DNA of 64,000 nt from NCBI GenBank assembly GCA_910584685.1, contig CAJUAO010000011.1, positions 22,300 through 86,299 of the forward strand, in the 5' to 3' direction. The DNA is from an uncultured Lachnospiraceae bacterium (GTDB lineage Bacteria; Bacillota; Clostridia; Lachnospirales; Lachnospiraceae). Positions 1-64,000 of the stretch are shown here, in pieces (within the stretch, counting starts at the first letter, position 1; each line of letters begins with the position of its first letter). The position numbers were made by a program, and so were the translations under genes. Below the pieces are notes generated by a model, which saw only the letters and a program-made list of their open reading frames with translations, had not been told where the DNA came from and ran no database searches.

Positions 1-10
1 AGGAAGACAA

Positions 11-811
11 ATGCAAACAGCTTTAAAATTAACAGATGATATACCGGCATCTCAAAGTGCAGGCTCTCGTTTACAAAGATATTTGAATCAAAAATCTTTG
101 CATCCATATTTATATAAAAATGAAGATAAAAATAAATATAGTCCTATTATATGCTATAAAGGCAACACACAGATAAATGGATATAAAGCTACTGATTTAG
201 TTGATTTATGTGATGGTTTTTTAGAAGCAAGAAAAAATATAGCTTTATCATCAAGACAAAAAATCATTGCAGACCAAGCAGAAATTTTAATGCGTAGTTT
301 TGCTAAAGTAGGTATAATTTCTTTAATTGATGAAGCAACAGGTTATCAGTATGAACGTGAGGCTGATACACTTCAAAGACTTTTGAGATTATACATTAGT
401 GAAGAATTACTTCCTTGGCAAAAAACATTTCCTGATATATATTATAAGGAATTATTTCGATTAAACGGTTGGGACTTTACCGAAAAAGGTATTTCAAAAA
501 GACCAAGTGTAATTGGAACATGGACTAATAAATTAATTTATGATGAATTACCAGACGGTATAGCTGAAGAATTAAAAAAGAAAGTTCCGACTAGTAAAAG
601 TGGTAATAAACTTGCACGATACTTTCAGTTTTTAACCGATGATTATGGAAGTCCTCATTTAAAAGCACAAATTAACAAGATTATAACTATTTTCAATATG
701 TCTGATAATATGGAAGATATGTGGAAAAATTTTGAAAAAGCTAAAAGCAGGCAAATGAATTATTTAGAATCACCTTATAAATTTGATGAAAACGGACATA
801 CTGTCGAATAA
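11..811 (+). CDS. P63C-domain-like phage protein
   Basis: 266-aa ORF with AGGAAG upstream. The central LIDEATGYQYERE segment resembles the phage P63C domain as I recall it. It is convergent with the tail operon. Confidence 0.45.
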   Translation: MQTALKLTDDIPASQSAGSRLQRYLNQKSLHPYLYKNEDKNKYSPIICYKGNTQINGYKATDLVDLCDGFLEARKNIALSSRQKIIADQAEILMRSFAKVGIISLIDEATGYQYEREADTLQRLLRLYISEELLPWQKTFPDIYYKELFRLNGWDFTEKGISKRPSVIGTWTNKLIYDELPDGIAEELKKKVPTSKSGNKLARYFQFLTDDYGSPHLKAQINKIITIFNMSDNMEDMWKNFEKAKSRQMNYLESPYKFDENGHTVE

Positions 812-1043
812 GGTGAAGATTTGTCAGAGGCACCACCAATTAATATGGTGAAGTAAAAAGTTATGCCTGAAAGTAGCACACAAAGCAAAGATGATAAAGA
901 ATAACAGGATATTATGCTCTGTTTTCTTTATACCATTCTTCAGTTATATTCTTTAAATCATCAAAATGAATACAAATACTACTATAACAATTCAGTCTTC
1001 AACAAGTAATATTTATGATATTAGACATTTGCAGGTATAGATT

Positions 1044-1289
1044 TTATGAATCAAGACCAGAATTAACGTCTCTGCCGGTTATTCTTTTATAGTCTGCAAC
1101 AGTTAATATAGTGCCAAAATATTCTAATGAATTAATTGTATCTGTAAATAATTCTTTGGCTTGTCTTATTGTCAAGCCGTTTTCTTTTATAAAAAATAAT
1201 AATTCACTCTGAAGTTCGTCTTTCCTGTCGTTAGTGCAGTTTCTAAATTCTCCTTGAAATAAGTTCTGAAATAAGTTTATTTCTTTCAT
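1044..1289 (-). CDS. Hypothetical small protein (81 aa)
   Basis: ORF with GGAGG RBS 7 nt upstream of the ATG (minus strand). No recognisable motif. Confidence 0.5.
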   Translation of the reverse strand: MKEINLFQNLFQGEFRNCTNDRKDELQSELLFFIKENGLTIRQAKELFTDTINSLEYFGTILTVADYKRITGRDVNSGLDS

Positions 1290-1460
1290 TTTTTAACCTC
1301 CATATATTTGTGTAGTTTATAATCACTGTAATAAAATGTTATGTTTATAAATTTTTCTGTAAAGAAAGTTTTACCGAAGAATTATGATTTAACGGATATT
1401 CTCCTATGTAGAACTTTGTTTGTCTATGCTGCTATTTGAAACTTAAAAAATAATTTAGTG

Positions 1461-1503
1461 AATAATAATAAAACACCACCATACAAGTGGATGTACAGTG
1501 GCG
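1461..1503 (-). terminator. Putative rho-independent terminator after the lipoprotein genes
   Basis: On the minus strand, CGCCAC (1503-1498) pairs with GUGGUG (1479-1474), with one G.U pair, followed by UUUUAUUAUUAUU. Confidence 0.4.
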
Positions 1504-1519
1504 TTTTTTGTGTTTAAAT

Positions 1520-2275
1520 TCATTGTTTTAATTGAGAGTTTGGAAATTCTATAACTATAGTAAAATCATCACTAGGAATACGTTTGGTGTGAAGAAAATG
1601 CCCATTGCTAACCTTATAATCATTTTCTATATGAGAATGAGAGAATGTGATAGTTCCAGTTTCAATGCAATCATCATTAGAATTATAAATATTATATATA
1701 CAATATGGTGATATAAATTCTGTAGAAGATATATTAATATCAAATTCTATTGCACAATAACCATCATAACCAATAGAATGAAAACTATGCTCTATAGAAT
1801 TAATTGTAAATTCTATGTCATTATCAGAATATTTCTCACCCTTATTTACTCCTTTTACTGTTAAAGTAGGATTAGGATATTCTTCAATAGGTGTAGTAGT
1901 TTCAGTAGGTCTAGGTGTAGTAGTCTCAGCAGGTGTAGTTTGAACAGGTACAGGTGTAGAATTAACTGATGTTACAATAGTAGTTTGCTGAACTTCTGCC
2001 TGAGTTTGTTGCTGTTCAGTAATATTTTCGGTGTTATCTATAACTTCCTTTTCAGATTCAGAAATTAACTCAGTGGTATCTTCTTCAGTTGTAATTTCCA
2101 CAGTAGTGCTTGTAATATCACTCGATGTATCTTCCACAAAAGTAGTAATAGTAGCAGTACTCTTCCTTTCAGCCTTTAATGTATTAGTATCATCAATCTT
2201 ATTTGAACACGCAGATAGGACTATAGGTAATATAGCTGTTACGACATATATGTAAGTTTTAATATTTTTCCTCAT
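1520..2275 (-). CDS. Phage-encoded lipoprotein, paralog 1
   Basis: Signal peptide with lipobox ILSAC|S. T/E/P-rich linker, then a ~110-aa C-terminal domain. AGGAG RBS. The N-terminus is near-identical to the neighbouring ORF. Confidence 0.8.
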   Translation of the reverse strand: MRKNIKTYIYVVTAILPIVLSACSNKIDDTNTLKAERKSTATITTFVEDTSSDITSTTVEITTEEDTTELISESEKEVIDNTENITEQQQTQAEVQQTTIVTSVNSTPVPVQTTPAETTTPRPTETTTPIEEYPNPTLTVKGVNKGEKYSDNDIEFTINSIEHSFHSIGYDGYCAIEFDINISSTEFISPYCIYNIYNSNDDCIETGTITFSHSHIENDYKVSNGHFLHTKRIPSDDFTIVIEFPNSQLKQ

Positions 2276-2324
2276 ATAATAATCTCCTAATTGTTATTTA
2301 TTATAAAATAATGTTATATATGCT

Positions 2325-3116
2325 TTATTCATAATTTGAAAAAACTATAGTGTATTCATCGGGTGGTAAGTCGTTTACAAAAAAACTTGCACTAGCCGTT
2401 TTTGATGTACTTGTTTGATAATAAAAATTAACAGCCCCAGTTGTAACACAAATACTATCAGAATTATAAATGCTATATTTACAATGAACAGGTGAATAAT
2501 TTTCTAAAATTGATATTTTTACTTGAAGCTGAAGTTTTATTTTTGAAAAGTATCCATTAATAGGATAGCTTTCATCAAGAATAGCATAATTTGCGGAATC
2601 TATTGTAAATATATTCGTATAACCATTTTCATCATTGTAAATATATTTTTCACCAACTCCCTTTATTACAAAACTTGGATTTTTATATTCTTCAGGTGTA
2701 GTAGTTTCAGTAGGAATAGATGTGTCGGTAGGAATAGGTGTAGTCGTTGTAGTTGGCATAGGTGTAGTTTGAACAACTGGTTGCTCATTATTTTGAATAG
2801 GTACAGGTGTAGAATTAACTGGTATTACAGTAGTAGTTTGTTGAGTATCAGCCTGAGTTTCCTGCTGTGAAGTAATAGTATCTTGACTATTCAAAGTATC
2901 TTGTTCAGTATCATAAATCAACTCAGTCGTATCTTTCTCAATTGTAGTTTCTACAGTGGTGTTCGTAATATTGGATTTATTTTCCAACAAAGTTGCTTTA
3001 TTTTGTTTTACATCCTTTAATGTATTATTAGCATCAGTTTTATTTGAACATGCGGATAAAATTATAGGCAATATAGCTGTTATAACATATATACATGTTT
3101 TAATATCTTTCCTCAT
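2325..3116 (-). CDS. Phage-encoded lipoprotein, paralog 2
   Basis: Same MRK.IKT.IYV.TAILPI.LSACSNK leader and VNSTPVP linker as 1520-2275. The C-terminal domain is diverged, with shared KGV..GEKY...IYNS..C..TG....TIV pattern. Confidence 0.8.
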   Translation of the reverse strand: MRKDIKTCIYVITAILPIILSACSNKTDANNTLKDVKQNKATLLENKSNITNTTVETTIEKDTTELIYDTEQDTLNSQDTITSQQETQADTQQTTTVIPVNSTPVPIQNNEQPVVQTTPMPTTTTTPIPTDTSIPTETTTPEEYKNPSFVIKGVGEKYIYNDENGYTNIFTIDSANYAILDESYPINGYFSKIKLQLQVKISILENYSPVHCKYSIYNSDSICVTTGAVNFYYQTSTSKTASASFFVNDLPPDEYTIVFSNYE

Positions 3117-3213
3117 ATAATATTTCTCCTAATCATAATTAATTAATAGAAATATTATATAATATTCTGCTTATATATTCAAGATAAAGATATTATTTAT
3201 AATACATAAATTA

Positions 3214-6200
3214 TTATGCAGTATATTTATTTATAGTCTCATTTAAATATTGAATCTCTTTATCCATTGCCTGTATTTTTTTTATAAGTAATACTGTAAG
3301 TTTTGAATAGTCTATTGCCTCACAATTTCCATCTCTGTCGTGAGTAACTACATATGGATATATTTTTTCCATTTCTTCAGCTATTAAGCCATATTGATTT
3401 TTATAACCGATATTTGGCTTATAATCAAATGATACAGGTCTGATTTTAGAAAAATTATCAATAAAATCATCAGATAATGTTTTTATATTTTCCTTGTATC
3501 TTATAGATGAAGCATTGACAAATGACCTTGCACAGCAATCTCCTGTATAAGCATCCATATAGAAACAATTTTGAGAGTCAAAACCGTTTGAAGTGTGAGG
3601 TACAATATAAAATCGAGATTGCTCATCATATCGAAGATAAATTTTTCTGTCATAATTATTATGTAAAATTACATTTGAAGCATTATTGCTTGTAAGGACT
3701 TCAATATTTCCTTTACATTTAATATAATCTCCTATTGATAAATTACCTGTATTAGTAATTGAACTTGTTGTTATGTTATTAAAAACTCCATTTCCACTTG
3801 AATTAACATAATAGTTTCCATATGAACCAAATTGTATTGTTTCTTCAAACCTTATAGTACTTGTTACGCTGCTTGCAGATATATGAACAGCATAAACATT
3901 ATAAGTGAATAATGTATCAACTCCACCACTACCAACTTCCCAATATGAACTAATAAGATTTGCACCTAAATTTGTGTCATAATAGCTTGTATATATAAAC
4001 ATGGAATCATCTTTAGTTGGAACTTTTAGTCCTACATTCCATTTGACAGTTGAGGATTGGATATAGTTGCATTCAAGAGCTAAATTGTTTATATTCCATC
4101 CACCAATTTTACCTTTTTCAGCATTAATAGTACCTGATATATTAGCATTTTGTGAATATAGTTCCCCATTATTCTTTATGTAAGTTATATCATTACCCTC
4201 TTTATCCTTAACAAAAAATGCAACATTATTAGCATATTTAGAAGACTGTAACCCTATAATTCCCGCTTCTGTTTCTGTATACAAACACTGACCTAATCCA
4301 TATCCTGATGGTTTACCTATACTCCACTTACCAATAGTCCCACCAGTAGCAGTGATATTATCAGTAGAAATTGTCCCCGTAATATTTGCCCCTTTAGCAG
4401 TTAATATACCCTTCGTTATATTCGTATAAGCATCAGACGATGCATACTGCCTGATACCATTTGTCCCCAAATAAATACCGGCAGTTGTAGAAGTTAAGGA
4501 ACTTGTACCGTTATAAATCGAAGAACTTCCTATGGTAAATCCTCCAATGCTTCCGCTGGTAGCAGTAATCCTCCCCGAAACCTCCAACACATTACCCAAA
4601 GAATCATACCTAAGCCTCCCACCTGCAAAAGAAAAATCACCGCTATTCAAATCAATATGCGTCCCAGCAGGGGAAGCTCCGTCAGAAGAATAATTCCCAG
4701 AATAAACATTCCCCCCGACAATATCATTCCCCATCAAAATCCCCGACACAACAGCATCCGCAATAAGACCATACCGTGATACATTTTCCCTTAAAACAGG
4801 ATTATAAAACTCAATCCTCCCAAGAGCCGCCTTGGCAGTCTTCCAGTAATCATCAGTATAAACAAGACAGTTATTAGAAAATTTAACCTGTTCCGGCAGA
4901 TAACCACCGGAAATATCATCCCACTGTCTTCCCGTAATCCCATGCTCATCAATTACAAACTCCTGATTTATGCTGCTTGAAATATTATAAAGGGCAGCAT
5001 TTAACCCGTCATTTCTTATGGTATCAAGCTCCGTAAAGCCTTTTGCCCCCTGCTTAGCCTGATGAGCCACATAGCTGAAACTGGCAGCCATGGTTTTAAC
5101 ACTGTCCATAAGGCTTTTAGCGTCATTCAGTCCGTTATAGGTTTCAGTTACGTCAGAAAATTCCACCTCAATATTCTGTATCCGGGAAAAATCAATACAA
5201 TAATGAATTAACCTGAGCCTGTATATTTTATCATCCAGCTTAATCCTAATCCAGTTTCCACCCTCAAACATACCTGTCAGCTTCTTAAATTCAGGTATCG
5301 CCAAAAGGTTAAACATGGCTGCCGACAGGGACAACTGCAAGGTGGAAGCAGTAACGGCATCAAGCCTTGCCTTGTCAAGCAGTTCCTGCGCCTTTTCAAT
5401 TAATTCCTTGCTGTTTAAGCCGTCAGATATATAATTGCTGTTTTCAAAGGAATCCTCCCGTCTGAAAGAACACAATTCCCTCCATAATTCTTTTCCAAGG
5501 AAATTTTCAAGATTAAGGTAATCTGTTATTTCACCCTGCGCTTTTTCCAGTTCACATAACTTTTTATCAACAGCCTCAAGCTCAGATGCTCTCACCTTTA
5601 TTTCAGCCTGAATGGCAGTAAGCTTATTATAATAAGGCAGGTATAAATCATGATAAATATCTCCATAAATAGTATTATTTGCACAATTATTATCAATCAT
5701 GATGTCAATAACAGACTGATAAGCAGATTCAAAGGAATTAAGCCTGTTTAAGCAGTACTTCTTTAACTCTGCCTTAAAGACATTTAACTCCGTTTTAACG
5801 TCAAATATGTCAACTAAATAAATATCGTCCCTGTCAATTTTTTTTCTGATGCTCTGCTCAATCTGACAGGCATAGTCGTCATTAATTGTAAGGGTAACAT
5901 ACCCTGTATTTTCAGCAGTATCATTTTCATCACTGTAATTAGTCAGCCTGAACTTACCCTTCCATGTCTGGCTTACAAAGGAAGTACTGTCCTCAATAAG
6001 CTCAATTCTATATACAGTACTGTTTACAATACATTTTGCCATTCCAAGAACGGCATTATTAACCGTATAAACAGAAGCAATGCTTACATCCTGTACGGCA
6101 ACGGGATTCATGTTTGCCGCTGTTAATTTTGCCAGTTCCTTTTCAGCGTTGGTTTCAGCTGTTTCAATATCAGGCATCATGGCAGATTCCAACTGTAACT

Positions 6201-7212
6201 GCCTGTCAATGGTATCATATAATTCAGCCATGATACTTTGATAATCAGGGGTAAGCCTGTCATACTCCTTAAAATAATCCTCTAATTTTACACGCAGTTC
6301 CCCGGACATATCCTCCTTATCCCTGTCTGAAAAAGCGTATATATACTGTGTTCCTGTGGGATTACATGCGGAAATGGCAGCATTAATAATTTCATCTCCC
6401 CCTGAAACCTTAATATAGTTTTTAACCTCATCCTGTTTACTGGATAAAGAAATGCTTTCTGCCAGAGTTTCGGAATCAACGAAAATAGTAGTATCATTTC
6501 CATATCCGTAATTCAAATCCTTACTGCCGCATTCAGGACATATATCCGTATAGTCACCACGATAGCCGCAGTGGTTGCAGTTGGTTTTTAAATCATAAAC
6601 TGATATGCTCCTGTCTGTTGAATCAAACAGGAAAAGACAGCCGGTTTCCTCAGCAATTTCTCCTGTTAAGGCATCATATACGGTTGTACCGTCAATACTG
6701 AACATTCTCTGTATGCTCCACAGGGTAGCGTCCACATGCTTAATGGTGTAATTGGGAACTGCTTTAAGCAGCCTGTGAAGAAGGGATTCACTTGGATTTG
6801 AGGGCTTGTAAAATATGGTTGGATTTTTGTAATCATCTCTTGCAATATCATCTTCTGTGTTGATTTCTGTGGATTTAATATATATCTGGCTTAGCTCAGC
6901 TTCGCATAGGGAGGTTGCCGTTACCTCCTTTGAAACACCGTTTTTATCGTTTATTACAACATCAATCTGAAACCATTCGTTAAATTCCTTCAAATAAACA
7001 AGCCTTCTGTCCTTTATTTCTTCCCACAAGCGTTCCTTCTCATAATTAAGCTCCTTATAGACAGTGAAATTAATAGTATCAGCGGACATAAGGTTATAGT
7101 CGTATGTAAGATTATCAATGTTTACAATGGAGCCAAGCTTATCATAATTTCTTTTGCCGAGAATAATTTCCGGCATTTCAACGTTATTGTTTAAATCAAA
7201 CTCAAGGCGCAT
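3214..7212 (-). CDS. Tail-associated/tail fibre protein (Tal-like N-terminus, C-terminal S74 intramolecular chaperone domain)
   Basis: 1332 aa, directly after Dit. The N-terminus resembles the phage minor structural protein N-terminal region. G/S/T/N-rich repeats in the distal part. The last ~100 aa (SSIRYKENI...GLIAEEMEKIYPYVV...IDYSKLTVLLIKKIQ) match the peptidase S74 chaperone pattern. Confidence 0.85.
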   Translation of the reverse strand: MRLEFDLNNNVEMPEIILGKRNYDKLGSIVNIDNLTYDYNLMSADTINFTVYKELNYEKERLWEEIKDRRLVYLKEFNEWFQIDVVINDKNGVSKEVTATSLCEAELSQIYIKSTEINTEDDIARDDYKNPTIFYKPSNPSESLLHRLLKAVPNYTIKHVDATLWSIQRMFSIDGTTVYDALTGEIAEETGCLFLFDSTDRSISVYDLKTNCNHCGYRGDYTDICPECGSKDLNYGYGNDTTIFVDSETLAESISLSSKQDEVKNYIKVSGGDEIINAAISACNPTGTQYIYAFSDRDKEDMSGELRVKLEDYFKEYDRLTPDYQSIMAELYDTIDRQLQLESAMMPDIETAETNAEKELAKLTAANMNPVAVQDVSIASVYTVNNAVLGMAKCIVNSTVYRIELIEDSTSFVSQTWKGKFRLTNYSDENDTAENTGYVTLTINDDYACQIEQSIRKKIDRDDIYLVDIFDVKTELNVFKAELKKYCLNRLNSFESAYQSVIDIMIDNNCANNTIYGDIYHDLYLPYYNKLTAIQAEIKVRASELEAVDKKLCELEKAQGEITDYLNLENFLGKELWRELCSFRREDSFENSNYISDGLNSKELIEKAQELLDKARLDAVTASTLQLSLSAAMFNLLAIPEFKKLTGMFEGGNWIRIKLDDKIYRLRLIHYCIDFSRIQNIEVEFSDVTETYNGLNDAKSLMDSVKTMAASFSYVAHQAKQGAKGFTELDTIRNDGLNAALYNISSSINQEFVIDEHGITGRQWDDISGGYLPEQVKFSNNCLVYTDDYWKTAKAALGRIEFYNPVLRENVSRYGLIADAVVSGILMGNDIVGGNVYSGNYSSDGASPAGTHIDLNSGDFSFAGGRLRYDSLGNVLEVSGRITATSGSIGGFTIGSSSIYNGTSSLTSTTAGIYLGTNGIRQYASSDAYTNITKGILTAKGANITGTISTDNITATGGTIGKWSIGKPSGYGLGQCLYTETEAGIIGLQSSKYANNVAFFVKDKEGNDITYIKNNGELYSQNANISGTINAEKGKIGGWNINNLALECNYIQSSTVKWNVGLKVPTKDDSMFIYTSYYDTNLGANLISSYWEVGSGGVDTLFTYNVYAVHISASSVTSTIRFEETIQFGSYGNYYVNSSGNGVFNNITTSSITNTGNLSIGDYIKCKGNIEVLTSNNASNVILHNNYDRKIYLRYDEQSRFYIVPHTSNGFDSQNCFYMDAYTGDCCARSFVNASSIRYKENIKTLSDDFIDNFSKIRPVSFDYKPNIGYKNQYGLIAEEMEKIYPYVVTHDRDGNCEAIDYSKLTVLLIKKIQAMDKEIQYLNETINKYTA

Positions 7213-8031
7213 TTATCCTAATCCCACCTTTCTTACCGACTCGTATTCAATGCGTATTTCACATGGAAGGGAGGTAGTAATTATATTTAGATTGTCTTCA
7301 TATCTGTTTCCAAGCCTGAAATAGTTGTAATTAAAGTCATTGTATAATTTATGTGTTGGAACGGAAGTCTCAATAACTTTATGATTTCCGTCTATAGTTA
7401 TAACCTCATCCTTTACACAGTTCCTGATTTCTGTAGTTCTGTTTTCAATTGAATTGTGTATTGTTAAATTACCGCTTGCCAAGCACTTGCAGATAAATAC
7501 TTTTGGATATATATGACCTGTTTCATTGGACATATTAAAGATGCTAAAGTCTGAAGAAGCAGTAGTAGTAAAATCAAGGCTTACATCCTCATAACCATAA
7601 GGGCTGTCTGTTACAAAGGTTAGTTCAAGACCATATATTTCCCCGCCAATCTTTAGCTGACTGATGTTATTGAAGCTTCCCATAAAGAAAGTATCTTCAA
7701 ATCCTTTCTGATACAGCTTGAATTTATGGTATCCGTCTCTTCTTGCTAACCAGCGGAGCAAAGAGGTAAGTTCTTCAGGAGAGATAAACCTGTATTCAGG
7801 ATTATGGCAATCCATCTTGCAGATTTGAAATGCTGCGCTTAAAGGCTCGTCATAAGTAGCAGCAGACAGATAGTTTCTATCGGAAATACTTGTTTTTATA
7901 GTGTTGAAGGTCAGATTATTTCCTATAGACACGGTTTCAGAGGAATTACTGTCAAATTTACATAAAATCATTCCATAGTCTGATAGTTTTTCATTGTCAT
8001 ACAGGAAGTTTGTTGCTGTGTTTGGTATCAT
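7213..8031 (-). CDS. Distal tail protein (Dit-like)
   Basis: 272 aa, located between the tape measure gene and Tal, which is the canonical siphovirus order. Its stop abuts the Tal start. Confidence 0.65.
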   Translation of the reverse strand: MIPNTATNFLYDNEKLSDYGMILCKFDSNSSETVSIGNNLTFNTIKTSISDRNYLSAATYDEPLSAAFQICKMDCHNPEYRFISPEELTSLLRWLARRDGYHKFKLYQKGFEDTFFMGSFNNISQLKIGGEIYGLELTFVTDSPYGYEDVSLDFTTTASSDFSIFNMSNETGHIYPKVFICKCLASGNLTIHNSIENRTTEIRNCVKDEVITIDGNHKVIETSVPTHKLYNDFNYNYFRLGNRYEDNLNIITTSLPCEIRIEYESVRKVGLG

Positions 8032-8061
8032 TTTATTTCCTCACCTCTTTTCATTACTTTT

Positions 8062-8106
8062 AATATCATGGCAGAGAGTAGTTTAAATTCTCTCTGCCAT
8101 GATATT
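8062..8106 (-). repeat. Perfect 17-bp stem hairpin between tape measure and Dit genes
   Basis: AATATCATGGCAGAGAG (8062-8078) pairs with CTCTCTGCCATGATATT (8090-8106), with an 11-nt loop. No U-run follows on the coding strand. Confidence 0.7.
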
Positions 8107-8225
8107 ACTTGTTTATTCATTGCTATTATTTTTTGTATATACAATAGATATACATTAATTTCCATAATAAATATCTATAACCTCTGTACTGTTTTTTTAA
8201 GAAAATATAGAGATTATAGTTTTAT

Positions 8226-11200
8226 CTATCTTGTATGCCTGAGCTTATCCAAAGGAGTTCCTTTACCTGTTAATGCGTGGTTAATAGAAGTAAACACAGC
8301 TTTTTCAAATGTATTGTCTTTTATTAACTGATTTCTGAAACCTGAATAATCTGTTACGTTTGGAAGCTCAAGATTTACATTTATATCACCAACATTAACC
8401 TGTGAGGACTGACTGTTTGCCATACTGCCAAAATCCGGAACAGAAAAATTAAATGTCGGCTTTGGTATCGTAGCAGTAATACTCGCCGGGTCTATGTTAT
8501 ACTTCTTCATATAAGTTTCCGGATTCTGTGAAAGCTCCCACAGTCTCCTTGAGGACTCATTGTCAAACACCATATCACCGGAACTTAAAGGCGTAAGCAC
8601 TGCTCCGTCAGCGGTACGGTATATAATCTCCTCCCCGTCCTCCTGTGTCCAGTGATAACCCCTGGCTGCATTTGAAGTTCCTGACTTGTAGCCGTTTGAT
8701 TTAAGGTAATTTAACAGCTTGGTATTCTGTGAAGGGCTGCCTGTGTAAGCGCCGCCGAATATTTTACTCCAATACATGGCACGGGCAGAGAATGAGCTGT
8801 CCTTGTCATAGTATTTAAGCCTGTCTACAACACTTGTGTCTATATTTAATGAGTTTTTCGGATAGTAGTCCTTTTTGCTTATTAGTATACTGTCAAGCAA
8901 TGACTTGCCTGTTTTTGAAGTATTAGACGAAGATGATATAGAACTTGGATTAATTGGGTTTGAGTTTGATACAGGATTATTGATTGTATTTTTATTGCCG
9001 TTTCCTGTATTGGTATTTGGGGTATTAACAGCAGGATTAATTATAGGATTATAAGGATTAGTTGATGAGCCTGTGTTATGATTTCCATTGCTGTTGGCAG
9101 CAATATTTGAGCCTGCATTGGTTTTACTTTCATCTGCATTTACAAGATTTGCAACATGTGATACCAGATTATTTATAGCGGTTGTTGTTCCTGCAATAGA
9201 GGTGCTTACCCCGCCTAACCCGCTGTTAAGGGAATTTGATACATTGCTTAATCCGCCTTTTAATTCGCCTGTAAGAGATTGGGTGAAAGGACTGTCAGAG
9301 CTAAATATGGTGCTTAAGGAATCGCTGATAAATGTTCCATAGTATTCGCTTGTTTCCTTTAATGTAGTATTTATTGTATCGCCCTGTGATGATATCTGGC
9401 TTATTATCTGTGCTATCAGCTCGTCTGAATGGTCTAAACGCTCATTCATCCAATTCTCATAGTCTTCGGCTAACTGGTCAAGCATTGTTTCCGTGTCGCT
9501 TAAATACTGCTCGTATTCGCTTTCCTTTAAATCTGCCTTGGCTTCTTCAAGCTGTACACGTATCTGCTGGATTTTTGACATGGCTTCCTCGGAGGTATCG
9601 CCTTCATAAGCAAGCTTTTGCTTTTCAAGGGAGGAAATGTTGTCTGTCTTTTCAGCTATGCTCTTTTGATAGTCGTATAGGTTTTTTTCTGCATTAAGCT
9701 GTTCTTTTTTCTTGTCAATGAGCCTTTGTAATGCGTCTAACTGCGCATTGTAGCCGTCTTCTATAAGGTCTAGGATTGACTGTTTTTCATCCTCGGCGGC
9801 AAGAACGGCATCCTGATGGGCTTTAACCATTTCATTGTACTGGGCTAAAACTTCATCTCCTGCGCCGTTTATAAGCTGCTTTTGTAAGTCCTGAACTTCC
9901 TCGTAGTAATCCTGTGCCTGTTGTTTGTATACGTCATAAGCAGCGGCATGTAACGCCATGGAGGCAGTACCATAGTTGGTTATCTGTCCGTTTTCATCAA
10001 ATAGGTGTTTCTTTGACAGCAGCTCAACGTAATAATCTGTTTCTTCTGTAATACGGTTAAGGGATTCTTCTAAATACTCAAAGATTTCCCAGTTTAGGTC
10101 ACGTATGGTATTGTTGAAGTCAACGAGGTTGTTTGTCATGGAGTCAATTTCTTTATCTATGTCCATGAGGGTTGAGTACATGTCATTCCATTCGGCAGTT
10201 CCCTGCTTGTGCAGGGTGTTGTTTAGTATACTCTGTAGCTGTGTACGCTCGTTTTTAAGGGTGTCAAGATGTTTTTGAGTATACTCAATCATGCCGTTGT
10301 AGTAGCTTTCGTTGGCAAACTGTCCCTTTAATTCCAGCAGGTCGACTTTGTTTTGGATTGTCTGCAGAGCGTGCTCCAGGATGGAGGTGTCAAAGTCGAA
10401 GGCTTCCTTTAGATTGTCGAATTGGAGCTTGTCAATATTTTTTAATGCAGTTTCAGCATCTAAAATCTGACTGTCGAGGGTGTCAAGCTGTGATATAAGA
10501 TTATACCATTGTTCGGTATGCTGCTGTATATCAGAAGAATTGAGATTGTTTTGTAAAGCATTGCGTTGGGCTTGCAATTTGTTTACTATATCAGCCTGTT
10601 TGCTTCTGAGGGTATCATAGTTACCTGATGAGGAGAGAAGTGTTATCTGGTTTTCTAAAAGGTCGTATGCTGACTGCATACGGTTTATAACAGCGTCATA
10701 CTCTGATTTAATGTTGTCAAACTTTTGTGTGTTAAGCTGATTTAGCTCTGAATTTAAATCCTGCTGTGTTTTAAGACATTCCTGTGCTTTTTCATACCAG
10801 GTCTGATAATCACTGATTTTGTCTTTAATTATTTTGTCTTCAGGCGTTTCATCCAGAATAATGCCGATGTCAATGGCACCTTTTTGCACAAGTGTTTTAT
10901 ATGGTTCGGGTAATCCGACAGAGTCAGCTTTCTGCATATATCTTGTATATGCCTGTGACTGTAATTCTATGGCATCCTTTGTTTTGGATATGGCGTTTGC
11001 AAGCTCAGTATTGCGTTTTGTCCATGATGAATAGGTGTTGTTGGCTTTAGCTTTTATTGTGTCTAAGGCTTCATTTAGTCTCTTGATTTTTGTTTCTATC
11101 CAATCGTAGGTTTGGGAGGTGTCTTTGTCAGGGGATAAGGAAGAAGGGGATTTAGGAGTACCGGTATATGAAGCAAAATTTATCTTACTGCCAATAATGG

Positions 11201-13541
11201 CTTCATAATCCATGTTTAATAATAAATCCTGTAAATCAGATATTTTATTTTCTGCTGATGCAATCATGCCGCCATAAATTGCAACGGGATTAGTTAAATT
11301 TATTCCAATGCCGTTAGACCAATATCCTTTGTCATCATATTGCTGCTTGGCTTGTTTGTATTGTGACTTTGCTGTTTCAATATCATCATTTGCCTCAGAA
11401 ATTTTCCTTTGGATATCAAGCTTGGCATTTAAGTAATTTCCATAATTGGTTAGGTCTATATCATATGTTTTCTTTAAATTGTCTACCCAGCCTTTATTAT
11501 TCTCAATAAAACTATTCCACCATGTTTCACCATATATAGTTTCTTTATTAATATTATATTTTTCATAATTAAGCAGGTCATCTTTATATAGAGCACGTAA
11601 TGCTTTAACCATTTCTTCGGCATTACTTATTCCCATTGCTTCCATATTTTCTATAACAGTTTGTACTTCACTATTTGTCATAGAGTACAACCCTTTTAGG
11701 GTATCAGAAGAGCGAATATATTCAGTTACAATTTCATTAAATGCTGATTGAATTTCTTCGGTGGTTTTAGTTGGATTTCCTATGACAGACTCAAATAAAT
11801 CGTAACCATCTAAATCTGAAAGAATACTATCCCTTATGTTAAATAAAGTAGAAGATAGAACATATCCTTTATCCTGAAATTCTGTATAGGCTTCATTAAG
11901 GTTATTTATAGCAGAAGCAGCACTGGACAGAGATTCAACACCGTCAAGTAAATTCATAATATTAAGATAACAGGCTTCGGCAGATAATTTTGTATCTTTA
12001 AGCAGCTTAGAATATTCTGCCGTAGATGAAATTATTTCAGGGCTTAATTTTCCTGTTCTTGCTAATTCAAGAAGTTCCTTTTTTGCTTCTGCAAAGTCGG
12101 CTGCATTGAAGGCATCGTTGAAAGAAGTAATCAATTTTTCACTTTTTATTATTTTGTCTTCAAGTTTAAAAATCATATTATTAAAATATGCATCAAGTAT
12201 ATCAGATATTATAGGATAGCTATCTTTTAGTTTATTAAATACAGAAACCAAATTATTATAAACTATATCTTCATCATTATCTATATCATTTGTTAATTTA
12301 TCTAAATATTCACTCCATAAATCATTTATAACATCTGTATCAGAAAAAATCTCCTGTAATGATTTTGTGATTTCTTTACTGTCTGTAATACCACTCATAA
12401 ATAATCTGTCGATTATGCTGTTTATTTCCGTTGGGGTTAAGAAGCTGTTTAAATCATTAACAGTATCAGAAAACGCAGAATGTACATGGTCAAGTATATC
12501 CTCAAAACCGTTTTTGAGTTCCTCTTCAGAAGGAATCGATAGTTTAGATCCTTGAACACCATAACCACCATAATTATTAACCTTTTCCAATGCCTCTCTA
12601 TATATTTTTGCATACTCGTTTATAGTGCCTGAGAATTCACCCTTTTCTATAGCTTGGCCTATTAACTCATCTGCATATTCGCCAACTGTTTTAGAATAAT
12701 CAGTAGACCATTTTCCTTTTTTATACCATTTTTCTTTTTCATATTTATTATTCCATGTATAAAATTCTCTTATATTGTCAAAAGTCATATCAGAGCCAAA
12801 GCCACTGTTTTCAACTTCTGTATTAAGAGCAGTATTAAATTCCGCAGTGCTGCGTTTTTTTTCTGCTTCTTCAGCAGCTTTTTTCTGAAGTTCTATCTCA
12901 CGTTCTATTTGAAGATTTAAAATTTCATATGCATTTGACTGTTTAAGTATTTTGCTTGTTCCTGAGCCAAGTGTATCATTAAGCTCATCAGCCAATGAGT
13001 TCATTTTGGCTTGGCTGTATCTGGCGTCCTCAAGCTTTTCCTTCAGGTTTTCTAACGCCGTGATTTTAGATTCTGCTGTTGAAATGGTTTCTTCAGATTT
13101 GTCAATTATTTCCTGCTGTTTTTCCAGGTAACGTTCATTAGCAGAGGTAAGATATTGGATACCTTCAATTAGTTTAGATATAGCGATTGATATAGTTGTC
13201 ATTGCAAGCATGTTTCCGGCCGTAGAAAGACCTTTTAGTGCAATTTGACCTGCTTTTGATATCTTTGGAATTTGTTCTAAATTGACTGTTGCATCTCCTG
13301 CAGATTTTGCAATATTAGCAGCAGCAACAGATGCGTTTTGTAATGTTCTGTAATATGCCGTAGCGGGAGATGCTCCACGTTTTATTTCTGAATTATAAGC
13401 TTTCAGCGCATATATGTCACTGTTATTTAATACGCTTTTTTTCTTAAAAAAATCATTGTTCAAACTAAAAAAATTTTTTAATCCACTATTAATTGATAAT
13501 TTTGTATTTCCAAACTCATTAGTTATTGTTTTAAATATCAT
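8226..13541 (-). CDS. Tape measure protein, C-terminal part (putative exon 2)
   Basis: 1771-aa ORF, long coiled-coil-rich protein. Hydrophobic segments near its N-terminus continue the pattern of the upstream TP901-type core ORF. An in-frame TAA lies 6 nt upstream of the annotated ATG. No convincing RBS of its own. Confidence 0.8.
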   Translation of the reverse strand: MIFKTITNEFGNTKLSINSGLKNFFSLNNDFFKKKSVLNNSDIYALKAYNSEIKRGASPATAYYRTLQNASVAAANIAKSAGDATVNLEQIPKISKAGQIALKGLSTAGNMLAMTTISIAISKLIEGIQYLTSANERYLEKQQEIIDKSEETISTAESKITALENLKEKLEDARYSQAKMNSLADELNDTLGSGTSKILKQSNAYEILNLQIEREIELQKKAAEEAEKKRSTAEFNTALNTEVENSGFGSDMTFDNIREFYTWNNKYEKEKWYKKGKWSTDYSKTVGEYADELIGQAIEKGEFSGTINEYAKIYREALEKVNNYGGYGVQGSKLSIPSEEELKNGFEDILDHVHSAFSDTVNDLNSFLTPTEINSIIDRLFMSGITDSKEITKSLQEIFSDTDVINDLWSEYLDKLTNDIDNDEDIVYNNLVSVFNKLKDSYPIISDILDAYFNNMIFKLEDKIIKSEKLITSFNDAFNAADFAEAKKELLELARTGKLSPEIISSTAEYSKLLKDTKLSAEACYLNIMNLLDGVESLSSAASAINNLNEAYTEFQDKGYVLSSTLFNIRDSILSDLDGYDLFESVIGNPTKTTEEIQSAFNEIVTEYIRSSDTLKGLYSMTNSEVQTVIENMEAMGISNAEEMVKALRALYKDDLLNYEKYNINKETIYGETWWNSFIENNKGWVDNLKKTYDIDLTNYGNYLNAKLDIQRKISEANDDIETAKSQYKQAKQQYDDKGYWSNGIGINLTNPVAIYGGMIASAENKISDLQDLLLNMDYEAIIGSKINFASYTGTPKSPSSLSPDKDTSQTYDWIETKIKRLNEALDTIKAKANNTYSSWTKRNTELANAISKTKDAIELQSQAYTRYMQKADSVGLPEPYKTLVQKGAIDIGIILDETPEDKIIKDKISDYQTWYEKAQECLKTQQDLNSELNQLNTQKFDNIKSEYDAVINRMQSAYDLLENQITLLSSSGNYDTLRSKQADIVNKLQAQRNALQNNLNSSDIQQHTEQWYNLISQLDTLDSQILDAETALKNIDKLQFDNLKEAFDFDTSILEHALQTIQNKVDLLELKGQFANESYYNGMIEYTQKHLDTLKNERTQLQSILNNTLHKQGTAEWNDMYSTLMDIDKEIDSMTNNLVDFNNTIRDLNWEIFEYLEESLNRITEETDYYVELLSKKHLFDENGQITNYGTASMALHAAAYDVYKQQAQDYYEEVQDLQKQLINGAGDEVLAQYNEMVKAHQDAVLAAEDEKQSILDLIEDGYNAQLDALQRLIDKKKEQLNAEKNLYDYQKSIAEKTDNISSLEKQKLAYEGDTSEEAMSKIQQIRVQLEEAKADLKESEYEQYLSDTETMLDQLAEDYENWMNERLDHSDELIAQIISQISSQGDTINTTLKETSEYYGTFISDSLSTIFSSDSPFTQSLTGELKGGLSNVSNSLNSGLGGVSTSIAGTTTAINNLVSHVANLVNADESKTNAGSNIAANSNGNHNTGSSTNPYNPIINPAVNTPNTNTGNGNKNTINNPVSNSNPINPSSISSSSNTSKTGKSLLDSILISKKDYYPKNSLNIDTSVVDRLKYYDKDSSFSARAMYWSKIFGGAYTGSPSQNTKLLNYLKSNGYKSGTSNAARGYHWTQEDGEEIIYRTADGAVLTPLSSGDMVFDNESSRRLWELSQNPETYMKKYNIDPASITATIPKPTFNFSVPDFGSMANSQSSQVNVGDINVNLELPNVTDYSGFRNQLIKDNTFEKAVFTSINHALTGKGTPLDKLRHTR

Positions 13542-13554
13542 ACTATGTTATAAT
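13526..13554 (+). promoter_or_regulatory. Putative sigmaA promoter for the antisense zinc-ribbon gene
   Basis: -35 TTGTTT (13526-13531), 17-nt spacer, TG-extended -10 TGtTATAAT (13546-13554). It overlaps the start of TMP exon 2 on the opposite strand. Confidence 0.45.
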
Positions 13555-13618
13555 ATATAAATAAATACATATAAAGATATAATGTGGAGTTATATCTTTT
13601 TTATTTAAGGAGGATTTT

Positions 13619-13942
13619 ATGCAAATATATCAATGTCCTAATTGTGGAAGAACTTTTTCAGAGTTTGCAAATATATATTATTGTCCTGTTTGTAATTATA
13701 GACTTGTCAAACAGGAAGATATTAAAGAAATAAAACATCCTGAGCTGTCAGACCGTGATGAACATATTATTGGGGAATTGCCTGACCCAACGAAACCAAA
13801 TGTAGCTTGTCCCTATTGCACATCGTCAAATATTAAAAAAATTAGTAGCAGTAGTCGTTGGCTATCTATAGGCATGTTAGGCATATTCAGTAATAAGATA
13901 GGAAAAAATTTTCACTGTAATAATTGTGGAGCAAATTTTTAA
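13619..13942 (+). CDS. Double zinc-ribbon small protein (107 aa), antisense inside the TMP intervening sequence
   Basis: AAGGAGG RBS 7 nt before the ATG. Two CxxC...CxxC pairs (CPNC..CPVC and CPYC..CNNC) with a short hydrophobic stretch in the second ribbon. Confidence 0.7.
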   Translation: MQIYQCPNCGRTFSEFANIYYCPVCNYRLVKQEDIKEIKHPELSDRDEHIIGELPDPTKPNVACPYCTSSNIKKISSSSRWLSIGMLGIFSNKIGKNFHCNNCGANF

Positions 13943-14149
13943 ACACATTACAGAAATTTGCTTAATACTTTTTTAGTAAGAAGATTTTAAAAATATGTAT
14001 AGTTTATATGTTCAAATATGGGATACAAATAAAGTTTTAAGAAAACTTACCAGAGAAGTATTAAGCAATTTCGTTGTAATAACTGTAATTTGAATTTTTA
14101 AGTATAATAATTTGAGTTGAATAATCTTATATTTTATTTTTCTCCGTTT

Positions 14150-14650
14150 CTTCCACTATACGGCTAGGAGAATTCCTTGCATTATTTCATTTTTTGCTAT
14201 AAATAAATATAGCTGCTATAAAAAATAAAAGAGCAGCAGAACTCCTGATAGTTTTTACTCAGTCACGAGACAGTCTATCAACTGCGTTTCGAATCCCTCT
14301 TACAAGCCATTAATGACTCAAAATCGTTTAGACTCTGTGAACACTTCCATATCTGAATAATCAGACTTAGGGTATCCGTTGCTGATTGGAGGTTTAGTTC
14401 ATTTGAACCTTCACTTAGGCTTTCGCCATATGACTAATCACATTCGTATTTATATACGCTTTTGACTTTTCTTGCCATTACTGGCATCCTTTCGGAGTGC
14501 ATTCATACTTTACCGTTTCCGGTTATGTATTGTAGTGTGTGATTACTATATATTCTCTATAATTTTGCTTTCCAGCACTGGTATATAGCAAATACCAATT
14601 ACGATTTATTTTATAGAACATTGTAAGTTGACTAAGCTTACACATTCCTG
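14150..14650 (-). ncRNA. Group I intron ribozyme core
   Basis: Minus-strand RNA 14372-14319 reads CCCUAAGUC-UGAUUAUUCA-GAUAUGGAAGUGUUCACAGAGUCUAAACGAUUUUG. This is very close to the textbook Tetrahymena core CCUAAGUC-hairpin-GAUAUGGAUGCAGUUCACAGACUAAAUG. P3 pairing is CAAAAGCGU (14464-14456) with ACGAUUUUG (14327-14319). There are three GAAA-tetraloop hairpins. Confidence 0.85.
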
Positions 14651-14651
14651 C

Positions 14652-14711
14652 CTTTGAAATGTATGTTTATATAATTGTATACTTTGAAATGTATGTTTAT
14701 ATAATTGTATA
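14652..14711. repeat. Perfect 30-bp tandem duplication
   Basis: CTTTGAAATGTATGTTTATATAATTGTATA occurs at 14652-14681 and again at 14682-14711, just 3' (on the minus strand) of the stop of the TMP N-terminal ORF. Confidence 0.95.
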
Positions 14712-14717
14712 GCTTTC

Positions 14718-16049
14718 TTAGGCATGAAGGGCATATTCAAAACAATTTTTTGAAATCCGTACACTCATACGGCGTTTACCAATGTTCTTTATTCCTGAAA
14801 ACAATCCTGCGCCAAGTCCAATAGTACCTGCCGAACCAATAGAGCCGGTTACTTTATCAATAACTCCAACCACCCCGTTTAAGCTATTTATTATTTTTAT
14901 AAATGCATCAGAGTCTGCAATATTTCCAATGGTTTTTGTAAAGGTGTTGCTTAAGCGCTGAAGGCTTCCTTCCCACGAATTTGCTGTTTTTTCCACGTCA
15001 GCAGCCATTGAGCCGGCGCCGGAGTTATAATCCCTAAGCATTTCCTCATATAAAGAGTAATTTTCAAGAATAGCGTTAAGAGCGTCGGCTCTGTCCCCGC
15101 CGCCGACAGAATTAAGAAGATTAGCCCGTCTTGAGTCGCTTTCCTCAAGCCTTGTATACTTCTCTGATAATTCTTCTAAAATTTCCATCGGCTCCTTAAG
15201 AGAAACAACGCCATTCTTTACGGTTGACAAAGAAACGCCTAACTCATTACAGGCTTCTTCATATTTCGTCAGGGAGCTTTCATCAATAAAGTCGCCCCCG
15301 TCATTTGCGTCTCCTGTTATCTGCCGCAGATTCATTAAAATACCGTTAAAGGAATTTCCAATTTCTGCTCCGCCTTTTTTTGTAACGGAAAGTAATGTTC
15401 CAACAGCAGCAGTAGTTTCATCTATATCCATCTGAGAATCGGAAGCCCTTGAGCTTACAACAGACATAGCCTCAGCAAGCTCTGTCATATCAATGGAATG
15501 TCTGTTTGTAATATTGTTTGCGCCATCTAAAGCGGCGGTTAATGACTGTATGGAGCCGTTCATTTTATAGGCATTGTCAGCGGCCCTAATATATTCGTTT
15601 GCCAAATCAGAAGTAATACCTCCGGCAGACTGAATAGCTGTCGATAATTCGGCAATTTGTTCAGCGTTTTTATATCCTGCATCAGCTGCTGATTTAAATT
15701 CAGACAGGTAATCTAATGCCGTTTTGCCATATTTGCCGGCAATGGTAAAGGCATTATTTTTTACGTTTTCTAATTGTGATTTAGACAGGGAGCTGTTAGA
15801 TTTGCTTATTTCTGTTAATAAGGTATTAACATCCTTTAATTGTGATACGGCTTCCTTTGTCTTTTCAACAACGCCTGATACGGCATTACTTAAGGAAAAA
15901 AAATCTGTAATAATTTTACCGGCCTCTTTGAACTGGTCTTTTATAGCGTTGCCAAGCTTATCCAGGTAGTGCTGCTGTGAATCAATTTCCTTTAAATTAT
16001 TTTGCGTTGATTTGGATTGAGCGTCAGTTTGTTCATTATTATTTGCCAA
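14718..16049 (-). CDS. Tape measure protein, N-terminal part (putative exon 1; last ~15-20 codons probably intron-derived read-through)
   Basis: 443 aa with TTG start and AAAGGA RBS. The TIAGKYGKTALDYLSEFKSAADAGY... region resembles the TP901-family TMP core. It ends in a G/A/L-rich hydrophobic segment and then unrelated residues. Confidence 0.8.
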   Translation of the reverse strand: MANNNEQTDAQSKSTQNNLKEIDSQQHYLDKLGNAIKDQFKEAGKIITDFFSLSNAVSGVVEKTKEAVSQLKDVNTLLTEISKSNSSLSKSQLENVKNNAFTIAGKYGKTALDYLSEFKSAADAGYKNAEQIAELSTAIQSAGGITSDLANEYIRAADNAYKMNGSIQSLTAALDGANNITNRHSIDMTELAEAMSVVSSRASDSQMDIDETTAAVGTLLSVTKKGGAEIGNSFNGILMNLRQITGDANDGGDFIDESSLTKYEEACNELGVSLSTVKNGVVSLKEPMEILEELSEKYTRLEESDSRRANLLNSVGGGDRADALNAILENYSLYEEMLRDYNSGAGSMAADVEKTANSWEGSLQRLSNTFTKTIGNIADSDAFIKIINSLNGVVGVIDKVTGSIGSAGTIGLGAGLFSGIKNIGKRRMSVRISKNCFEYALHA

Positions 16050-16071
16050 TTTTCATCATCCTTTCACATTT

Positions 16072-16422
16072 TTAATCCTTCACATCCATAGGTTCATTCA
16101 TAGTCTCGCTTATAGAATAAATTAAAATTCTCTGAATATCCTCCGGCTGCAGCTTTGCAATATATGTAAGAACTTCAATAATACGGCTATTGTCAGCCTG
16201 CAATGCGCCTGATACCTCGTTTAAAACCATTTCAATCAGCCTTTCACCGTCAATATCTTTTGCAGCGTTTGTTAATTTAACAATAAACCGGACAATATCA
16301 GCCCCTTTACCAGATACCTCCCTTACGGCAGGGAGCATAACAGCGCCAAGTTTAGCAGCCTCTCTTTTAGCAAGCCTTCTGTTTCTTCTGTACTCTAAGT
16401 ATTTTTTAATTTTATTTATCAT
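16072..16422 (-). CDS. Putative tail assembly chaperone (second ORF before TMP)
   Basis: Assigned by position immediately upstream of TMP. ATG at 16422 is preceded by AAGAGGA. The longer ORF-track start (16446) overlaps the upstream gene. Confidence 0.45.
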   Translation of the reverse strand: MINKIKKYLEYRRNRRLAKREAAKLGAVMLPAVREVSGKGADIVRFIVKLTNAAKDIDGERLIEMVLNEVSGALQADNSRIIEVLTYIAKLQPEDIQRILIYSISETMNEPMDVKD

Positions 16423-16435
16423 ATAATCCTCTTTT

Positions 16436-16813
16436 CTATTCACCAATTAAATCATAAATAGCAACAAGCGCGTCGGCAGGAATATCCTTATCAATAACGT
16501 CCTCCGCCTTAATGGTATCAACCTTAACAAAGGTTGACAATAGCTCTTCAATTTCCGTCTGATATTTCTTAAAGGTTTCAGGCTCCTCCTCAGGGTTAAT
16601 GCTTACCTGCCCGTTGTCATCCTCTTTGCCATATTCCTTTATCTTTTCATTTTTTACAAATTCAAAATTAGCAACAACCGGCTCCAACGCCTTCATAATG
16701 CCAAGAAGCTTAAATTTTGATATACAGTTAATATTTAAATCCTTATTGTCAATAATTCTCTTTAGGATTTCGTTTACATTTATAGCCTTGTATAATTCAA
16801 TCTTTTTTTTCAC
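16436..16813 (-). CDS. Putative tail assembly chaperone (first ORF before TMP)
   Basis: GTG at 16813 is preceded by AAGGTGGA. Acidic C-terminus. The position is typical of gpG-like chaperones. Confidence 0.45.
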   Translation of the reverse strand: MKKKIELYKAINVNEILKRIIDNKDLNINCISKFKLLGIMKALEPVVANFEFVKNEKIKEYGKEDDNGQVSINPEEEPETFKKYQTEIEELLSTFVKVDTIKAEDVIDKDIPADALVAIYDLIGE

Positions 16814-16832
16814 GTTTGTAATCCACCTTTCC

Positions 16833-17396
16833 TTAAACCTTTTCCCAAGTATACATTTCCTTTTGCACAACGCTGTGGACAAAGGAATTGCTTCCCTCAG
16901 CCTCCTCGTATTCCTCAATCAAATCCTCCAAGGCTTCCAGCTCCATATCGTTAATTTTGCCAAGAGAGTGGTAGTATCTGTAGGAGCGGCTGATTTTATC
17001 CTTTAGCTCTGCGCGGATACGTTTATTATTTTTTCGCTCGCTTTCCTCAAAGCGTTTATTAGTATTCTGCTGCAAATCATCCATTTTTTCCATAAGAGAG
17101 GATATGGATTCTGAAAGCCTTTTCTGAGTGTCCGTCAATTCCTTTTGAATAGCAAAGGACTGCTCCCTGTCGTGAAGTCTGTTGTCCATAATCTGTTTTA
17201 TTGCCGACTGGTTTTCATGGATGGTATTAAGGAGCTCCTCTCTTTTTTTTCGCCTGTTATATACGGTGTTAATGAAATCACTGACAGCCTTGCGATTTTT
17301 AAATATAATTAGTAATACCAAGCATATAATAATTATTGAAGCAATTATTATGCTTGGATTTATTTCTCCAATAAAGCTTTTAAATAAGTCCTCCAT
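16833..17396 (-). CDS. Membrane-anchored coiled-coil protein next to the holin
   Basis: One N-terminal TM helix (IIIASIIIICLVLLII), then a charged coiled-coil. The start is taken at the ATG after AAGGAAGGTGG. Confidence 0.55.
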   Translation of the reverse strand: MEDLFKSFIGEINPSIIIASIIIICLVLLIIFKNRKAVSDFINTVYNRRKKREELLNTIHENQSAIKQIMDNRLHDREQSFAIQKELTDTQKRLSESISSLMEKMDDLQQNTNKRFEESERKNNKRIRAELKDKISRSYRYYHSLGKINDMELEALEDLIEEYEEAEGSNSFVHSVVQKEMYTWEKV

Positions 17397-17416
17397 TGCA
17401 TATAAACCCACCTTCC

Positions 17417-17725
17417 TTATGTTTTGTTCATCTGCTTTAGGGCAGCCTCAAGCAGCACGCGAATTTGCTCATCTGTAATAAATTCTTTTTTAGAGTTAAA
17501 CATTTTGTCAATGAAGGTTATGACGTATTCGCGTTTTTCTTCACCAGATTTAGGAGCGTTAAAAAGCATTTCCGCAGCTTCCGCTGCCTTGGTAATCCAT
17601 TTAGAAGCCTCGTCAAGCTTTGCAGAAGATATTTTTGTTTTTATGTATGGAATAATATAGCCTGTGATAATTGCGCCAATCAAAGGAATAAGTGTTAAAA
17701 TTATTTTATATAAGTTGTCATTCAT
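17417..17725 (-). CDS. Holin (LL-H-type pattern)
   Basis: 102 aa with an N-terminal TM helix and a charged tail. It lies directly downstream of the amidase and resembles LL-H family holins as I recall them. Confidence 0.65.
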   Translation of the reverse strand: MNDNLYKIILTLIPLIGAIITGYIIPYIKTKISSAKLDEASKWITKAAEAAEMLFNAPKSGEEKREYVITFIDKMFNSKKEFITDEQIRVLLEAALKQMNKT

Positions 17726-17752
17726 AATAATTCTTCATGCCTCCTGACCTGT

Positions 17753-18967
17753 TTATTCAATAATAATTTGAAACCTGCCGATTGATACGCCTTGTGTGCC
17801 CGCATATCCGTCGCAGCCGTTAGTCTTTTCATTGTCATACTGCCAGCTATAATAGTCCCTGCCTATAGGAGCAACCCTGTATTTTGCTTTTTTGTATGCG
17901 TAGCCGCCGGGAGTAATATAATAAACCTCAGCCATGTCAATATCCTTCTTACAGTCGCCGGCGTATCCGTTGTTAAAATCATTTATATTGTATCCTGTTA
18001 CATAAGGATACCAGCCGCCGCCTTTAACATGCACCCTGTATTTTACAGAGCCCTTATCAGTTCTGACACTAATGGCCCTGATAGGATTTTTGCCATCTCC
18101 GGCGTAGTCCTCAAGATTTTTAACCTCTGAATACCATCTGTCTCCTGCGTACACTCTGTAATAAACATTTACGTCAAGATTTTTTGGGGAAGAGGAAGGC
18201 TTTGAAGAAGCCGCTGTATTATTTGGTAAGGAGTCGGAAACAGCAGCATTTGCTGAGGATGTTGTTGATGATACATGTGAGGGATTTGTATAAATAACAT
18301 TTCCATTACTGTCAAAAACAGAATATCCGTTTATGCAAGCAGCCTTTGCATAAGCAAGAGAATAGAAGGCGCCAAGCTGGCCTGCCGCATCTTCCCACGT
18401 CTTTCTTACCCTGTAGAGCTCACCGGTAGCTGCAGAGCCTGAGGTTTTTGATAAGCTGTTTTTAAAATTATTCCATTTTGAGCTGTCGTTTCCATACCAG
18501 CCCTTCCAGCCGGGACAATGCTTTCCGCTCACATCAAAGTGTCTGTATACGTTAGAGGCAGGAATATTATATTTATCCATAATTTCCTTTCCCAAAGCAA
18601 TGGCATTTCCTATTGTAGCCTCTGAAATTTCACCGTTTACAGAGCACATTTCTACAGATATGCTGTTTGTGTTTGTTATTTTCCCATACATGGCTCCTCC
18701 GCCGGTAGCCTCGCAGTCAGAATATTTTCTGTCGCCTACAGCCCATGCGGTGACTAAATCAGGAACTGACTGATATACTGTATTATCATCAACAAAATAA
18801 TGGGCGGAGGCCTGTATTATGTTATTTTTAAAATAATTAGCATTGTTAGCCGCAGTGTCAGTCTGGTTTCCTGTGTAATGGTAAATAAGATATTTAATCG
18901 AAGAAGAAGCTCTCCTTACCCCGTAATTTTCCGGAGCTGATATTAATGTATATTTTGTAAACGCCAT
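17753..18967 (-). CDS. Endolysin: N-acetylmuramoyl-L-alanine amidase with C-terminal cell-wall-binding (ChW-like) repeats
   Basis: Amidase_2/PGRP-like N-terminus (HYTGN...SAHYFVD...HCPG). S/T-rich linker. Repeated YRV..GG.WY...GYAG units typical of clostridial ChW repeats. Confidence 0.85.
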   Translation of the reverse strand: MAFTKYTLISAPENYGVRRASSSIKYLIYHYTGNQTDTAANNANYFKNNIIQASAHYFVDDNTVYQSVPDLVTAWAVGDRKYSDCEATGGGAMYGKITNTNSISVEMCSVNGEISEATIGNAIALGKEIMDKYNIPASNVYRHFDVSGKHCPGWKGWYGNDSSKWNNFKNSLSKTSGSAATGELYRVRKTWEDAAGQLGAFYSLAYAKAACINGYSVFDSNGNVIYTNPSHVSSTTSSANAAVSDSLPNNTAASSKPSSSPKNLDVNVYYRVYAGDRWYSEVKNLEDYAGDGKNPIRAISVRTDKGSVKYRVHVKGGGWYPYVTGYNINDFNNGYAGDCKKDIDMAEVYYITPGGYAYKKAKYRVAPIGRDYYSWQYDNEKTNGCDGYAGTQGVSIGRFQIIIE

Positions 18968-18983
18968 TTTTTCCTCCTATGTG

Positions 18984-19193
18984 TTAATTTAAGGTTTTCC
19001 AGTAATTCCATGCCTTTTCGGTTTCCGGCTTATAATAGTAGGCAATTAATTTTCCCTCATAGCCCTCGTCAATCCATACAGGCTGACATTTCATAACTGC
19101 ATACATTACAATCTGTTTAATATTGCACAGCTTAATCAGATTATCCTCGCCATAAACCTCTTTGACATCATCAAGGGTTTTACATTTTAACAA
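18984..19193 (-). CDS. Hypothetical small protein (69 aa)
   Basis: TTG start with AAGGTGGAG RBS 8 nt upstream. It is the first gene after two terminators. Confidence 0.5.
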   Translation of the reverse strand: MLKCKTLDDVKEVYGEDNLIKLCNIKQIVMYAVMKCQPVWIDEGYEGKLIAYYYKPETEKAWNYWKTLN

Positions 19194-19230
19194 GCGTATA
19201 TCTCCACCTTTCGAATAAGTGCTAATAGTA

Positions 19231-19275
19231 AAAAAAATGGGATAACAAATTCATAACGAATTGCTATCCCATTTT
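19231..19275 (-). terminator. Rho-independent terminator (second of a tandem pair)
   Basis: GGGATAGCAATTC pairs imperfectly with GAATTTGTTATCCC, followed on the minus strand by an 8-nt U-run. Confidence 0.6.
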
Positions 19276-19302
19276 ATAAATTACAATTCACTATTTTTGT
19301 TA

Positions 19303-19347
19303 ATAAAAAAGTGTCAAGAGTTTTAACTCTTTATAAAGCCGACACTT
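19303..19347 (-). terminator. Rho-independent terminator after the major tail gene
   Basis: AAGTGTC (19347-19341 on the minus strand) pairs with GACACTT, with an inner AGAGTT/AACTCT stem, followed by UUUUUU. Confidence 0.6.
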
Positions 19348-19408
19348 GTAAATTTGTTTTTTGAATTTTTGGCTGCCATGTTTAAAGCCGCCGAATGTTA
19401 CAGTAAAA

Positions 19409-20140
19409 TTATTCCTCAATAAGAACTAAATCAAGGATATTGTCGTCGCTGTCAGCCATAAGGTCGCAGGTTATTGTTACAGAGCCCGGGTCACCATTGT
19501 TTGAAAAGCTGAGTGAGAGATTACTCTGAGGCGCTGCCTTATATGCAGTAAGCTTATATGGAAGGACCTCGTCATCCTCTGTCTTCATAACAGTGTCGCC
19601 GTAAACGATAAAGTTCTTAGGGAAACTTGTAGACTTAATATTGATTCTCTGAGCCTTATCAGCAACCTCCTGCATGTAGTAAACGATTACCTTATCGCCG
19701 CCTGTAAGAGCAGAAGTAAGGGTAATAGTCTTGTCAGCAACAGTGCATGGAAGCTCTGTTCCGCAGTCGTCATCTGCCTTATAGACAACAACAGAGCCTG
19801 AAACTGGAACATCGTCTATAGCAATAACAGTGCCGTCATCATTTACAGACTTTTCAACCCTTGTCACAAACCTTGCAGACTTAGAAACCTCACCGCCTGT
19901 AATAAGCTGCCATAATTTCACGGTCTGAATCTGTGTTTCAATAGTAAGCGTACCAGCTCTTTCGCCGCTAAACTGAATTTTCTTAGGATGTCCCTGACCG
20001 CCGTAAGCAAATACAGACTCACCTATTAATTCAGTTGTAGTTACGTTAGCAAAGTCTAAGTTTAAAAAAGGTTTCTTTGTAGAATAATCTACGAAAATAA
20101 GGTCACAGACCTCTCTGTTAGCCATGTTTGGATTTGACAT
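19409..20140 (-). CDS. Putative major tail (tube) protein
   Basis: ATG at 20140 is preceded by AAGGAGGAA. 243 aa, beta-rich. It is followed by strong terminators, which is typical of a highly expressed structural gene. No motif-level proof. Confidence 0.5.
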   Translation of the reverse strand: MSNPNMANREVCDLIFVDYSTKKPFLNLDFANVTTTELIGESVFAYGGQGHPKKIQFSGERAGTLTIETQIQTVKLWQLITGGEVSKSARFVTRVEKSVNDDGTVIAIDDVPVSGSVVVYKADDDCGTELPCTVADKTITLTSALTGGDKVIVYYMQEVADKAQRINIKSTSFPKNFIVYGDTVMKTEDDEVLPYKLTAYKAAPQSNLSLSFSNNGDPGSVTITCDLMADSDDNILDLVLIEE

Positions 20141-20207
20141 AAATAATTCCTCCTTAAAATTGTTTTTTGATTGTATAATAAAGCGGATGTCATGGTTTGA
20201 CAGCCTC

Positions 20208-21002
20208 TTAATTACCGTTATCTGTTCTTTTAAACCATGAGGCCGCGTCAAACTGGTTGTCCTTGTTTCCCCATGCGGCGACGCTCATGGACTGGATATT
20301 GTATATATTGTTGCTTGAAAGCCTTTGAAAGCAGTCCCAAACCTGATATACCGTTAAATCCCATATATTTAAAATGTTAAGGGACTGGCTTTTGTTTGCA
20401 ACGGCAGAAATAATATTTCCAAGCTCCATATTTTTATCTGCCTTAGTATGTTTAGCTTTTTCGTCTCTTCCTTTTTGAAGCTTTTTCATTATTTCAACAG
20501 CTTTCCGGTTTTTTGCCTTTGATAAATCGTCCTGCTGACTGGATTTAATAAAATTTCGCTGACATATTATGTCACAGACCTGTGGGTATGTTTCCCTGGA
20601 AATGCTGCCTACAGCTGAGGCTTCCTCTGATATTTCTCCATTATGGGGTACAGGCGTGTTTTTTTTAACAAGGAAACATTTATGCTCAACAGAGTAAGCA
20701 ACCTCCTCCTTAATAAAAAAGTTTAGTACAGCCTGTAACAATTTTATTGAATCACTGTTTAAGGTAAGCAAATCATATATGCTTATTTGAGCCTTTTCAG
20801 TTTCTGTCAGCAATTCGGCCTGTTCAGGCTTTCCAATCATAGTAAAATATGTTTTTAAGTCCATCAGCAGGACGGACAGATAATATTGATATATATTTAT
20901 ACCAATAGAAGCTATATCCTTTAATTTAGGCGATATAACGCCAATGGCCTTTTGTATATATACAGGCTCAGGCGACAACAGTTCAAAGTAGCTAATCTTC
21001 AA
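20208..21002 (-). CDS. Hypothetical phage structural/assembly protein
   Basis: ORF frame 20208-21065. The likely start is TTG at 21002, overlapping the upstream stop (TTGA) and preceded by AGGTGG. The start is uncertain. Confidence 0.5.
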   Translation of the reverse strand: MKISYFELLSPEPVYIQKAIGVISPKLKDIASIGINIYQYYLSVLLMDLKTYFTMIGKPEQAELLTETEKAQISIYDLLTLNSDSIKLLQAVLNFFIKEEVAYSVEHKCFLVKKNTPVPHNGEISEEASAVGSISRETYPQVCDIICQRNFIKSSQQDDLSKAKNRKAVEIMKKLQKGRDEKAKHTKADKNMELGNIISAVANKSQSLNILNIWDLTVYQVWDCFQRLSSNNIYNIQSMSVAAWGNKDNQFDAASWFKRTDNGN

Positions 21003-21532
21003 AGAACCACCTGCCTTCCGTGATTTTTGCGTCTTAGGAATGTCTGATATGTGTAGGAAAGACACTTTCCGTAGAAGCTTTTGTCGGGAATATACGGTTT
21101 AACAGGATTCTCCTTTGCCAAAAGCATATTGCCAATAGAATATTTTTCCTTTATCATATCAAGAGCGCTTTGATTAAGAACAGTTGAATTAATTACCTGA
21201 ATGGCGCTGTCAACTCTGTTTCCGAATACGCCGATAGAATTAAAGTAATTTTTATCCTCATCAGAAAGACTTAAGGCATCCTTGCGGCATACTGCCATAA
21301 TATCAACTCCGACCTCTTTAATATGCTGGTTTTCTACCTTTGTTAAATATGTTTCAATAAAAACGGCAAAGTCCTTATCAGACAATGCTCCATCTATATA
21401 TGGAGTGTCGAAGCAATGCTCCATATCAGGCATAATCAACCGGACAATATCAGCCGTATCTAAAAAGAGAGCTTTTAGGCTGTCCTTTATTCTGCTCATA
21501 TCGGAGAGCGAATCATAATATTTTTCTGACAT
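20999..21532 (-). CDS. Hypothetical phage protein (177 aa; possible tail completion/terminator by position)
   Basis: AGGAGGAA RBS. It lies between the HU-like gene and the tail genes. No motif recognised. Confidence 0.5.
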   Translation of the reverse strand: MSEKYYDSLSDMSRIKDSLKALFLDTADIVRLIMPDMEHCFDTPYIDGALSDKDFAVFIETYLTKVENQHIKEVGVDIMAVCRKDALSLSDEDKNYFNSIGVFGNRVDSAIQVINSTVLNQSALDMIKEKYSIGNMLLAKENPVKPYIPDKSFYGKCLSYTYQTFLRRKNHGRQVVL

Positions 21533-21568
21533 AATTCCTCCTATGTTAAATTAATGGTAAAAAACATA

Positions 21569-21907
21569 CTAACTATTAAAATATCCGTTAAGCCTTCTGT
21601 TATAGTACCTTGTAATTTTTGGCCTTGCCCATATTTTAGGGGAGGTTTCAAATAATTCTCCTGTTTCGGGATGTATCATTTTCTTTTCACCCTTATATGA
21701 ACAGTCAATGCTGATTCCGTTAAAAAGCTTTAAGGAAACCTTATCAACGGAGGAAGCTAAAGAAAGCAGCTCAAAGATATAATTTTCCAGCGTCAGGTAC
21801 ACAGATTGGGCTACGGGAAGGGGAATGCCTTCACGTATGGCGATTTCTTTTATTATTTGTTCCTTATTTATTACCGTATAAAACACCTCCTGCATGTATG
21901 CTTCCAT
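21569..21907 (-). CDS. HU/IHF-like DNA-binding protein (YonN-like position)
   Basis: ~110 aa. INKEQIIKEIAIREG resembles the HU N-terminal helix, and HPETGELFETSPKIWARPKI resembles the HU beta-arm (NP.TGE..I.A......F). It sits directly downstream of the YonO-like gene. Confidence 0.6.
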   Translation of the reverse strand: MEAYMQEVFYTVINKEQIIKEIAIREGIPLPVAQSVYLTLENYIFELLSLASSVDKVSLKLFNGISIDCSYKGEKKMIHPETGELFETSPKIWARPKITRYYNRRLNGYFNS

Positions 21908-22008
21908 AGTAGCCTGAAAAGCTTTCGACCGTTTCAGACGGACTTTTCGGCTGGTTTTTGAAATTTATAGTCCCCATTGAGCGGACTAAATTTTTTGTAA
22001 GGCTAATT

Positions 22009-24780
22009 CTAGTTTTTATGTGACCTCCAATATTCCCGCTTAATGCGTTTATTTTCCTCATGCTGGCACAGGCTGCATCTGCACGCTTTAGAGTTTAGAG
22101 CGTCAACCTCAAGCCATTCCCCACAGTCAATACATTTAATTACCTTAGTTTTCTTAGGAGTATAGTTTTGTTTTAAATTTTCAACAATATACTTACCATA
22201 GCAAAACCATAGCAATTCCTTAGCCCTTCTGTTTTTCTGCCCATAAAGATGCTTAACCAGCATATCGGTTGTTTCTGTATCAGAATATCCAAAGACAGAC
22301 AGCTCGTCTCTTATCCGACAGGCAAGAAAGTGCAAATTATTATGAAATTCATCCTTCATTGAAATTTTAAAATGATATGTATTATTAAGCTCTTTATATC
22401 TTTCAATGAGTCTTTCATCTGTTTTTATATTTGCATTGCGCATAAGATATCTATAGTCTATAGGCTTTAAGCCTGATTTTCTTGTGTTAAGCCGGGGGTT
22501 AGGAATTAAGGAGTCCAGCTTGTTGACAATGCTGTCATTTATTTTTTCAACCTGCGTCTCCTCCTTATCCTTGGCATATACAAAGAAATGAGGAACCTTT
22601 TTTCCCGTAAATTCTTTTATTGCTTTGTCAATATTGTCCGGTCTTTCAGGCTTGTACAGAGTTTTTGCAAAATCAATGCAGAAGTTGTTTTCCATACATA
22701 AAAGCTTTACAATATCGCATGCCTTACTTTTATCATCATGGGAGCCTGTAATAAAAATATCGGAATTCCATATTTTTGTAATGTTATTGCTATATGTTCC
22801 TATATTACTTCCCGTAAAGGCTGCATTTAAGCCCTTATATATGTTTGCATTATTTAACATGGCAGGCTCTGATTTCTTCATATTATAATACAGGGGAACA
22901 ACCTCCTTCATTTCTCTTTTGCCAATATCCACTATTATTTTGCTGCCGATAACAAGAGAACGGTCGCCGTCAACGTCAAACTGAAGTATTTTGCTGATTA
23001 GGTCGTGGCAGCTTGTATAAAGCGCCTGCGTATTAAACCATTCTGAAATCATTTTCTTTCTCTCATCAGATGATATGTTTGCCGCGTTTTCCCTTATGGC
23101 ATGCTCCTTGTATAAATGGGGAGAGCGAAGGCAGTCAAGCTCCTTACGATGCTTGTACAGGCTGCACCAAACCTCAGATTTACTTAACAGACCTTCAGGG
23201 CTTTTAATTCCTAAAAACCAGTACTCACAGGCGGCGTAGAAATCAGGCAGTATAAAGGTGTATTTTCCCTCTGTTTCAAGCTTTGCGGATTTATACTGCT
23301 TTACAAGACTATCCTTTATGCTTTTAAGTATATCCTTAAAGTAAGGGTCATTCATAATATCAGGATATATTTTTACAGCCTCCTGAAGGGGAGTCATATT
23401 TGTATTGTATGGCGTAACGCCAAATACCTTCTGCATTCCGGAAACAGAGGAACAGAGGCTGTTCAGTCTGTCTATGGAGGGCGCTGCAATTTTTGCTAAT
23501 TCCAAATCAGTCATTCCGGTTAAGGTCTGCAATTCCTGATAGTTAAGTCTTGAATTAGGTATCCTTTCCTCCTCCACATTACAAATACCTGCCTTACAGC
23601 CATAGGATTTAAAATATTCCTTGTATTCCTCCCATGAAGAATAATATTTATACATCTTAAACTGACTTTTAGTGAAAATAATATAAATATTTTCCTTGAT
23701 AATATCATGCTCCCTGCCATAAATATCCTTAAGTGTGCCAATAGTATTGTCATGATATTTTTCACGCCATTTAAGAATAAGCTTTCTAAAATCGAATACT
23801 CCTAACAGTCCCTTGAGCCATGGAGCGCGAAACATCCTGTTTCTTCCGAATAAGACCATACCTGCTCCGTCAGTGTGGGTAATGGGAATCTCGCCCTTAG
23901 TTCTGACGATTGAATAGTCGGTATCGTCTATAAAATCATATTCGCCAAATACATTTGTCTCAAAATCATCAATGACAATAGTTCTGTCTATGTCAAAATC
24001 AGACCATTCGTCAGTGGCAGAATTGGCAAGGGCCATATATGCAAGATGCTTGTTTACGTTGTTGCCTCCTTTTTCATTGATTTTGTCAATGGTAAGACCA
24101 CACATAATAGTTTTTTCGTATCTGTCCCACAGCGTTTCCCTGATAAAGACGGCTTTTTTTTCACGAATCTGACCTGCCGACGAGGTATAATACCTGTATT
24201 TTTCACCCTTGTATGTAAAGCCGTAAAAGACAAGGTCCTTAAAAATATCAAAGTAATATACCTGTACAACAATAATATCCTCTGTAAAATCATTCATTTT
24301 TAGTCCAATCATTCTGGTTAATGAGGATTCGAAAAGTGAGATTACGTTTTTTTCTGATATAGTATTTTCATTTAGTTTTCTTGGCGGATAAATACAATCA
24401 TTATCCTTATTAATACGGCAAGCTTCTTTAGCCTTAATCTTATTAGACAACAGAAGCGCCAGTTTGTTTTTTAAGGCGTCTGCCGCCTTAGTCTTTAATT
24501 TTTTTATTCGTGAAAGCTCAATGTAAAAGCATAATTTGGAATAGCTGCCGTCAATTATTTTTATGGAAAGCATATCAGGGTTTTCATGGGCTGCCTTTTG
24601 CAAATCCTTACAGGAATATCCTGCTTTTGTAAGCTGTGCAGTCAGGACTTTGATTTTTTCTGCCACATTTTTAAGCTCACTCCTGATTTTTGCGTTCTTA
24701 TTATGTAATGCTCTTTCCTTATTTGTATAAAAATTTCCTGTATCAACAGAATAAATATTAATCTGATTTTCCAACGCCAT
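22009..24780 (-). CDS. YonO-like single-subunit two-barrel RNA polymerase with C-terminal zinc ribbon
   Basis: 923 aa with AGGAGGAA RBS. RSPHLY (aa 552-557, nt 23110-23127) and QFDVDGD (aa 602-606, nt 22963-22977) match the R.P.LH...DxDGD catalytic barrel of beta-prime/RdRP/YonO. TDGAG and RAPWLKG lie at aa 303-323. C-terminal CIDC...CRCSLC. Confidence 0.7.
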   Translation of the reverse strand: MALENQINIYSVDTGNFYTNKERALHNKNAKIRSELKNVAEKIKVLTAQLTKAGYSCKDLQKAAHENPDMLSIKIIDGSYSKLCFYIELSRIKKLKTKAADALKNKLALLLSNKIKAKEACRINKDNDCIYPPRKLNENTISEKNVISLFESSLTRMIGLKMNDFTEDIIVVQVYYFDIFKDLVFYGFTYKGEKYRYYTSSAGQIREKKAVFIRETLWDRYEKTIMCGLTIDKINEKGGNNVNKHLAYMALANSATDEWSDFDIDRTIVIDDFETNVFGEYDFIDDTDYSIVRTKGEIPITHTDGAGMVLFGRNRMFRAPWLKGLLGVFDFRKLILKWREKYHDNTIGTLKDIYGREHDIIKENIYIIFTKSQFKMYKYYSSWEEYKEYFKSYGCKAGICNVEEERIPNSRLNYQELQTLTGMTDLELAKIAAPSIDRLNSLCSSVSGMQKVFGVTPYNTNMTPLQEAVKIYPDIMNDPYFKDILKSIKDSLVKQYKSAKLETEGKYTFILPDFYAACEYWFLGIKSPEGLLSKSEVWCSLYKHRKELDCLRSPHLYKEHAIRENAANISSDERKKMISEWFNTQALYTSCHDLISKILQFDVDGDRSLVIGSKIIVDIGKREMKEVVPLYYNMKKSEPAMLNNANIYKGLNAAFTGSNIGTYSNNITKIWNSDIFITGSHDDKSKACDIVKLLCMENNFCIDFAKTLYKPERPDNIDKAIKEFTGKKVPHFFVYAKDKEETQVEKINDSIVNKLDSLIPNPRLNTRKSGLKPIDYRYLMRNANIKTDERLIERYKELNNTYHFKISMKDEFHNNLHFLACRIRDELSVFGYSDTETTDMLVKHLYGQKNRRAKELLWFCYGKYIVENLKQNYTPKKTKVIKCIDCGEWLEVDALNSKACRCSLCQHEENKRIKREYWRSHKN

Positions 24781-24795
24781 GATTGTTCCTCCTTT

Positions 24796-25368
24796 TTAAG
24801 CTTTAAGCCATACCTCCCAATATCCGTCGCAATATCTTGTTTTTAAGGTATCATAATGAAATTTCAAAAGCTCCGTAATCTGATAAATATAATAGCAGTA
24901 ATCTGTCTGTCCGCTGCGAATGTTATTTAAAACGTCATTAATATATGAGCAATAGGACTGCCAGTTTGTCTGTCCGTGAAATTCACCCATTGTTTCATTA
25001 TTCCACATACCTGACTCTCTTGAAAATTTACCGCCAAGCTTTTTAACCTCCTTTCTGTACGGAGTGACAAACATTTTTCTAAGAAGAAACTCTTGCTGCC
25101 ATTTTTCGTCGGTAAGGGAAGTAGAAGGTCTTCCGTCAGTATTTGAGATTAATCTCATTTCCCTTAATTCCTCCAAGGTAATATTCCTATATTTTTCTTT
25201 CATTTTTTTCTCCCTTTCTAATGTATTTTGCAGATTAACTGCATCTGCCTGATTATTTATTCTCTTTTTGTTTGGTGAATTAGTACTGAAATCATCTAAA
25301 TCAATCTCGCCTCCAAAAGAAGAATGTGACCTGTTATATGCTCCTGTTTTGTAAAATAATGTTGTCAT
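24796..25368 (-). CDS. Hypothetical protein (190 aa), first gene of the minus-strand operon
   Basis: AAAGGAGAAAAA RBS. No motif recognised. Confidence 0.55.
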   Translation of the reverse strand: MTTLFYKTGAYNRSHSSFGGEIDLDDFSTNSPNKKRINNQADAVNLQNTLEREKKMKEKYRNITLEELREMRLISNTDGRPSTSLTDEKWQQEFLLRKMFVTPYRKEVKKLGGKFSRESGMWNNETMGEFHGQTNWQSYCSYINDVLNNIRSGQTDYCYYIYQITELLKFHYDTLKTRYCDGYWEVWLKA

Positions 25369-25570
25369 TGTATTTTTCTCCTTTATATTTTTAATTCTGA
25401 TAGCTGCAATATATATTTCTACATTAGAAATTAAAAACCCATCGTTTAATCACAAAAAATATTATAGAAGTTTTTTTGTTTTTAAGGGTAATACTAAGTC
25501 CGTCTTATTGGACATAAAAGGTGATACCATTATTTGGTAAAAATACCTGTTTTATATTACAAAAGAAAAA

Positions 25571-25584
25571 CGAACTGTTGTTCG
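25571..25584. promoter_or_regulatory. LexA (Cheo/SOS) box 1
   Basis: CGAACTGTTGTTCG is a perfect match to the Firmicutes consensus CGAAC-N4-GTTCG. Confidence 0.8.
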
Positions 25585-25593
25585 GAAAAATGG

Positions 25594-25622
25594 TTGACAA
25601 GAACGCATGTTCGTGATATATT
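25594..25622 (+). promoter_or_regulatory. SigmaA-type promoter of the sigma-factor/DUF262 operon
   Basis: -35 TTGACA (25594-25599), 17-nt spacer, TG-extended -10 TGaTATATT (25614-25622). Confidence 0.75.
25600..25613. promoter_or_regulatory. LexA (Cheo/SOS) box 2, inside the promoter spacer
   Basis: AGAACGCATGTTCG matches GAAC-N4-GTTC, with 13 of 14 positions agreeing with the full consensus. It occupies the -35/-10 spacer. Confidence 0.75.
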
Positions 25623-25664
25623 AAAAAAACACAAAAGAAAAAAATATAAGGAAGGTACTTTAAA

Positions 25665-26222
25665 TTGGAAGAAATATTGGAACTTTATTATGCAGACAAT
25701 GCCCGGAAACTGCACAATATGGTAGACACTGTTTTACGGAGGCTTGGATTTTATTGCATAGGAAATATTGAAGATTTCTATTCCCTTGCAAATGAGGTTT
25801 TTGCTGACGTAATAGTAAAATATGACGAGGGACGGGACTTTGACGCTTTTTTACACACATGTCTTTCAAACAGGTTTAAGACGGAAATGACTGCAAGAAA
25901 CAGGCAGAAAAGACTGGCTGACAAAATGGCGGTGTCAATTTATACGTCTGTTAATGATGACGATAATTCTACATTAGGTGATATTATTCCAGACAGCTTT
26001 AGTATTGAAAAGGAAATTTTTGAAAAGAGGGAGGAGGTATTAAACGAAAGAATACTGCTATATTTAAACAGACTTTCAAATCTTCAAAGAGAGGTGCTAA
26101 GACTTAATGCGTCGGGATATTTGCCTAATGAGATTAAGGAGAAGCTGCATATAACCGAAAAGCAGTATTCAGACTGCAATGCGGCAATTCACTCATATAA
26201 GAATGTATCGGTATTATTTTAA
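25665..26222 (+). CDS. Small sigma-70 family factor (TcdR/UviA/Xpf-like)
   Basis: 185 aa with TTG start after AAGGAAGG. Region-2-like FDAFLHTCLSNRFKTEMTARNRQKR. Region-4 HTH LQREVLRLNASGYLPNEIKEKLHITEKQYSDCNAAI. Confidence 0.7.
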   Translation: MEEILELYYADNARKLHNMVDTVLRRLGFYCIGNIEDFYSLANEVFADVIVKYDEGRDFDAFLHTCLSNRFKTEMTARNRQKRLADKMAVSIYTSVNDDDNSTLGDIIPDSFSIEKEIFEKREEVLNERILLYLNRLSNLQREVLRLNASGYLPNEIKEKLHITEKQYSDCNAAIHSYKNVSVLF

Positions 26223-26247
26223 CAAAAGAAGAAAGAGGTGTTTAAGG

Positions 26248-27630
26248 ATGGCAAGACCACGAAAACAAACCTATACTATGGAAATGTACTTAGACAAGAT
26301 AAGAGACGGCGATATATGCAATGATGCAGACGTTCAAAGAAATTTTGTGTGGAATAACGAGCAGATTAATGAATTAATAGTTACAGTGCTTACAGACGAT
26401 TATATTCCGCCTATTATTCTTGGGGAAGAAAATAATTCACAGCTTCATATTGCAGACGGAGGCTGTCGAAGCGCAGCATTAAGCAGATTCAGATACGGAA
26501 ATTATAAAATTACGTCAGCTATTGAGGATTCGATTATTACCTATAAGAAAAAGGTTAAGACTGACAACAGTAAAATTATATGGGAGGACGCCGTATTTGA
26601 TATTAAAAATAAAACATATGAAAAGCTGCCGGACGAGCTGAAAAAGAAGTTTGACGAATATCAGATAGAGACTGTTATCCATGAAAACTGCGACAGATAC
26701 AAAATATCAAAATATATTAAAAGGTATAACAATCATGTTTCAATGAACACAAACCAGAAGGCGTTTACATATCTGTATAATTTTGCCGGATATGTACGGC
26801 AGATTTTAGACAGCAGGTTTTTTCTTGACTACAGCAGCTATACGGAGACAGAAAAAACAAAGGGTATGGCTGAGAGAATAATCGTTGAAACCATTATGTG
26901 TACAAATTATCTGGATAATTGGAAAAAACAGACGAAGGAAATTTGCAAGTTTTTGAATAAGAATGGAACAAACGCAGAGTTTGAAAGGTTTGCTGATAAT
27001 ATCCACAGGCTGGAAAATATAATTACTGATGAGACTAAGGACATATTTAACAGCAAGGATTCCTTTATTTTTCTGACTTTGTTTGACAGATTTACTGAAT
27101 TAAAGGTTGATGATGCAAGATTTGCAGATTTCCTTAAGGAATTTAAGAATAATCTGCGACTGGTTAAAGCTAATGATAAGGGGCTGTTGTTTGACCAGAT
27201 TGATAAGGACAAAGGAACTAAGGATAAGGCGGTTATTATTGCAAAATTAGATATGCTTGAAGGCTTAATGCTGGAATTTTTACATTATAAGGATAAACCG
27301 GATAATCATGCTTCCGGCAATGACAGCGTAGAATTATTTATATTGGAAAATGTAAAGATAGATAAAAAAACACTGCAAAAGGATATGGATTTGTATCTGG
27401 ATACATTAGAGGGCAGCTATGGGCTAAAGGAAAAATGTATAAGAGTCGGCTCAAGGCTCCTTGATGAGAGAAACAGACCTTCCCTTCTTGCAATGGTTGC
27501 CTATTCATATAAGACAGGTCAGGATTTGGATGACTGGCTGACTGAATATGCAAAAAATCACAAAACATATATTGCAGACCAAAAAAAGAATTACTTACAT
27601 ATGTTAAATGATTTTAAAAGATATCAATAA
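26248..27630 (+). CDS. DUF262 (ParB/GmrSD N-terminal-like) domain protein without recognisable nuclease domain
   Basis: ATG at 26248 after GAAAGAGG. DVQRNFVWNNEQINELIVTVL...IPPIIL...IADGGCRSAAL matches the DUF262 QR..vW...LI.S....P.i...DGqQR pattern. No DUF1524/HNH His-motif is seen in the C-terminal 300 aa. Confidence 0.7.
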   Translation: MARPRKQTYTMEMYLDKIRDGDICNDADVQRNFVWNNEQINELIVTVLTDDYIPPIILGEENNSQLHIADGGCRSAALSRFRYGNYKITSAIEDSIITYKKKVKTDNSKIIWEDAVFDIKNKTYEKLPDELKKKFDEYQIETVIHENCDRYKISKYIKRYNNHVSMNTNQKAFTYLYNFAGYVRQILDSRFFLDYSSYTETEKTKGMAERIIVETIMCTNYLDNWKKQTKEICKFLNKNGTNAEFERFADNIHRLENIITDETKDIFNSKDSFIFLTLFDRFTELKVDDARFADFLKEFKNNLRLVKANDKGLLFDQIDKDKGTKDKAVIIAKLDMLEGLMLEFLHYKDKPDNHASGNDSVELFILENVKIDKKTLQKDMDLYLDTLEGSYGLKEKCIRVGSRLLDERNRPSLLAMVAYSYKTGQDLDDWLTEYAKNHKTYIADQKKNYLHMLNDFKRYQ

Positions 27631-27643
27631 GGTTAATCCTTTG

Positions 27644-27672
27644 TTGAAAACAAAGGGAAAATATGATATAAT
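27644..27672 (+). promoter_or_regulatory. Putative sigmaA promoter upstream of the sugar-binding protein gene
   Basis: -35 TTGAAA (27644-27649), 17-nt spacer, TG-extended -10 TATAAT (27667-27672). Confidence 0.5.
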
Positions 27673-27790
27673 CAGCACATTAGAGCAGAATATGATAAGT
27701 AAACATATTTATGTTAAAGTATGCACGATACTAAGAATAAGTATAGGTATTGTATTATTGTTAAAAAAAATAAACGGAGGAAAATATTTT

Positions 27791-28852
27791 ATGAAGAAAA
27801 AAATCAGCTTATTATTTTTAGCCATATTTATTGTTGGTATTATGGTGGGATGCGGCTCAAACGAGAGTATGTCAAAAAAGGTGGAACTAAGGGATGAGCC
27901 GGTTAAGTCCAGTTCAGACTATGGAAACGGAACAGGAAATATATCCTCCGGAGGTACAAATAAAGACAATAATACAACCTCAGATACCTTAAAGGTGGGC
28001 TTTATACAGACAGCAAATGAAAGCGGCTGGAGAGCTGCCCATACACAATCAATGAAGGATACGTTTGACACAGACGAGTATACATATACCTTTGTTGACG
28101 GTCAGGGAGACCAGGCTGTCCAGATAGCAGGAATGGAAAGATTTATAAAAGAAGCCTATGATGTTATAATACTTGACCCTATTGTTGAGGAAGGCTGGGA
28201 CGACATACTTAAAAAGGCGCAAAATGCAGATATTCCGGTAATTGTAGTAGACAGAATGGTTTCTTCCGACAGCAGTCTGTATAGCTGCTGGATAGGCTCG
28301 GACTTTGAGAAGGAGGGAAAGGATGCGGCTCAGTGGCTTGTAGATAATAAGGGAACAACGGAAGCGCAAAATATAGTTATATTAGAGGGTACTAAGGGCG
28401 CGTCGGCACAGCTTGGACGAACATCAGGCTTTGATGCAGTTATAAGTCAGTACGATAATTATACTGTGCTTGCAAGCGAAGACGGTGACTTTGATAAGGC
28501 TAAGGGTAAGGAGCTTATGAAGAATTACATGGGAAGATTTGACAAGATAGATGTTATTGTTACCCAGAATGATAATATGGCGTACGGCGTTATTGAGGCA
28601 ATAAATGAGGCAGGAAAAAAGCCGTCGGACTATACAATAATATCCTTTGACGGAGAGGCAAATGCCTTTAAGGAAATGATAAACGGAAACATAGCCGTAG
28701 ATATAGAGTGTAATCCTCTTCAGGGACCAACCATTGAGGCGGTAATGAAAAAATTATTGGCAGGGGAGACTGTTGAAAAGAAGCTGTATATGGAGGAGGG
28801 AGTATATCCGGCATCCGTTGCAGCGCAAGAGGTTGCAAACCGTAAATATTAA
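27791..28852 (+). CDS. Sugar ABC-type periplasmic binding lipoprotein (PBP1, ribose/galactofuranose-binding-like)
   Basis: The true start is MKKKISLLFLAIFIVGIMVGC|GS (lipobox) after GGAGGAA. LKVGFIQTANESGWR... is typical of type-1 sugar-binding proteins. Confidence 0.8.
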   Translation: MKKKISLLFLAIFIVGIMVGCGSNESMSKKVELRDEPVKSSSDYGNGTGNISSGGTNKDNNTTSDTLKVGFIQTANESGWRAAHTQSMKDTFDTDEYTYTFVDGQGDQAVQIAGMERFIKEAYDVIILDPIVEEGWDDILKKAQNADIPVIVVDRMVSSDSSLYSCWIGSDFEKEGKDAAQWLVDNKGTTEAQNIVILEGTKGASAQLGRTSGFDAVISQYDNYTVLASEDGDFDKAKGKELMKNYMGRFDKIDVIVTQNDNMAYGVIEAINEAGKKPSDYTIISFDGEANAFKEMINGNIAVDIECNPLQGPTIEAVMKKLLAGETVEKKLYMEEGVYPASVAAQEVANRKY

Positions 28853-28889
28853 TAAAGGATAGTCGCATATTCGACAGATTGGAGACGGC

Positions 28890-30914
28890 ATGGAAGAAAA
28901 AAAGATAAAAAAGGGAAATGCTCTTACATCAATACGAACAAGAATAGTGGCTATGGCAGTTGGGTGTATTATACTGGCTCTTGTAGTTGCTTACATAAGC
29001 ATAGTTCCGGGAGCAAAGAATTCCCTGACAGATTCCAGTGAAAATAACATGGTAAGTCTGGCAAAAAGCTACATAAAAATTTTAAACAATAATATAAGCG
29101 CAATAAATGAAACCGTTTCATATATGAGCAGCAGTTCAGATATATATAATTGTCTTATGCAGGGTGGTGAGACATATCTGGTGGAGGCGGAATTTAATGA
29201 ATATCTCAGGGATAATTCCTCCTACACAGAGGTGTCAGTATATAACAAAAACGGGGAATTTGTCACGTCAAGCGGCGCAAAGGACGGGAGGGCAGACGCT
29301 CCCTATTATGTTAACGCAGTTCTTTCAACGGGACTTCCTGCCCAGAGCGATATTATAACAGAGGGAGTAGACAAGCCGTCTGTGATATGCGCCATACCTC
29401 TTGATAATTCAGGAAGTATTTTTGGAGTAATATGTGTCACGGTGCCTGCTAAGGTTATTACGGCAGATTTAGGAGAAATAAATATACAGGATATAGAATC
29501 AAGCTTTGCATATCTGGTAAGTCCTCAGGGCTATATAATCTATCATCCTGAGGATGAATACATAGGTAAAATAATTGGGAATGAAACAATAAGAGGCTTT
29601 TTATCACAGGGAAACGTGGCGTCGGCAATTATAGATTTTAATTTTGACGGCTCAGATAAAATAGCGGGACTTGCAACGTCGGCAGCAAATAACTGGATGC
29701 TTGTAATACAGGCAAACAAGGCAGAGCTTTTGTCTCCAATAAACAGGCTTACAATAATTGCCCTTATAATACTGGCGGTGACAATGGCAGTGCTTGCGGC
29801 AGTAGTATTCCTTATATCAGCAGGAATAACAAGACCTATAAAGGTCCTTACAAGGAGCATTAATAACATAGCTGAGCTTGATTTCAGAGATGATAAAAAA
29901 GTTCATGAGCTGGGAGGAAGACTTGACGAGACAGGAGAGATGAGCCGTGCCATTGACCATATGCAGAGCCATATAAAAGAAATTATTGGCATGATAAATG
30001 ATGCGTCTCTAAAGATAGCAGGCAGCAGCGACACCTTAAACGGCATAGCTACGTCGCTGAATGACTGCGCAAGCGACAATTCGGCAGTAAGCGAGGAGCT
30101 TGCGGCAGGTATGGAGCAGACGTCAGGTATGACCACCAGCATTTACAATGAGGTTGAGTATATTAAGCAAAAGACAGAAGCCATAAGCAAACGTTCTCAG
30201 GAAACAATAGAGCTTTCAAAGGGAATAGTTGCAAGGGCAACAGATGCAAAAAACACTACAGGAAAGGCGTCAGACAATACAAAATCCTTATATCATGAGG
30301 TCAGCAGAGAGGCAAGAACTGCCATTGAGCAGTCAAGGGCTGTAAATAAGATAAATGACCTTACACAGGATATTATGAATATAGCGGACCAGACAAGTCT
30401 TCTTGCAATTAACGCATCTATAGAGGCAGCAAGGTCAGGAGAGTATGGAAAGGGCTTTGCGGTAGTTGCCAATGAGATAAGTCATCTGGCAGCGCAGTCA
30501 TCGGATACGGTTTCGGATATTGTTGAAATAGTAAGAGAGGTTACAAGCGCCGTAAACAGTATTGAAAAATGTCTTGACAAGACATTGTCATTCCTTGAAA
30601 GCTCAGTTATGAGGGATTATGATGAATTTATACAGATAAGCGGAGAATACAATTCAGATGCGGAGTCCTTTAGCGACACTATAAAGGGTATATGCGGTAA
30701 TATTGATGAGCTTCAAAATGCAACAGGCCAGATAGCAGAGGCTATATCAAAAATAAACAGCACCATAAGCGAATCAACAAACGGCATAACAGGCATAGCC
30801 CAGAGAGCAACGGATGTAGTTACACTTTCTTCTGATACGTACGATAAGGTACAGGATAATGTTAATATGGCAAATATGCTTAAGGAGATAGTAGATAAGT
30901 TTACTCTTGAATAA
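28890..30914 (+). CDS. Methyl-accepting chemotaxis protein (Cache-like sensor, HAMP, MA domain)
   Basis: Two TM helices flank a ~270-aa extracellular domain. The highly conserved MCP hairpin tip LLAINASIEAARSGEYGKGFAVVANEI is present. Confidence 0.9.
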   Translation: MEEKKIKKGNALTSIRTRIVAMAVGCIILALVVAYISIVPGAKNSLTDSSENNMVSLAKSYIKILNNNISAINETVSYMSSSSDIYNCLMQGGETYLVEAEFNEYLRDNSSYTEVSVYNKNGEFVTSSGAKDGRADAPYYVNAVLSTGLPAQSDIITEGVDKPSVICAIPLDNSGSIFGVICVTVPAKVITADLGEINIQDIESSFAYLVSPQGYIIYHPEDEYIGKIIGNETIRGFLSQGNVASAIIDFNFDGSDKIAGLATSAANNWMLVIQANKAELLSPINRLTIIALIILAVTMAVLAAVVFLISAGITRPIKVLTRSINNIAELDFRDDKKVHELGGRLDETGEMSRAIDHMQSHIKEIIGMINDASLKIAGSSDTLNGIATSLNDCASDNSAVSEELAAGMEQTSGMTTSIYNEVEYIKQKTEAISKRSQETIELSKGIVARATDAKNTTGKASDNTKSLYHEVSREARTAIEQSRAVNKINDLTQDIMNIADQTSLLAINASIEAARSGEYGKGFAVVANEISHLAAQSSDTVSDIVEIVREVTSAVNSIEKCLDKTLSFLESSVMRDYDEFIQISGEYNSDAESFSDTIKGICGNIDELQNATGQIAEAISKINSTISESTNGITGIAQRATDVVTLSSDTYDKVQDNVNMANMLKEIVDKFTLE

Positions 30915-30963
30915 GAATATTAATTTGTGCATTTGAAAAAGAAAGCTCCTCACATGTAGTCCG

Positions 30964-31285
30964 GGTATGTCCCATTAAAAGGCTCCTAGGATTGGAACGG
31001 GGAGGTCATGCCGGGACAGACAGGTAAATATAATTTTTTAAAGCTTCGAAACATGGAAGAAATTCTATCAACGGAATACCGCCACTTTCTAAGCTGCGAG
31101 CGTAACTCGCAAGGGGCTAAAAAGCAGCCCCTTACTCAGACAGACGCTCTACGCTAAGAAGCTGACGGTATTCCGTTGATGAATTTCTAACCATGTTCCT
31201 CAATGCTTTAAAAAATTATATTTACCTGTCTGTCCCGGCATGACCTCCCCGTTCCAACCCTAGAAGCCTTTTAATGGGACATACC
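30964..31285. repeat. Very long imperfect palindrome (~120-bp arms, ~80-bp structured centre)
   Basis: The left arm 30964-31082 is nearly the reverse complement of 31165-31285. The first ~80 bp are identical apart from 2 transitions. The centre itself contains GCGAG/CTCGC and GGGGCT/AGCCCC hairpins. Confidence 0.9.
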
Positions 31286-31743
31286 CTCAGTTGCAAGCTG
31301 TTAGGGGGATGAGTGATTTTTGTTTATTTTTCTTCCGATAAATTTTTATATTTAGATATGTAAGCATAGCGTATATCAGCAAATAAGCTTATATATACAT
31401 ATTCTTGTATATATATTTATAGAAAATAAAATAATTGGATAAATGTATTTCATTTTCCATATTTTTATGTCTGATATAAGCAAATCCACATAAATACAAA
31501 GTGAATAGGTAATTGTCAGTTGTGATTGAGCCATTTATGTAAAACATTGATTTCATGTGAGGAAAACTTTTTTCACAGGTACAAATTAAAATTTATCCAT
31601 AAACCAAACTCCTAATCTATACAAACTAAAATATTACGACTGCAACAGTCTATTTTTAAATAAAAAGAAATATATGGAAATAATATTATCCTTGATGTAT
31701 AATATTTCTAAAATAATAAAATTCTTTGAAGGAGAATAAAGAT

Positions 31744-32817
31744 ATGCTTTTATTTATGCCAACAATAGTTTTCAGTGAGGAAGATTGTGTGAGAAATCAT
31801 GCAAATGAATTAGCGCTTATGGGCACAAAGGCAATGATAGTTACAGGGAAACATTCGTCAAGGGCTAACGGCTCCCTTAATGATGTGGAGGAAGCGCTGA
31901 AATCCCAAAATGTTTCATATGTTATATTTGACGATATAGAGGAAAATCCATCAGTAGAGACAGTTGTAAAGGCCTGTGATATGGGTATTAAGGAAAAAGT
32001 TGATTTTATAATAGGTATAGGAGGAGGCTCTCCCCTTGACGCGTCAAAGGCAATAGCCCTTTTGATTGCTAACCCTGATAAGGATGAAACCGTTCTGTAT
32101 GAAAATATTCCACTTGGATATATACCTTTGGCATGCGTGCCTACCACATGCGGTACAGGCTCAGAGGTTACGCCATATTCTATACTGACGCTTCATAAGC
32201 AGAGAACTAAAAGGAGCATAAGCCACAAAATATATCCGCAGGTGGCTCTTATTGATGGAAAATATTTGAAAACTGCTGACAGAAGCTGTATTGTAAACAC
32301 TGCGGTTGACGCACTTGCGCATCTTATTGAAAGCTATTTAAATACAAACTCAAACGAATTAAACAGAATATACAGCAGAGAGGGACTTATGATGTGGGGG
32401 CAGCTTAAGGATAAGCTTATTGAGGATAAAATTACAAAAGCAGATTATACTAAGCTTATGCATGTTTCCATGGTGGCAGGAATGGCTATTACACATACAG
32501 GAACGTCCCTTCCCCACGGACTTAGCTATATGATTACATACGAGATGGGAGTTCCCCACGGAAAAGCAGTAGGAATGTATCTTGGAGGGTATGTAAGCAT
32601 TTATAAGGACAGTAAGGAGGCTTGTGAGGTTTTAAGTTTGCTGGGCTTTGAAAGTCAGGAGGCTTTTTCGGATTATTTGGACAAAATACTGGGAGATACA
32701 GAGGTATCAAAGGAAATACTTGAAAAAAATGCCGAAAGCATACTTTCAAACGAGTCAAAGCTGAAAAATTATCCTTTCAGTATAACGAAAGAGGAAATAT
32801 TATCTATGAAAAAATAA
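31744..32817 (+). CDS. Iron-containing alcohol dehydrogenase family protein
   Basis: GIGGGSPLDASKAIA and histidine-rich metal-site regions. ATG at 31744 after GAAGGAG. Confidence 0.85.
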   Translation: MLLFMPTIVFSEEDCVRNHANELALMGTKAMIVTGKHSSRANGSLNDVEEALKSQNVSYVIFDDIEENPSVETVVKACDMGIKEKVDFIIGIGGGSPLDASKAIALLIANPDKDETVLYENIPLGYIPLACVPTTCGTGSEVTPYSILTLHKQRTKRSISHKIYPQVALIDGKYLKTADRSCIVNTAVDALAHLIESYLNTNSNELNRIYSREGLMMWGQLKDKLIEDKITKADYTKLMHVSMVAGMAITHTGTSLPHGLSYMITYEMGVPHGKAVGMYLGGYVSIYKDSKEACEVLSLLGFESQEAFSDYLDKILGDTEVSKEILEKNAESILSNESKLKNYPFSITKEEILSMKK

Positions 32818-32856
32818 AAAAGTTTAAAAACAGGCTTAGTCAGACTTTGCATTTTT

Positions 32857-33813
32857 ATGGAGAACTTTCCTATTATTAAAAGAAGGATGGAATTGATGAT
32901 AAATTTTATAAAAAAGGTTTATAAGGTTATATATGATTTCACAGATAAGCTAAACGAGGACCATGTATATGCATATGCCACCCAGTCTGCATTTTTTATT
33001 ATAATATCTGCCTTTCCTTTATTGCTGCTGGTTTTTTCGCTTATAAGATATACTCCTGTCACAGAGGAATTTCTTTTAAGCGCCGCCTCAAACGTTATGC
33101 CGGAAACCTTAAAGCCGTTGGCAGAATCCCTTATAAGGGAAATATATGAAAAAACCAGCGGAACTATCGTATCATTTACGGCGATTTTTACGGTCTGGTC
33201 GGCCTCTAAGGGAGTACTATCCATTATAAGAGGAATGAATAATGTATTTAACATAAAGGAAAACAGGAACTATTTTGTGCTTCGCCTGATAGCCAGCCTG
33301 TATACAGTGCTTTTTGTTGTAGGAATAGTATTGTCCCTTGTGATGGTGGTATTTGGAAACACGCTGCTTGGTGCGTTTAGAAAACATGTCCCTATATTAT
33401 ACGATTTGGTAGAGTGGCTTATAGGCATGCGTATACTATATGTTCCCGTGATACTTACATTATTGTTTATAGGCTTATATAAGCTTATAGACGATAAAAA
33501 ATATACCTTCATGAATCACCTTCCGGGAGCGCTATTTTCAGCGGTGGGCTGGATGGGCTTTTCATTTTTTTATTCAGTATATGTAGATAACTTTGCAGGA
33601 AAATCATATGCATACGGAAGTCTTACCACTATAGTGCTTTTAATGCTGTGGATTTATATCTGTATGTATATACTTTTTATCGGAGCGGAGATAAATGTAT
33701 ATTTTGGAAGGTTTATACAATATTATAGAAGGAAGATAAAGCATAAGATAAAAATGGATAGAAAAACATCCATGGATAGAAAAACATCCACGGATAGAAA
33801 AAATAATTTGTAG
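32857..33813 (+). CDS. YihY/BrkB family membrane protein
   Basis: Multi-TM protein with the YihY-like pattern (QSAFFIIISAFPLLLL..., ...GAEINV). The start is uncertain (32857, 32887 or 32896). The C-terminal tail has MDRKTS repeats. Confidence 0.75.
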   Translation: MENFPIIKRRMELMINFIKKVYKVIYDFTDKLNEDHVYAYATQSAFFIIISAFPLLLLVFSLIRYTPVTEEFLLSAASNVMPETLKPLAESLIREIYEKTSGTIVSFTAIFTVWSASKGVLSIIRGMNNVFNIKENRNYFVLRLIASLYTVLFVVGIVLSLVMVVFGNTLLGAFRKHVPILYDLVEWLIGMRILYVPVILTLLFIGLYKLIDDKKYTFMNHLPGALFSAVGWMGFSFFYSVYVDNFAGKSYAYGSLTTIVLLMLWIYICMYILFIGAEINVYFGRFIQYYRRKIKHKIKMDRKTSMDRKTSTDRKNNL

Positions 33814-33823
33814 AAAAAAATAC

Positions 33824-33852
33824 TTGCAAAAGAAATAGAATGATGTTATCAT
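33824..33852 (+). promoter_or_regulatory. Putative promoter of the rimP-nusA-infB operon
   Basis: -35 TTGCAA (33824-33829), 17-nt spacer, -10 TATCAT (33847-33852). Confidence 0.5.
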
Positions 33853-33881
33853 CAATAAGGTGATATGGTAACTGTTGGTAA

Positions 33882-33915
33882 AGAGTGGGCAAAAGCCCAC
33901 TCTTTGTTGATTTTT
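33882..33915 (+). terminator. Leader terminator/attenuator upstream of rimP
   Basis: AGAGTGGGC-AAAA-GCCCACTCT stem-loop followed by TTGTTGATTTTT, located between the promoter and the rimP RBS. Confidence 0.6.
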
Positions 33916-33944
33916 ATAATTTAATCAAAATTTGGAGGGATTAA

Positions 33945-34409
33945 ATGTCAAAGAAGGATGATTATGAAAAAAAGGCAGAGGAGCTTATAATTCCATTAAT
34001 TAAGAAAAATAATTTTGAACTGGTTGACACTGAATATGTCAGGGAGGGAGGAAATTATTACTTAAGATATTATATTGATAAGGAAAATGGAATAAATGTA
34101 GATGACTGTGAGCTTATAAGCAGGGCAGTAAGCGATTTGCTGGATAAAGAGGACTTTATTGAGGATTCATATATTCTTGAGGTTAGCTCGCCGGGACTTT
34201 TAAGACCTCTTAAAAAGCCAAGAGACTTTGAAAGAAGCATTGGCAGGCAGGTAGAGATAAAGCTTTACAAGGCTATGGACAAAAAGAAGGATTTTGAAGG
34301 GACACTGACTGGCTTTACAGACAGCAGCGTAACCATATCGGCAGACGGTGAGGAAATAACCTTTGACAGAGAAAAGATAGCGCTTATAAGGCTTGCGTTT
34401 GATTTTTAA
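33945..34409 (+). CDS. rimP: Ribosome maturation factor RimP
   Basis: 154 aa immediately upstream of nusA. The LEVSSPGL motif is typical of RimP. Confidence 0.9.
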   Translation: MSKKDDYEKKAEELIIPLIKKNNFELVDTEYVREGGNYYLRYYIDKENGINVDDCELISRAVSDLLDKEDFIEDSYILEVSSPGLLRPLKKPRDFERSIGRQVEIKLYKAMDKKKDFEGTLTGFTDSSVTISADGEEITFDREKIALIRLAFDF

Positions 34410-34454
34410 CAATGTTTTCAGCATATTATATAAAATTAGGAGGATAAAGAAAAA

Positions 34455-35513
34455 ATGAACAGAGAATTAATTGAAGCGTTAGATGTGTTGGAAAAGGAGA
34501 AGGATATAAGCAAGGAGGTAATGCTTGAGGCAATAGAAACATCTCTTATTACGGCTTATAAAAATCACTTTGGAAAGGCAGATAATGTAAAGGTAAATAT
34601 TGACAGGGATACGGGAGATTTTACAATCTTTGCGGAAAAGACCGTAGTGGAACAGGTAGAGGATAAAGCGGTAGAAATTTCACTAACCCAGGCTCAGGAA
34701 ATAGACAAAAAGTACAAGGAAGGCGATGTTGTAAACGTTGAGGTTAAGTCAAAGGAATTTGGACGTATAGCCACCCAGAACGCAAAAAATATTATTACAC
34801 AAACCATTCGCGAGGAGGAGAGAAAGGTACTCTTTGACAAATATTATGGCAAGGAAAAGGATATTGTAACAGGTATAGTACAGCGTATAAATGAAAGAAG
34901 CATAAGCATTAATCTGGGTAAGGCGGATGCGGTGCTTGGTGAGAACGAAATGGTAAAGACAGAAAAGTTCGCGCCTAATGACAGAATAAAGCTTTATGTG
35001 GTAGAGGTTAAAAATACTACAAAGGGTCCGCGCATTGTTGTGTCGAGAACACATCCGGAGCTTGTAAAAAGACTTTTTGAAGCTGAGGTAAGCGAGGTAA
35101 AGGATGGAATTGTTGAGATAGTAAACATTTCAAGAGAAGCCGGCTCAAGAAGCAAGATATCCGTAAGAAGCAACGACCCAAATGTAGACCCTGTAGGAGC
35201 CTGCGTAGGCGTAAACGGCTCAAGGGTAAATGCAATAGTCGACGAGCTTAGGGGAGAAAAGATAGATATTATAAACTGGAGTGAAAATCCTGCCATACTT
35301 ATAGAAAATGCGCTAAGTCCGGCAAAGGTAGTATCTGTAGTTGCAGATGATGAGGAGAAAACAGCAAGCGTAGTCGTGCCTGATTATCAGCTTTCTCTTG
35401 CAATAGGCAAGGAAGGTCAGAACGCAAGGCTTGCGGCAAGGCTTACAGGCTTTAAGATAGATATAAAGAGCGAAAGCCAGGCAAGAGAGCTTGAACAGTT
35501 AACTGAGGAGTAG
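34455..35513 (+). CDS. nusA: Transcription termination/antitermination factor NusA
   Basis: S1 and KH domain pattern (...GVNGSRVNAIVDELRGEKIDI..., ...LAIGKEGQNARLAARLTGFKIDI). Confidence 0.95.
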   Translation: MNRELIEALDVLEKEKDISKEVMLEAIETSLITAYKNHFGKADNVKVNIDRDTGDFTIFAEKTVVEQVEDKAVEISLTQAQEIDKKYKEGDVVNVEVKSKEFGRIATQNAKNIITQTIREEERKVLFDKYYGKEKDIVTGIVQRINERSISINLGKADAVLGENEMVKTEKFAPNDRIKLYVVEVKNTTKGPRIVVSRTHPELVKRLFEAEVSEVKDGIVEIVNISREAGSRSKISVRSNDPNVDPVGACVGVNGSRVNAIVDELRGEKIDIINWSENPAILIENALSPAKVVSVVADDEEKTASVVVPDYQLSLAIGKEGQNARLAARLTGFKIDIKSESQARELEQLTEE

Positions 35514-35526
35514 GAGATGCATCCTG

Positions 35527-35823
35527 ATGAGTGGAATGAATAATAAAAAAACATCAAAGAGCCAAAAAATTTCTTTGAGAAAGTGCACGGGCTGCGGTGA
35601 GATGAAGCCAAAAAAGGAAATGATTCGTGTTATAAAGACAGATACGAATGAGATATTTGTTGATATGACAGGCAAAAAAAACGGACGCGGCGCATATATA
35701 TGTCATTCTGCAGAATGCTTTGATAAGGCAAGAAAGACAAAGGGCTTTGAAAGGTCGCTTAAAACAGTAATTTCAGAGGATATATATGACAGTCTTGAAA
35801 AGGAGCTTAAAGGTAATGGATAA
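35527..35823 (+). CDS. ylxR: YlxR/DUF448 family RNA-binding protein
   Basis: LRKCTGCGEMKPKKEMIRV...GRGAYIC motif. Conserved position between nusA and infB. Confidence 0.85.
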   Translation: MSGMNNKKTSKSQKISLRKCTGCGEMKPKKEMIRVIKTDTNEIFVDMTGKKNGRGAYICHSAECFDKARKTKGFERSLKTVISEDIYDSLEKELKGNG

Positions 35824-36130
35824 AATATTGTCAATGATATCCCTTGCAACAAAGGCAGGAAAAACGGCAGGGGGAGAATTTTCAGTAGAAAAGGCAGTAA
35901 AGGAAAGAAAGGCGCATATGGTTATAGTTTCGGTGGAAGCATCGGACAATACGAAAAAGAAATTTACAAATATGTGTTCTTTTTATAAGGTACCTGTTTA
36001 CTTTTACGGCACCAAGGAAGAACTTGGACATTTCATGGGAAAGGAATTCAGAGCAAGTGTGGCTATTCTTGACGAAGGATTTAAAAAAGCATTAGAGAAA
36101 CAATTTTTAAGTATGGAGGTAATGCTATGA
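35816..36130 (+). CDS. ylxQ: L7Ae-family ribosome-associated protein YlxQ
   Basis: [16 protein letters not shown]... matches L7Ae/YlxQ-type proteins. Conserved position before infB. Confidence 0.8.
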
Positions 36131-38607
36131 CAAAAATAAGAATATATGATTTAGCTAAGCAGATAGAAAGAGAAAGTAAGGAAATTATTGCAGCGTTAAA
36201 GGAGCAGGGAGTAGAGGGCAAGACAGCCTCGTCTTCCATTACTGAGGAGCAGGTGGAGTTAGTTAAGAGTAAGCTTTTGGCGGGAGTTAAAAAGGCAGAG
36301 AAAAGTGTCAGTGAAAAAGTCCAAAAGGGAGAGGATGCTGTTAAAAAAGCCGGTAAGAAAGCAGAAAAGGCAGTTAAAAATATAGAAAAGAATGTTGAGA
36401 AGAATATAGAAAAGGCTGCTGCTGAGGTTAAGAAAAGGGTTGAGGAAAGGACAGAGGAAAAGAAGAACAATCCGCCTCAGGGAGCCGGAAAGCAGAATAA
36501 TAAAAACCATAATAACGGCGGTAATCAAAAAAATAACGCCAACGGCGGTAATTCCAATGGCAGTAACGCCATGAATAATAGTGGCAATAATAACGGAAAC
36601 GGCAGGAACAATAATAAGGATAACAATAAGAATAACAATAAAAATAACGGCGGTGATAAGAAGCAGCATGGAGGCGACAAGCAGAAGGAGAAGCATATAA
36701 CAAAGGTATATAATCCTCAGAACAGCGGAGCCGGCGGTAAAAATAATAACAGGAAAAACAACGGAAAAGCAGGAGGAAACGGTAATCAGCCAAGGCAGCA
36801 GAGTCAGCAGCCTAAGCCGCAGCCAAAGCCTGAACCAAAGGAAGAGGAAATTAAGGTGATTACAATACCTGAAATTATTACTATAGGCGAGCTTGCTGCA
36901 AAAATGAAAATACAGGCCTCCGCACTTGTAAAGAAGCTGTTTTTACAGGGACAGATAGTTACAATAAACAATGAGATAGAGTTTGAGCAGGCAGAGGAAA
37001 TAGCTATGGATTATGACATCATAGCGGAGAAAGAGGAAAAGGTTGACGCTATTGAGGAACTTTTAAAGGAGGAAGAGGAAGACGAGAGCAATATGGTTAA
37101 GCGTAATCCCGTAGTATGCGTTATGGGACACGTAGACCATGGCAAGACCTCCCTTCTTGATGCAATAAGAAAGACAAACGTTATATCGGGGGAAGCAGGG
37201 GGAATTACACAGCATATAGGAGCGTATACTGTAGAATGCAACGGAGAGAATATTACCTTCCTTGACACGCCGGGACACGAGGCGTTTACGGCCATGCGTA
37301 TGCGAGGAGCGCAGGCTACGGATATAGCTATTCTGGTTGTGGCGGCAGACGATGGCGTTATGCCTCAGACAATCGAGGCAATAAGCCATGCAAAGGCAGC
37401 AGGGATAGAAATTATTGTAGCGGTAAATAAGATAGATAAGCCTAGCGCCAATGTTGAAAAGGTAAAACAGGAGTTAGCGGAATACGAGCTTCTCGCAGAG
37501 GACTGGGGAGGAAACACTACATTTGTACCTGTTTCAGCCCGGACAGGAGAAGGCTTGGAGCAGCTTCTGGAAATGGTGCTGCTTACAGCGGAGCTGCTTG
37601 AATTAAAGGCTAATCCAAAGAGAAAGGCAAGAGGTATTGTTATTGAAGCTAAGCTTGACAAGGGACGAGGCTCAGTAGCAACAGTTCTTGTTCAGAAGGG
37701 TACCCTTAAGGTAGGAGATTCTGTGGCAGCAGGCTCATGCTACGGCAAGGTTAGGGCAATGATTGACGATAAGGGAAATAAGGTAAAGGAGGCCGGACCG
37801 TCAAAGCCTGTTGAAATTTTGGGACTAAACAACGTGCCGAATGCAGGAGAGGTATTTGTCTCAACATCAAATGAAAAAGAGGCAAGAAGCTTTGCGGATA
37901 CGTTTATTTCACAGGACAGGGAAAAGCTGCTTGAGGGAGCAAGGGCAAAGAGCAAAATGTCCCTTGACGACCTGTTTACCCAGATACAGTCAGGAGACGT
38001 TAAGGAGTTAAATATTATTGTAAAGGCAGATGTCCAGGGCTCAGTGGAGGCAGTAAAGCAAAGTCTTGTAAAGCTTTCAAATGATGAGGTTGTTGTAAAG
38101 ATAATTCATGGCGGAGTAGGAGCCATAAATGAATCTGACGTAAGCCTTGCTGCGGCTTCAAACGCTATAATCATAGGCTTTAACGTCAGACCTGATAATC
38201 AGGCAAAGGATACGGCAGACAGGGAAAAGGTTGATATAAGGCTTTACAGGGTTATATATCAGGCAATAGAGGATGTGGAGGCAGCCATGAAGGGTATGCT
38301 TGACCCTGTGTTTGAGGAAAAGATTATCGGACATGGAGAGGTACGACAGTTGTTTAAGGCTTCAGGAGTCGGAACTATCGCAGGCTCTTATGTCCTAGAC
38401 GGCGTGTTTACCAGAGGCTGCAGCGTGAGAATTACCAGAGAGGGTGAACAGATATTTGAGGGAGCTTTGGCATCCCTTAAGAGATTTAAGGATGACGTAA
38501 AAGAGGTCAAGGCAGGCTACGAGTGCGGTCTTGTGTTTGAAGGCTTTAATGAGCTTCAGGAATTAGACCAGGTTGAGGCATATATTATGGTAGAGGTATC
38601 CCGCTAA
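36127..38607 (+). CDS. infB: Translation initiation factor IF-2
   Basis: GTPase motifs [19 protein letters not shown] and NKID. The N-terminal region is a long N/G/K-rich low-complexity tract. Confidence 0.97.
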
Positions 38608-38669
38608 TATTTAAGCCTGATTTTTAAGTCATGATATTTAAAGCCGCATGGGCGGCGTGAGGTATTAAA

Positions 38670-39074
38670 ATGAGAAAAAACAGTATAAAAAGTATAAGAG
38701 TAAATGCTGAGGTACAGCATGAGCTTAGCAATATAATAAGAAATGAAATAAAGGACCCGCGCATCAGCACTATGACAAGTGTTGTTGCCGTGGATGTCAC
38801 TCCCGACTTAAAGTATGCTAAGGCGTATATAAGTGTTCTAGGAAGCAGGGAGGAGCAGGAGGACACCATAAAGGGCTTAAAAAATGCAGAGGGATATATA
38901 AGGAGACAGCTTGCAGCCTCCATAAATCTTAGGAATACGCCGCAGATTACCTTTGTGTTGGACCAGTCCATAGAGTATGGCGTAAATATGTCAAAGCTTA
39001 TAGATGAGGTTAACGGTAAGCTGTCTGAAAATCAGGAAACGAAAGAAACCTTTGAAGAAGATAATGAAGAATAG
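38670..39074 (+). CDS. rbfA: Ribosome-binding factor A
   Basis: RVNAEVQHELSNIIRNEIKDPR... is typical RbfA. Conserved position after infB. Confidence 0.9.
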   Translation: MRKNSIKSIRVNAEVQHELSNIIRNEIKDPRISTMTSVVAVDVTPDLKYAKAYISVLGSREEQEDTIKGLKNAEGYIRRQLAASINLRNTPQITFVLDQSIEYGVNMSKLIDEVNGKLSENQETKETFEEDNEE

Positions 39075-39108
39075 CTGTCGAATATAGTAGAAAGGACAAG
39101 GATTTATT

Positions 39109-40092
39109 ATGTCAGAACCACGGGTAAAATTAGCGGATTTTCTTGTAGGAGTAAAAAAGCTTGGTATAGCGGGACATGTACGGCCTGACGGAGACTGCGT
39201 GGGCTCATGCATGGGCTTGTACCTGTATATAACTGAGAATTATCCGGATATAGAAACACATGTGTATATGGAGGAGCCTAAGGGAAGGTTTGATTATATA
39301 AAGGCTATGGATAAGGTGGAAGAGACTGTAGTGGATACGGATTTTGACCTTTTTATAGCGATAGATTTAAGCAATGCTGAAAGAATAGGCGTAGCAGGAG
39401 AGGAATATGTTAAGGCAAAAAAAACGCTGTGTATTGACCACCATGTAAGCAATACAAAATTTGGTATGGTAAATCATGTTATTCCAACTGCAAGCTCGTC
39501 ATGTGAGGTTTTGTACGATATGCTTGAGGAGGAAAAAATTTCAGAGGCTGCGGCTACGGCTATATATACGGGGATTGTACATGATTCGGGAGTATTTAAG
39601 TATGAAAATACCTCTGAGCATACCATGAATATAGCGGGAAAGCTTATGAGCAAGGGAGTAAATTTCCCTGCTGTTATAGATGAAGGCTTTTATGAAAAAA
39701 GCTATGTTCAAAATCAGATTCTTGGAAGAGCGCTTTTGGAAAGCATACTTCTTCTTAAGGGAAAATGTATTTATTCTGCAATTTCCCAGTCAGAAATGAA
39801 ATTTTACGGCGTGACGCAAAAGGAAATGGGAGGAATAGTAGAGCAGCTTAGGCTGACGGCAGGAGTTGACGTTGCCATATTTATGTATGAAATTTCACCT
39901 ATGGAATATAAGGTAAGCCTCCGCTCAAAGAAATATGTTGACTGTAATGTGGTTGCAGGATATTTTGGCGGCGGCGGACATGTAAGGGCAGCAGGCTGTA
40001 TTCTTAAAGGTACGAAGCATGATGTGGTAAATAACCTTCTTGAACATATAGAACAGCAGCTTGAAGAAAAGGATGTTCTCCATAATGTATAA
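39109..40092 (+). CDS. nrnA: DHH/DHHA1 phosphoesterase (NrnA-like oligoribonuclease/pAp phosphatase)
   Basis: GHVRPDGDCVGS, IDHHVSN and GGGGHVRAAG motifs. Confidence 0.85.
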   Translation: MSEPRVKLADFLVGVKKLGIAGHVRPDGDCVGSCMGLYLYITENYPDIETHVYMEEPKGRFDYIKAMDKVEETVVDTDFDLFIAIDLSNAERIGVAGEEYVKAKKTLCIDHHVSNTKFGMVNHVIPTASSSCEVLYDMLEEEKISEAAATAIYTGIVHDSGVFKYENTSEHTMNIAGKLMSKGVNFPAVIDEGFYEKSYVQNQILGRALLESILLLKGKCIYSAISQSEMKFYGVTQKEMGGIVEQLRLTAGVDVAIFMYEISPMEYKVSLRSKKYVDCNVVAGYFGGGGHVRAAGCILKGTKHDVVNNLLEHIEQQLEEKDVLHNV

Positions 40093-41035
40093 TGGAATTT
40101 TAAATATATATAAGGAAAAGGGCTTTACGTCACATGATGTGGTTGCAAAGCTAAGAGGCATATTAAAGCAGAAGAAAATAGGACATACGGGAACGCTTGA
40201 CCCTTACGCAATTGGAGTGCTGCCGGTATGTCTTGGAAGGGCAACTAAGCTGTGCGATATGCTTACTCATAAGGAAAAAACCTACAGTACAGAGCTTATT
40301 CTTGGAAAAGCAACGGATACCCAGGATATATGGGGGAAAACTATAAACGAGACAGATATTGCAAGGAAGAGGGAAACTGTTACAGACGAGCTTATATATG
40401 ATGCGGTAATGTCCTTTATAGGAGAATATTCACAGATACCTCCCATGTACAGCGCCATAAAGGTTAATGGAAAAAAGCTTTATGAGCTTGCAAGAGAGGG
40501 CATTGAAATAGAAAGAAAGCCCAGAAATGTCAGGATTATTGCCATAAAAAAGCTTGTTATAGATTATCCCCGAATAAGCATGGAGGTAGAGTGTTCAAAG
40601 GGAACCTATATAAGGACCTTATGTCACGATATAGGGCTTAAGCTTGGAACATACGGATGCATGACATTCCTTGAGAGAATAAAAACAGGAGTCTTTGAAA
40701 AGGAAGCATCATATACGCTGGCTCAGGTGGAGGATTATATGAAAAGAGGACTCCTTGACGATATAATATTTCCCATAGATAAGATGTTTGAAAAATTTAA
40801 AAGCATTTATATGGAAGAGACTTTAAATAAGCTTTTGTATAATGGAAACCCTATACCTGTAAAAATGATAAAAAATATTCAGATAAATAATTTTGAAGCA
40901 GACGGTATGGCCGAAAGCGCTTCAGATGAAAAAAACATGGCTGAAAGCTATAAGGTATATGATTATAAAAATGAATTTATTGGGATATATAAAATAAAGG
41001 ACAGCCTGCTTATGCCTGAAAAATTATTTTTGTAG
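40085..41035 (+). CDS. truB: tRNA pseudouridine(55) synthase TruB
   Basis: GILNIYKEKGFTSHDVV...GHTGTLDP catalytic motif. The start is taken at the ATG overlapping the nrnA end. Alternative upstream starts exist at 40061 and 40073. Confidence 0.9.
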   Translation: MYNGILNIYKEKGFTSHDVVAKLRGILKQKKIGHTGTLDPYAIGVLPVCLGRATKLCDMLTHKEKTYSTELILGKATDTQDIWGKTINETDIARKRETVTDELIYDAVMSFIGEYSQIPPMYSAIKVNGKKLYELAREGIEIERKPRNVRIIAIKKLVIDYPRISMEVECSKGTYIRTLCHDIGLKLGTYGCMTFLERIKTGVFEKEASYTLAQVEDYMKRGLLDDIIFPIDKMFEKFKSIYMEETLNKLLYNGNPIPVKMIKNIQINNFEADGMAESASDEKNMAESYKVYDYKNEFIGIYKIKDSLLMPEKLFL

Positions 41036-41085
41036 GAACAGTCTCTGAAAATGTGAGAGGCATGTATACAGAAATGAGGATTATA

Positions 41086-42015
41086 ATGAAAATTATAAAG
41101 GATATTACGGATATAGAAAAACTTCATATGGAAAATACGGCTGTAGCGTTGGGAAAGTTTGACGGCGTTCACAGAGGGCACCGTGATATTATGGAAAGGC
41201 TTATAAAGGAAAAAAACAAAGGATATATATCCCTGATTTTTACTTTTTCAAGAAATCCTAAGACTGCCGGCAAAAATATATCTGAAGAAAAAATATTTAC
41301 CGAAAATGAGCAGATGCTCGTATATGAAAAAACAGGAATTGATATAATAATAGTATATCCTATAGATTCAGGAATTTTAAATATGTCTGCAGAAGCATTT
41401 GTAAAAAATATTCTTGTGGACAGGCTGGGAGTAAAAAAAATTATTTGCGGAGGGGATTTCCGGTTTGGAAAGGACAGATTGGGAGATACTTCAACATTAA
41501 AAAGCTGTGGAGAAAGATATGGTTTTGATACAGAAATAGTGGATATGGTGTCTGAAAATGGTAAGATTATAAGCAGTACTGTAATTAGAAGGCTTATAAA
41601 GGAAGGAAAGCTTGAAGAGGCGGAAAAAATGCTTGGACACAGGTTTTCCATAGCGGGAAGAGTAGTATACGGAAATCAGATAGGAAGGATACTGGACACG
41701 CCTACGGCGAATATTATTCCTGAAAAGGAAAAAATAATTCCTCCCTATGGAGTTTATGTGAGCCTTTGCAACATAGACGGAAAATATTACAGAGGAGTTA
41801 CAAATATAGGATATAAGCCAACAATAAATGAAAAGGAAAAGCAGCTTGGAGTAGAGACATATTTTTTGGACTATATTGGAAATTTATATGGAAGAATTAT
41901 TGAGATTGAACTTGTAAAGCATACAAGGCCTGAAATGAAATTCGACAGCACGGACGCATTAAAAAGGCAGCTTGTAAAGGATAAGGAAATCTGCAGAAAT
42001 ATTATTTTTGAATAA
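41086..42015 (+). CDS. ribF: Bifunctional riboflavin kinase/FMN adenylyltransferase
   Basis: ALGKFDGVHRGH and PTANI...GVY motifs. ATG at 41086 is preceded by GAGGA. Confidence 0.9.
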   Translation: MKIIKDITDIEKLHMENTAVALGKFDGVHRGHRDIMERLIKEKNKGYISLIFTFSRNPKTAGKNISEEKIFTENEQMLVYEKTGIDIIIVYPIDSGILNMSAEAFVKNILVDRLGVKKIICGGDFRFGKDRLGDTSTLKSCGERYGFDTEIVDMVSENGKIISSTVIRRLIKEGKLEEAEKMLGHRFSIAGRVVYGNQIGRILDTPTANIIPEKEKIIPPYGVYVSLCNIDGKYYRGVTNIGYKPTINEKEKQLGVETYFLDYIGNLYGRIIEIELVKHTRPEMKFDSTDALKRQLVKDKEICRNIIFE

Positions 42016-42208
42016 ATTTAATTCTTTTGGAGGGTAAAAATATCACCCAAAAGATAAATTCATTTGAAATGAGGGTTGACATTCTGATAAAAAGTGCTAT
42101 AATTTGACTTGGGTTTTGTTATAAAAGTAATAAATACGTAACAAAATTTAACAAAGATAAAGTGTTTCAAGGTAAATGTTATATACAGTATATGTAATGG
42201 AGGAAAAC

Positions 42209-43504
42209 ATGAGAAAAACTAAATCAGTCGCAAGTGCTATTGTACTTGCAGCAGCTGCAATAGGAATCAATGCTATAATCCCCTCACAGAAAAAAGAAGA
42301 TTCTATAGATGTATCAAAAATTTTAGAGGCGTCGTCATTTACGGTAACGGCAGCCAATTCCCCTGAGTATTCGGGAGAGGTTATGCTTTCATCACTTTCA
42401 TTGTCCCTTGTTGGAAGCTCAAATGACAGTTCTAAGCTTAATAACAGCACAGGAAAAACAGCTATACCTGTAGCAGGAATGTCAGATGTTTTAAGAAATG
42501 CAACGGTTGACACAAATGATGTTTCATCATCGGCAGAGGGAATGGACGTAGCCACAAAGTATGTGCCTGAAGGCTCGGTTATAGACGGATATACAAATCT
42601 TGGCGTTTCAAATGTTACGTCATACCTTAATGTAAGGGACGGAGCAGGTACAAATAATAAGATAATAGGAAAAATGCCCGGCGGTTCAGCCTGTGAGATA
42701 CTTGAGGAGGCTGACGGCTGGTATAAGATAAAGTCAGGTGACGTTACAGGCTATGTATCATCTGATTACATATTGACAGGCTACGACGCAAACGTAAAGG
42801 CAATGGAAACCATGAAGGCAAAGCTTTTAGTTACTGCCGACATCCTTAACGTAAGGGAGGAGCCGTCAACAGAGTGCAGCGTTTCCACAAAGGTAAATTC
42901 AGGCGAGTATTTAGACATACTTGAGGAGGAAAGCAACGGCTGGTATAAGATTGATATAAACAATCTTACAGGCTATGTATCAGCAGATTATGTAAAAAAG
43001 GTATATTCACTTCCTACTGCGGTAGAGATAGTAGAAGTTAAGGTAAATAATACGGCAGCGGCAGGCAGCGGAAACAATAGTTCAGGCGGAAACAAATATA
43101 CGGGACCATCATTTGATGCATCCTCATTAGACCAGACAGTATCACAGACAGCTAAGGATTTGATAGATTATTCTATGAACTTCCTTGGAAATCCATATGT
43201 ATATGGAGGCAACAGCCTTACCCAAGGAACAGATTGCTCAGGCTTTGTAAAGCTTATATTTGCGCATTTTGGATATAGTCTTCCTAGAAGCTCCGCAGCG
43301 TATGCTTCTGTAGGAACCCAGATACCATATACGTCGGCTAAGCCGGGAGACATAATGGTTTATAAATATGGCTCAAGAATAGGTCATGTGGCTATATACA
43401 TTGGAAACGGACAGATTGTGCATGCATCTACGCCTACAGGCGGTATAAGAATAGGCAGCGCATACTTCGTAACCCCTTGCTTTGCAGTGAGAGTTATTCC
43501 ATAA
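42209..43504 (+). CDS. Secreted NlpC/P60 cell-wall hydrolase with two SH3b domains
   Basis: Signal peptide. Two LNVR....GWYKI...TGYVS SH3_3-like repeats. C-terminal DCSGFV...GHVAIYIG catalytic motifs. Confidence 0.9.
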   Translation: MRKTKSVASAIVLAAAAIGINAIIPSQKKEDSIDVSKILEASSFTVTAANSPEYSGEVMLSSLSLSLVGSSNDSSKLNNSTGKTAIPVAGMSDVLRNATVDTNDVSSSAEGMDVATKYVPEGSVIDGYTNLGVSNVTSYLNVRDGAGTNNKIIGKMPGGSACEILEEADGWYKIKSGDVTGYVSSDYILTGYDANVKAMETMKAKLLVTADILNVREEPSTECSVSTKVNSGEYLDILEEESNGWYKIDINNLTGYVSADYVKKVYSLPTAVEIVEVKVNNTAAAGSGNNSSGGNKYTGPSFDASSLDQTVSQTAKDLIDYSMNFLGNPYVYGGNSLTQGTDCSGFVKLIFAHFGYSLPRSSAAYASVGTQIPYTSAKPGDIMVYKYGSRIGHVAIYIGNGQIVHASTPTGGIRIGSAYFVTPCFAVRVIP

Positions 43505-43527
43505 GAAAAATAAAAAGGATTAAGTTA

Positions 43528-43562
43528 AAGGATACCGTTCGTAAGGGCGGTATCCTTTTAAA
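43528..43562 (+). terminator. Rho-independent terminator
   Basis: AAGGATACCG (43528-43537) pairs with CGGTATCCTT (43548-43557), followed by TTAAAA. Confidence 0.75.
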
Positions 43563-43571
43563 ATATTATAA

Positions 43572-43600
43572 TTGACATATAAATATGTTTATGGTATATT
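43572..43600 (+). promoter_or_regulatory. Putative rpsO promoter
   Basis: -35 TTGACA (43572-43577), 17-nt spacer, -10 TATATT (43595-43600). Confidence 0.6.
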
Positions 43601-43640
43601 TATTCAGTGAGTTTTCACGCAGCGATAATAGCTGCAAAGC

Positions 43641-43680
43641 ACAAAGTGTAAAAAGCGTACACAAAGTGTAAAAAGCGTAC
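43641..43680 (+). repeat. 20-nt perfect tandem repeat in the rpsO leader
   Basis: ACAAAGTGTAAAAAGCGTAC occurs twice in tandem, between the promoter and the rpsO RBS. Confidence 0.9.
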
Positions 43681-43751
43681 ACTTGGTTTGCGGACGCTCC
43701 GACCGGAACTAATGTGTATCGCGGTATTATATTATTTAGGAGGATTTCAAG

Positions 43752-44018
43752 ATGATATCAAAGGAAAAGAAGGCAGAATTAATTAAGACATATGGAAGAA
43801 CACCAGAGGACACAGGCTCTCCTGAGGTTCAGATTGCTATTTTAACAGTTAGAATCAAGGAGCTTACAGAGCATTTAAAGACACACCAGAAGGACCATCA
43901 TTCAAGAAGAGGTCTTCTTAAGATGGTTGGTCAGAGACGTGGTCTTCTTGATTACTTAAAGAAGACAGACCTTGAAGGATATCGTAGTTTAATCGAGAAG
44001 TTAGGCATCAGAAAGTAA
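43752..44018 (+). CDS. rpsO: 30S ribosomal protein S15
   Basis: 88 aa; [29 protein letters not shown] is the S15 signature. Confidence 0.97.
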
Positions 44019-44038
44019 TTTTACATGGATTAATTTTT

Positions 44039-44070
44039 CAATAGACAGGGCTACAGCCTTGTCTATTGTT
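44039..44070 (+). terminator. Hairpin after rpsO (weak terminator / processing site)
   Basis: 12-bp stem CAATAGACAGGG/CCTTGTCTATTG with a 6-nt loop, followed by only a short U tract. Confidence 0.5.
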
Positions 44071-44078
44071 AGGTTAAA

Positions 44079-44341
44079 AGGCAGAAGAACAATTCCGAGA
44101 CCACTAAAAAAAGCGCCGCAGCTAAAATAGTTAAAACTCAAAGAACTAAAGTTCTTGGCGCTTTGGAATACGTAGTATAAAACGACATGTGCGAAAGCAT
44201 AGCGGTGAATGACTAAAAATTCGGCGGAGCCGAATTTGAAAGCGCCGCAGCCAAAAGAGTTAAAACTCTCGGCACTTTTTTTAGTGTTTTCGGTCTTCTG
44301 CCTAAAGAAAAGAATTTATATTATGAAAGGCAGGAAGAAAC
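44079..44341 (+). promoter_or_regulatory. Structured pnp leader: long stem plus RBS-proximal duplicate of its 5' arm
   Basis: AGGCAGAAGA...GCGCCG (from 44079) pairs with CGGCAC...TCTTCTGCCT (to 44303). AAAGGCAGGAAGAAAC at 44326-44341 (the RBS region) nearly repeats AAAGGCAGAAGAAC at 44077-44090. Confidence 0.6.
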
Positions 44342-46426
44342 ATGTACAAAAGTTTTAGTATGGAATTGGCAGGAAGGACTTTGACAGTTGATATTGGAAG
44401 AGTTGCAAAGCAGGCAAACGGAGCGGCATTTATGCACTATGGCGATACAGTTGTATTGTCAACTGCCACAGCCTCAGAGAAGCCGAGAGAGGGAATTGAC
44501 TTTTTTCCTCTTAGTGTGGAATACGAGGAAAAGCTTTATTCAGTTGGAAAGATACCGGGAGGCTTTAATAAGAGAGAGGGAAAGGCGTCAGAAAATGCCA
44601 TTCTCACCTCAAGAGTAATTGACCGTCCTATGAGACCGTTATTTCCAAAGGATTACAGAAATGACGTTACATTAAATAATATGGTTATGTCGGTAGACCC
44701 GGAATGCAGCCCTGAGCTTACAGCAATGCTTGGCTCAGCTATAGCTGTAGCCATATCGGATATTCCTTTTGACGGTCCTTGCGCTACCACGCAGGTAGGA
44801 CTTATAAACGGAGAGTTTGTATTTAATCCAAATGCGTCCCAAAATGCGGATTCAGACCTTAAGCTTACAGTAGCGTCTACAAGAGAAAAAGTAATTATGA
44901 TAGAGGCAGGCGCAAATGAAGTGCCTGAAAGTAAAATGATAGAGGCTATATATGCTGCTCATGCCATAAATCAGCAGGTTATTGCATTTATAGACAAGAT
45001 TGTTTCAGAGGTAGGAAAGCCAAAGCACACATATGAAAGCTGCGCCATACCTGAGGAATTATTTGCTAAAATGAAGGAAATTGTTACACCGTCAGAGATG
45101 GAAACGGCAGTATTTACGGATGAAAAGCAGGTAAGAGAGGAAAATATAAGGGTAATAAGGGAAAAATTAGAGGAGACCTTTGCAGATAATGAGGATTGGC
45201 TCCCTCTTATACCTGAAGCATTGTACCAGTATCAGAAGAAGACGGTAAGAAAGATGATACTTAAGGACCACAAGAGACCTGACGGACGAGAGCTTACACA
45301 AATAAGACCTCTTGCGGCAGAGGTGGATATTATACCAAGAGTACACGGCTCAGCCATGTTTACAAGAGGTCAGACACAGATATGCAACGTATGTACCTTA
45401 GCGCCTCTTTCAGATGCCCAAAAGCTTGATGGTCTTGATGAAAATGAAACCTCAAAGAGATATATGCATCATTATAATTTCCCATCATATTCCGTAGGAG
45501 AGACAAAGGTTTCAAGAGGACCGGGAAGACGCGAAATTGGACACGGCGCATTGGCAGAGAGAGCGCTTATTCCTGTGCTTCCTAGTGAGGAGGAGTTTCC
45601 GTACGCTATTCGTACAGTGTCGGAGACCTTTGAGTCAAATGGCTCTACCTCTATGGCGTCTACATGCGCCTCATGTATGTCCCTTATGGCGGCAGGCGTT
45701 CCAATAAAAAAGATGGTAGCAGGTATTTCATGCGGTCTCGTCACAGGCGAGACAGATGATGACTATGTGCTTCTTACGGATATACAGGGACTTGAGGATT
45801 TCTTCGGAGATATGGATTTCAAGGTGACAGGTACAGACGCAGGTATTACGGCTATACAGATGGATATAAAAATTCATGGTCTTACGAGAAGTATTGTGGA
45901 GGGCGCTATTGCAAGATGCAGGGAAGCAAGAATGTTTATTATGGAAAACTGCATGAGCAAGGCTATAGCGGCGCCGAGACCTGAGGTAGGAAAGTATGCT
46001 CCGAAGATTGTACAGATTCAGATAGACCCAGCCAAGATAGGCGATGTGGTAGGCCAGAGAGGAAAGACAATCAACGCTATTATAGATGAGACAGGCGTTA
46101 AGATTGATATTACCGACGACGGAGCAGTATCCGTATGCGGAACAGAGCCGGTTATGATGGACAAGGCAGTAAAATATATTAAGACTATCGTAACAGACTT
46201 TGAGGAGGGGCAGATATTTGAAGGCAAGGTAATAAGCATTAAGGAGTTTGGCGCGTTTATTGAATTTGCACCTGGAAAAGAAGGAATGGTGCACATTTCA
46301 AAGATTTCCAATGAGAGAATAAATCATGTGGAGGATGTTCTTACCCTTGGGGATATTGTAAGGGTAGTATGCCTTGGCAAGGATAAGATGGGCAGAATCA
46401 GCTTTAGCATGAAGGATGTAAGATAG
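44342..46426 (+). CDS. pnp: Polyribonucleotide nucleotidyltransferase (PNPase)
   Basis: Two RNase PH domains, then KH (GKTINAIIDETG) and S1 (GKVISIKEFGAFIEF..GKEGMVHIS) domains. Confidence 0.97.
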   Translation: MYKSFSMELAGRTLTVDIGRVAKQANGAAFMHYGDTVVLSTATASEKPREGIDFFPLSVEYEEKLYSVGKIPGGFNKREGKASENAILTSRVIDRPMRPLFPKDYRNDVTLNNMVMSVDPECSPELTAMLGSAIAVAISDIPFDGPCATTQVGLINGEFVFNPNASQNADSDLKLTVASTREKVIMIEAGANEVPESKMIEAIYAAHAINQQVIAFIDKIVSEVGKPKHTYESCAIPEELFAKMKEIVTPSEMETAVFTDEKQVREENIRVIREKLEETFADNEDWLPLIPEALYQYQKKTVRKMILKDHKRPDGRELTQIRPLAAEVDIIPRVHGSAMFTRGQTQICNVCTLAPLSDAQKLDGLDENETSKRYMHHYNFPSYSVGETKVSRGPGRREIGHGALAERALIPVLPSEEEFPYAIRTVSETFESNGSTSMASTCASCMSLMAAGVPIKKMVAGISCGLVTGETDDDYVLLTDIQGLEDFFGDMDFKVTGTDAGITAIQMDIKIHGLTRSIVEGAIARCREARMFIMENCMSKAIAAPRPEVGKYAPKIVQIQIDPAKIGDVVGQRGKTINAIIDETGVKIDITDDGAVSVCGTEPVMMDKAVKYIKTIVTDFEEGQIFEGKVISIKEFGAFIEFAPGKEGMVHISKISNERINHVEDVLTLGDIVRVVCLGKDKMGRISFSMKDVR

Positions 46427-46624
46427 TAACTGATGTAAGCATATATTTTAAAGTAATATGCAGATAAATATATTATAAGCAAAATATATTATAAGGTGCT
46501 ACGCTATAAATAGATGCATAAATTTGTATAAGGCAGTATGCCGGGTATTTATTTAAGCATGTACTATTGGCGTAGCACTTATATTTAAACAATTTTTTAG
46601 CAGAAGAATTATGGGATATATGTT

Positions 46625-47119
46625 ATGGAATTGAATTACTGTGTGAAATGTGGGAAAAGATTAACTATGAAATCAGTAGGAGACGAGGGAGAGCAAAAAT
46701 ATTGTGCAGACTGCAAAAAATATTTTTTTGATAATCCGGTGGGCTGTGTTTTAGTTGCTATTATTAATGAGCATAAGCAGGTTTTACTTTTGCGTCAGGA
46801 ATATATTTCAAAGTCAAAGTGGACTCTTTGCTCAGGTTATGTTAAGAAAGGAGATACGCTTGAAGAAACGGTTATTCGTGAAGTGTATGAGGAAACAGGT
46901 CAAAGGGTTATAAATTGTAAATATGTAAGGAGCTATTATTTTGAGCCGAAAAATATTATTATGTCGGGGTTTATAGCTTATGTAAAGGAAGATGTATTTG
47001 GAGTTTCTGGTGAGGTAGATGATTTGAAGTGGTTTGAATTAAATAGGGCAAAAACGTTGGTGGAACGGGAGAATAATTATTCCGGGGTGCATTTGGATAA
47101 TATAGTTAATCTTATATAG
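46625..47119 (+). CDS. NUDIX hydrolase with N-terminal zinc ribbon
   Basis: CVKCG...CADCK zinc ribbon. Nudix box GYVKKGDTLEETVIREVYEETG. Confidence 0.85.
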   Translation: MELNYCVKCGKRLTMKSVGDEGEQKYCADCKKYFFDNPVGCVLVAIINEHKQVLLLRQEYISKSKWTLCSGYVKKGDTLEETVIREVYEETGQRVINCKYVRSYYFEPKNIIMSGFIAYVKEDVFGVSGEVDDLKWFELNRAKTLVERENNYSGVHLDNIVNLI

Positions 47120-47171
47120 CATATAAGTAATAAAAAATTTAGTGTATATAAGGGAATGAGAGGGGAAGCAT

Positions 47172-48518
47172 ATGCCTGAAAACCAGAATATTGAGTGGAA
47201 AGAAATATGGAAGGATGAATATTTGGCTTGGCTTTGCGGCTTTGCAAATGCTCAGGGAGGAAGTTTATATATTGGAAAAAATGATAAAGGAGAATGTATC
47301 GGACTTCCGAATGCCTGTAAGCTTCTTGAAGACTTACCTAATAAAATAAGGGATACATTAGGCATTATTGCAGCAGTTAGCCTTTTGAATGAAGGTGATA
47401 ATGAATATATTGAAATATCAGTGAAATCATATCCTATAGCTATTTCCTATAAGGGTATATATTATTGCCGTAGTGGAAGCACTAATCAGAAATTGGCAGG
47501 ACTGGAGCTGGAAAGCTTTTTGTTGCGAAAGCAAGGGGCAACGTGGGATAATCTTCCATTGCCGGCTTTTACAATGGATGATGTGAATGACGGCATTATA
47601 GATAGCTTCAAAAAGTTGGCAACAAAAAAGGGACGTATAGATAAAAGTGTGCTGGATGAGCCGAAAGAGCTTCTTATGAAGAAGCTGCATTTGATAAATA
47701 ATGGTTATCTGACTAATGCTGCTATGCTTCTTTTTGCTGAGGACCCTGAGAAATGGCAGCTTGGCGCTTATACTAAAGTTGGATTTTTTGAAAGCAATTC
47801 AAATTTAATGTATCAAGATGAAATTCATGGTTCCTTACTTGAGCAGATTGACAGAATTATTGAAATTGTTCATTTAAAATATATGAAGGCAAAAATTTTT
47901 TACGAAGGTATACAGAGGATTGAGAGGTATTTTGTGCCGGATGAGGCGCTGCGGGAGGCATTGCTGAATGCTTTGTGTCACAAGGACTATGCAAGAGGAA
48001 TACCAATTCAGATTAGTGTATATGACGATAAGCTTTATATTGCAAATTGTGGCAGACTTCCTGAAAACTGGTCTGCCCAAAAGCTCATGGAAAAACATTC
48101 ATCCGAGCCTTATAATCCTAATATTGCCCACGTTTATTATTTAGCAGGGTTTATTGAGAGCTGGGGACGTGGTATAGAGAAGATTTGTGATGCCTGTCGT
48201 GAAGACGATGTGCCTCTGCCTGAATATGATATAACAGGAAATACTGTTATGATTAAATTTATGGCATCGGAAGACAGAATAATCAGATTTGATTCTGAGA
48301 AGGTGACTGAGAAGGTGACTGAGAAGGTGACTGAGAAGGAACAGGAAATCTTGTCTTTATTACTTGAGAATCCGTATTATACTTATGTTGAGCTTGCCGC
48401 TGAGCTTCAGGTTAGCCGGAAGACAGTAGCAGTTCGTATTGCCTTGCTGAAAAGAAGAGGTATTCTTACTCGTGTTGGCTCAGCTACAAAAGGATATTGG
48501 AAGATAAATAAAAACTGA
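47172..48518 (+). CDS. AlbA_2 (Schlafen-like) / ATPase-like / wHTH putative regulator
   Basis: ENQNIEWKE...LCGFANAQGGSLYIG is the AlbA_2 N-terminal pattern. The C-terminal winged helix resembles the RecG-C-terminal-like family commonly annotated as an ATP-binding protein. Contains a VTEK x3 repeat. Confidence 0.7.
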   Translation: MPENQNIEWKEIWKDEYLAWLCGFANAQGGSLYIGKNDKGECIGLPNACKLLEDLPNKIRDTLGIIAAVSLLNEGDNEYIEISVKSYPIAISYKGIYYCRSGSTNQKLAGLELESFLLRKQGATWDNLPLPAFTMDDVNDGIIDSFKKLATKKGRIDKSVLDEPKELLMKKLHLINNGYLTNAAMLLFAEDPEKWQLGAYTKVGFFESNSNLMYQDEIHGSLLEQIDRIIEIVHLKYMKAKIFYEGIQRIERYFVPDEALREALLNALCHKDYARGIPIQISVYDDKLYIANCGRLPENWSAQKLMEKHSSEPYNPNIAHVYYLAGFIESWGRGIEKICDACREDDVPLPEYDITGNTVMIKFMASEDRIIRFDSEKVTEKVTEKVTEKEQEILSLLLENPYYTYVELAAELQVSRKTVAVRIALLKRRGILTRVGSATKGYWKINKN

Positions 48519-48574
48519 GGTAAAAAAGAATAAAAAATAAAAACGCTGCCTAAAGGCGGAACGGAGGAATTAAT

Positions 48575-49867
48575 ATGTCAGAAAAGAGAAATTTAGGAAC
48601 AATATGTATTCAGGGAGGATATACGCCAAAGAACGGAGAGCCGAGGGTTTTGCCGATTTACCAAAGCACTACGTTCAAATATGACAACAGCGACTACATG
48701 GGAAAGCTGTTTGATTTAGAGGCAGAGGGCTATTTCTACACAAGGCTTCAAAATCCTACAAATGACGCAGTAGCAGCTAAGATAACGGAGCTTGAGGGAG
48801 GAGTGGCAGGAATGCTTACCTCCAGCGGACAGGCAGCTAATCTTTTTGCAATTATAAATATATGCGAGGCAGGAGGACATGTAGTGTGCTCCGCGCCTAT
48901 ATATGGCGGTACATTTAATCTGTTTAACGTAACCTTAAGAAAATTCGGCATTGATTTTACCTTTGTGGACCCTGACGCACCGGAGGAGGAGCTTGCAAAG
49001 GAATTTAAGGAAAATACAAAGGCGGTATTTGCAGAAACAATATCAAATCCGTCTCTTGTGGTACTTGACATAGAGAAGTTTGCAAGACTTGCCCATTCTC
49101 ACGGAGTTCCCCTTATTATTGACAACACCTTTGCAACCCCTATAAACTGCAGGCCGTTTGAGTGGGGAGCAGATATAGTTACGCATTCTACCACAAAATA
49201 TATGGACGGTCATGCAGCGGCAGTAGGAGGCTGTATTGTTGACAGTGGTAACTTTGACTGGGAGGCTTATAGTGATAAGTTTCCGGGACTTACCACGCCT
49301 GATGAATCATATCATGGAATTATATATACCAAAAGGTTTGGAAAGGCGGCATACATAACGAAGGCAACGGCGCAGCTTATGAGGGATTTAGGCTCAATCC
49401 AGTCGCCGCAGAATGCATTTTTGCTTAATACGGGACTTGAGACGCTCCACCTTAGAATGAAGAAGCACTGTGAAAATGCCCAGAATGTAGCGGAATATTT
49501 AAACGGCAATGACAGAGTGGCGTGGGTAAATTACTGCGGACTTAAGGACAACAAGTATTATGAGCTTGCTAAAAAATACATGCCAAACGGAAGCTGTGGA
49601 GTAATATCCTTTGGTCTTAAGGGAGGAAGAGATGTGGCTGTTAAGTTTATGGATAACCTTAGGCTTGCTGCTATTGTAACTCATGTGGCGGACGCGCGTA
49701 CAAGCGTGCTTCATCCTGCAAGCCATACCCACAGACAGCTTTCAGAGGAGCAGCTTATAGAGGCGGGAGTTCAGCCTGACCTGATAAGATTTTCCGTAGG
49801 CATAGAGGATGCGGAGGATATAATAGCAGATATAGAGCAGGCCCTTGGTAAGGCGTATAATGCTTAA
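48575..49867 (+). CDS. metY: O-acetylhomoserine sulfhydrylase (PLP-dependent, MetY-type)
   Basis: Cys/Met-metabolism PLP enzyme pattern, including [10 protein letters not shown] (PLP lysine). Confidence 0.9.
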
Positions 49868-49924
49868 AGCTTTTCCGACAGCGATAATGTAGGTTTTGTC
49901 TGTAATTTTTGAGGAGGTAAAGGT

Positions 49925-50293
49925 ATGAAATTTGAGAAAGTTGATTGCGGCGGCAAAACGGCAGCTATTGTCTTAAGTGACAGTAAAGTAATTACTGATG
50001 TTAATTCTTCCCTTGATTTACTTATGTCTGCCAAATATGAGGCAGATACAAAGTATATTATCATGGATAAAAAGTTGATTGTTGAAGATTTCTTTATTTT
50101 AAGCAGTGGTTTGGCAGGAGAAATTATTCAAAAATACGTCAATTATGGTGGAAAAATTGCAATATACGGCGATTATTCACACTATACCAGCAAACCGCTG
50201 AAAGATTTTATCTATGAAAGCAACAATGGGAAAGACGTATTCTTTGTTGCAACAAAAGAAGAAGCAATACAGAAGATAACTGAAATTATATAG
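49925..50293 (+). CDS. DUF4180 domain protein
   Basis: 122 aa. FFILSSGLAGEIIQKYVNYGGKIAIYGDYS...FIYESNNG matches my recollection of DUF4180. Confidence 0.6.
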   Translation: MKFEKVDCGGKTAAIVLSDSKVITDVNSSLDLLMSAKYEADTKYIIMDKKLIVEDFFILSSGLAGEIIQKYVNYGGKIAIYGDYSHYTSKPLKDFIYESNNGKDVFFVATKEEAIQKITEII

Positions 50294-50339
50294 CAAACAA
50301 AATTCCGTTATCATATTGCTGTATTTTAATATAATGCTT

Positions 50340-50443
50340 AGCGGAGCTGTCGCAATAAGAAAAGCATATACAAAATATTGTATGATACAACTGCGTGTTA
50401 ATACATATCCTGTATGATTAAAACTTATTGCGACAGCTCCGCT
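50340..50443 (+). repeat. 20-bp perfect inverted repeat with 64-nt loop
   Basis: AGCGGAGCTGTCGCAATAAG (50340-50359) pairs with CTTATTGCGACAGCTCCGCT (50424-50443), followed by TTT. Confidence 0.9.
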
Positions 50444-50631
50444 TTTACTGTGCTGAAGCCTGTGTGAAAAACGATATCAGGCGGCGCTGCATAAAGCTTT
50501 AGCGCATGTATGACACCATAATTTATATTTGATTTAATATATAATCATATGCTATAATAATTTCAGTAAAGACAAGCTGCGCAGGCTGATGAAGGTAAAG
50601 TAAGGTTGAAGATAAATAACGGAGGAATTTT

Positions 50632-51333
50632 ATGAGCTTTATAGAACTTAAGGATGTTGTAAAGGAATACAAAACAGGGGAGGTGTCCATAAAGGCAGCG
50701 GACGGAATAAGCCTTTCCATAGAGAAGGGTGAGTTTGTAGTTATCGTGGGACCGTCAGGCGCAGGAAAGACTACTGTTTTAAATATTCTGGGAGGAATGG
50801 ACACCCTTACGTCGGGAAGCGTTATTGTTGACGGAACTGACATAAGCAAATACAATTCAAAAAACCTTACTGCATACAGAAGATATGACATAGGCTTTGT
50901 GTTTCAGTTTTACAATCTTGTACAAAATCTTACGGCAAAGGAAAACGTGGAGCTGGCAAACCAGATAAGCAAAAATCCTCTTGATGCGGCCGAGGTACTT
51001 ACAGAGGTTGGACTTAATGACAGAATGAATAATTTTCCCGCGCAGCTTTCGGGAGGAGAGCAGCAGAGGGTAGCCATAGCAAGGGCACTGGCAAAAAATC
51101 CAAAAATGCTTTTATGCGACGAGCCTACGGGAGCTCTTGATTATAATACGGGAAAGGCCATACTTAAGCTTTTGCAGGATACATGCAGGAAAAAGGGGAT
51201 GACGGTTATAGTAATAACACATAATCAGGCTATAGTACCTATGGCAGACAGAGTCTTTAAGATAAAAAACGGACAGGTTTCGGATACGTATGTAAATAAT
51301 AGTATAGTGTCGGTAGAACGGATAGAGTGGTAA
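50632..51333 (+). CDS. ABC transporter ATP-binding protein (MacB/LolD-type)
   Basis: Walker [10 protein letters not shown], signature LSGGEQQR, Walker [12 protein letters not shown]. Confidence 0.95.
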
Positions 51334-51422
51334 GTGCGAAAAGAATTTCTAAGCCTGTAAAAAACACAGGCTAAGAAATTCTATGTTTCGCACTGAAGAA
51401 TGACCTTAAAAGGTCATTCTTC
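51334..51422 (+). repeat. Two consecutive stem-loops between the ABC ATPase and permease genes
   Basis: GTGCGAAA-AGAATTTCTAAGCCTGT pairs with ACAGGCTAAGAAATTCT-ATGTTTCGCAC (51334-51393). GAAGAATGACC pairs with GGTCATTCTTC (51395-51422). Confidence 0.85.
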
Positions 51423-51493
51423 CTTGTATACGTGAATGGGATTGTTTATATTAACGGATTAATTATATTAACGGAAGAGTTAAGGGTGATTTT

Positions 51494-53932
51494 ATGAGGG
51501 CTGTTAAAAAAGAATTTTATGTGGAGATTAGGAAAACTAAAAGCAGATTTATTTCCATTTTGATTATTGTGGCGCTGGGTGTGGCTTTTTTTGCGGGGAT
51601 ATGCTCTACGGAGCCGGATATGAGGCTGTCGGCGGATAAGCTTTATGATGACGGAAAGCTTATGGACATAAGAGTGGTGTCGCCTATGATAGTTACGGAA
51701 GGCGGCGTGACGGGGATTAATGATGAAATAGTAAAGGAAATAGGGCAGATAGACGGTGTAAAAACGGCAAGGGGAGCATATCTGGTTGATTTTATTAACA
51801 GGATAGGGGATAAGGAGGGAGTTGTATCGCTCCAGTCATATACGGAGGGGATAAACGAGCCTGCAATGAAGGAGGGAAGACTTCCGGAAGAAATTAATGA
51901 GTGCATAGTGGAGAAATCCTACGCAAAAAATTATAATTTAAAAATAGGTGATGAGCTTACATTTACGTCAGGTAATGAAACTGCAATAGAGAGTATTATT
52001 AAGGAAACAACCTTTACGGTGACAGGCATTTATACGTCTCCTTACTATATAGGAAGGGACAGGGGAACAACAACCATCGGCAACGGAAAGATAGACGGTG
52101 TGGCTATGGTAAGGGAAGAGGCTTTTTTACTGCCGGTTTACGGCTCATGCTATATTACCGTTGAGGGAGCAGAAGAAAAGGAAGCTTATACAGATGAATA
52201 TAACGAGACGGTAGAAGTCGTTAAAAATAAAATAGAAACTTATGTAAATGGTCTTGACGGCGTATGGTATGTGCTTGACAGGATGTCAATACAGACATAC
52301 GGTGAATTTGACCAGGATGCGCAGCGTATTGGAAATATAGGTAAGGTCATACCTGTGGTATTTTTCATAGTGGCTGCCCTTGTAAGCCTTACTACCATGA
52401 CGAGAATGGTGGAGGAGCAGAGAACACAGATAGGTACGTTAAAGGCCCTTGGGTATACTAAGGCGGAGGTAGCGTCAAAATACATAAAATATGCCCTTTT
52501 TGCCTCTGTCATAGGAAGCCTTATAGGAGGTATTTTTGGAAGCCTTGTGCTGCCAAGGGTAATTATTAACGCCTATAATATGCTATACACTATTGAAACC
52601 ATTCTCACCCCTGTTAATATGTTTTATTTTACTCTGGCATGCGGTGTGGCGGTTATTCTGGTAACTGTAGCTACGGTATTTTCCTGCTACAGAGAGCTTA
52701 CGGATTGTCCGGCGGCGCTTATGAGACCGGAGCCTCCAAAAAAAACAAAAAAAATATTTTTAGAGCATATTCCTGTTATATGGAATAAAATTAATTTTGG
52801 GGGAAAATCAACCATACGTAATCTTGTAAGGTATAAAAAGCGTCTGTTTATGACCTTGTTCGGAATAAGCGGCTGTATGTCCCTTTTAGTAGTGGGCTTC
52901 GGCGTAAAGGATTCCATTAATTCCATAATTGGAATACAGTATGATGAACTTCATAGGTATGATACGGTGCTGGGCTTAGAAGCCGGTTTGTCAGATTCGG
53001 ACAGGGAAAATATAGAGAGTAAGCTTAATAATAACAGGGAAGTAAGAGATTATATTTTTATAAGAAACAGCTCTCTTACTCTTGAGGGAGATGAAGCAAG
53101 CCTTACAGGATTTATTTATGTTGCAAATGATACTGAAAAATTTACGGATTTTATTAAGCTTCGGGACAGGGAGAAGCATGAGAATTATCAAATGTCTGAC
53201 AGCAGAGTAATGATATCGGAAAAGGCGGCGGACAAGCTTAAGGTGAATAAGGGCGATACAATAAAGCTTGTATTTGGAGATACAGACAGATATGAGGCTG
53301 TAGTAGGAGATATAGTAGAAAACTATGTTTATCATAATGTGTATATGACACAGAGCATGTACGAAGGTCTTGTGGGAAAGGCAGAGTATAACCAGATATT
53401 AATATCACTTACAGATAAAGGTAAGGAAAACGAGGAGAAAATAATAGAGGAGCTTTTAAGGTGTAGCGGAGTAAGCGGAGTTTCTTATATAGATAAAATG
53501 AGAAGCGGCTTTGAGGATATGCTTGGAAGCATGGATGTAATAATTGCGGTAATAATTATTGCAGCGGGAGGTCTTGCGTTTATTGTTCTTTATAATCTTA
53601 ACAATATTAATATAAGCGAGAGAAGAAGGGAGCTGGCTACGCTTAAGGTCCTTGGCTTTTATGATATTGAGGTATCACGTTACATATACAGGGAAAATGT
53701 AATATTAACCATAATAGGAATAGTGGCAGGAGCATTTTTAGGAGTAGTTCTTCACAGATTTGTTATTGTAACGGCTGAGGTTGACATGGTTATGTTTGGA
53801 AGAAGCGTGGAGCCTTTAAGCTTTGTATGGAGCAGCTTATTGACCATACTTTTTGCAGTAATAATAAATATATCAATGCACTATAAGCTTAAAAAGGTTG
53901 ATATGGCAACGTCATTAAAAAGTGTTGAGTAA
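51494..53932 (+). CDS. FtsX-like ABC transporter permease (duplicated FtsX domains, 812 aa)
   Basis: N-terminal TM helix, a large extracytoplasmic domain, and two 4-TM FtsX-like bundles. Follows the ATPase gene. Confidence 0.9.
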   Translation: MRAVKKEFYVEIRKTKSRFISILIIVALGVAFFAGICSTEPDMRLSADKLYDDGKLMDIRVVSPMIVTEGGVTGINDEIVKEIGQIDGVKTARGAYLVDFINRIGDKEGVVSLQSYTEGINEPAMKEGRLPEEINECIVEKSYAKNYNLKIGDELTFTSGNETAIESIIKETTFTVTGIYTSPYYIGRDRGTTTIGNGKIDGVAMVREEAFLLPVYGSCYITVEGAEEKEAYTDEYNETVEVVKNKIETYVNGLDGVWYVLDRMSIQTYGEFDQDAQRIGNIGKVIPVVFFIVAALVSLTTMTRMVEEQRTQIGTLKALGYTKAEVASKYIKYALFASVIGSLIGGIFGSLVLPRVIINAYNMLYTIETILTPVNMFYFTLACGVAVILVTVATVFSCYRELTDCPAALMRPEPPKKTKKIFLEHIPVIWNKINFGGKSTIRNLVRYKKRLFMTLFGISGCMSLLVVGFGVKDSINSIIGIQYDELHRYDTVLGLEAGLSDSDRENIESKLNNNREVRDYIFIRNSSLTLEGDEASLTGFIYVANDTEKFTDFIKLRDREKHENYQMSDSRVMISEKAADKLKVNKGDTIKLVFGDTDRYEAVVGDIVENYVYHNVYMTQSMYEGLVGKAEYNQILISLTDKGKENEEKIIEELLRCSGVSGVSYIDKMRSGFEDMLGSMDVIIAVIIIAAGGLAFIVLYNLNNINISERRRELATLKVLGFYDIEVSRYIYRENVILTIIGIVAGAFLGVVLHRFVIVTAEVDMVMFGRSVEPLSFVWSSLLTILFAVIINISMHYKLKKVDMATSLKSVE

Positions 53933-54041
53933 TAGTAAAAATAATACAAAAGCAGATATTGTTAAAAAAGGATATTGGGAAAATACAATAATAATATTGT
54001 GAAGGATACAAAAATAAGGATAGCACGGAAATGAGGTATAT

Positions 54042-54812
54042 ATGAAATTCAGACCATGTATAGATATTCATAACGGTAAGGTAAAGCAGATAGTAGGGGG
54101 AACCCTTAGGGATTACGGGGATGACGTCAGGGAAAATTTTGTGTCAGAGCAGGATGCAGGCTTTTATGCAGAAATGTATAAAAAGGACGGGCTTAAGGGA
54201 GGTCATGTAATACTTCTTAACGGCAGCGCTTCACCTTATTATGAAGAAACAAAGAGGCAGGCTCTTACAGCCCTTAACGTATATAGGGAAGGGCTTCAGA
54301 TAGGAGGAGGAATAAACCTTGAAAATGCAAAAGCTTATCTTGAGGCAGGGGCATCCCATGTAATAGTAACCTCCTTTGTTTTTAAGGACGGCATGGTAAA
54401 TTACCATAATCTTGAAAGCCTTGTACGTGTCACAGGAAAGGACAGGCTTGTTTTAGATGTAAGCTGCAGAAGGAAAGACGGAAGGTATTATATTGTTACG
54501 GACAGATGGCAGAGGTTTACGGACGTCTCATTAGAAGAAGCGGTATTTTATAAGCTTTCAGATTATTGCAGCGAGTTTCTTATACATGCCGTAGATGCAG
54601 AGGGAAAGGCAAAAGGCATAGAGGAGGAGCTTGCAGAGCTTTTGGGAAGGCTTGCAGGCCTTAAGATGACATATGCCGGAGGCATAGGAACAATGGAGGA
54701 TATAGAGAAGCTTAAGACACTTGGAAGGGGAGCTGTGGATTTTACGGTTGGAAGCGCCCTTGACATATTTGGAGGTAAGCTTCCATACAGTGAAATAAAA
54801 AAATTTAAATAA
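54042..54812 (+). CDS. HisA/His6-like ProFAR isomerase family protein (orphan)
   Basis: MKFRPCIDIHNGKVKQIVGG... matches eukaryotic-type HisA/His6 as I recall. No other his genes are nearby. Confidence 0.7.
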   Translation: MKFRPCIDIHNGKVKQIVGGTLRDYGDDVRENFVSEQDAGFYAEMYKKDGLKGGHVILLNGSASPYYEETKRQALTALNVYREGLQIGGGINLENAKAYLEAGASHVIVTSFVFKDGMVNYHNLESLVRVTGKDRLVLDVSCRRKDGRYYIVTDRWQRFTDVSLEEAVFYKLSDYCSEFLIHAVDAEGKAKGIEEELAELLGRLAGLKMTYAGGIGTMEDIEKLKTLGRGAVDFTVGSALDIFGGKLPYSEIKKFK

Positions 54813-54840
54813 GATAGTTTTAATAGAAAAAGGAGCTTTT

Positions 54841-56394
54841 ATGATACTTAATGTAGAAAATTTAAGCCATGGCTTTGGAGACAGAGCCATTTTTAATAAT
54901 GTATCCTTTAGATTGCTTAAAGGAGAGCATATAGGGCTTATAGGAGCCAACGGAGAGGGAAAGTCAACATTTATGAATATAGTAACGGGAAGGCTTATGC
55001 CGGACGAAGGCAGGGTGGAGTGGAATAAAAATGTGAGGGTTGGATATCTGGACCAGCATGTTGTACTTACAAAGGGAATGACGGTAGAGGACATATTAAA
55101 GGGAGCATTTTCTTACCTGTATGATATGGAAGCCAAGATGAATGAAATTTGTGATAATATGGCGGAGGCTGACGAAAGTCAGATGAGCTGTATGATAGAG
55201 GAGCTTGGAACAATACAGGATATGCTTACAAATCATGATTTTTATATGATAGATGCAAAGGTGGAGGAGATAGCAAGGGCCTTCGGCATATTGGAGCTTG
55301 GACTTAATACGGATGTGACAGAGCTTAGCGGCGGTCAGAGAACAAAAATACTTTTGGCAAAGCTGCTGTTGGAAAAGCCTGATATTCTTCTTTTGGACGA
55401 GCCTACAAACTATCTTGACGCAAATCATATAGAGTGGCTGAAAAGATACCTTCAGGAATATGAGAATGCATTTATACTTATTTCGCATGATATACCCTTT
55501 TTAAACAGCGTGGTAAATATTATTTATCACATGGAAAACCAACAGCTAAACAGATATGCAGGCGATTATGATAAGTTTGCGGAGGTATACGAGGTAAGGA
55601 AATCACAGCTTGAAGCGTCGTATAAAAGGCAGCAGCAGGAGATAGCAGACCTTAAGGACTTTGTTGCAAGAAATAAGGCGAGGGTTTCCACAAGAAATAT
55701 GGCCATGTCAAGACAGAAAAAGCTTGATAAGATGGAGATAATAGAGCTTGCAGGAGAAAAGCCAAAGCCTCAGTTTAATTTTAGAGAGGCAAGGGCAGCA
55801 GGCAGAATAATATTTGAAACTACTGATTTAGTTATCGGATATGAAAATAAAAAACCCTTATCAAAGCCAATAAACCTTAGAATGGAGCGGGGAGAAAAAA
55901 TTGCCCTTACAGGGACAAACGGTATAGGAAAAACTACGTTTTTAAAAAGCGTTCTTGGAATTATTCCATCACTTGGCGGAAGGGTAACGCTGGGCGATTA
56001 TCTTTATAAGGGATATTTTGAACAGGAGACAGAGGGCGGAAAAAATACATGTATAGAGGAGATTTGGAATGAATTTCCCTCATACACCCAGTATGAGGTG
56101 CGTTCCGCCCTTGCAAAGTGCGGACTTACAACAAAGCATATAGAAAGTCAGGTGAGGGTTTTAAGCGGCGGCGAACAGGCAAAGGTGCGGCTTTGCAAGC
56201 TTATAAATACAGAGACAAACGTGCTTTTGTTAGATGAGCCGACAAATCATCTGGATATAGATGCAAAGGAGGAGCTTAAAAGAGCGCTTAAGGAGTATAA
56301 AGGCTCAATACTTATTGTCTGCCACGAGACTGAATTTACAGACGGTCTTGTGAATAAGGTGTGGAATTTAGAGGAGTTTTCCCTGCTTGGTTAA
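54841..56394 (+). CDS. ABC-F family ATPase
   Basis: Two ABC cassettes (GANGEGKST/LSGGQRTK and GTNGIGKTT/LSGGEQAK) joined by a charged linker. No TM domain. Confidence 0.9.
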   Translation: MILNVENLSHGFGDRAIFNNVSFRLLKGEHIGLIGANGEGKSTFMNIVTGRLMPDEGRVEWNKNVRVGYLDQHVVLTKGMTVEDILKGAFSYLYDMEAKMNEICDNMAEADESQMSCMIEELGTIQDMLTNHDFYMIDAKVEEIARAFGILELGLNTDVTELSGGQRTKILLAKLLLEKPDILLLDEPTNYLDANHIEWLKRYLQEYENAFILISHDIPFLNSVVNIIYHMENQQLNRYAGDYDKFAEVYEVRKSQLEASYKRQQQEIADLKDFVARNKARVSTRNMAMSRQKKLDKMEIIELAGEKPKPQFNFREARAAGRIIFETTDLVIGYENKKPLSKPINLRMERGEKIALTGTNGIGKTTFLKSVLGIIPSLGGRVTLGDYLYKGYFEQETEGGKNTCIEEIWNEFPSYTQYEVRSALAKCGLTTKHIESQVRVLSGGEQAKVRLCKLINTETNVLLLDEPTNHLDIDAKEELKRALKEYKGSILIVCHETEFTDGLVNKVWNLEEFSLLG

Positions 56395-56443
56395 AAATGA
56401 CAGAAAATATAGAAAGCAATGAAACATGGGCGGGCAGAGCATT

Positions 56444-56477
56444 AAAAAAGGAGCTGTCCCAATAGGCAGCTCCTTTT
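56444..56477. terminator. Bidirectional rho-independent terminator between convergent genes
   Basis: AAAAAAGGAGCTG-tcccaatagg-CAGCTCCTTTT, with an A-run before and a T-run after. Confidence 0.75.
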
Positions 56478-56486
56478 ACAGAGCTT

Positions 56487-57398
56487 TTAATTCATTAAAT
56501 TTAGAGCATTTTTTTCAGATGTTTCTGCCTGCTTTAAAAGATTTGCAACAGTGGCCCTGTTGTCCTTTAAGGATAAATCAGAAGCTTTTTTCAGTTCAAA
56601 AGCCTTTTGCCAACAGTCAAAGACATTTTTATAGCATGCAGCAAGCTCCAAAAGCCGGTACTTTTCAAAGAATTTCCAGGCGTACCATTTAAGCGCTGCA
56701 TAGGTTCCTAAAAAGTATTCCATATTCCATGAAAGCGCCAAATCCGTATTTTCACCTTCAAGATGTCTGATTAATGCAGGATAGGCTTTTAGTCCGCTTG
56801 CATTTTCGCACCATTCACCGCCTGTAAGGTGTTTTTTTGCAAGCTTTATTGTGTCTTCAATAATATTTTTTGTGCTTTTTTCTGATTTCCCCGTAATGGT
56901 AAGTACATTTAAAATGGGAAGCTCTCTTTTTCCAAGAAGGGCATACTCCATTTCATCAGTGGAGCCGTTAATAGATAAGGTGGCAAATTTTTGGGTTTCA
57001 TCGTCATAGCCGGTAATTAAGCCCCATTCAGGAACTCCAATATCCCAGCTTATTGCGGCAATTCCATTATCTATGCTTTGTTTAATTTGTTCTATTGCAG
57101 CAAGTCTGCATTTTTCTTCAATATCATCGCTGTTCCACAGCCGTTCCTTATAATTGCAGGTAAGCCCTCCGTTTTCCACCCATGGCTTCTGTTCACGAAA
57201 TGACCATATGCTGGTGGCGCTTGGACATAGGTCAGGGGAAACCCACATGCGAAATGCAAATCCGCTTGTTGCAATTATATCCTCGGCAAGATTACTATAG
57301 GGACTGTTTTTTACTGCACAGGCAAGTGATTTGGCGAAAGAGAACAAATAGCCTGTAGAGTCTGCAATATTATCCCATGTAATTGTTAATTTTTTCAA
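56487..57398 (-). CDS. Hypothetical protein (303 aa), translationally coupled to the AraC/GyrI regulator
   Basis: TTG start at 57398 with AAGGAGG RBS 7 nt upstream. It overlaps the regulator's stop codon. No confident family call. Confidence 0.55.
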   Translation of the reverse strand: MKKLTITWDNIADSTGYLFSFAKSLACAVKNSPYSNLAEDIIATSGFAFRMWVSPDLCPSATSIWSFREQKPWVENGGLTCNYKERLWNSDDIEEKCRLAAIEQIKQSIDNGIAAISWDIGVPEWGLITGYDDETQKFATLSINGSTDEMEYALLGKRELPILNVLTITGKSEKSTKNIIEDTIKLAKKHLTGGEWCENASGLKAYPALIRHLEGENTDLALSWNMEYFLGTYAALKWYAWKFFEKYRLLELAACYKNVFDCWQKAFELKKASDLSLKDNRATVANLLKQAETSEKNALNLMN

Positions 57399-58234
57399 CT
57401 TAAATCCTCCTTTGTCTTAATTGGAATATAAATATCTTCAGAAAACAGCCTGCTTTTCTCAATATAACATTCAAACTCATAGTCTCCGGTACGCCTGTAT
57501 TCACTGTTTTTAAGCCATACATTGTTTATGTAATCCCATGTACTATGAATGATTTTTATAAAATCATTATGATTTGCAGCCGGCGTTGAAAATATAGCGT
57601 ATAATCCGCCGGAAATATTGATTTTTGCTGTGCCGCTTAAATCACCCATAGCGTAATCAGATTTTATGCCAATATAATAATCAAGTTTATTTTCAGTGAA
57701 ATTCCAAATACTAACGCCATAATCCCTTGTAATAATACCGCCGGAAAGCTTCAGCGAATATCCCTTTGCATTATATTTATTCCAAAAATTTGGAATATGG
57801 CTTTCGTCGCTTTTATAGACAGTTAAACAAAAAGGCTCTGTTTTAACAATCCTCGGCGCAATAAAAAAATTGTTTTCATGAAAAGTAAATCTGTCGTATA
57901 GCTGCAAACTGTTTTCAATAGATTTATATTCTGTAGGTAATATGCCATGCTCGTTTTTAAAGGCTCTTAAAAAATTTTCCTTGGAATTAAATCCATATCG
58001 AAAAGCAATCTCAGATATATATTCATTATTACCCTCTATTTCCTTTGCTATTTCCGAAAGGCGGCGTTTTCTGATATAGTCCGAGGGAGTAAGGCCGATT
58101 ACTTCCTTAAACACACGTATAAAATGATATACTGAATATCCGCAGGCTTTTGCACAATCTGCAATACAAATATCATTATTTAAATTATCTTCTATATAGT
58201 CGACTGTATCAGCAATGTGCTTTGTGTAATCCAT
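57395..58234 (-). CDS. AraC-family regulator with GyrI-like effector-binding domain
   Basis: N-terminal AraC HTH (AKACGYSVYHFIRVFKEVIGLTPSDYIRKRRL...). C-terminal SOUL/GyrI-like half. ATG at 58234 after GAGGTGG. Confidence 0.85.
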   Translation of the reverse strand: MDYTKHIADTVDYIEDNLNNDICIADCAKACGYSVYHFIRVFKEVIGLTPSDYIRKRRLSEIAKEIEGNNEYISEIAFRYGFNSKENFLRAFKNEHGILPTEYKSIENSLQLYDRFTFHENNFFIAPRIVKTEPFCLTVYKSDESHIPNFWNKYNAKGYSLKLSGGIITRDYGVSIWNFTENKLDYYIGIKSDYAMGDLSGTAKINISGGLYAIFSTPAANHNDFIKIIHSTWDYINNVWLKNSEYRRTGDYEFECYIEKSRLFSEDIYIPIKTKEDLS

Positions 58235-58309
58235 TTTTACCACCTCGCTTGTTATTATATTGTAAATTTTCTTTGGGGAATTGATAAAAATTGCTAAAAA
58301 ATAGAGCTG

Positions 58310-58382
58310 TCACACAAAAAACGTACAATAAACAGAAAAACATATTTGTAATGCCTGTATATTGTACGTTTTTTGTGTGACA
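58310..58382 (-). terminator. 21-bp perfect inverted repeat downstream of the EAL gene
   Basis: GTCACACAAAAAACGTACAAT (58310-58330) pairs with ATTGTACGTTTTTTGTGTGAC (58362-58382), with a 31-nt loop. On the minus strand it is followed by AGCUCUAUUUUUU. Confidence 0.6.
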
Positions 58383-58403
58383 CCACGTAGATTTTATAAG
58401 CCC

Positions 58404-60101
58404 TCAGACAGCATTTTTATCGGGGATAATATACTGGCTATGAAAATCATTATAAGAGCATGGCTTTCCGAAGTAATAGCCCTGACAGTAATCAGGAGAA
58501 AGAATCTTCATTCGTGCAAGCTCATTGTCATTTTCAATGCCTTCAACGCAAATTTTAAGCTGCAGATTATGTCCCATATCGCTTATAAGATTAAGAAGGT
58601 TATATTCGTATTCATTCTCCATTGCCTGTACGGTAAACGAGCGGTCAATCTTTAAAATATCAGGCTTTAAATCATATAAATAATGGAAGTTTGAATAGCC
58701 GGTGCCAAAATCATCAAGGGCAACCATAATGCCGTGGTCCTTAAGCTTTGTCCACATTTTTCGTATATGAGCATCAGATGCCATCTGACCGCTTTCAGTA
58801 AGCTCTATAATAACATCTGAAGGCTTGACATTATATTTGGAAACGGCATATATTATTTCATCTATTATATCGCTTTTTATTACCTGAATATATGAAACAT
58901 TTATGCTGATTTTAAAATCAGGGATATGCTCCTTTATTTTTTTGCAGGTTTTAAGAGCCTCATGCAAAATCCATTTTCCGGCAGGAAGTATAAGTCCTGT
59001 TTCCTCCAGAATAGGGATAAATTCTATAGGGGAAATAAGGCCAAATTCTTCGCACTTAAATCTCATCAGAGCCTCTGCGCCGTAAATGTCATTTGTGTGA
59101 AGCGTATACAAAGGCTGGAAATATACCTCGAAGCCTTCGAAATTATTGTCGACAGACTGCTTTAAAAGGCGTGTAAGATTTCTTTTTTTAAGGAAAATAT
59201 AGTAATCCTCATTTTCAAAGGTATAGCAATTATTTTTACCAAGCTTTTTTGCAGAGGATAAAGCAAATTCCGAAAGCTTAAGTATGTTGTTGTAGGTATG
59301 CTCCTCTACGGACTCAAACATAAGAAGTCCGGCGGAAATAGTAAATACCGCATTATAGCGGTTTTCCGACACAAATGCATCTATTGCATGGCGGATATTT
59401 TTATAAAGGGCAATGGCATCCTGTTCTTTGGTGCCGCTTAAATCAATAACAATAAACTCATCCGAGCCTGCGCGATAAAGGTACTGATGAGATAAAAGAC
59501 ATTTAGAAATGCACTCTGCAATTTTAAATAAAACAAAATCTCCGTATTCTACTCCAAGCTTTTCGTTTATCTCCTTAAAATCGTCAGGACCAAGTCTTAA
59601 AATAAAGCCGTCAGGATATGGACCTGTAAATGAATTTAATAAATCCTTAAGACCTGACAGGCTTAGGAGTCCGCTTATATTATCGGCCTTTTGATGCGCG
59701 CCTATTTCATTTACACAGCCCAGCATATAAAGAACCTTACCTGAAACCTTATCACGTATCACATTGCCCTGGCATTTTATCCACACAGGATGCCCGCTGC
59801 GGTCAACCCAGCGGTATTGGAGATTATGGGTTGACTTTACACCGGTAAGCACGTTATTTATATCTGCCTGAAGGGAAGGAAAATCCGGTGGATATACAAG
59901 GGATTCAAGATTTTTGATTACATTGTGGAAGTAATTAGTCTTAAGGGGAAATTTCTCTACAGCCGTAGGAGAAATATAATAAAAATCGTTTACAAGGTCA
60001 TATACATATAAATAATCATCCATACATGTATAAAGCAAATCTATAACATTACAAAGGTTTTCAACCTTTATATCACTTACAATATTGCCTGTTTTATTCA
60101 T
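58404..60101 (-). CDS. PAS / GGDEF (variant GSDEF) / EAL c-di-GMP turnover protein
   Basis: ATG at 60101 with AGGAGG RBS. RAGSDEF in the GGDEF position. EALMRF, DDFGTGYS and the QGYYFGKP-type EAL C-terminal pattern. Confidence 0.85.
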   Translation of the reverse strand: MNKTGNIVSDIKVENLCNVIDLLYTCMDDYLYVYDLVNDFYYISPTAVEKFPLKTNYFHNVIKNLESLVYPPDFPSLQADINNVLTGVKSTHNLQYRWVDRSGHPVWIKCQGNVIRDKVSGKVLYMLGCVNEIGAHQKADNISGLLSLSGLKDLLNSFTGPYPDGFILRLGPDDFKEINEKLGVEYGDFVLFKIAECISKCLLSHQYLYRAGSDEFIVIDLSGTKEQDAIALYKNIRHAIDAFVSENRYNAVFTISAGLLMFESVEEHTYNNILKLSEFALSSAKKLGKNNCYTFENEDYYIFLKKRNLTRLLKQSVDNNFEGFEVYFQPLYTLHTNDIYGAEALMRFKCEEFGLISPIEFIPILEETGLILPAGKWILHEALKTCKKIKEHIPDFKISINVSYIQVIKSDIIDEIIYAVSKYNVKPSDVIIELTESGQMASDAHIRKMWTKLKDHGIMVALDDFGTGYSNFHYLYDLKPDILKIDRSFTVQAMENEYEYNLLNLISDMGHNLQLKICVEGIENDNELARMKILSPDYCQGYYFGKPCSYNDFHSQYIIPDKNAV

Positions 60102-60405
60102 AAAATTAATAGCCTCCTTGCAGGAAATAGTTTTACATTTATCCATAATAGTTATAATTATAATATTAAAAGCAGAAAAACACAAGCATAATGATGTAAA
60201 AATGAAACAAGTTAAAATAAAATATAAATGTGATTATTATAAGGTGGTATGTGGTGTGAGGGGAGGTATATATTTACACATTAAAAATCTAGTAGAAATA
60301 TAAACTACGATAATATATAATATAAAAAAACCAAGAACTTAAGCTCTTTTGGCAGCAGCAGAAAAGTGTTGGAAAGTAATTTAATTATTTAAAGGAGAAT
60401 AAAAA

Positions 60406-62397
60406 ATGTACAAAGTAAAGGTATCATCTGAAAAGAAAGCAAAAATTGAAGAAGGAATGATAGGTCTGTTTTTTGAGGATATTAATTATGCGGCAGACGG
60501 AGGCCTGTATTGTGAAATGCTTGAAAATTACAATTTTGAGGCGTTAGAGGCAACAGGTGATTTTGATGATTATCATACGGCATATGACGGTCTGTATGGC
60601 TGGGAGCCATATCCCTATGATGGCGCGGGAGCAATGCTGGAAACATTTAATGAGGGAGGAGTCAGCAGGGAAAATCCCCATTATCTTGTATTTACGGCCT
60701 CAAGTGAGCAGCCGGGCTTTTCAAATAAGGCATATGACGGAATTTATCTGAATAAGGGAGAAAAATACAGAATTTCCCTTTATATGAGAAGACATGAGAA
60801 TTATGAGGGAGCAGTATACGCCGTTATAGACGCGTGGGGAGAGGCTGTTCAGAGCATAGAGCTTGCGCCTGCGGTGGAAGGCAGTGATAAAAATACTGAA
60901 TGGCAGAAGATAGACGTTGAATTTACGGCAGAGGAGGAGGTAAATGCCGGAACCTTCGCCATAACTTTAGAGTATGAGGGAAGAGCTGACTTTGATTTTA
61001 TATCCCTTAAGCCTGAAAATGCAGTGGAGGGAGTATTCAGAAGGGATTTGGCCGAAAAGCTTAGGGCGTTAAAGCCGGGCTTTTTAAGGTTTCCCGGCGG
61101 CTGTATAGTAGAAGGCAATACCCTGGACAACCGTTATCAATGGAAAAGGAGCATAGGAAGAAGAGAGGACAGAAAAAATAACTGGAATCGCTGGGCAGTT
61201 CATGGCAACAACAAGGAAAACAATTTTAAGGGCATATACAGTCACTATAACCAGACCTTGGGACTTGGATATTATGAATATTTTATCCTGTGCGAATATC
61301 TTAACTGCGAGCCACTTCCCGTAATGAATGTGGGACTTGCCTGCCAGTATCAGTCTACCCAGCTTGTAAATATTGAGGATGAAGCCTTTCAGGAATATAT
61401 TCAGGATGTTCTCGATTTAATAGAGTTTGCAAATGGAAATGAAAATTCAGTGTGGGGAAAGGTAAGATGCGAAATGGGGCATAGGGAGCCTTTTAACCTT
61501 AAAATGATAGGTATAGGAAACGAGCAGTGGGAGACGGATAAGGTGGACTTTTTCAAAAGATATGACATGTTTGAGGCGGCAATACATGAAAAATACCCGG
61601 ATATGCGTCTTATCGGCTCGGCAGGACCAAACGTGGAGGACAAGTATTACGACGCCGCATGGTCATTTTACAGGGAAAAGAAAAATGCCTTAGAAAAGCC
61701 TATAGAAAAATATGTGTATGCCATAGATGAGCATTATTACAGAAATCCTGACTGGATGCTTAAAAAGAGCCGTTTCTATGACAATTATCCAAGGGATATA
61801 AAGGTATTTGCAGGAGAATATGCAGCTCATGTAGTGCCGGGAGCCTTTAATAATCCGTCGTCAAACAATCTTTATGCGGGACTTTGTGAGGCGGCGTTTA
61901 TGACAGGAATTGAGAGAAATGCAGATGTGGTTGTACTTGCCTCATATGCGCCTCTTTTTGCAAGAATAGACTATACACAGTGGTCGCCGGACATGATTTG
62001 GTTTGACGGAAAATCCTCATATGCAACGCCAAGCTATTATGTGCAACAGCTTTATTCTGTTTATACAGGAAAATATACCCTTGACATTAATACAGGAGAT
62101 GAGCTTTCAGAAGGGCTGTACACATCAGCCTCATTTGACGGCGAGAAGCAAAAATTATATGTAAAGCTTGTAAATGTAACGGATAATGATATGGAAATTA
62201 ACATGGATTTAGGTGAAGCAGCTAAATTAATGGGGAAGGAGGCATTGACTAAGGCAGAGGAAATAGTCCTTACAGGAAATAAGGAGGATGTAAATTCCAT
62301 AAGTGAGCCGGAAAAAATAAAACCGGTTTGCAGCAATATTATAATTGATGAGAAATATATATTAAAGGGAAACAGCTTTGCAGTTTTAATATTTTAA
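60406..62397 (+). CDS. GH51-like alpha-L-arabinofuranosidase with N-terminal CBM-like domain
   Basis: LRFPGGCIVEG...W..IG and IGIGNEQW (acid/base Glu context) resemble GH51. C-terminal beta-sandwich. Confidence 0.7.
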   Translation: MYKVKVSSEKKAKIEEGMIGLFFEDINYAADGGLYCEMLENYNFEALEATGDFDDYHTAYDGLYGWEPYPYDGAGAMLETFNEGGVSRENPHYLVFTASSEQPGFSNKAYDGIYLNKGEKYRISLYMRRHENYEGAVYAVIDAWGEAVQSIELAPAVEGSDKNTEWQKIDVEFTAEEEVNAGTFAITLEYEGRADFDFISLKPENAVEGVFRRDLAEKLRALKPGFLRFPGGCIVEGNTLDNRYQWKRSIGRREDRKNNWNRWAVHGNNKENNFKGIYSHYNQTLGLGYYEYFILCEYLNCEPLPVMNVGLACQYQSTQLVNIEDEAFQEYIQDVLDLIEFANGNENSVWGKVRCEMGHREPFNLKMIGIGNEQWETDKVDFFKRYDMFEAAIHEKYPDMRLIGSAGPNVEDKYYDAAWSFYREKKNALEKPIEKYVYAIDEHYYRNPDWMLKKSRFYDNYPRDIKVFAGEYAAHVVPGAFNNPSSNNLYAGLCEAAFMTGIERNADVVVLASYAPLFARIDYTQWSPDMIWFDGKSSYATPSYYVQQLYSVYTGKYTLDINTGDELSEGLYTSASFDGEKQKLYVKLVNVTDNDMEINMDLGEAAKLMGKEALTKAEEIVLTGNKEDVNSISEPEKIKPVCSNIIIDEKYILKGNSFAVLIF

Positions 62398-62418
62398 AAT
62401 CAATTAAGGAGGAGGATA

Positions 62419-63801
62419 ATGCAGCAATATTTTGAGGATATTATAGCATCGCTCAATAATGTTCTGTGGGGAGCGCCTATGCTTGTGCTTTTATTTGGAA
62501 CACATCTTTTTATGACTGTAAAAACTGGGATAATACAGAGAAAAACCTTTATGGGCATAAAGCTTTCAGTTACAAGGGATAAGGACTCGGAGGGAGACAT
62601 AAGCCAGTTTGGGGCATTGGCTACGGCCCTTGCCTCAACCATAGGAACGGGAAATATAATCGGAGTAGGAACTGCCATAGCCTTAGGCGGTCCCGGAGCA
62701 GTGCTTTGGTGCTGGCTTACGGGGGTGTTTGGAATAGCGACAAAGTATGGGGAATCACTTATAGCTGTAAAATACAGAGTTAAGACAAGGGATGGACGAA
62801 TGATGGGAGGAGCCATGTATGCTCTTGAGAGAGGTCTTAACATGAAATGGCTTGGAATTATTTTTGCGATATTCACCCTTGCGGCGTCCTTTGGAATAGG
62901 CTCTATGGTCCAGACAAATGCAATAGCCGGAATATGGGAGGAAAACATGAGGGTGCCGGGCCCTGTAATAGGAATTATCTGCAGCAGCCTTGTGTTTTTA
63001 GTAGTCTTTGGAGGCGTAAAAAAAATAGCCGGTGTGTGTCAAAGGCTTGTGCCGGTTATGGCAGGCTTTTACGTGCTTGGCTGCATAATTATTCTTATAA
63101 TAAATTATGATTACATAATTCCTGCTATTGTGACAATCATAAGGCTGGCGTTTAAGCCGGGAGCCGCTGCCGGAGGGCTTGCAGGCTCAGGAATAATGCT
63201 TGCTGCCAGATACGGCATAGCCAGAGGACTGTTTTCAAATGAGTCAGGAATGGGCTCAGCGCCCATAGTAGCCGCCGCCGCGCAGACAAAAAATCCCGTA
63301 AGGCAGGCGCTTATATCTGCCACAGGAACATTTTGGGACACGGTAGTAGTATGCGCCATGACAGGTCTTGTATTAGTAAGCAGCATACTAAAAAATCCCG
63401 ACATTGACGTATCGGGAATAAAAGACGGAAGCGAGCTTACATCAATGGCGTTCGGTCAGATACCATACATAGGAAAATCAATCCTTGTAGTAGGCATAGT
63501 GGCGTTTGCCTTCTCCACAACCTTAGGCTGGGCATACTATGGTGAAAGCTGCGCCAAATATCTTGGAGGAATGAAAATTATTATCCCTTATCGCATCCTG
63601 TATGTAGCCTCCGTAGCCATAGCGCCCCTTATAACTTTGCAGATAGTGTGGAGTCTGGCTGACACTTTCAATGCCCTTATGGCAATACCAAACCTGATAG
63701 CCGTACTTTTATTGTCAAATGTTATAAAACATGAAACAGACATCTACATAAAAAACATAGGGCTGAAATCGCCTGATGAACCGCCAACAATTACTAAATA
63801 G
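62419..63801 (+). CDS. Alanine/glycine:cation symporter (AGCS family)
   Basis: ALASTIGTGNIIGVGTAIALGGPGAVLWCW signature; multi-TM protein. Confidence 0.9.
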   Translation: MQQYFEDIIASLNNVLWGAPMLVLLFGTHLFMTVKTGIIQRKTFMGIKLSVTRDKDSEGDISQFGALATALASTIGTGNIIGVGTAIALGGPGAVLWCWLTGVFGIATKYGESLIAVKYRVKTRDGRMMGGAMYALERGLNMKWLGIIFAIFTLAASFGIGSMVQTNAIAGIWEENMRVPGPVIGIICSSLVFLVVFGGVKKIAGVCQRLVPVMAGFYVLGCIIILIINYDYIIPAIVTIIRLAFKPGAAAGGLAGSGIMLAARYGIARGLFSNESGMGSAPIVAAAAQTKNPVRQALISATGTFWDTVVVCAMTGLVLVSSILKNPDIDVSGIKDGSELTSMAFGQIPYIGKSILVVGIVAFAFSTTLGWAYYGESCAKYLGGMKIIIPYRILYVASVAIAPLITLQIVWSLADTFNALMAIPNLIAVLLLSNVIKHETDIYIKNIGLKSPDEPPTITK

Positions 63802-63816
63802 CAGCATTTTAACAGA

Positions 63817-63856
63817 AGTTCAGCCCCGCCACAGGGTATCGGGGCTGAACTTTCAC
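63817..63856 (+). terminator. Rho-independent terminator
   Basis: AGTTCAGCCCCG (63817-63828) pairs with CGGGGCTGAACT (63840-63851), followed by a T-rich tract. Confidence 0.7.
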
Positions 63857-64000
63857 ACATTTTTCCACAAAATAATTCTGAAAAGTTGACAACAGATATA
63901 AATATTGCTAAAATATAAAGAAGTTGCGTGATGGTATAAGAATAAATACTATATACGCACAAATTAAAGAAGGAAAGGATATTGCAGCTATGAAGAGAAA

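Follow-up and report, generated by a model that had tools for sequence, protein, structure and literature searches.

A stretch of 64,000 nucleotides from an uncultured Lachnospiraceae bacterium (the window) carries a promoter with two predicted LexA operators, one of them built into the promoter spacer, in front of a pair of genes, one for a sigma-like protein and the other for a ParB-like DUF262 protein. This pair is divergent from an operon in which tail and lysis genes come after the gene for a YonO-type RNA polymerase. The evidence for the operators and the promoter, for the arrangement of the operon, and for the families of the proteins and their conservation comes from the sequence and from comparison with relatives. 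The explanation that we favour, and regard as probable, is that host LexA represses the sigma/DUF262 operon, that the products of this operon would switch on the divergent operon, and that the outcome would be a tailocin-like particle and host lysis.

The earlier note on this DNA described a perfect Cheo box at 25571-25584 and a second box at 25600-25613 inside a TTGACA-17-TGaTATATT promoter, and both are present as described. Box 1, the distal box (CGAACTGTTGTTCG, no strand assigned), is a perfect CGAAC-N4-GTTCG 14-mer placed 10 nt 5' of the -35, and both boxes are perfect in the 12-nt core. The -35 hexamer TTGACA of this sigma-A-type promoter (25594-25599, plus strand) was read in the sequence and also found by the promoter scan; the TG-extended -10 element TGaTATATT, on the same strand, is at 25614-25622 (TG, 25614-25615; TATATT, 25617-25622). 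The distance between -35 and -10 is 17 nt, and positions 1-14 of this spacer are taken up by box 2, the proximal box (AGAACGCATGTTCG, again without strand). The predicted transcription start at about 25629-25630 would place box 1 at approximately -59 to -46 and box 2 at approximately -30 to -17. The promoter had been called near-consensus; it matches at 11 of 12 positions, has the TG besides, and is indeed the best sigma-A-like site of the region scanned (24700-28000). There is a ribosome-binding site (AAGGAAGG, 25648-25655, plus strand) 9 nt ahead of the TTG start codon of the sigma gene. The leader of this gene showed no structure, no Rfam match and no known RNA element.

There are three GAAC-N4-GTTC sites in the window against 0.45 expected, a number that was reached in none of 100 shuffles. 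Boxes 1 and 2 are two of the three and lie 29 bp apart; from the rate in the shuffle test, we estimate that two perfect sites would fall within 40 bp of each other by chance with a probability of about 3e-4. On a scoring matrix built from the boxes of relatives the two score 15.6 and 14.6, the third site 10.3 and the rest of the window at most 4.2, and with this matrix no further LexA site of the element was found within the window. The third site (44143-44154) is in the intergenic region between rpsO and pnp, has no promoter context and was rejected as probably due to chance. A single LexA-type site with one mismatch lies ahead of the P63C gene on L091, the contig that carries the left end of the element. 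There are no host SOS genes in the window or in the loci that were fetched. The LexA operator of Bacillus and Clostridia is GAAC-N4-GTT(C/T), and the consensus of the boxes in relatives, (A/C)GAACATATGTTC(T/G), equals this operator (PMC4234289). The standard used here was thus the published operators of Clostridia and Bacillus, which may not be those of the host lineage itself (PMC4234289). This match and the conservation of the boxes in relatives support the earlier prediction that they are operators for host LexA, which would bind to both.

The comparison set consisted of 80 homologous genome loci in which the sigma protein is 52-65% identical. Isolates that carry a relative include Roseburia sp. 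1XD42-69 (L005), Acetatifactor muris DSM 23669 (L041) and bacterium 1XD8-76 (L030). At least one perfect box is present within 300 nt upstream of the sigma gene in 61 of them, and the density of perfect boxes in these 300 nt is 3.7 per kb as against 0.02 per kb elsewhere in the loci (about 190-fold). There is a box inside the promoter spacer in 73 of 81 loci. The box pair is present in 54 relatives, and 53 have the distal box at a distance of 32-34 bp upstream from the proximal one. The window, with its box centres 29 bp apart, differs from most relatives in this spacing; its box 2 is displaced by 4 nt toward the -35 in comparison with most relatives, as it is in L067, L076, L110 and L111. Among 72 distinct sequences the only columns conserved at 80% or more are the -35, GAAC, GTTC and the -10. 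The -35 TTGACA is almost invariant in these sequences and the -10 is TATACT (57) or TATAAT (13). In orthologous promoters the box site is kept while the flanking sequence drifts, and an equivalent design is found in 21 viral contigs with sigma proteins 36-64% identical. Together, these comparisons indicate that the two-box promoter design is common to about 100 related elements of gut Lachnospiraceae and that the boxes are under strong purifying selection ahead of this sigma gene family across many genera. With so many genera sharing the boxes, a conserved host factor is a likelier binder than a phage-specific repressor.

The gene behind this promoter (25665-26222, plus strand) has a TTG start that is backed by an invariant M1 in the alignment, and its 185-aa product appears from profile and fold comparisons to be a divergent member of the sigma-70 superfamily. 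It matches PHROG sigma families 1740 and 351 (3e-7 and 8e-6). Its score against TIGR02937 is 30.2 bits, below the cut-off of 42.9, and the SigH models of NCBIfam are likewise sub-threshold. There is no Pfam match for the protein itself; some of its homologues, of which at least 944 have the same length, carry PF04542 or PF04539. In the PDB profile search, 44 hits had E<=1 and 41 of them are sigma factors, among them every one of the top 30. The AlphaFold model (mean pLDDT 73.5) and Foldseek together give a two-domain helical sigma2/sigma4 fold, and the PDB hits listed by Foldseek at E<=0.1 are all sigma factors (SigH, ECF, SigB, sigma-28/WhiG and SigA types). The earlier identification of a phage sigma factor is therefore upheld by the PHROG, sub-threshold NCBIfam, PDB profile and fold searches, all of which point to sigma-70. 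The best matches are SigH-like or ECF-like. The NCBIfam models for the TcdR/UviA/BotR/TetR proteins (group 5) gave no match, and tblastn against 72,556 plasmids (E<=1), which are assumed to include plasmids bearing uviA, tetR or botR, matched only SigH and RpoD genes.

The second gene (26248-27630, plus strand) encodes a ParB-like DUF262 protein of 460 aa and has an ATG start with a ribosome-binding site. Its longest ORF begins at 26179, and its homologues are about 460 aa long. The match to PF03235 is at 33.9 bits, with a cut-off of 33.2. The gap between the sigma stop codon and the DUF262 start is 25 nt with no terminator between, and the two genes form one operon. The sigma gene is paired with a DUF262 gene in 78 of 80 genome loci and 20 of 21 viral contigs, and in one faecal phage (L088) the two are fused in a 765-aa ORF. 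This near-constant pairing and the fusion argue for a functional link, and the two proteins probably act together. Like GmrSD, BrxU, SspE and the ParB CTPases, the DUF262 protein has an N-terminal DUF262 (ParB/Srx-like) fold with a conserved DGG-R motif; the helical C-terminal two-thirds gave no structural match in the fold search. GmrSD-type DUF262 enzymes have a DUF1524/HNH nuclease, whereas no such domain was detected in this protein with Pfam, NCBIfam or PADLOC, and it is tied to a sigma-like protein instead.

The divergent operon is on the minus strand throughout. Its first gene (24796-25368, 190 aa) has homologues in nine loci and no family match in Pfam, PHROGs or NCBIfam. Then come the YonO-type single-chain RNA polymerase (22009-24780, 923 aa; PF05183, and phrog_8308 at 3e-242) and a 112-aa HU/YonN-like DNA-binding protein (21569-21907; weak Bac_DNA_binding match), whose gene occupies the position of yonN in SPbeta. 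The polymerase has 46% identity to SPbeta YonO over residues 134-901 and is 50% identical to a homologue from C. botulinum phage D-1873. The tail and lysis genes (1520-21532) are arranged in the order YomV-like, YomU-like tube, endolysin (17753-18967), holin (17417-17725), tape measure (two ORFs, 14718-16049 and 8226-13541), Dit (7213-8031), Tal/fibre (3214-7212) and accessory genes.

From the window the element continues into L091, another contig of the same species, and in total it spans about 34 kb. L091 was reached through a 251-aa protein, and the left boundary was taken from it. A leftward walk with the P63C protein gave only a 6-kb contig. Both a tail module and a lysis cassette are present in the element. 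No capsid, portal, terminase, replication or integrase genes were found in the window or L091 from Pfam, PHROGs and ORF sizes, and every ORF of at least 350 aa in the two has another, non-head assignment. The earlier note covered one end of the element only and saw no repressor or integrase there. This now holds for the whole 34 kb with the L091 end: as far as Pfam and PHROGs detect, there is no CI/Cro-type HTH protein, LexA-like protein or integrase, and several small ORFs without a family match could conceal a repressor. Since no capsid, portal, terminase, integrase or CI-type repressor was found, the element looks like a tailocin, that is, a head-less tail and lysis element, and not like an ordinary prophage. 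The element was present in all the contigs read, among which no empty integration site was found, and there are no tRNA genes in the window as attachment sites. The genes for a periplasmic-binding protein and an MCP were rejected as members of the element, as relatives do not carry them downstream.

Upstream of the divergent operon there is a conserved promoter-like motif (CTAATGTAGAAATATATATTGCAG, 25404-25427, minus strand), of which the window holds one exact copy. The 20-nt motif is a contiguous block without the classical -35/-10 layout, and the promoter scan of 24700-28000 found no usable sigma-A promoter for this operon. At a matrix score of at least 14 it is present in 46 of 81 loci, and it is clear in only about one-third to one-half of the loci. 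These counts use strict thresholds; a looser criterion (the 20-mer with up to five mismatches) was discarded as too permissive, with a background of 27%. Where the polymerase gene is distant from the sigma gene (L019, L024), the motif goes with the polymerase gene. In three others (L005, L095 and L096) a copy is found 49 nt ahead of the sigma gene, which suggests possible auto-activation, as with SigN; there is no such copy ahead of the sigma gene in the window. Enterocloster phage PMBT24, a control without a sigma gene, has no copy of the motif, and a consensus-like sigma-A promoter precedes its polymerase gene; this speaks for the sigma-like factor as the reader of the motif. The motif is a candidate target of the sigma-like factor, by which it would be activated, though it could instead be read by the YonO-type polymerase, the DUF262 protein or a host factor.

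In the proposed mechanism, host LexA at the two operators would keep a strong host sigma-A promoter shut. LexA bound at the spacer operator would obstruct RNA polymerase directly, and the operator about 30 bp upstream probably gives cooperative binding or blocks upstream contacts. DNA damage would activate RecA and cause self-cleavage of LexA, and the sigma/DUF262 operon would then be transcribed. We infer that the sigma-like factor guides host RNA polymerase to the motif at 25404-25427, and that firing from this motif would turn on the divergent operon, first the YonO-type polymerase and then the tail and lysis genes. The polymerase may then take over late transcription, as in SPbeta. As head, packaging, integration and repressor genes are apparently absent, the probable output would be an SOS-triggered tailocin-like particle with host lysis.

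The closest proven analogue is SigN (ZpdN) of the B. subtilis plasmid pBS32. Host LexA directly represses the main sigma-A promoter of SigN at a GAAC-N4-GTTC site, which we also saw in the sequence; DNA damage lifts this repression, SigN switches on both its regulon and its own gene, and cell death follows (PMC6751061). In both cases a mobile element has a sigma gene with a LexA operator at the sigma-A promoter ahead of it. SigN, however, has one LexA box where the window has two, one of them in the spacer, and it has neither a DUF262 partner nor a YonO-type polymerase. The similarity of the sigma-like protein to SigN is only of a generic sigma kind: hhalign (probability 76%, E 2e-5) aligned 76 columns, in a part that sigma factors generally share, and tblastn gave no match.

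The earlier note drew its analogies with UviA, which acts on bacteriocin BCN5 in C. perfringens (pIP404/pBCNF5603), and with Xpf of PBSX. These are apt as logic; there is no detectable sequence similarity to the UviA/TcdR family, and SigN is closer than either. UviA is encoded by an SOS- and UV-inducible sigma gene with a LexA-binding site upstream and drives a bacteriocin gene (PMC4459074, PMC10467148). The LexA site upstream of the sigma gene is shared with the window, but the output of UviA is a single bacteriocin gene, in contrast with the polymerase, tail and lysis genes of the divergent operon. Xpf is the sigma-like factor on which the late operon of PBSX, a defective phage-like element inducible by the SOS response, depends. 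PBSX differs from the present element in being controlled by an Xre repressor and in packaging DNA, whereas no head genes are visible here. In Bacillus thuringiensis phage GIL01, host LexA at the SOS boxes of the lytic promoter replaces a CI-type repressor (PMC4551915, PMC6182141), and the same replacement is predicted here. GIL01, however, is a complete tectivirus, needs the co-repressor gp7 and the LexA-like activator gp6, and has no sigma factor or phage polymerase, both of which are encoded in the window's element. In SPbeta, where YonO transcribes the late genes (PMC5467207), the layout is alike in that the yonP-yonO-yonN operon and a regulator gene point away from each other. That regulator is the Xre-like YonR rather than a sigma-like protein, and there is no LexA box pair in the yonR/yonO region. 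The silencer of the SPbeta prophage is not LexA (PMC8270828).

It is also conceivable, though in our view unlikely, that control by LexA is real and that the sigma/DUF262 pair is accessory SOS cargo rather than the activator of the polymerase, tail and lysis operon. The cargo could be a GmrSD/BrxU-like defence or exclusion module, or a SigN-like self-killing module. The pair does lie at the extreme edge of the element beside host genes, a typical place for accessory genes, and the DUF262 protein resembles GmrSD_N (Pfam) and the defence protein NsnA and has BrxU as its best fold match, its N-terminal part being ParB/BrxU-like. The prophage structural genes of pBS32 are outside the SigN regulon (PMC6751061), and the LexA-regulated genes of SPbeta are not its lysis switch (PMC8270828). 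Additionally, a sigma protein of this kind is missing from some phages with YonO-type polymerases. However, the pair stays divergent from the polymerase operon down to 36% identity in the sigma protein and 22% in the polymerase, and a constant position counts against cargo because accessory cargo usually differs between relatives. The DUF262 protein has no detected nuclease domain, and the divergent operon has a conserved motif of its own in place of a sigma-A promoter. These observations favour the pair as activator.

A less probable reading, which we consider doubtful, is that the pair provides promoter specificity to the YonO-type polymerase and not to that of the host, and that YonO itself would initiate at the 20-nt motif. 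In favour of this reading, whether YonO needs extra promoter-recognition factors is an open question (PMC5467207), the pair is found together with YonO-type polymerases, and a contiguous motif of about 20 nt resembles the promoters of single-subunit polymerases. Against this, the motif sits ahead of the polymerase gene itself, so that the first polymerase molecules could not be made from a YonO promoter. The motif is also retained unchanged in loci whose polymerase has only some 22% identity or escapes tblastn, and it thus tracks the sigma gene and not the type of polymerase. The yonO region of SPbeta has no such motif, which also makes SPbeta uninformative on whether the motif is a YonO promoter. 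YonO is without the flap and other domains of multi-subunit polymerases (PMC5467207); the flap is, in our view, a contact site for sigma.

Finally, it is very improbable that the palindromes serve a repressor of LexA-like specificity encoded by the element, or that they are structural or due to chance: some phages do encode LexA homologues, such as gp6 of GIL01 (PMC6182141), and a terminator scan flagged box 1 with its T-run on the minus strand, but Pfam and PHROGs detected neither a LexA-like nor an HTH gene in the roughly 34-kb element, the half-sites are invariant across elements of many genera where immunity-specific operators would vary, a terminator at box 1 was rejected since there is no minus-strand gene ending there for it to terminate, and chance is excluded by the shuffle test and the density of boxes upstream of the sigma gene.

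Control of a sigma gene by LexA has precedents in SigN of pBS32 and in UviA. If the favoured explanation is true, the finding gives a concrete link between the SOS response and expression of YonO-type polymerases, for which both regulation and promoter factors are named as open questions (PMC5467207). The conserved pairing of a sigma-like protein with a nuclease-less, ParB-like DUF262 protein, occasionally fused, is new and suggests that DUF262 proteins may act in transcription instead of restriction. The compact promoter with an operator in its spacer is a possible portable SOS-responsive part for Firmicutes. More tentatively, we see it as possible that a three-tier damage cascade, from LexA to the sigma/DUF262 pair, to the YonO-type polymerase and on to a head-less tailocin-like element or to the late genes of large SPbeta-like phages, is widespread in gut Lachnospiraceae; the pair would then be the missing factor behind the switching-on of YonO-type polymerase genes. 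The data suggest that a large family of phage-derived elements in the abundant gut Lachnospiraceae is induced directly through host LexA, which bears on the induction of gut prophages and tailocins by antibiotics and inflammation.

There are two putative LexA (SOS) boxes in front of the sigma-like gene (25665-26222, plus strand), and direct reading of the sequence agrees to the nucleotide with the arrangement that the earlier note had proposed. Box 1 (CGAACTGTTGTTCG, 25571-25584) is followed on the plus strand by a -35 element (TTGACA, 25594-25599), box 2 (AGAACGCATGTTCG, 25600-25613), a TG (25614-25615) and a -10 element (TATATT, 25617-25622). The spacer between the -35 and -10 elements is 17 nt and box 2, which the note had described as filling it, takes up positions 1-14. 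The description of a near-consensus promoter is also borne out, as a consensus scan for sigma-A-type promoters ranks this site top in 24700-28000: it matches at 11 of 12 positions and has the TG as well. The TTG start at 25665 has a ribosome-binding site (AAGGAAGG) 9 nt before it and is backed by an alignment of homologues in which residue 1 is invariant.

The sequence GAAC-N4-GTTC occurs three times in the 64 kb against 0.45 expected, a number reached in none of 100 shuffles. Two of these sites are boxes 1 and 2, which are 29 bp apart; from the window site rate, a perfect pair no more than 40 bp apart is estimated to arise by chance with a probability of ~3e-4. The third (44143-44154, between rpsO and pnp) is lower-scoring and probably occurs by chance. 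It is flanked by two imperfect ~30-nt direct repeats (AAAGCGCCGCAGC.AAA..AGTTAAAACTC, within 44100-44290), and this region may be a structured pnp leader.

With one genome scanned per species, 80 loci were recovered, nearly all from Lachnospiraceae, in which the sigma-like protein is 52-65% identical. In 61 of the 80, the 300 nt upstream of the sigma-like gene contain one or more perfect GAAC-N4-GTTC sites. Perfect boxes occur at 3.7 per kb in these 300-nt zones and at 0.02 per kb in the other 861 kb, a ~190-fold difference, and several of the boxes counted as 'other' lie slightly farther upstream of the same sigma-like gene. The usual layout in the relatives is box 1, ~10 nt, TTGACA, 5 nt, GAACnnnnGTTC and TATACT, with box starts 33 bp (33 loci), 34 bp (12) or 32 bp (8) apart; a relaxed form of this architecture is matched by 73 of 81 loci. 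In the window, box 2 is 4 nt nearer the -35 element than in most relatives, a variant shared by four other loci. In an alignment of 72 distinct sequences anchored at the -35 element, the only columns at least 80% conserved are the -35, GAAC, GTTC and -10, and the remaining columns are ~30-55% conserved. The pattern is a classical phylogenetic footprint which recent common ancestry cannot explain.

The same boxes and promoter are present in ~15 of 21 IMG/VR viral contigs that carry sigma-like homologues with identity as low as 36%. In some viral contigs the promoter is 1-2.3 kb upstream of the sigma-like gene, from which it is separated by tRNA genes or an additional ORF. In the related loci L005 (4794-5260) and L095, one or two tRNA genes and then a 209-aa ORF lie between the putative LexA-controlled promoter and the sigma-like gene, so the predicted SOS-induced transcript would include the tRNAs. 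The sites in the relatives have the consensus (A/C)GAACATATGTTC(T/G), which is the same as the LexA operator of B. subtilis and Clostridia (PMC4234289). Because the half-sites are invariant in elements from many genera, the boxes are more likely to be read by a conserved host factor than by a repressor specific to the element.

The 185-aa sigma-like protein has at least 944 homologues of equal length. A Pfam search with the protein itself gave no match, and PF04542 or PF04539 is present in some of its homologues. It matches two PHROG sigma families, and it matches the TIGR02937 and SigH models but under their cut-offs. In a PDB profile search, sigma factors make up 41 of the 44 matches at E up to 1 and all of the best 30, the top match being a sigma-H structure. 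The AlphaFold model has a pLDDT of 73.5 and, among the structure matches listed, those at E 0.1 or better are sigma factors only. Each E-value is modest alone and the case lies in the agreement among these lines, by which the protein is assigned as a divergent member of the sigma-70 family of the two-domain kind, in keeping with the note's claim of a phage sigma factor. The plasmid-borne UviA-type genes searched show no similarity to it, and its similarity to SigN is generic only.

The downstream gene (26248-27630, plus strand) encodes the ParB-like DUF262 protein of 460 aa. Its start is 26248 rather than the longest-ORF start at 26179, leaving a gap of 25 nt to the sigma stop codon, and a scan for terminators between the two genes found none. 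The protein is barely above the GmrSD_N/DUF262 threshold. In its model (pLDDT 79.6), likeness to BrxU, ParB and Noc is confined to the N-terminal domain, and the helical C-terminal two-thirds gave no structure match. A DUF1524/HNH nuclease was sought by family and structure searches and not found. Of the 80 genome loci, 78 have the two genes side by side, as do 20 of the 21 viral loci, and in MT835469.1 (L088), a 176-kb faecal phage, they form one 765-aa ORF (7983-10280). This adjacency, together with the fusion, suggests that the two proteins act together. In the same phage there is a degenerate box 1-TTGACA-box 2 promoter 1.2 kb upstream of the fused ORF, and a tRNA gene and then a 243-aa ORF come after this promoter.

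A minus-strand operon runs divergently from the sigma-like gene. Its first gene encodes a 190-aa protein with no assigned function and its second a YonO-type RNA polymerase of 923 aa (phrog_8308 at 3e-242), 46% identical to YonO of SPbeta and 50% to the homologue in C. botulinum phage D-1873. There follow an HU/YonN-like protein, YomV- and YomU-like tail proteins, an endolysin and a holin, and then a tape measure in two ORFs, Dit, Tal/fibre and accessory genes, all on the minus strand. Most relatives have a large minus-strand ORF of ~900 aa in this divergent position. The tape measure (8226-16049) appears to be split into a 443-aa ORF (14718-16049) and a 1771-aa ORF (8226-13541), which match consecutive parts of one PHROG profile; the 1.2-kb gap between them carries a zinc-ribbon ORF (13619-13942) on the opposite strand. 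In other strains of the species (L116 and L117, 1-3100), yonO is directly followed by genes for two large serine recombinases (565 and 531 aa), at the place taken in the window by the HU-like and tail genes; these recombinase genes may represent another mobile element inserted in the late operon.

Host genes start to the right of the DUF262 gene with their own promoter (27644-27672) and are not downstream of it in the relatives. The longest ORF for the periplasmic-binding protein has a 23-nt overlap with the DUF262 stop codon (within 27608-27672) and contains this near-consensus, TG-extended promoter; the true start of that gene is probably farther downstream, and the right edge of the element is put at ~27631-27643. 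On the left the window stops inside the element, and L091, a contig of the same species, gives the remainder: a P63C-domain gene, two small ORFs, two fibre-like genes and then, ~6 kb past the window edge, host-like genes (ThiF, HTH-AIRS, LytTR). L091 also has a one-mismatch LexA-like site (AAACGCATGTTC on the gene's strand, 12632-12643) ~260 nt before the P63C-domain (Ant-like) gene, a candidate third target of LexA in the element.

The whole element is thus ~34 kb (window 1-27630 plus L091 10757-16850, the left end coming from another contig) and is at the same site in all contigs read. Every ORF of at least 350 aa is assigned to polymerase, tail, lysis or DUF262. Capsid, portal, terminase, replication and integrase genes were sought across the ~34 kb and not found, nor were CI/Cro-type or LexA-like genes, several small ORFs being unassigned; to this extent the claim of no visible repressor or integrase holds. 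By gene content the element looks like a tailocin-like element or a defective remnant of an SPbeta-like phage, a head-less reading based on negative searches and on a left end from another contig. Relatives of the sigma/DUF262 pair are also present in viral contigs of 128-162 kb, and the module is therefore one that full-size phages share.

No usable sigma-A promoter for the divergent operon was found by scanning. There is instead a strongly conserved block (AAATGTAGAAATATATATTA, 25404-25427, minus strand), the only copy in the window, with a weak AAAATTT farther upstream; many relatives carry this block, and it is absent from the yonO region of SPbeta. Several observations favour a tie between this motif and the sigma-like factor. 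It stays with the polymerase gene in two relatives where that gene is far from the sigma-like gene, and it is kept where the polymerase is ~22% identical or undetectable by tblastn and the sigma-like protein is still 52-65% identical. It is absent from Enterocloster phage PMBT24, which has no sigma-like gene and whose polymerase gene is preceded by a consensus-like sigma-A promoter. L005, L095 and L096 have a copy 49 nt in front of the sigma-like gene itself, as expected for an auto-activating sigma factor. Box 1 is 145 bp from the motif in the window; in ten relatives with a short intergenic region it is directly upstream of the motif, and one LexA site could there serve both directions. The motif is clear in only one-third to one-half of loci and has no classical -35/-10 layout, and it is possible that it is read instead by the YonO-type polymerase, the DUF262 protein or a host factor.

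Recognition by the sigma-like factor is the reading we favour, and the following model can be proposed. LexA bound as a dimer to box 2 (about -30 to -17) would stand in the way of RNA polymerase at the near-consensus promoter, with a second dimer on box 1 (about -59 to -46). After DNA damage, LexA would be lost and the sigma/DUF262 operon set free. Sequence and comparison lend this LexA step strong support, and known systems offer direct experimental precedents for it. We infer that the sigma-like factor, perhaps with the DUF262 protein, would then bring host polymerase to the divergent motif, and that the YonO-type polymerase made next would transcribe the tail and lysis genes, as YonO transcribes the late genes of SPbeta (PMC5467207). 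SPbeta has the same local layout, with a regulator divergent from the polymerase operon, but there the regulator is the Xre-like YonR and there is no LexA pair.

Direct LexA control of a mobile-element sigma factor is already known. For SigN of pBS32, lexA mutation and EMSA established that LexA represses the sigma-A promoter, and auto-activation comes next (PMC6751061); UviA is an experimental precedent (PMC4459074), and in GIL01 LexA serves as the repressor of a temperate phage (PMC4551915). The regulatory logic will not surprise a specialist. What is new is a separate sigma family of very wide distribution, its obligatory pairing with a ParB-like DUF262 protein that has no detectable nuclease domain, a two-operator promoter with one operator within the spacer, the coupling to a YonO-type polymerase and the apparent output, a head-less tail and lysis element. 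A literature search found no paper on a sigma/DUF262/YonO-type module. The way in which YonO-type polymerases are switched on becomes directly testable, and the data suggest that in gut Lachnospiraceae a large family of elements is induced through the SOS response.
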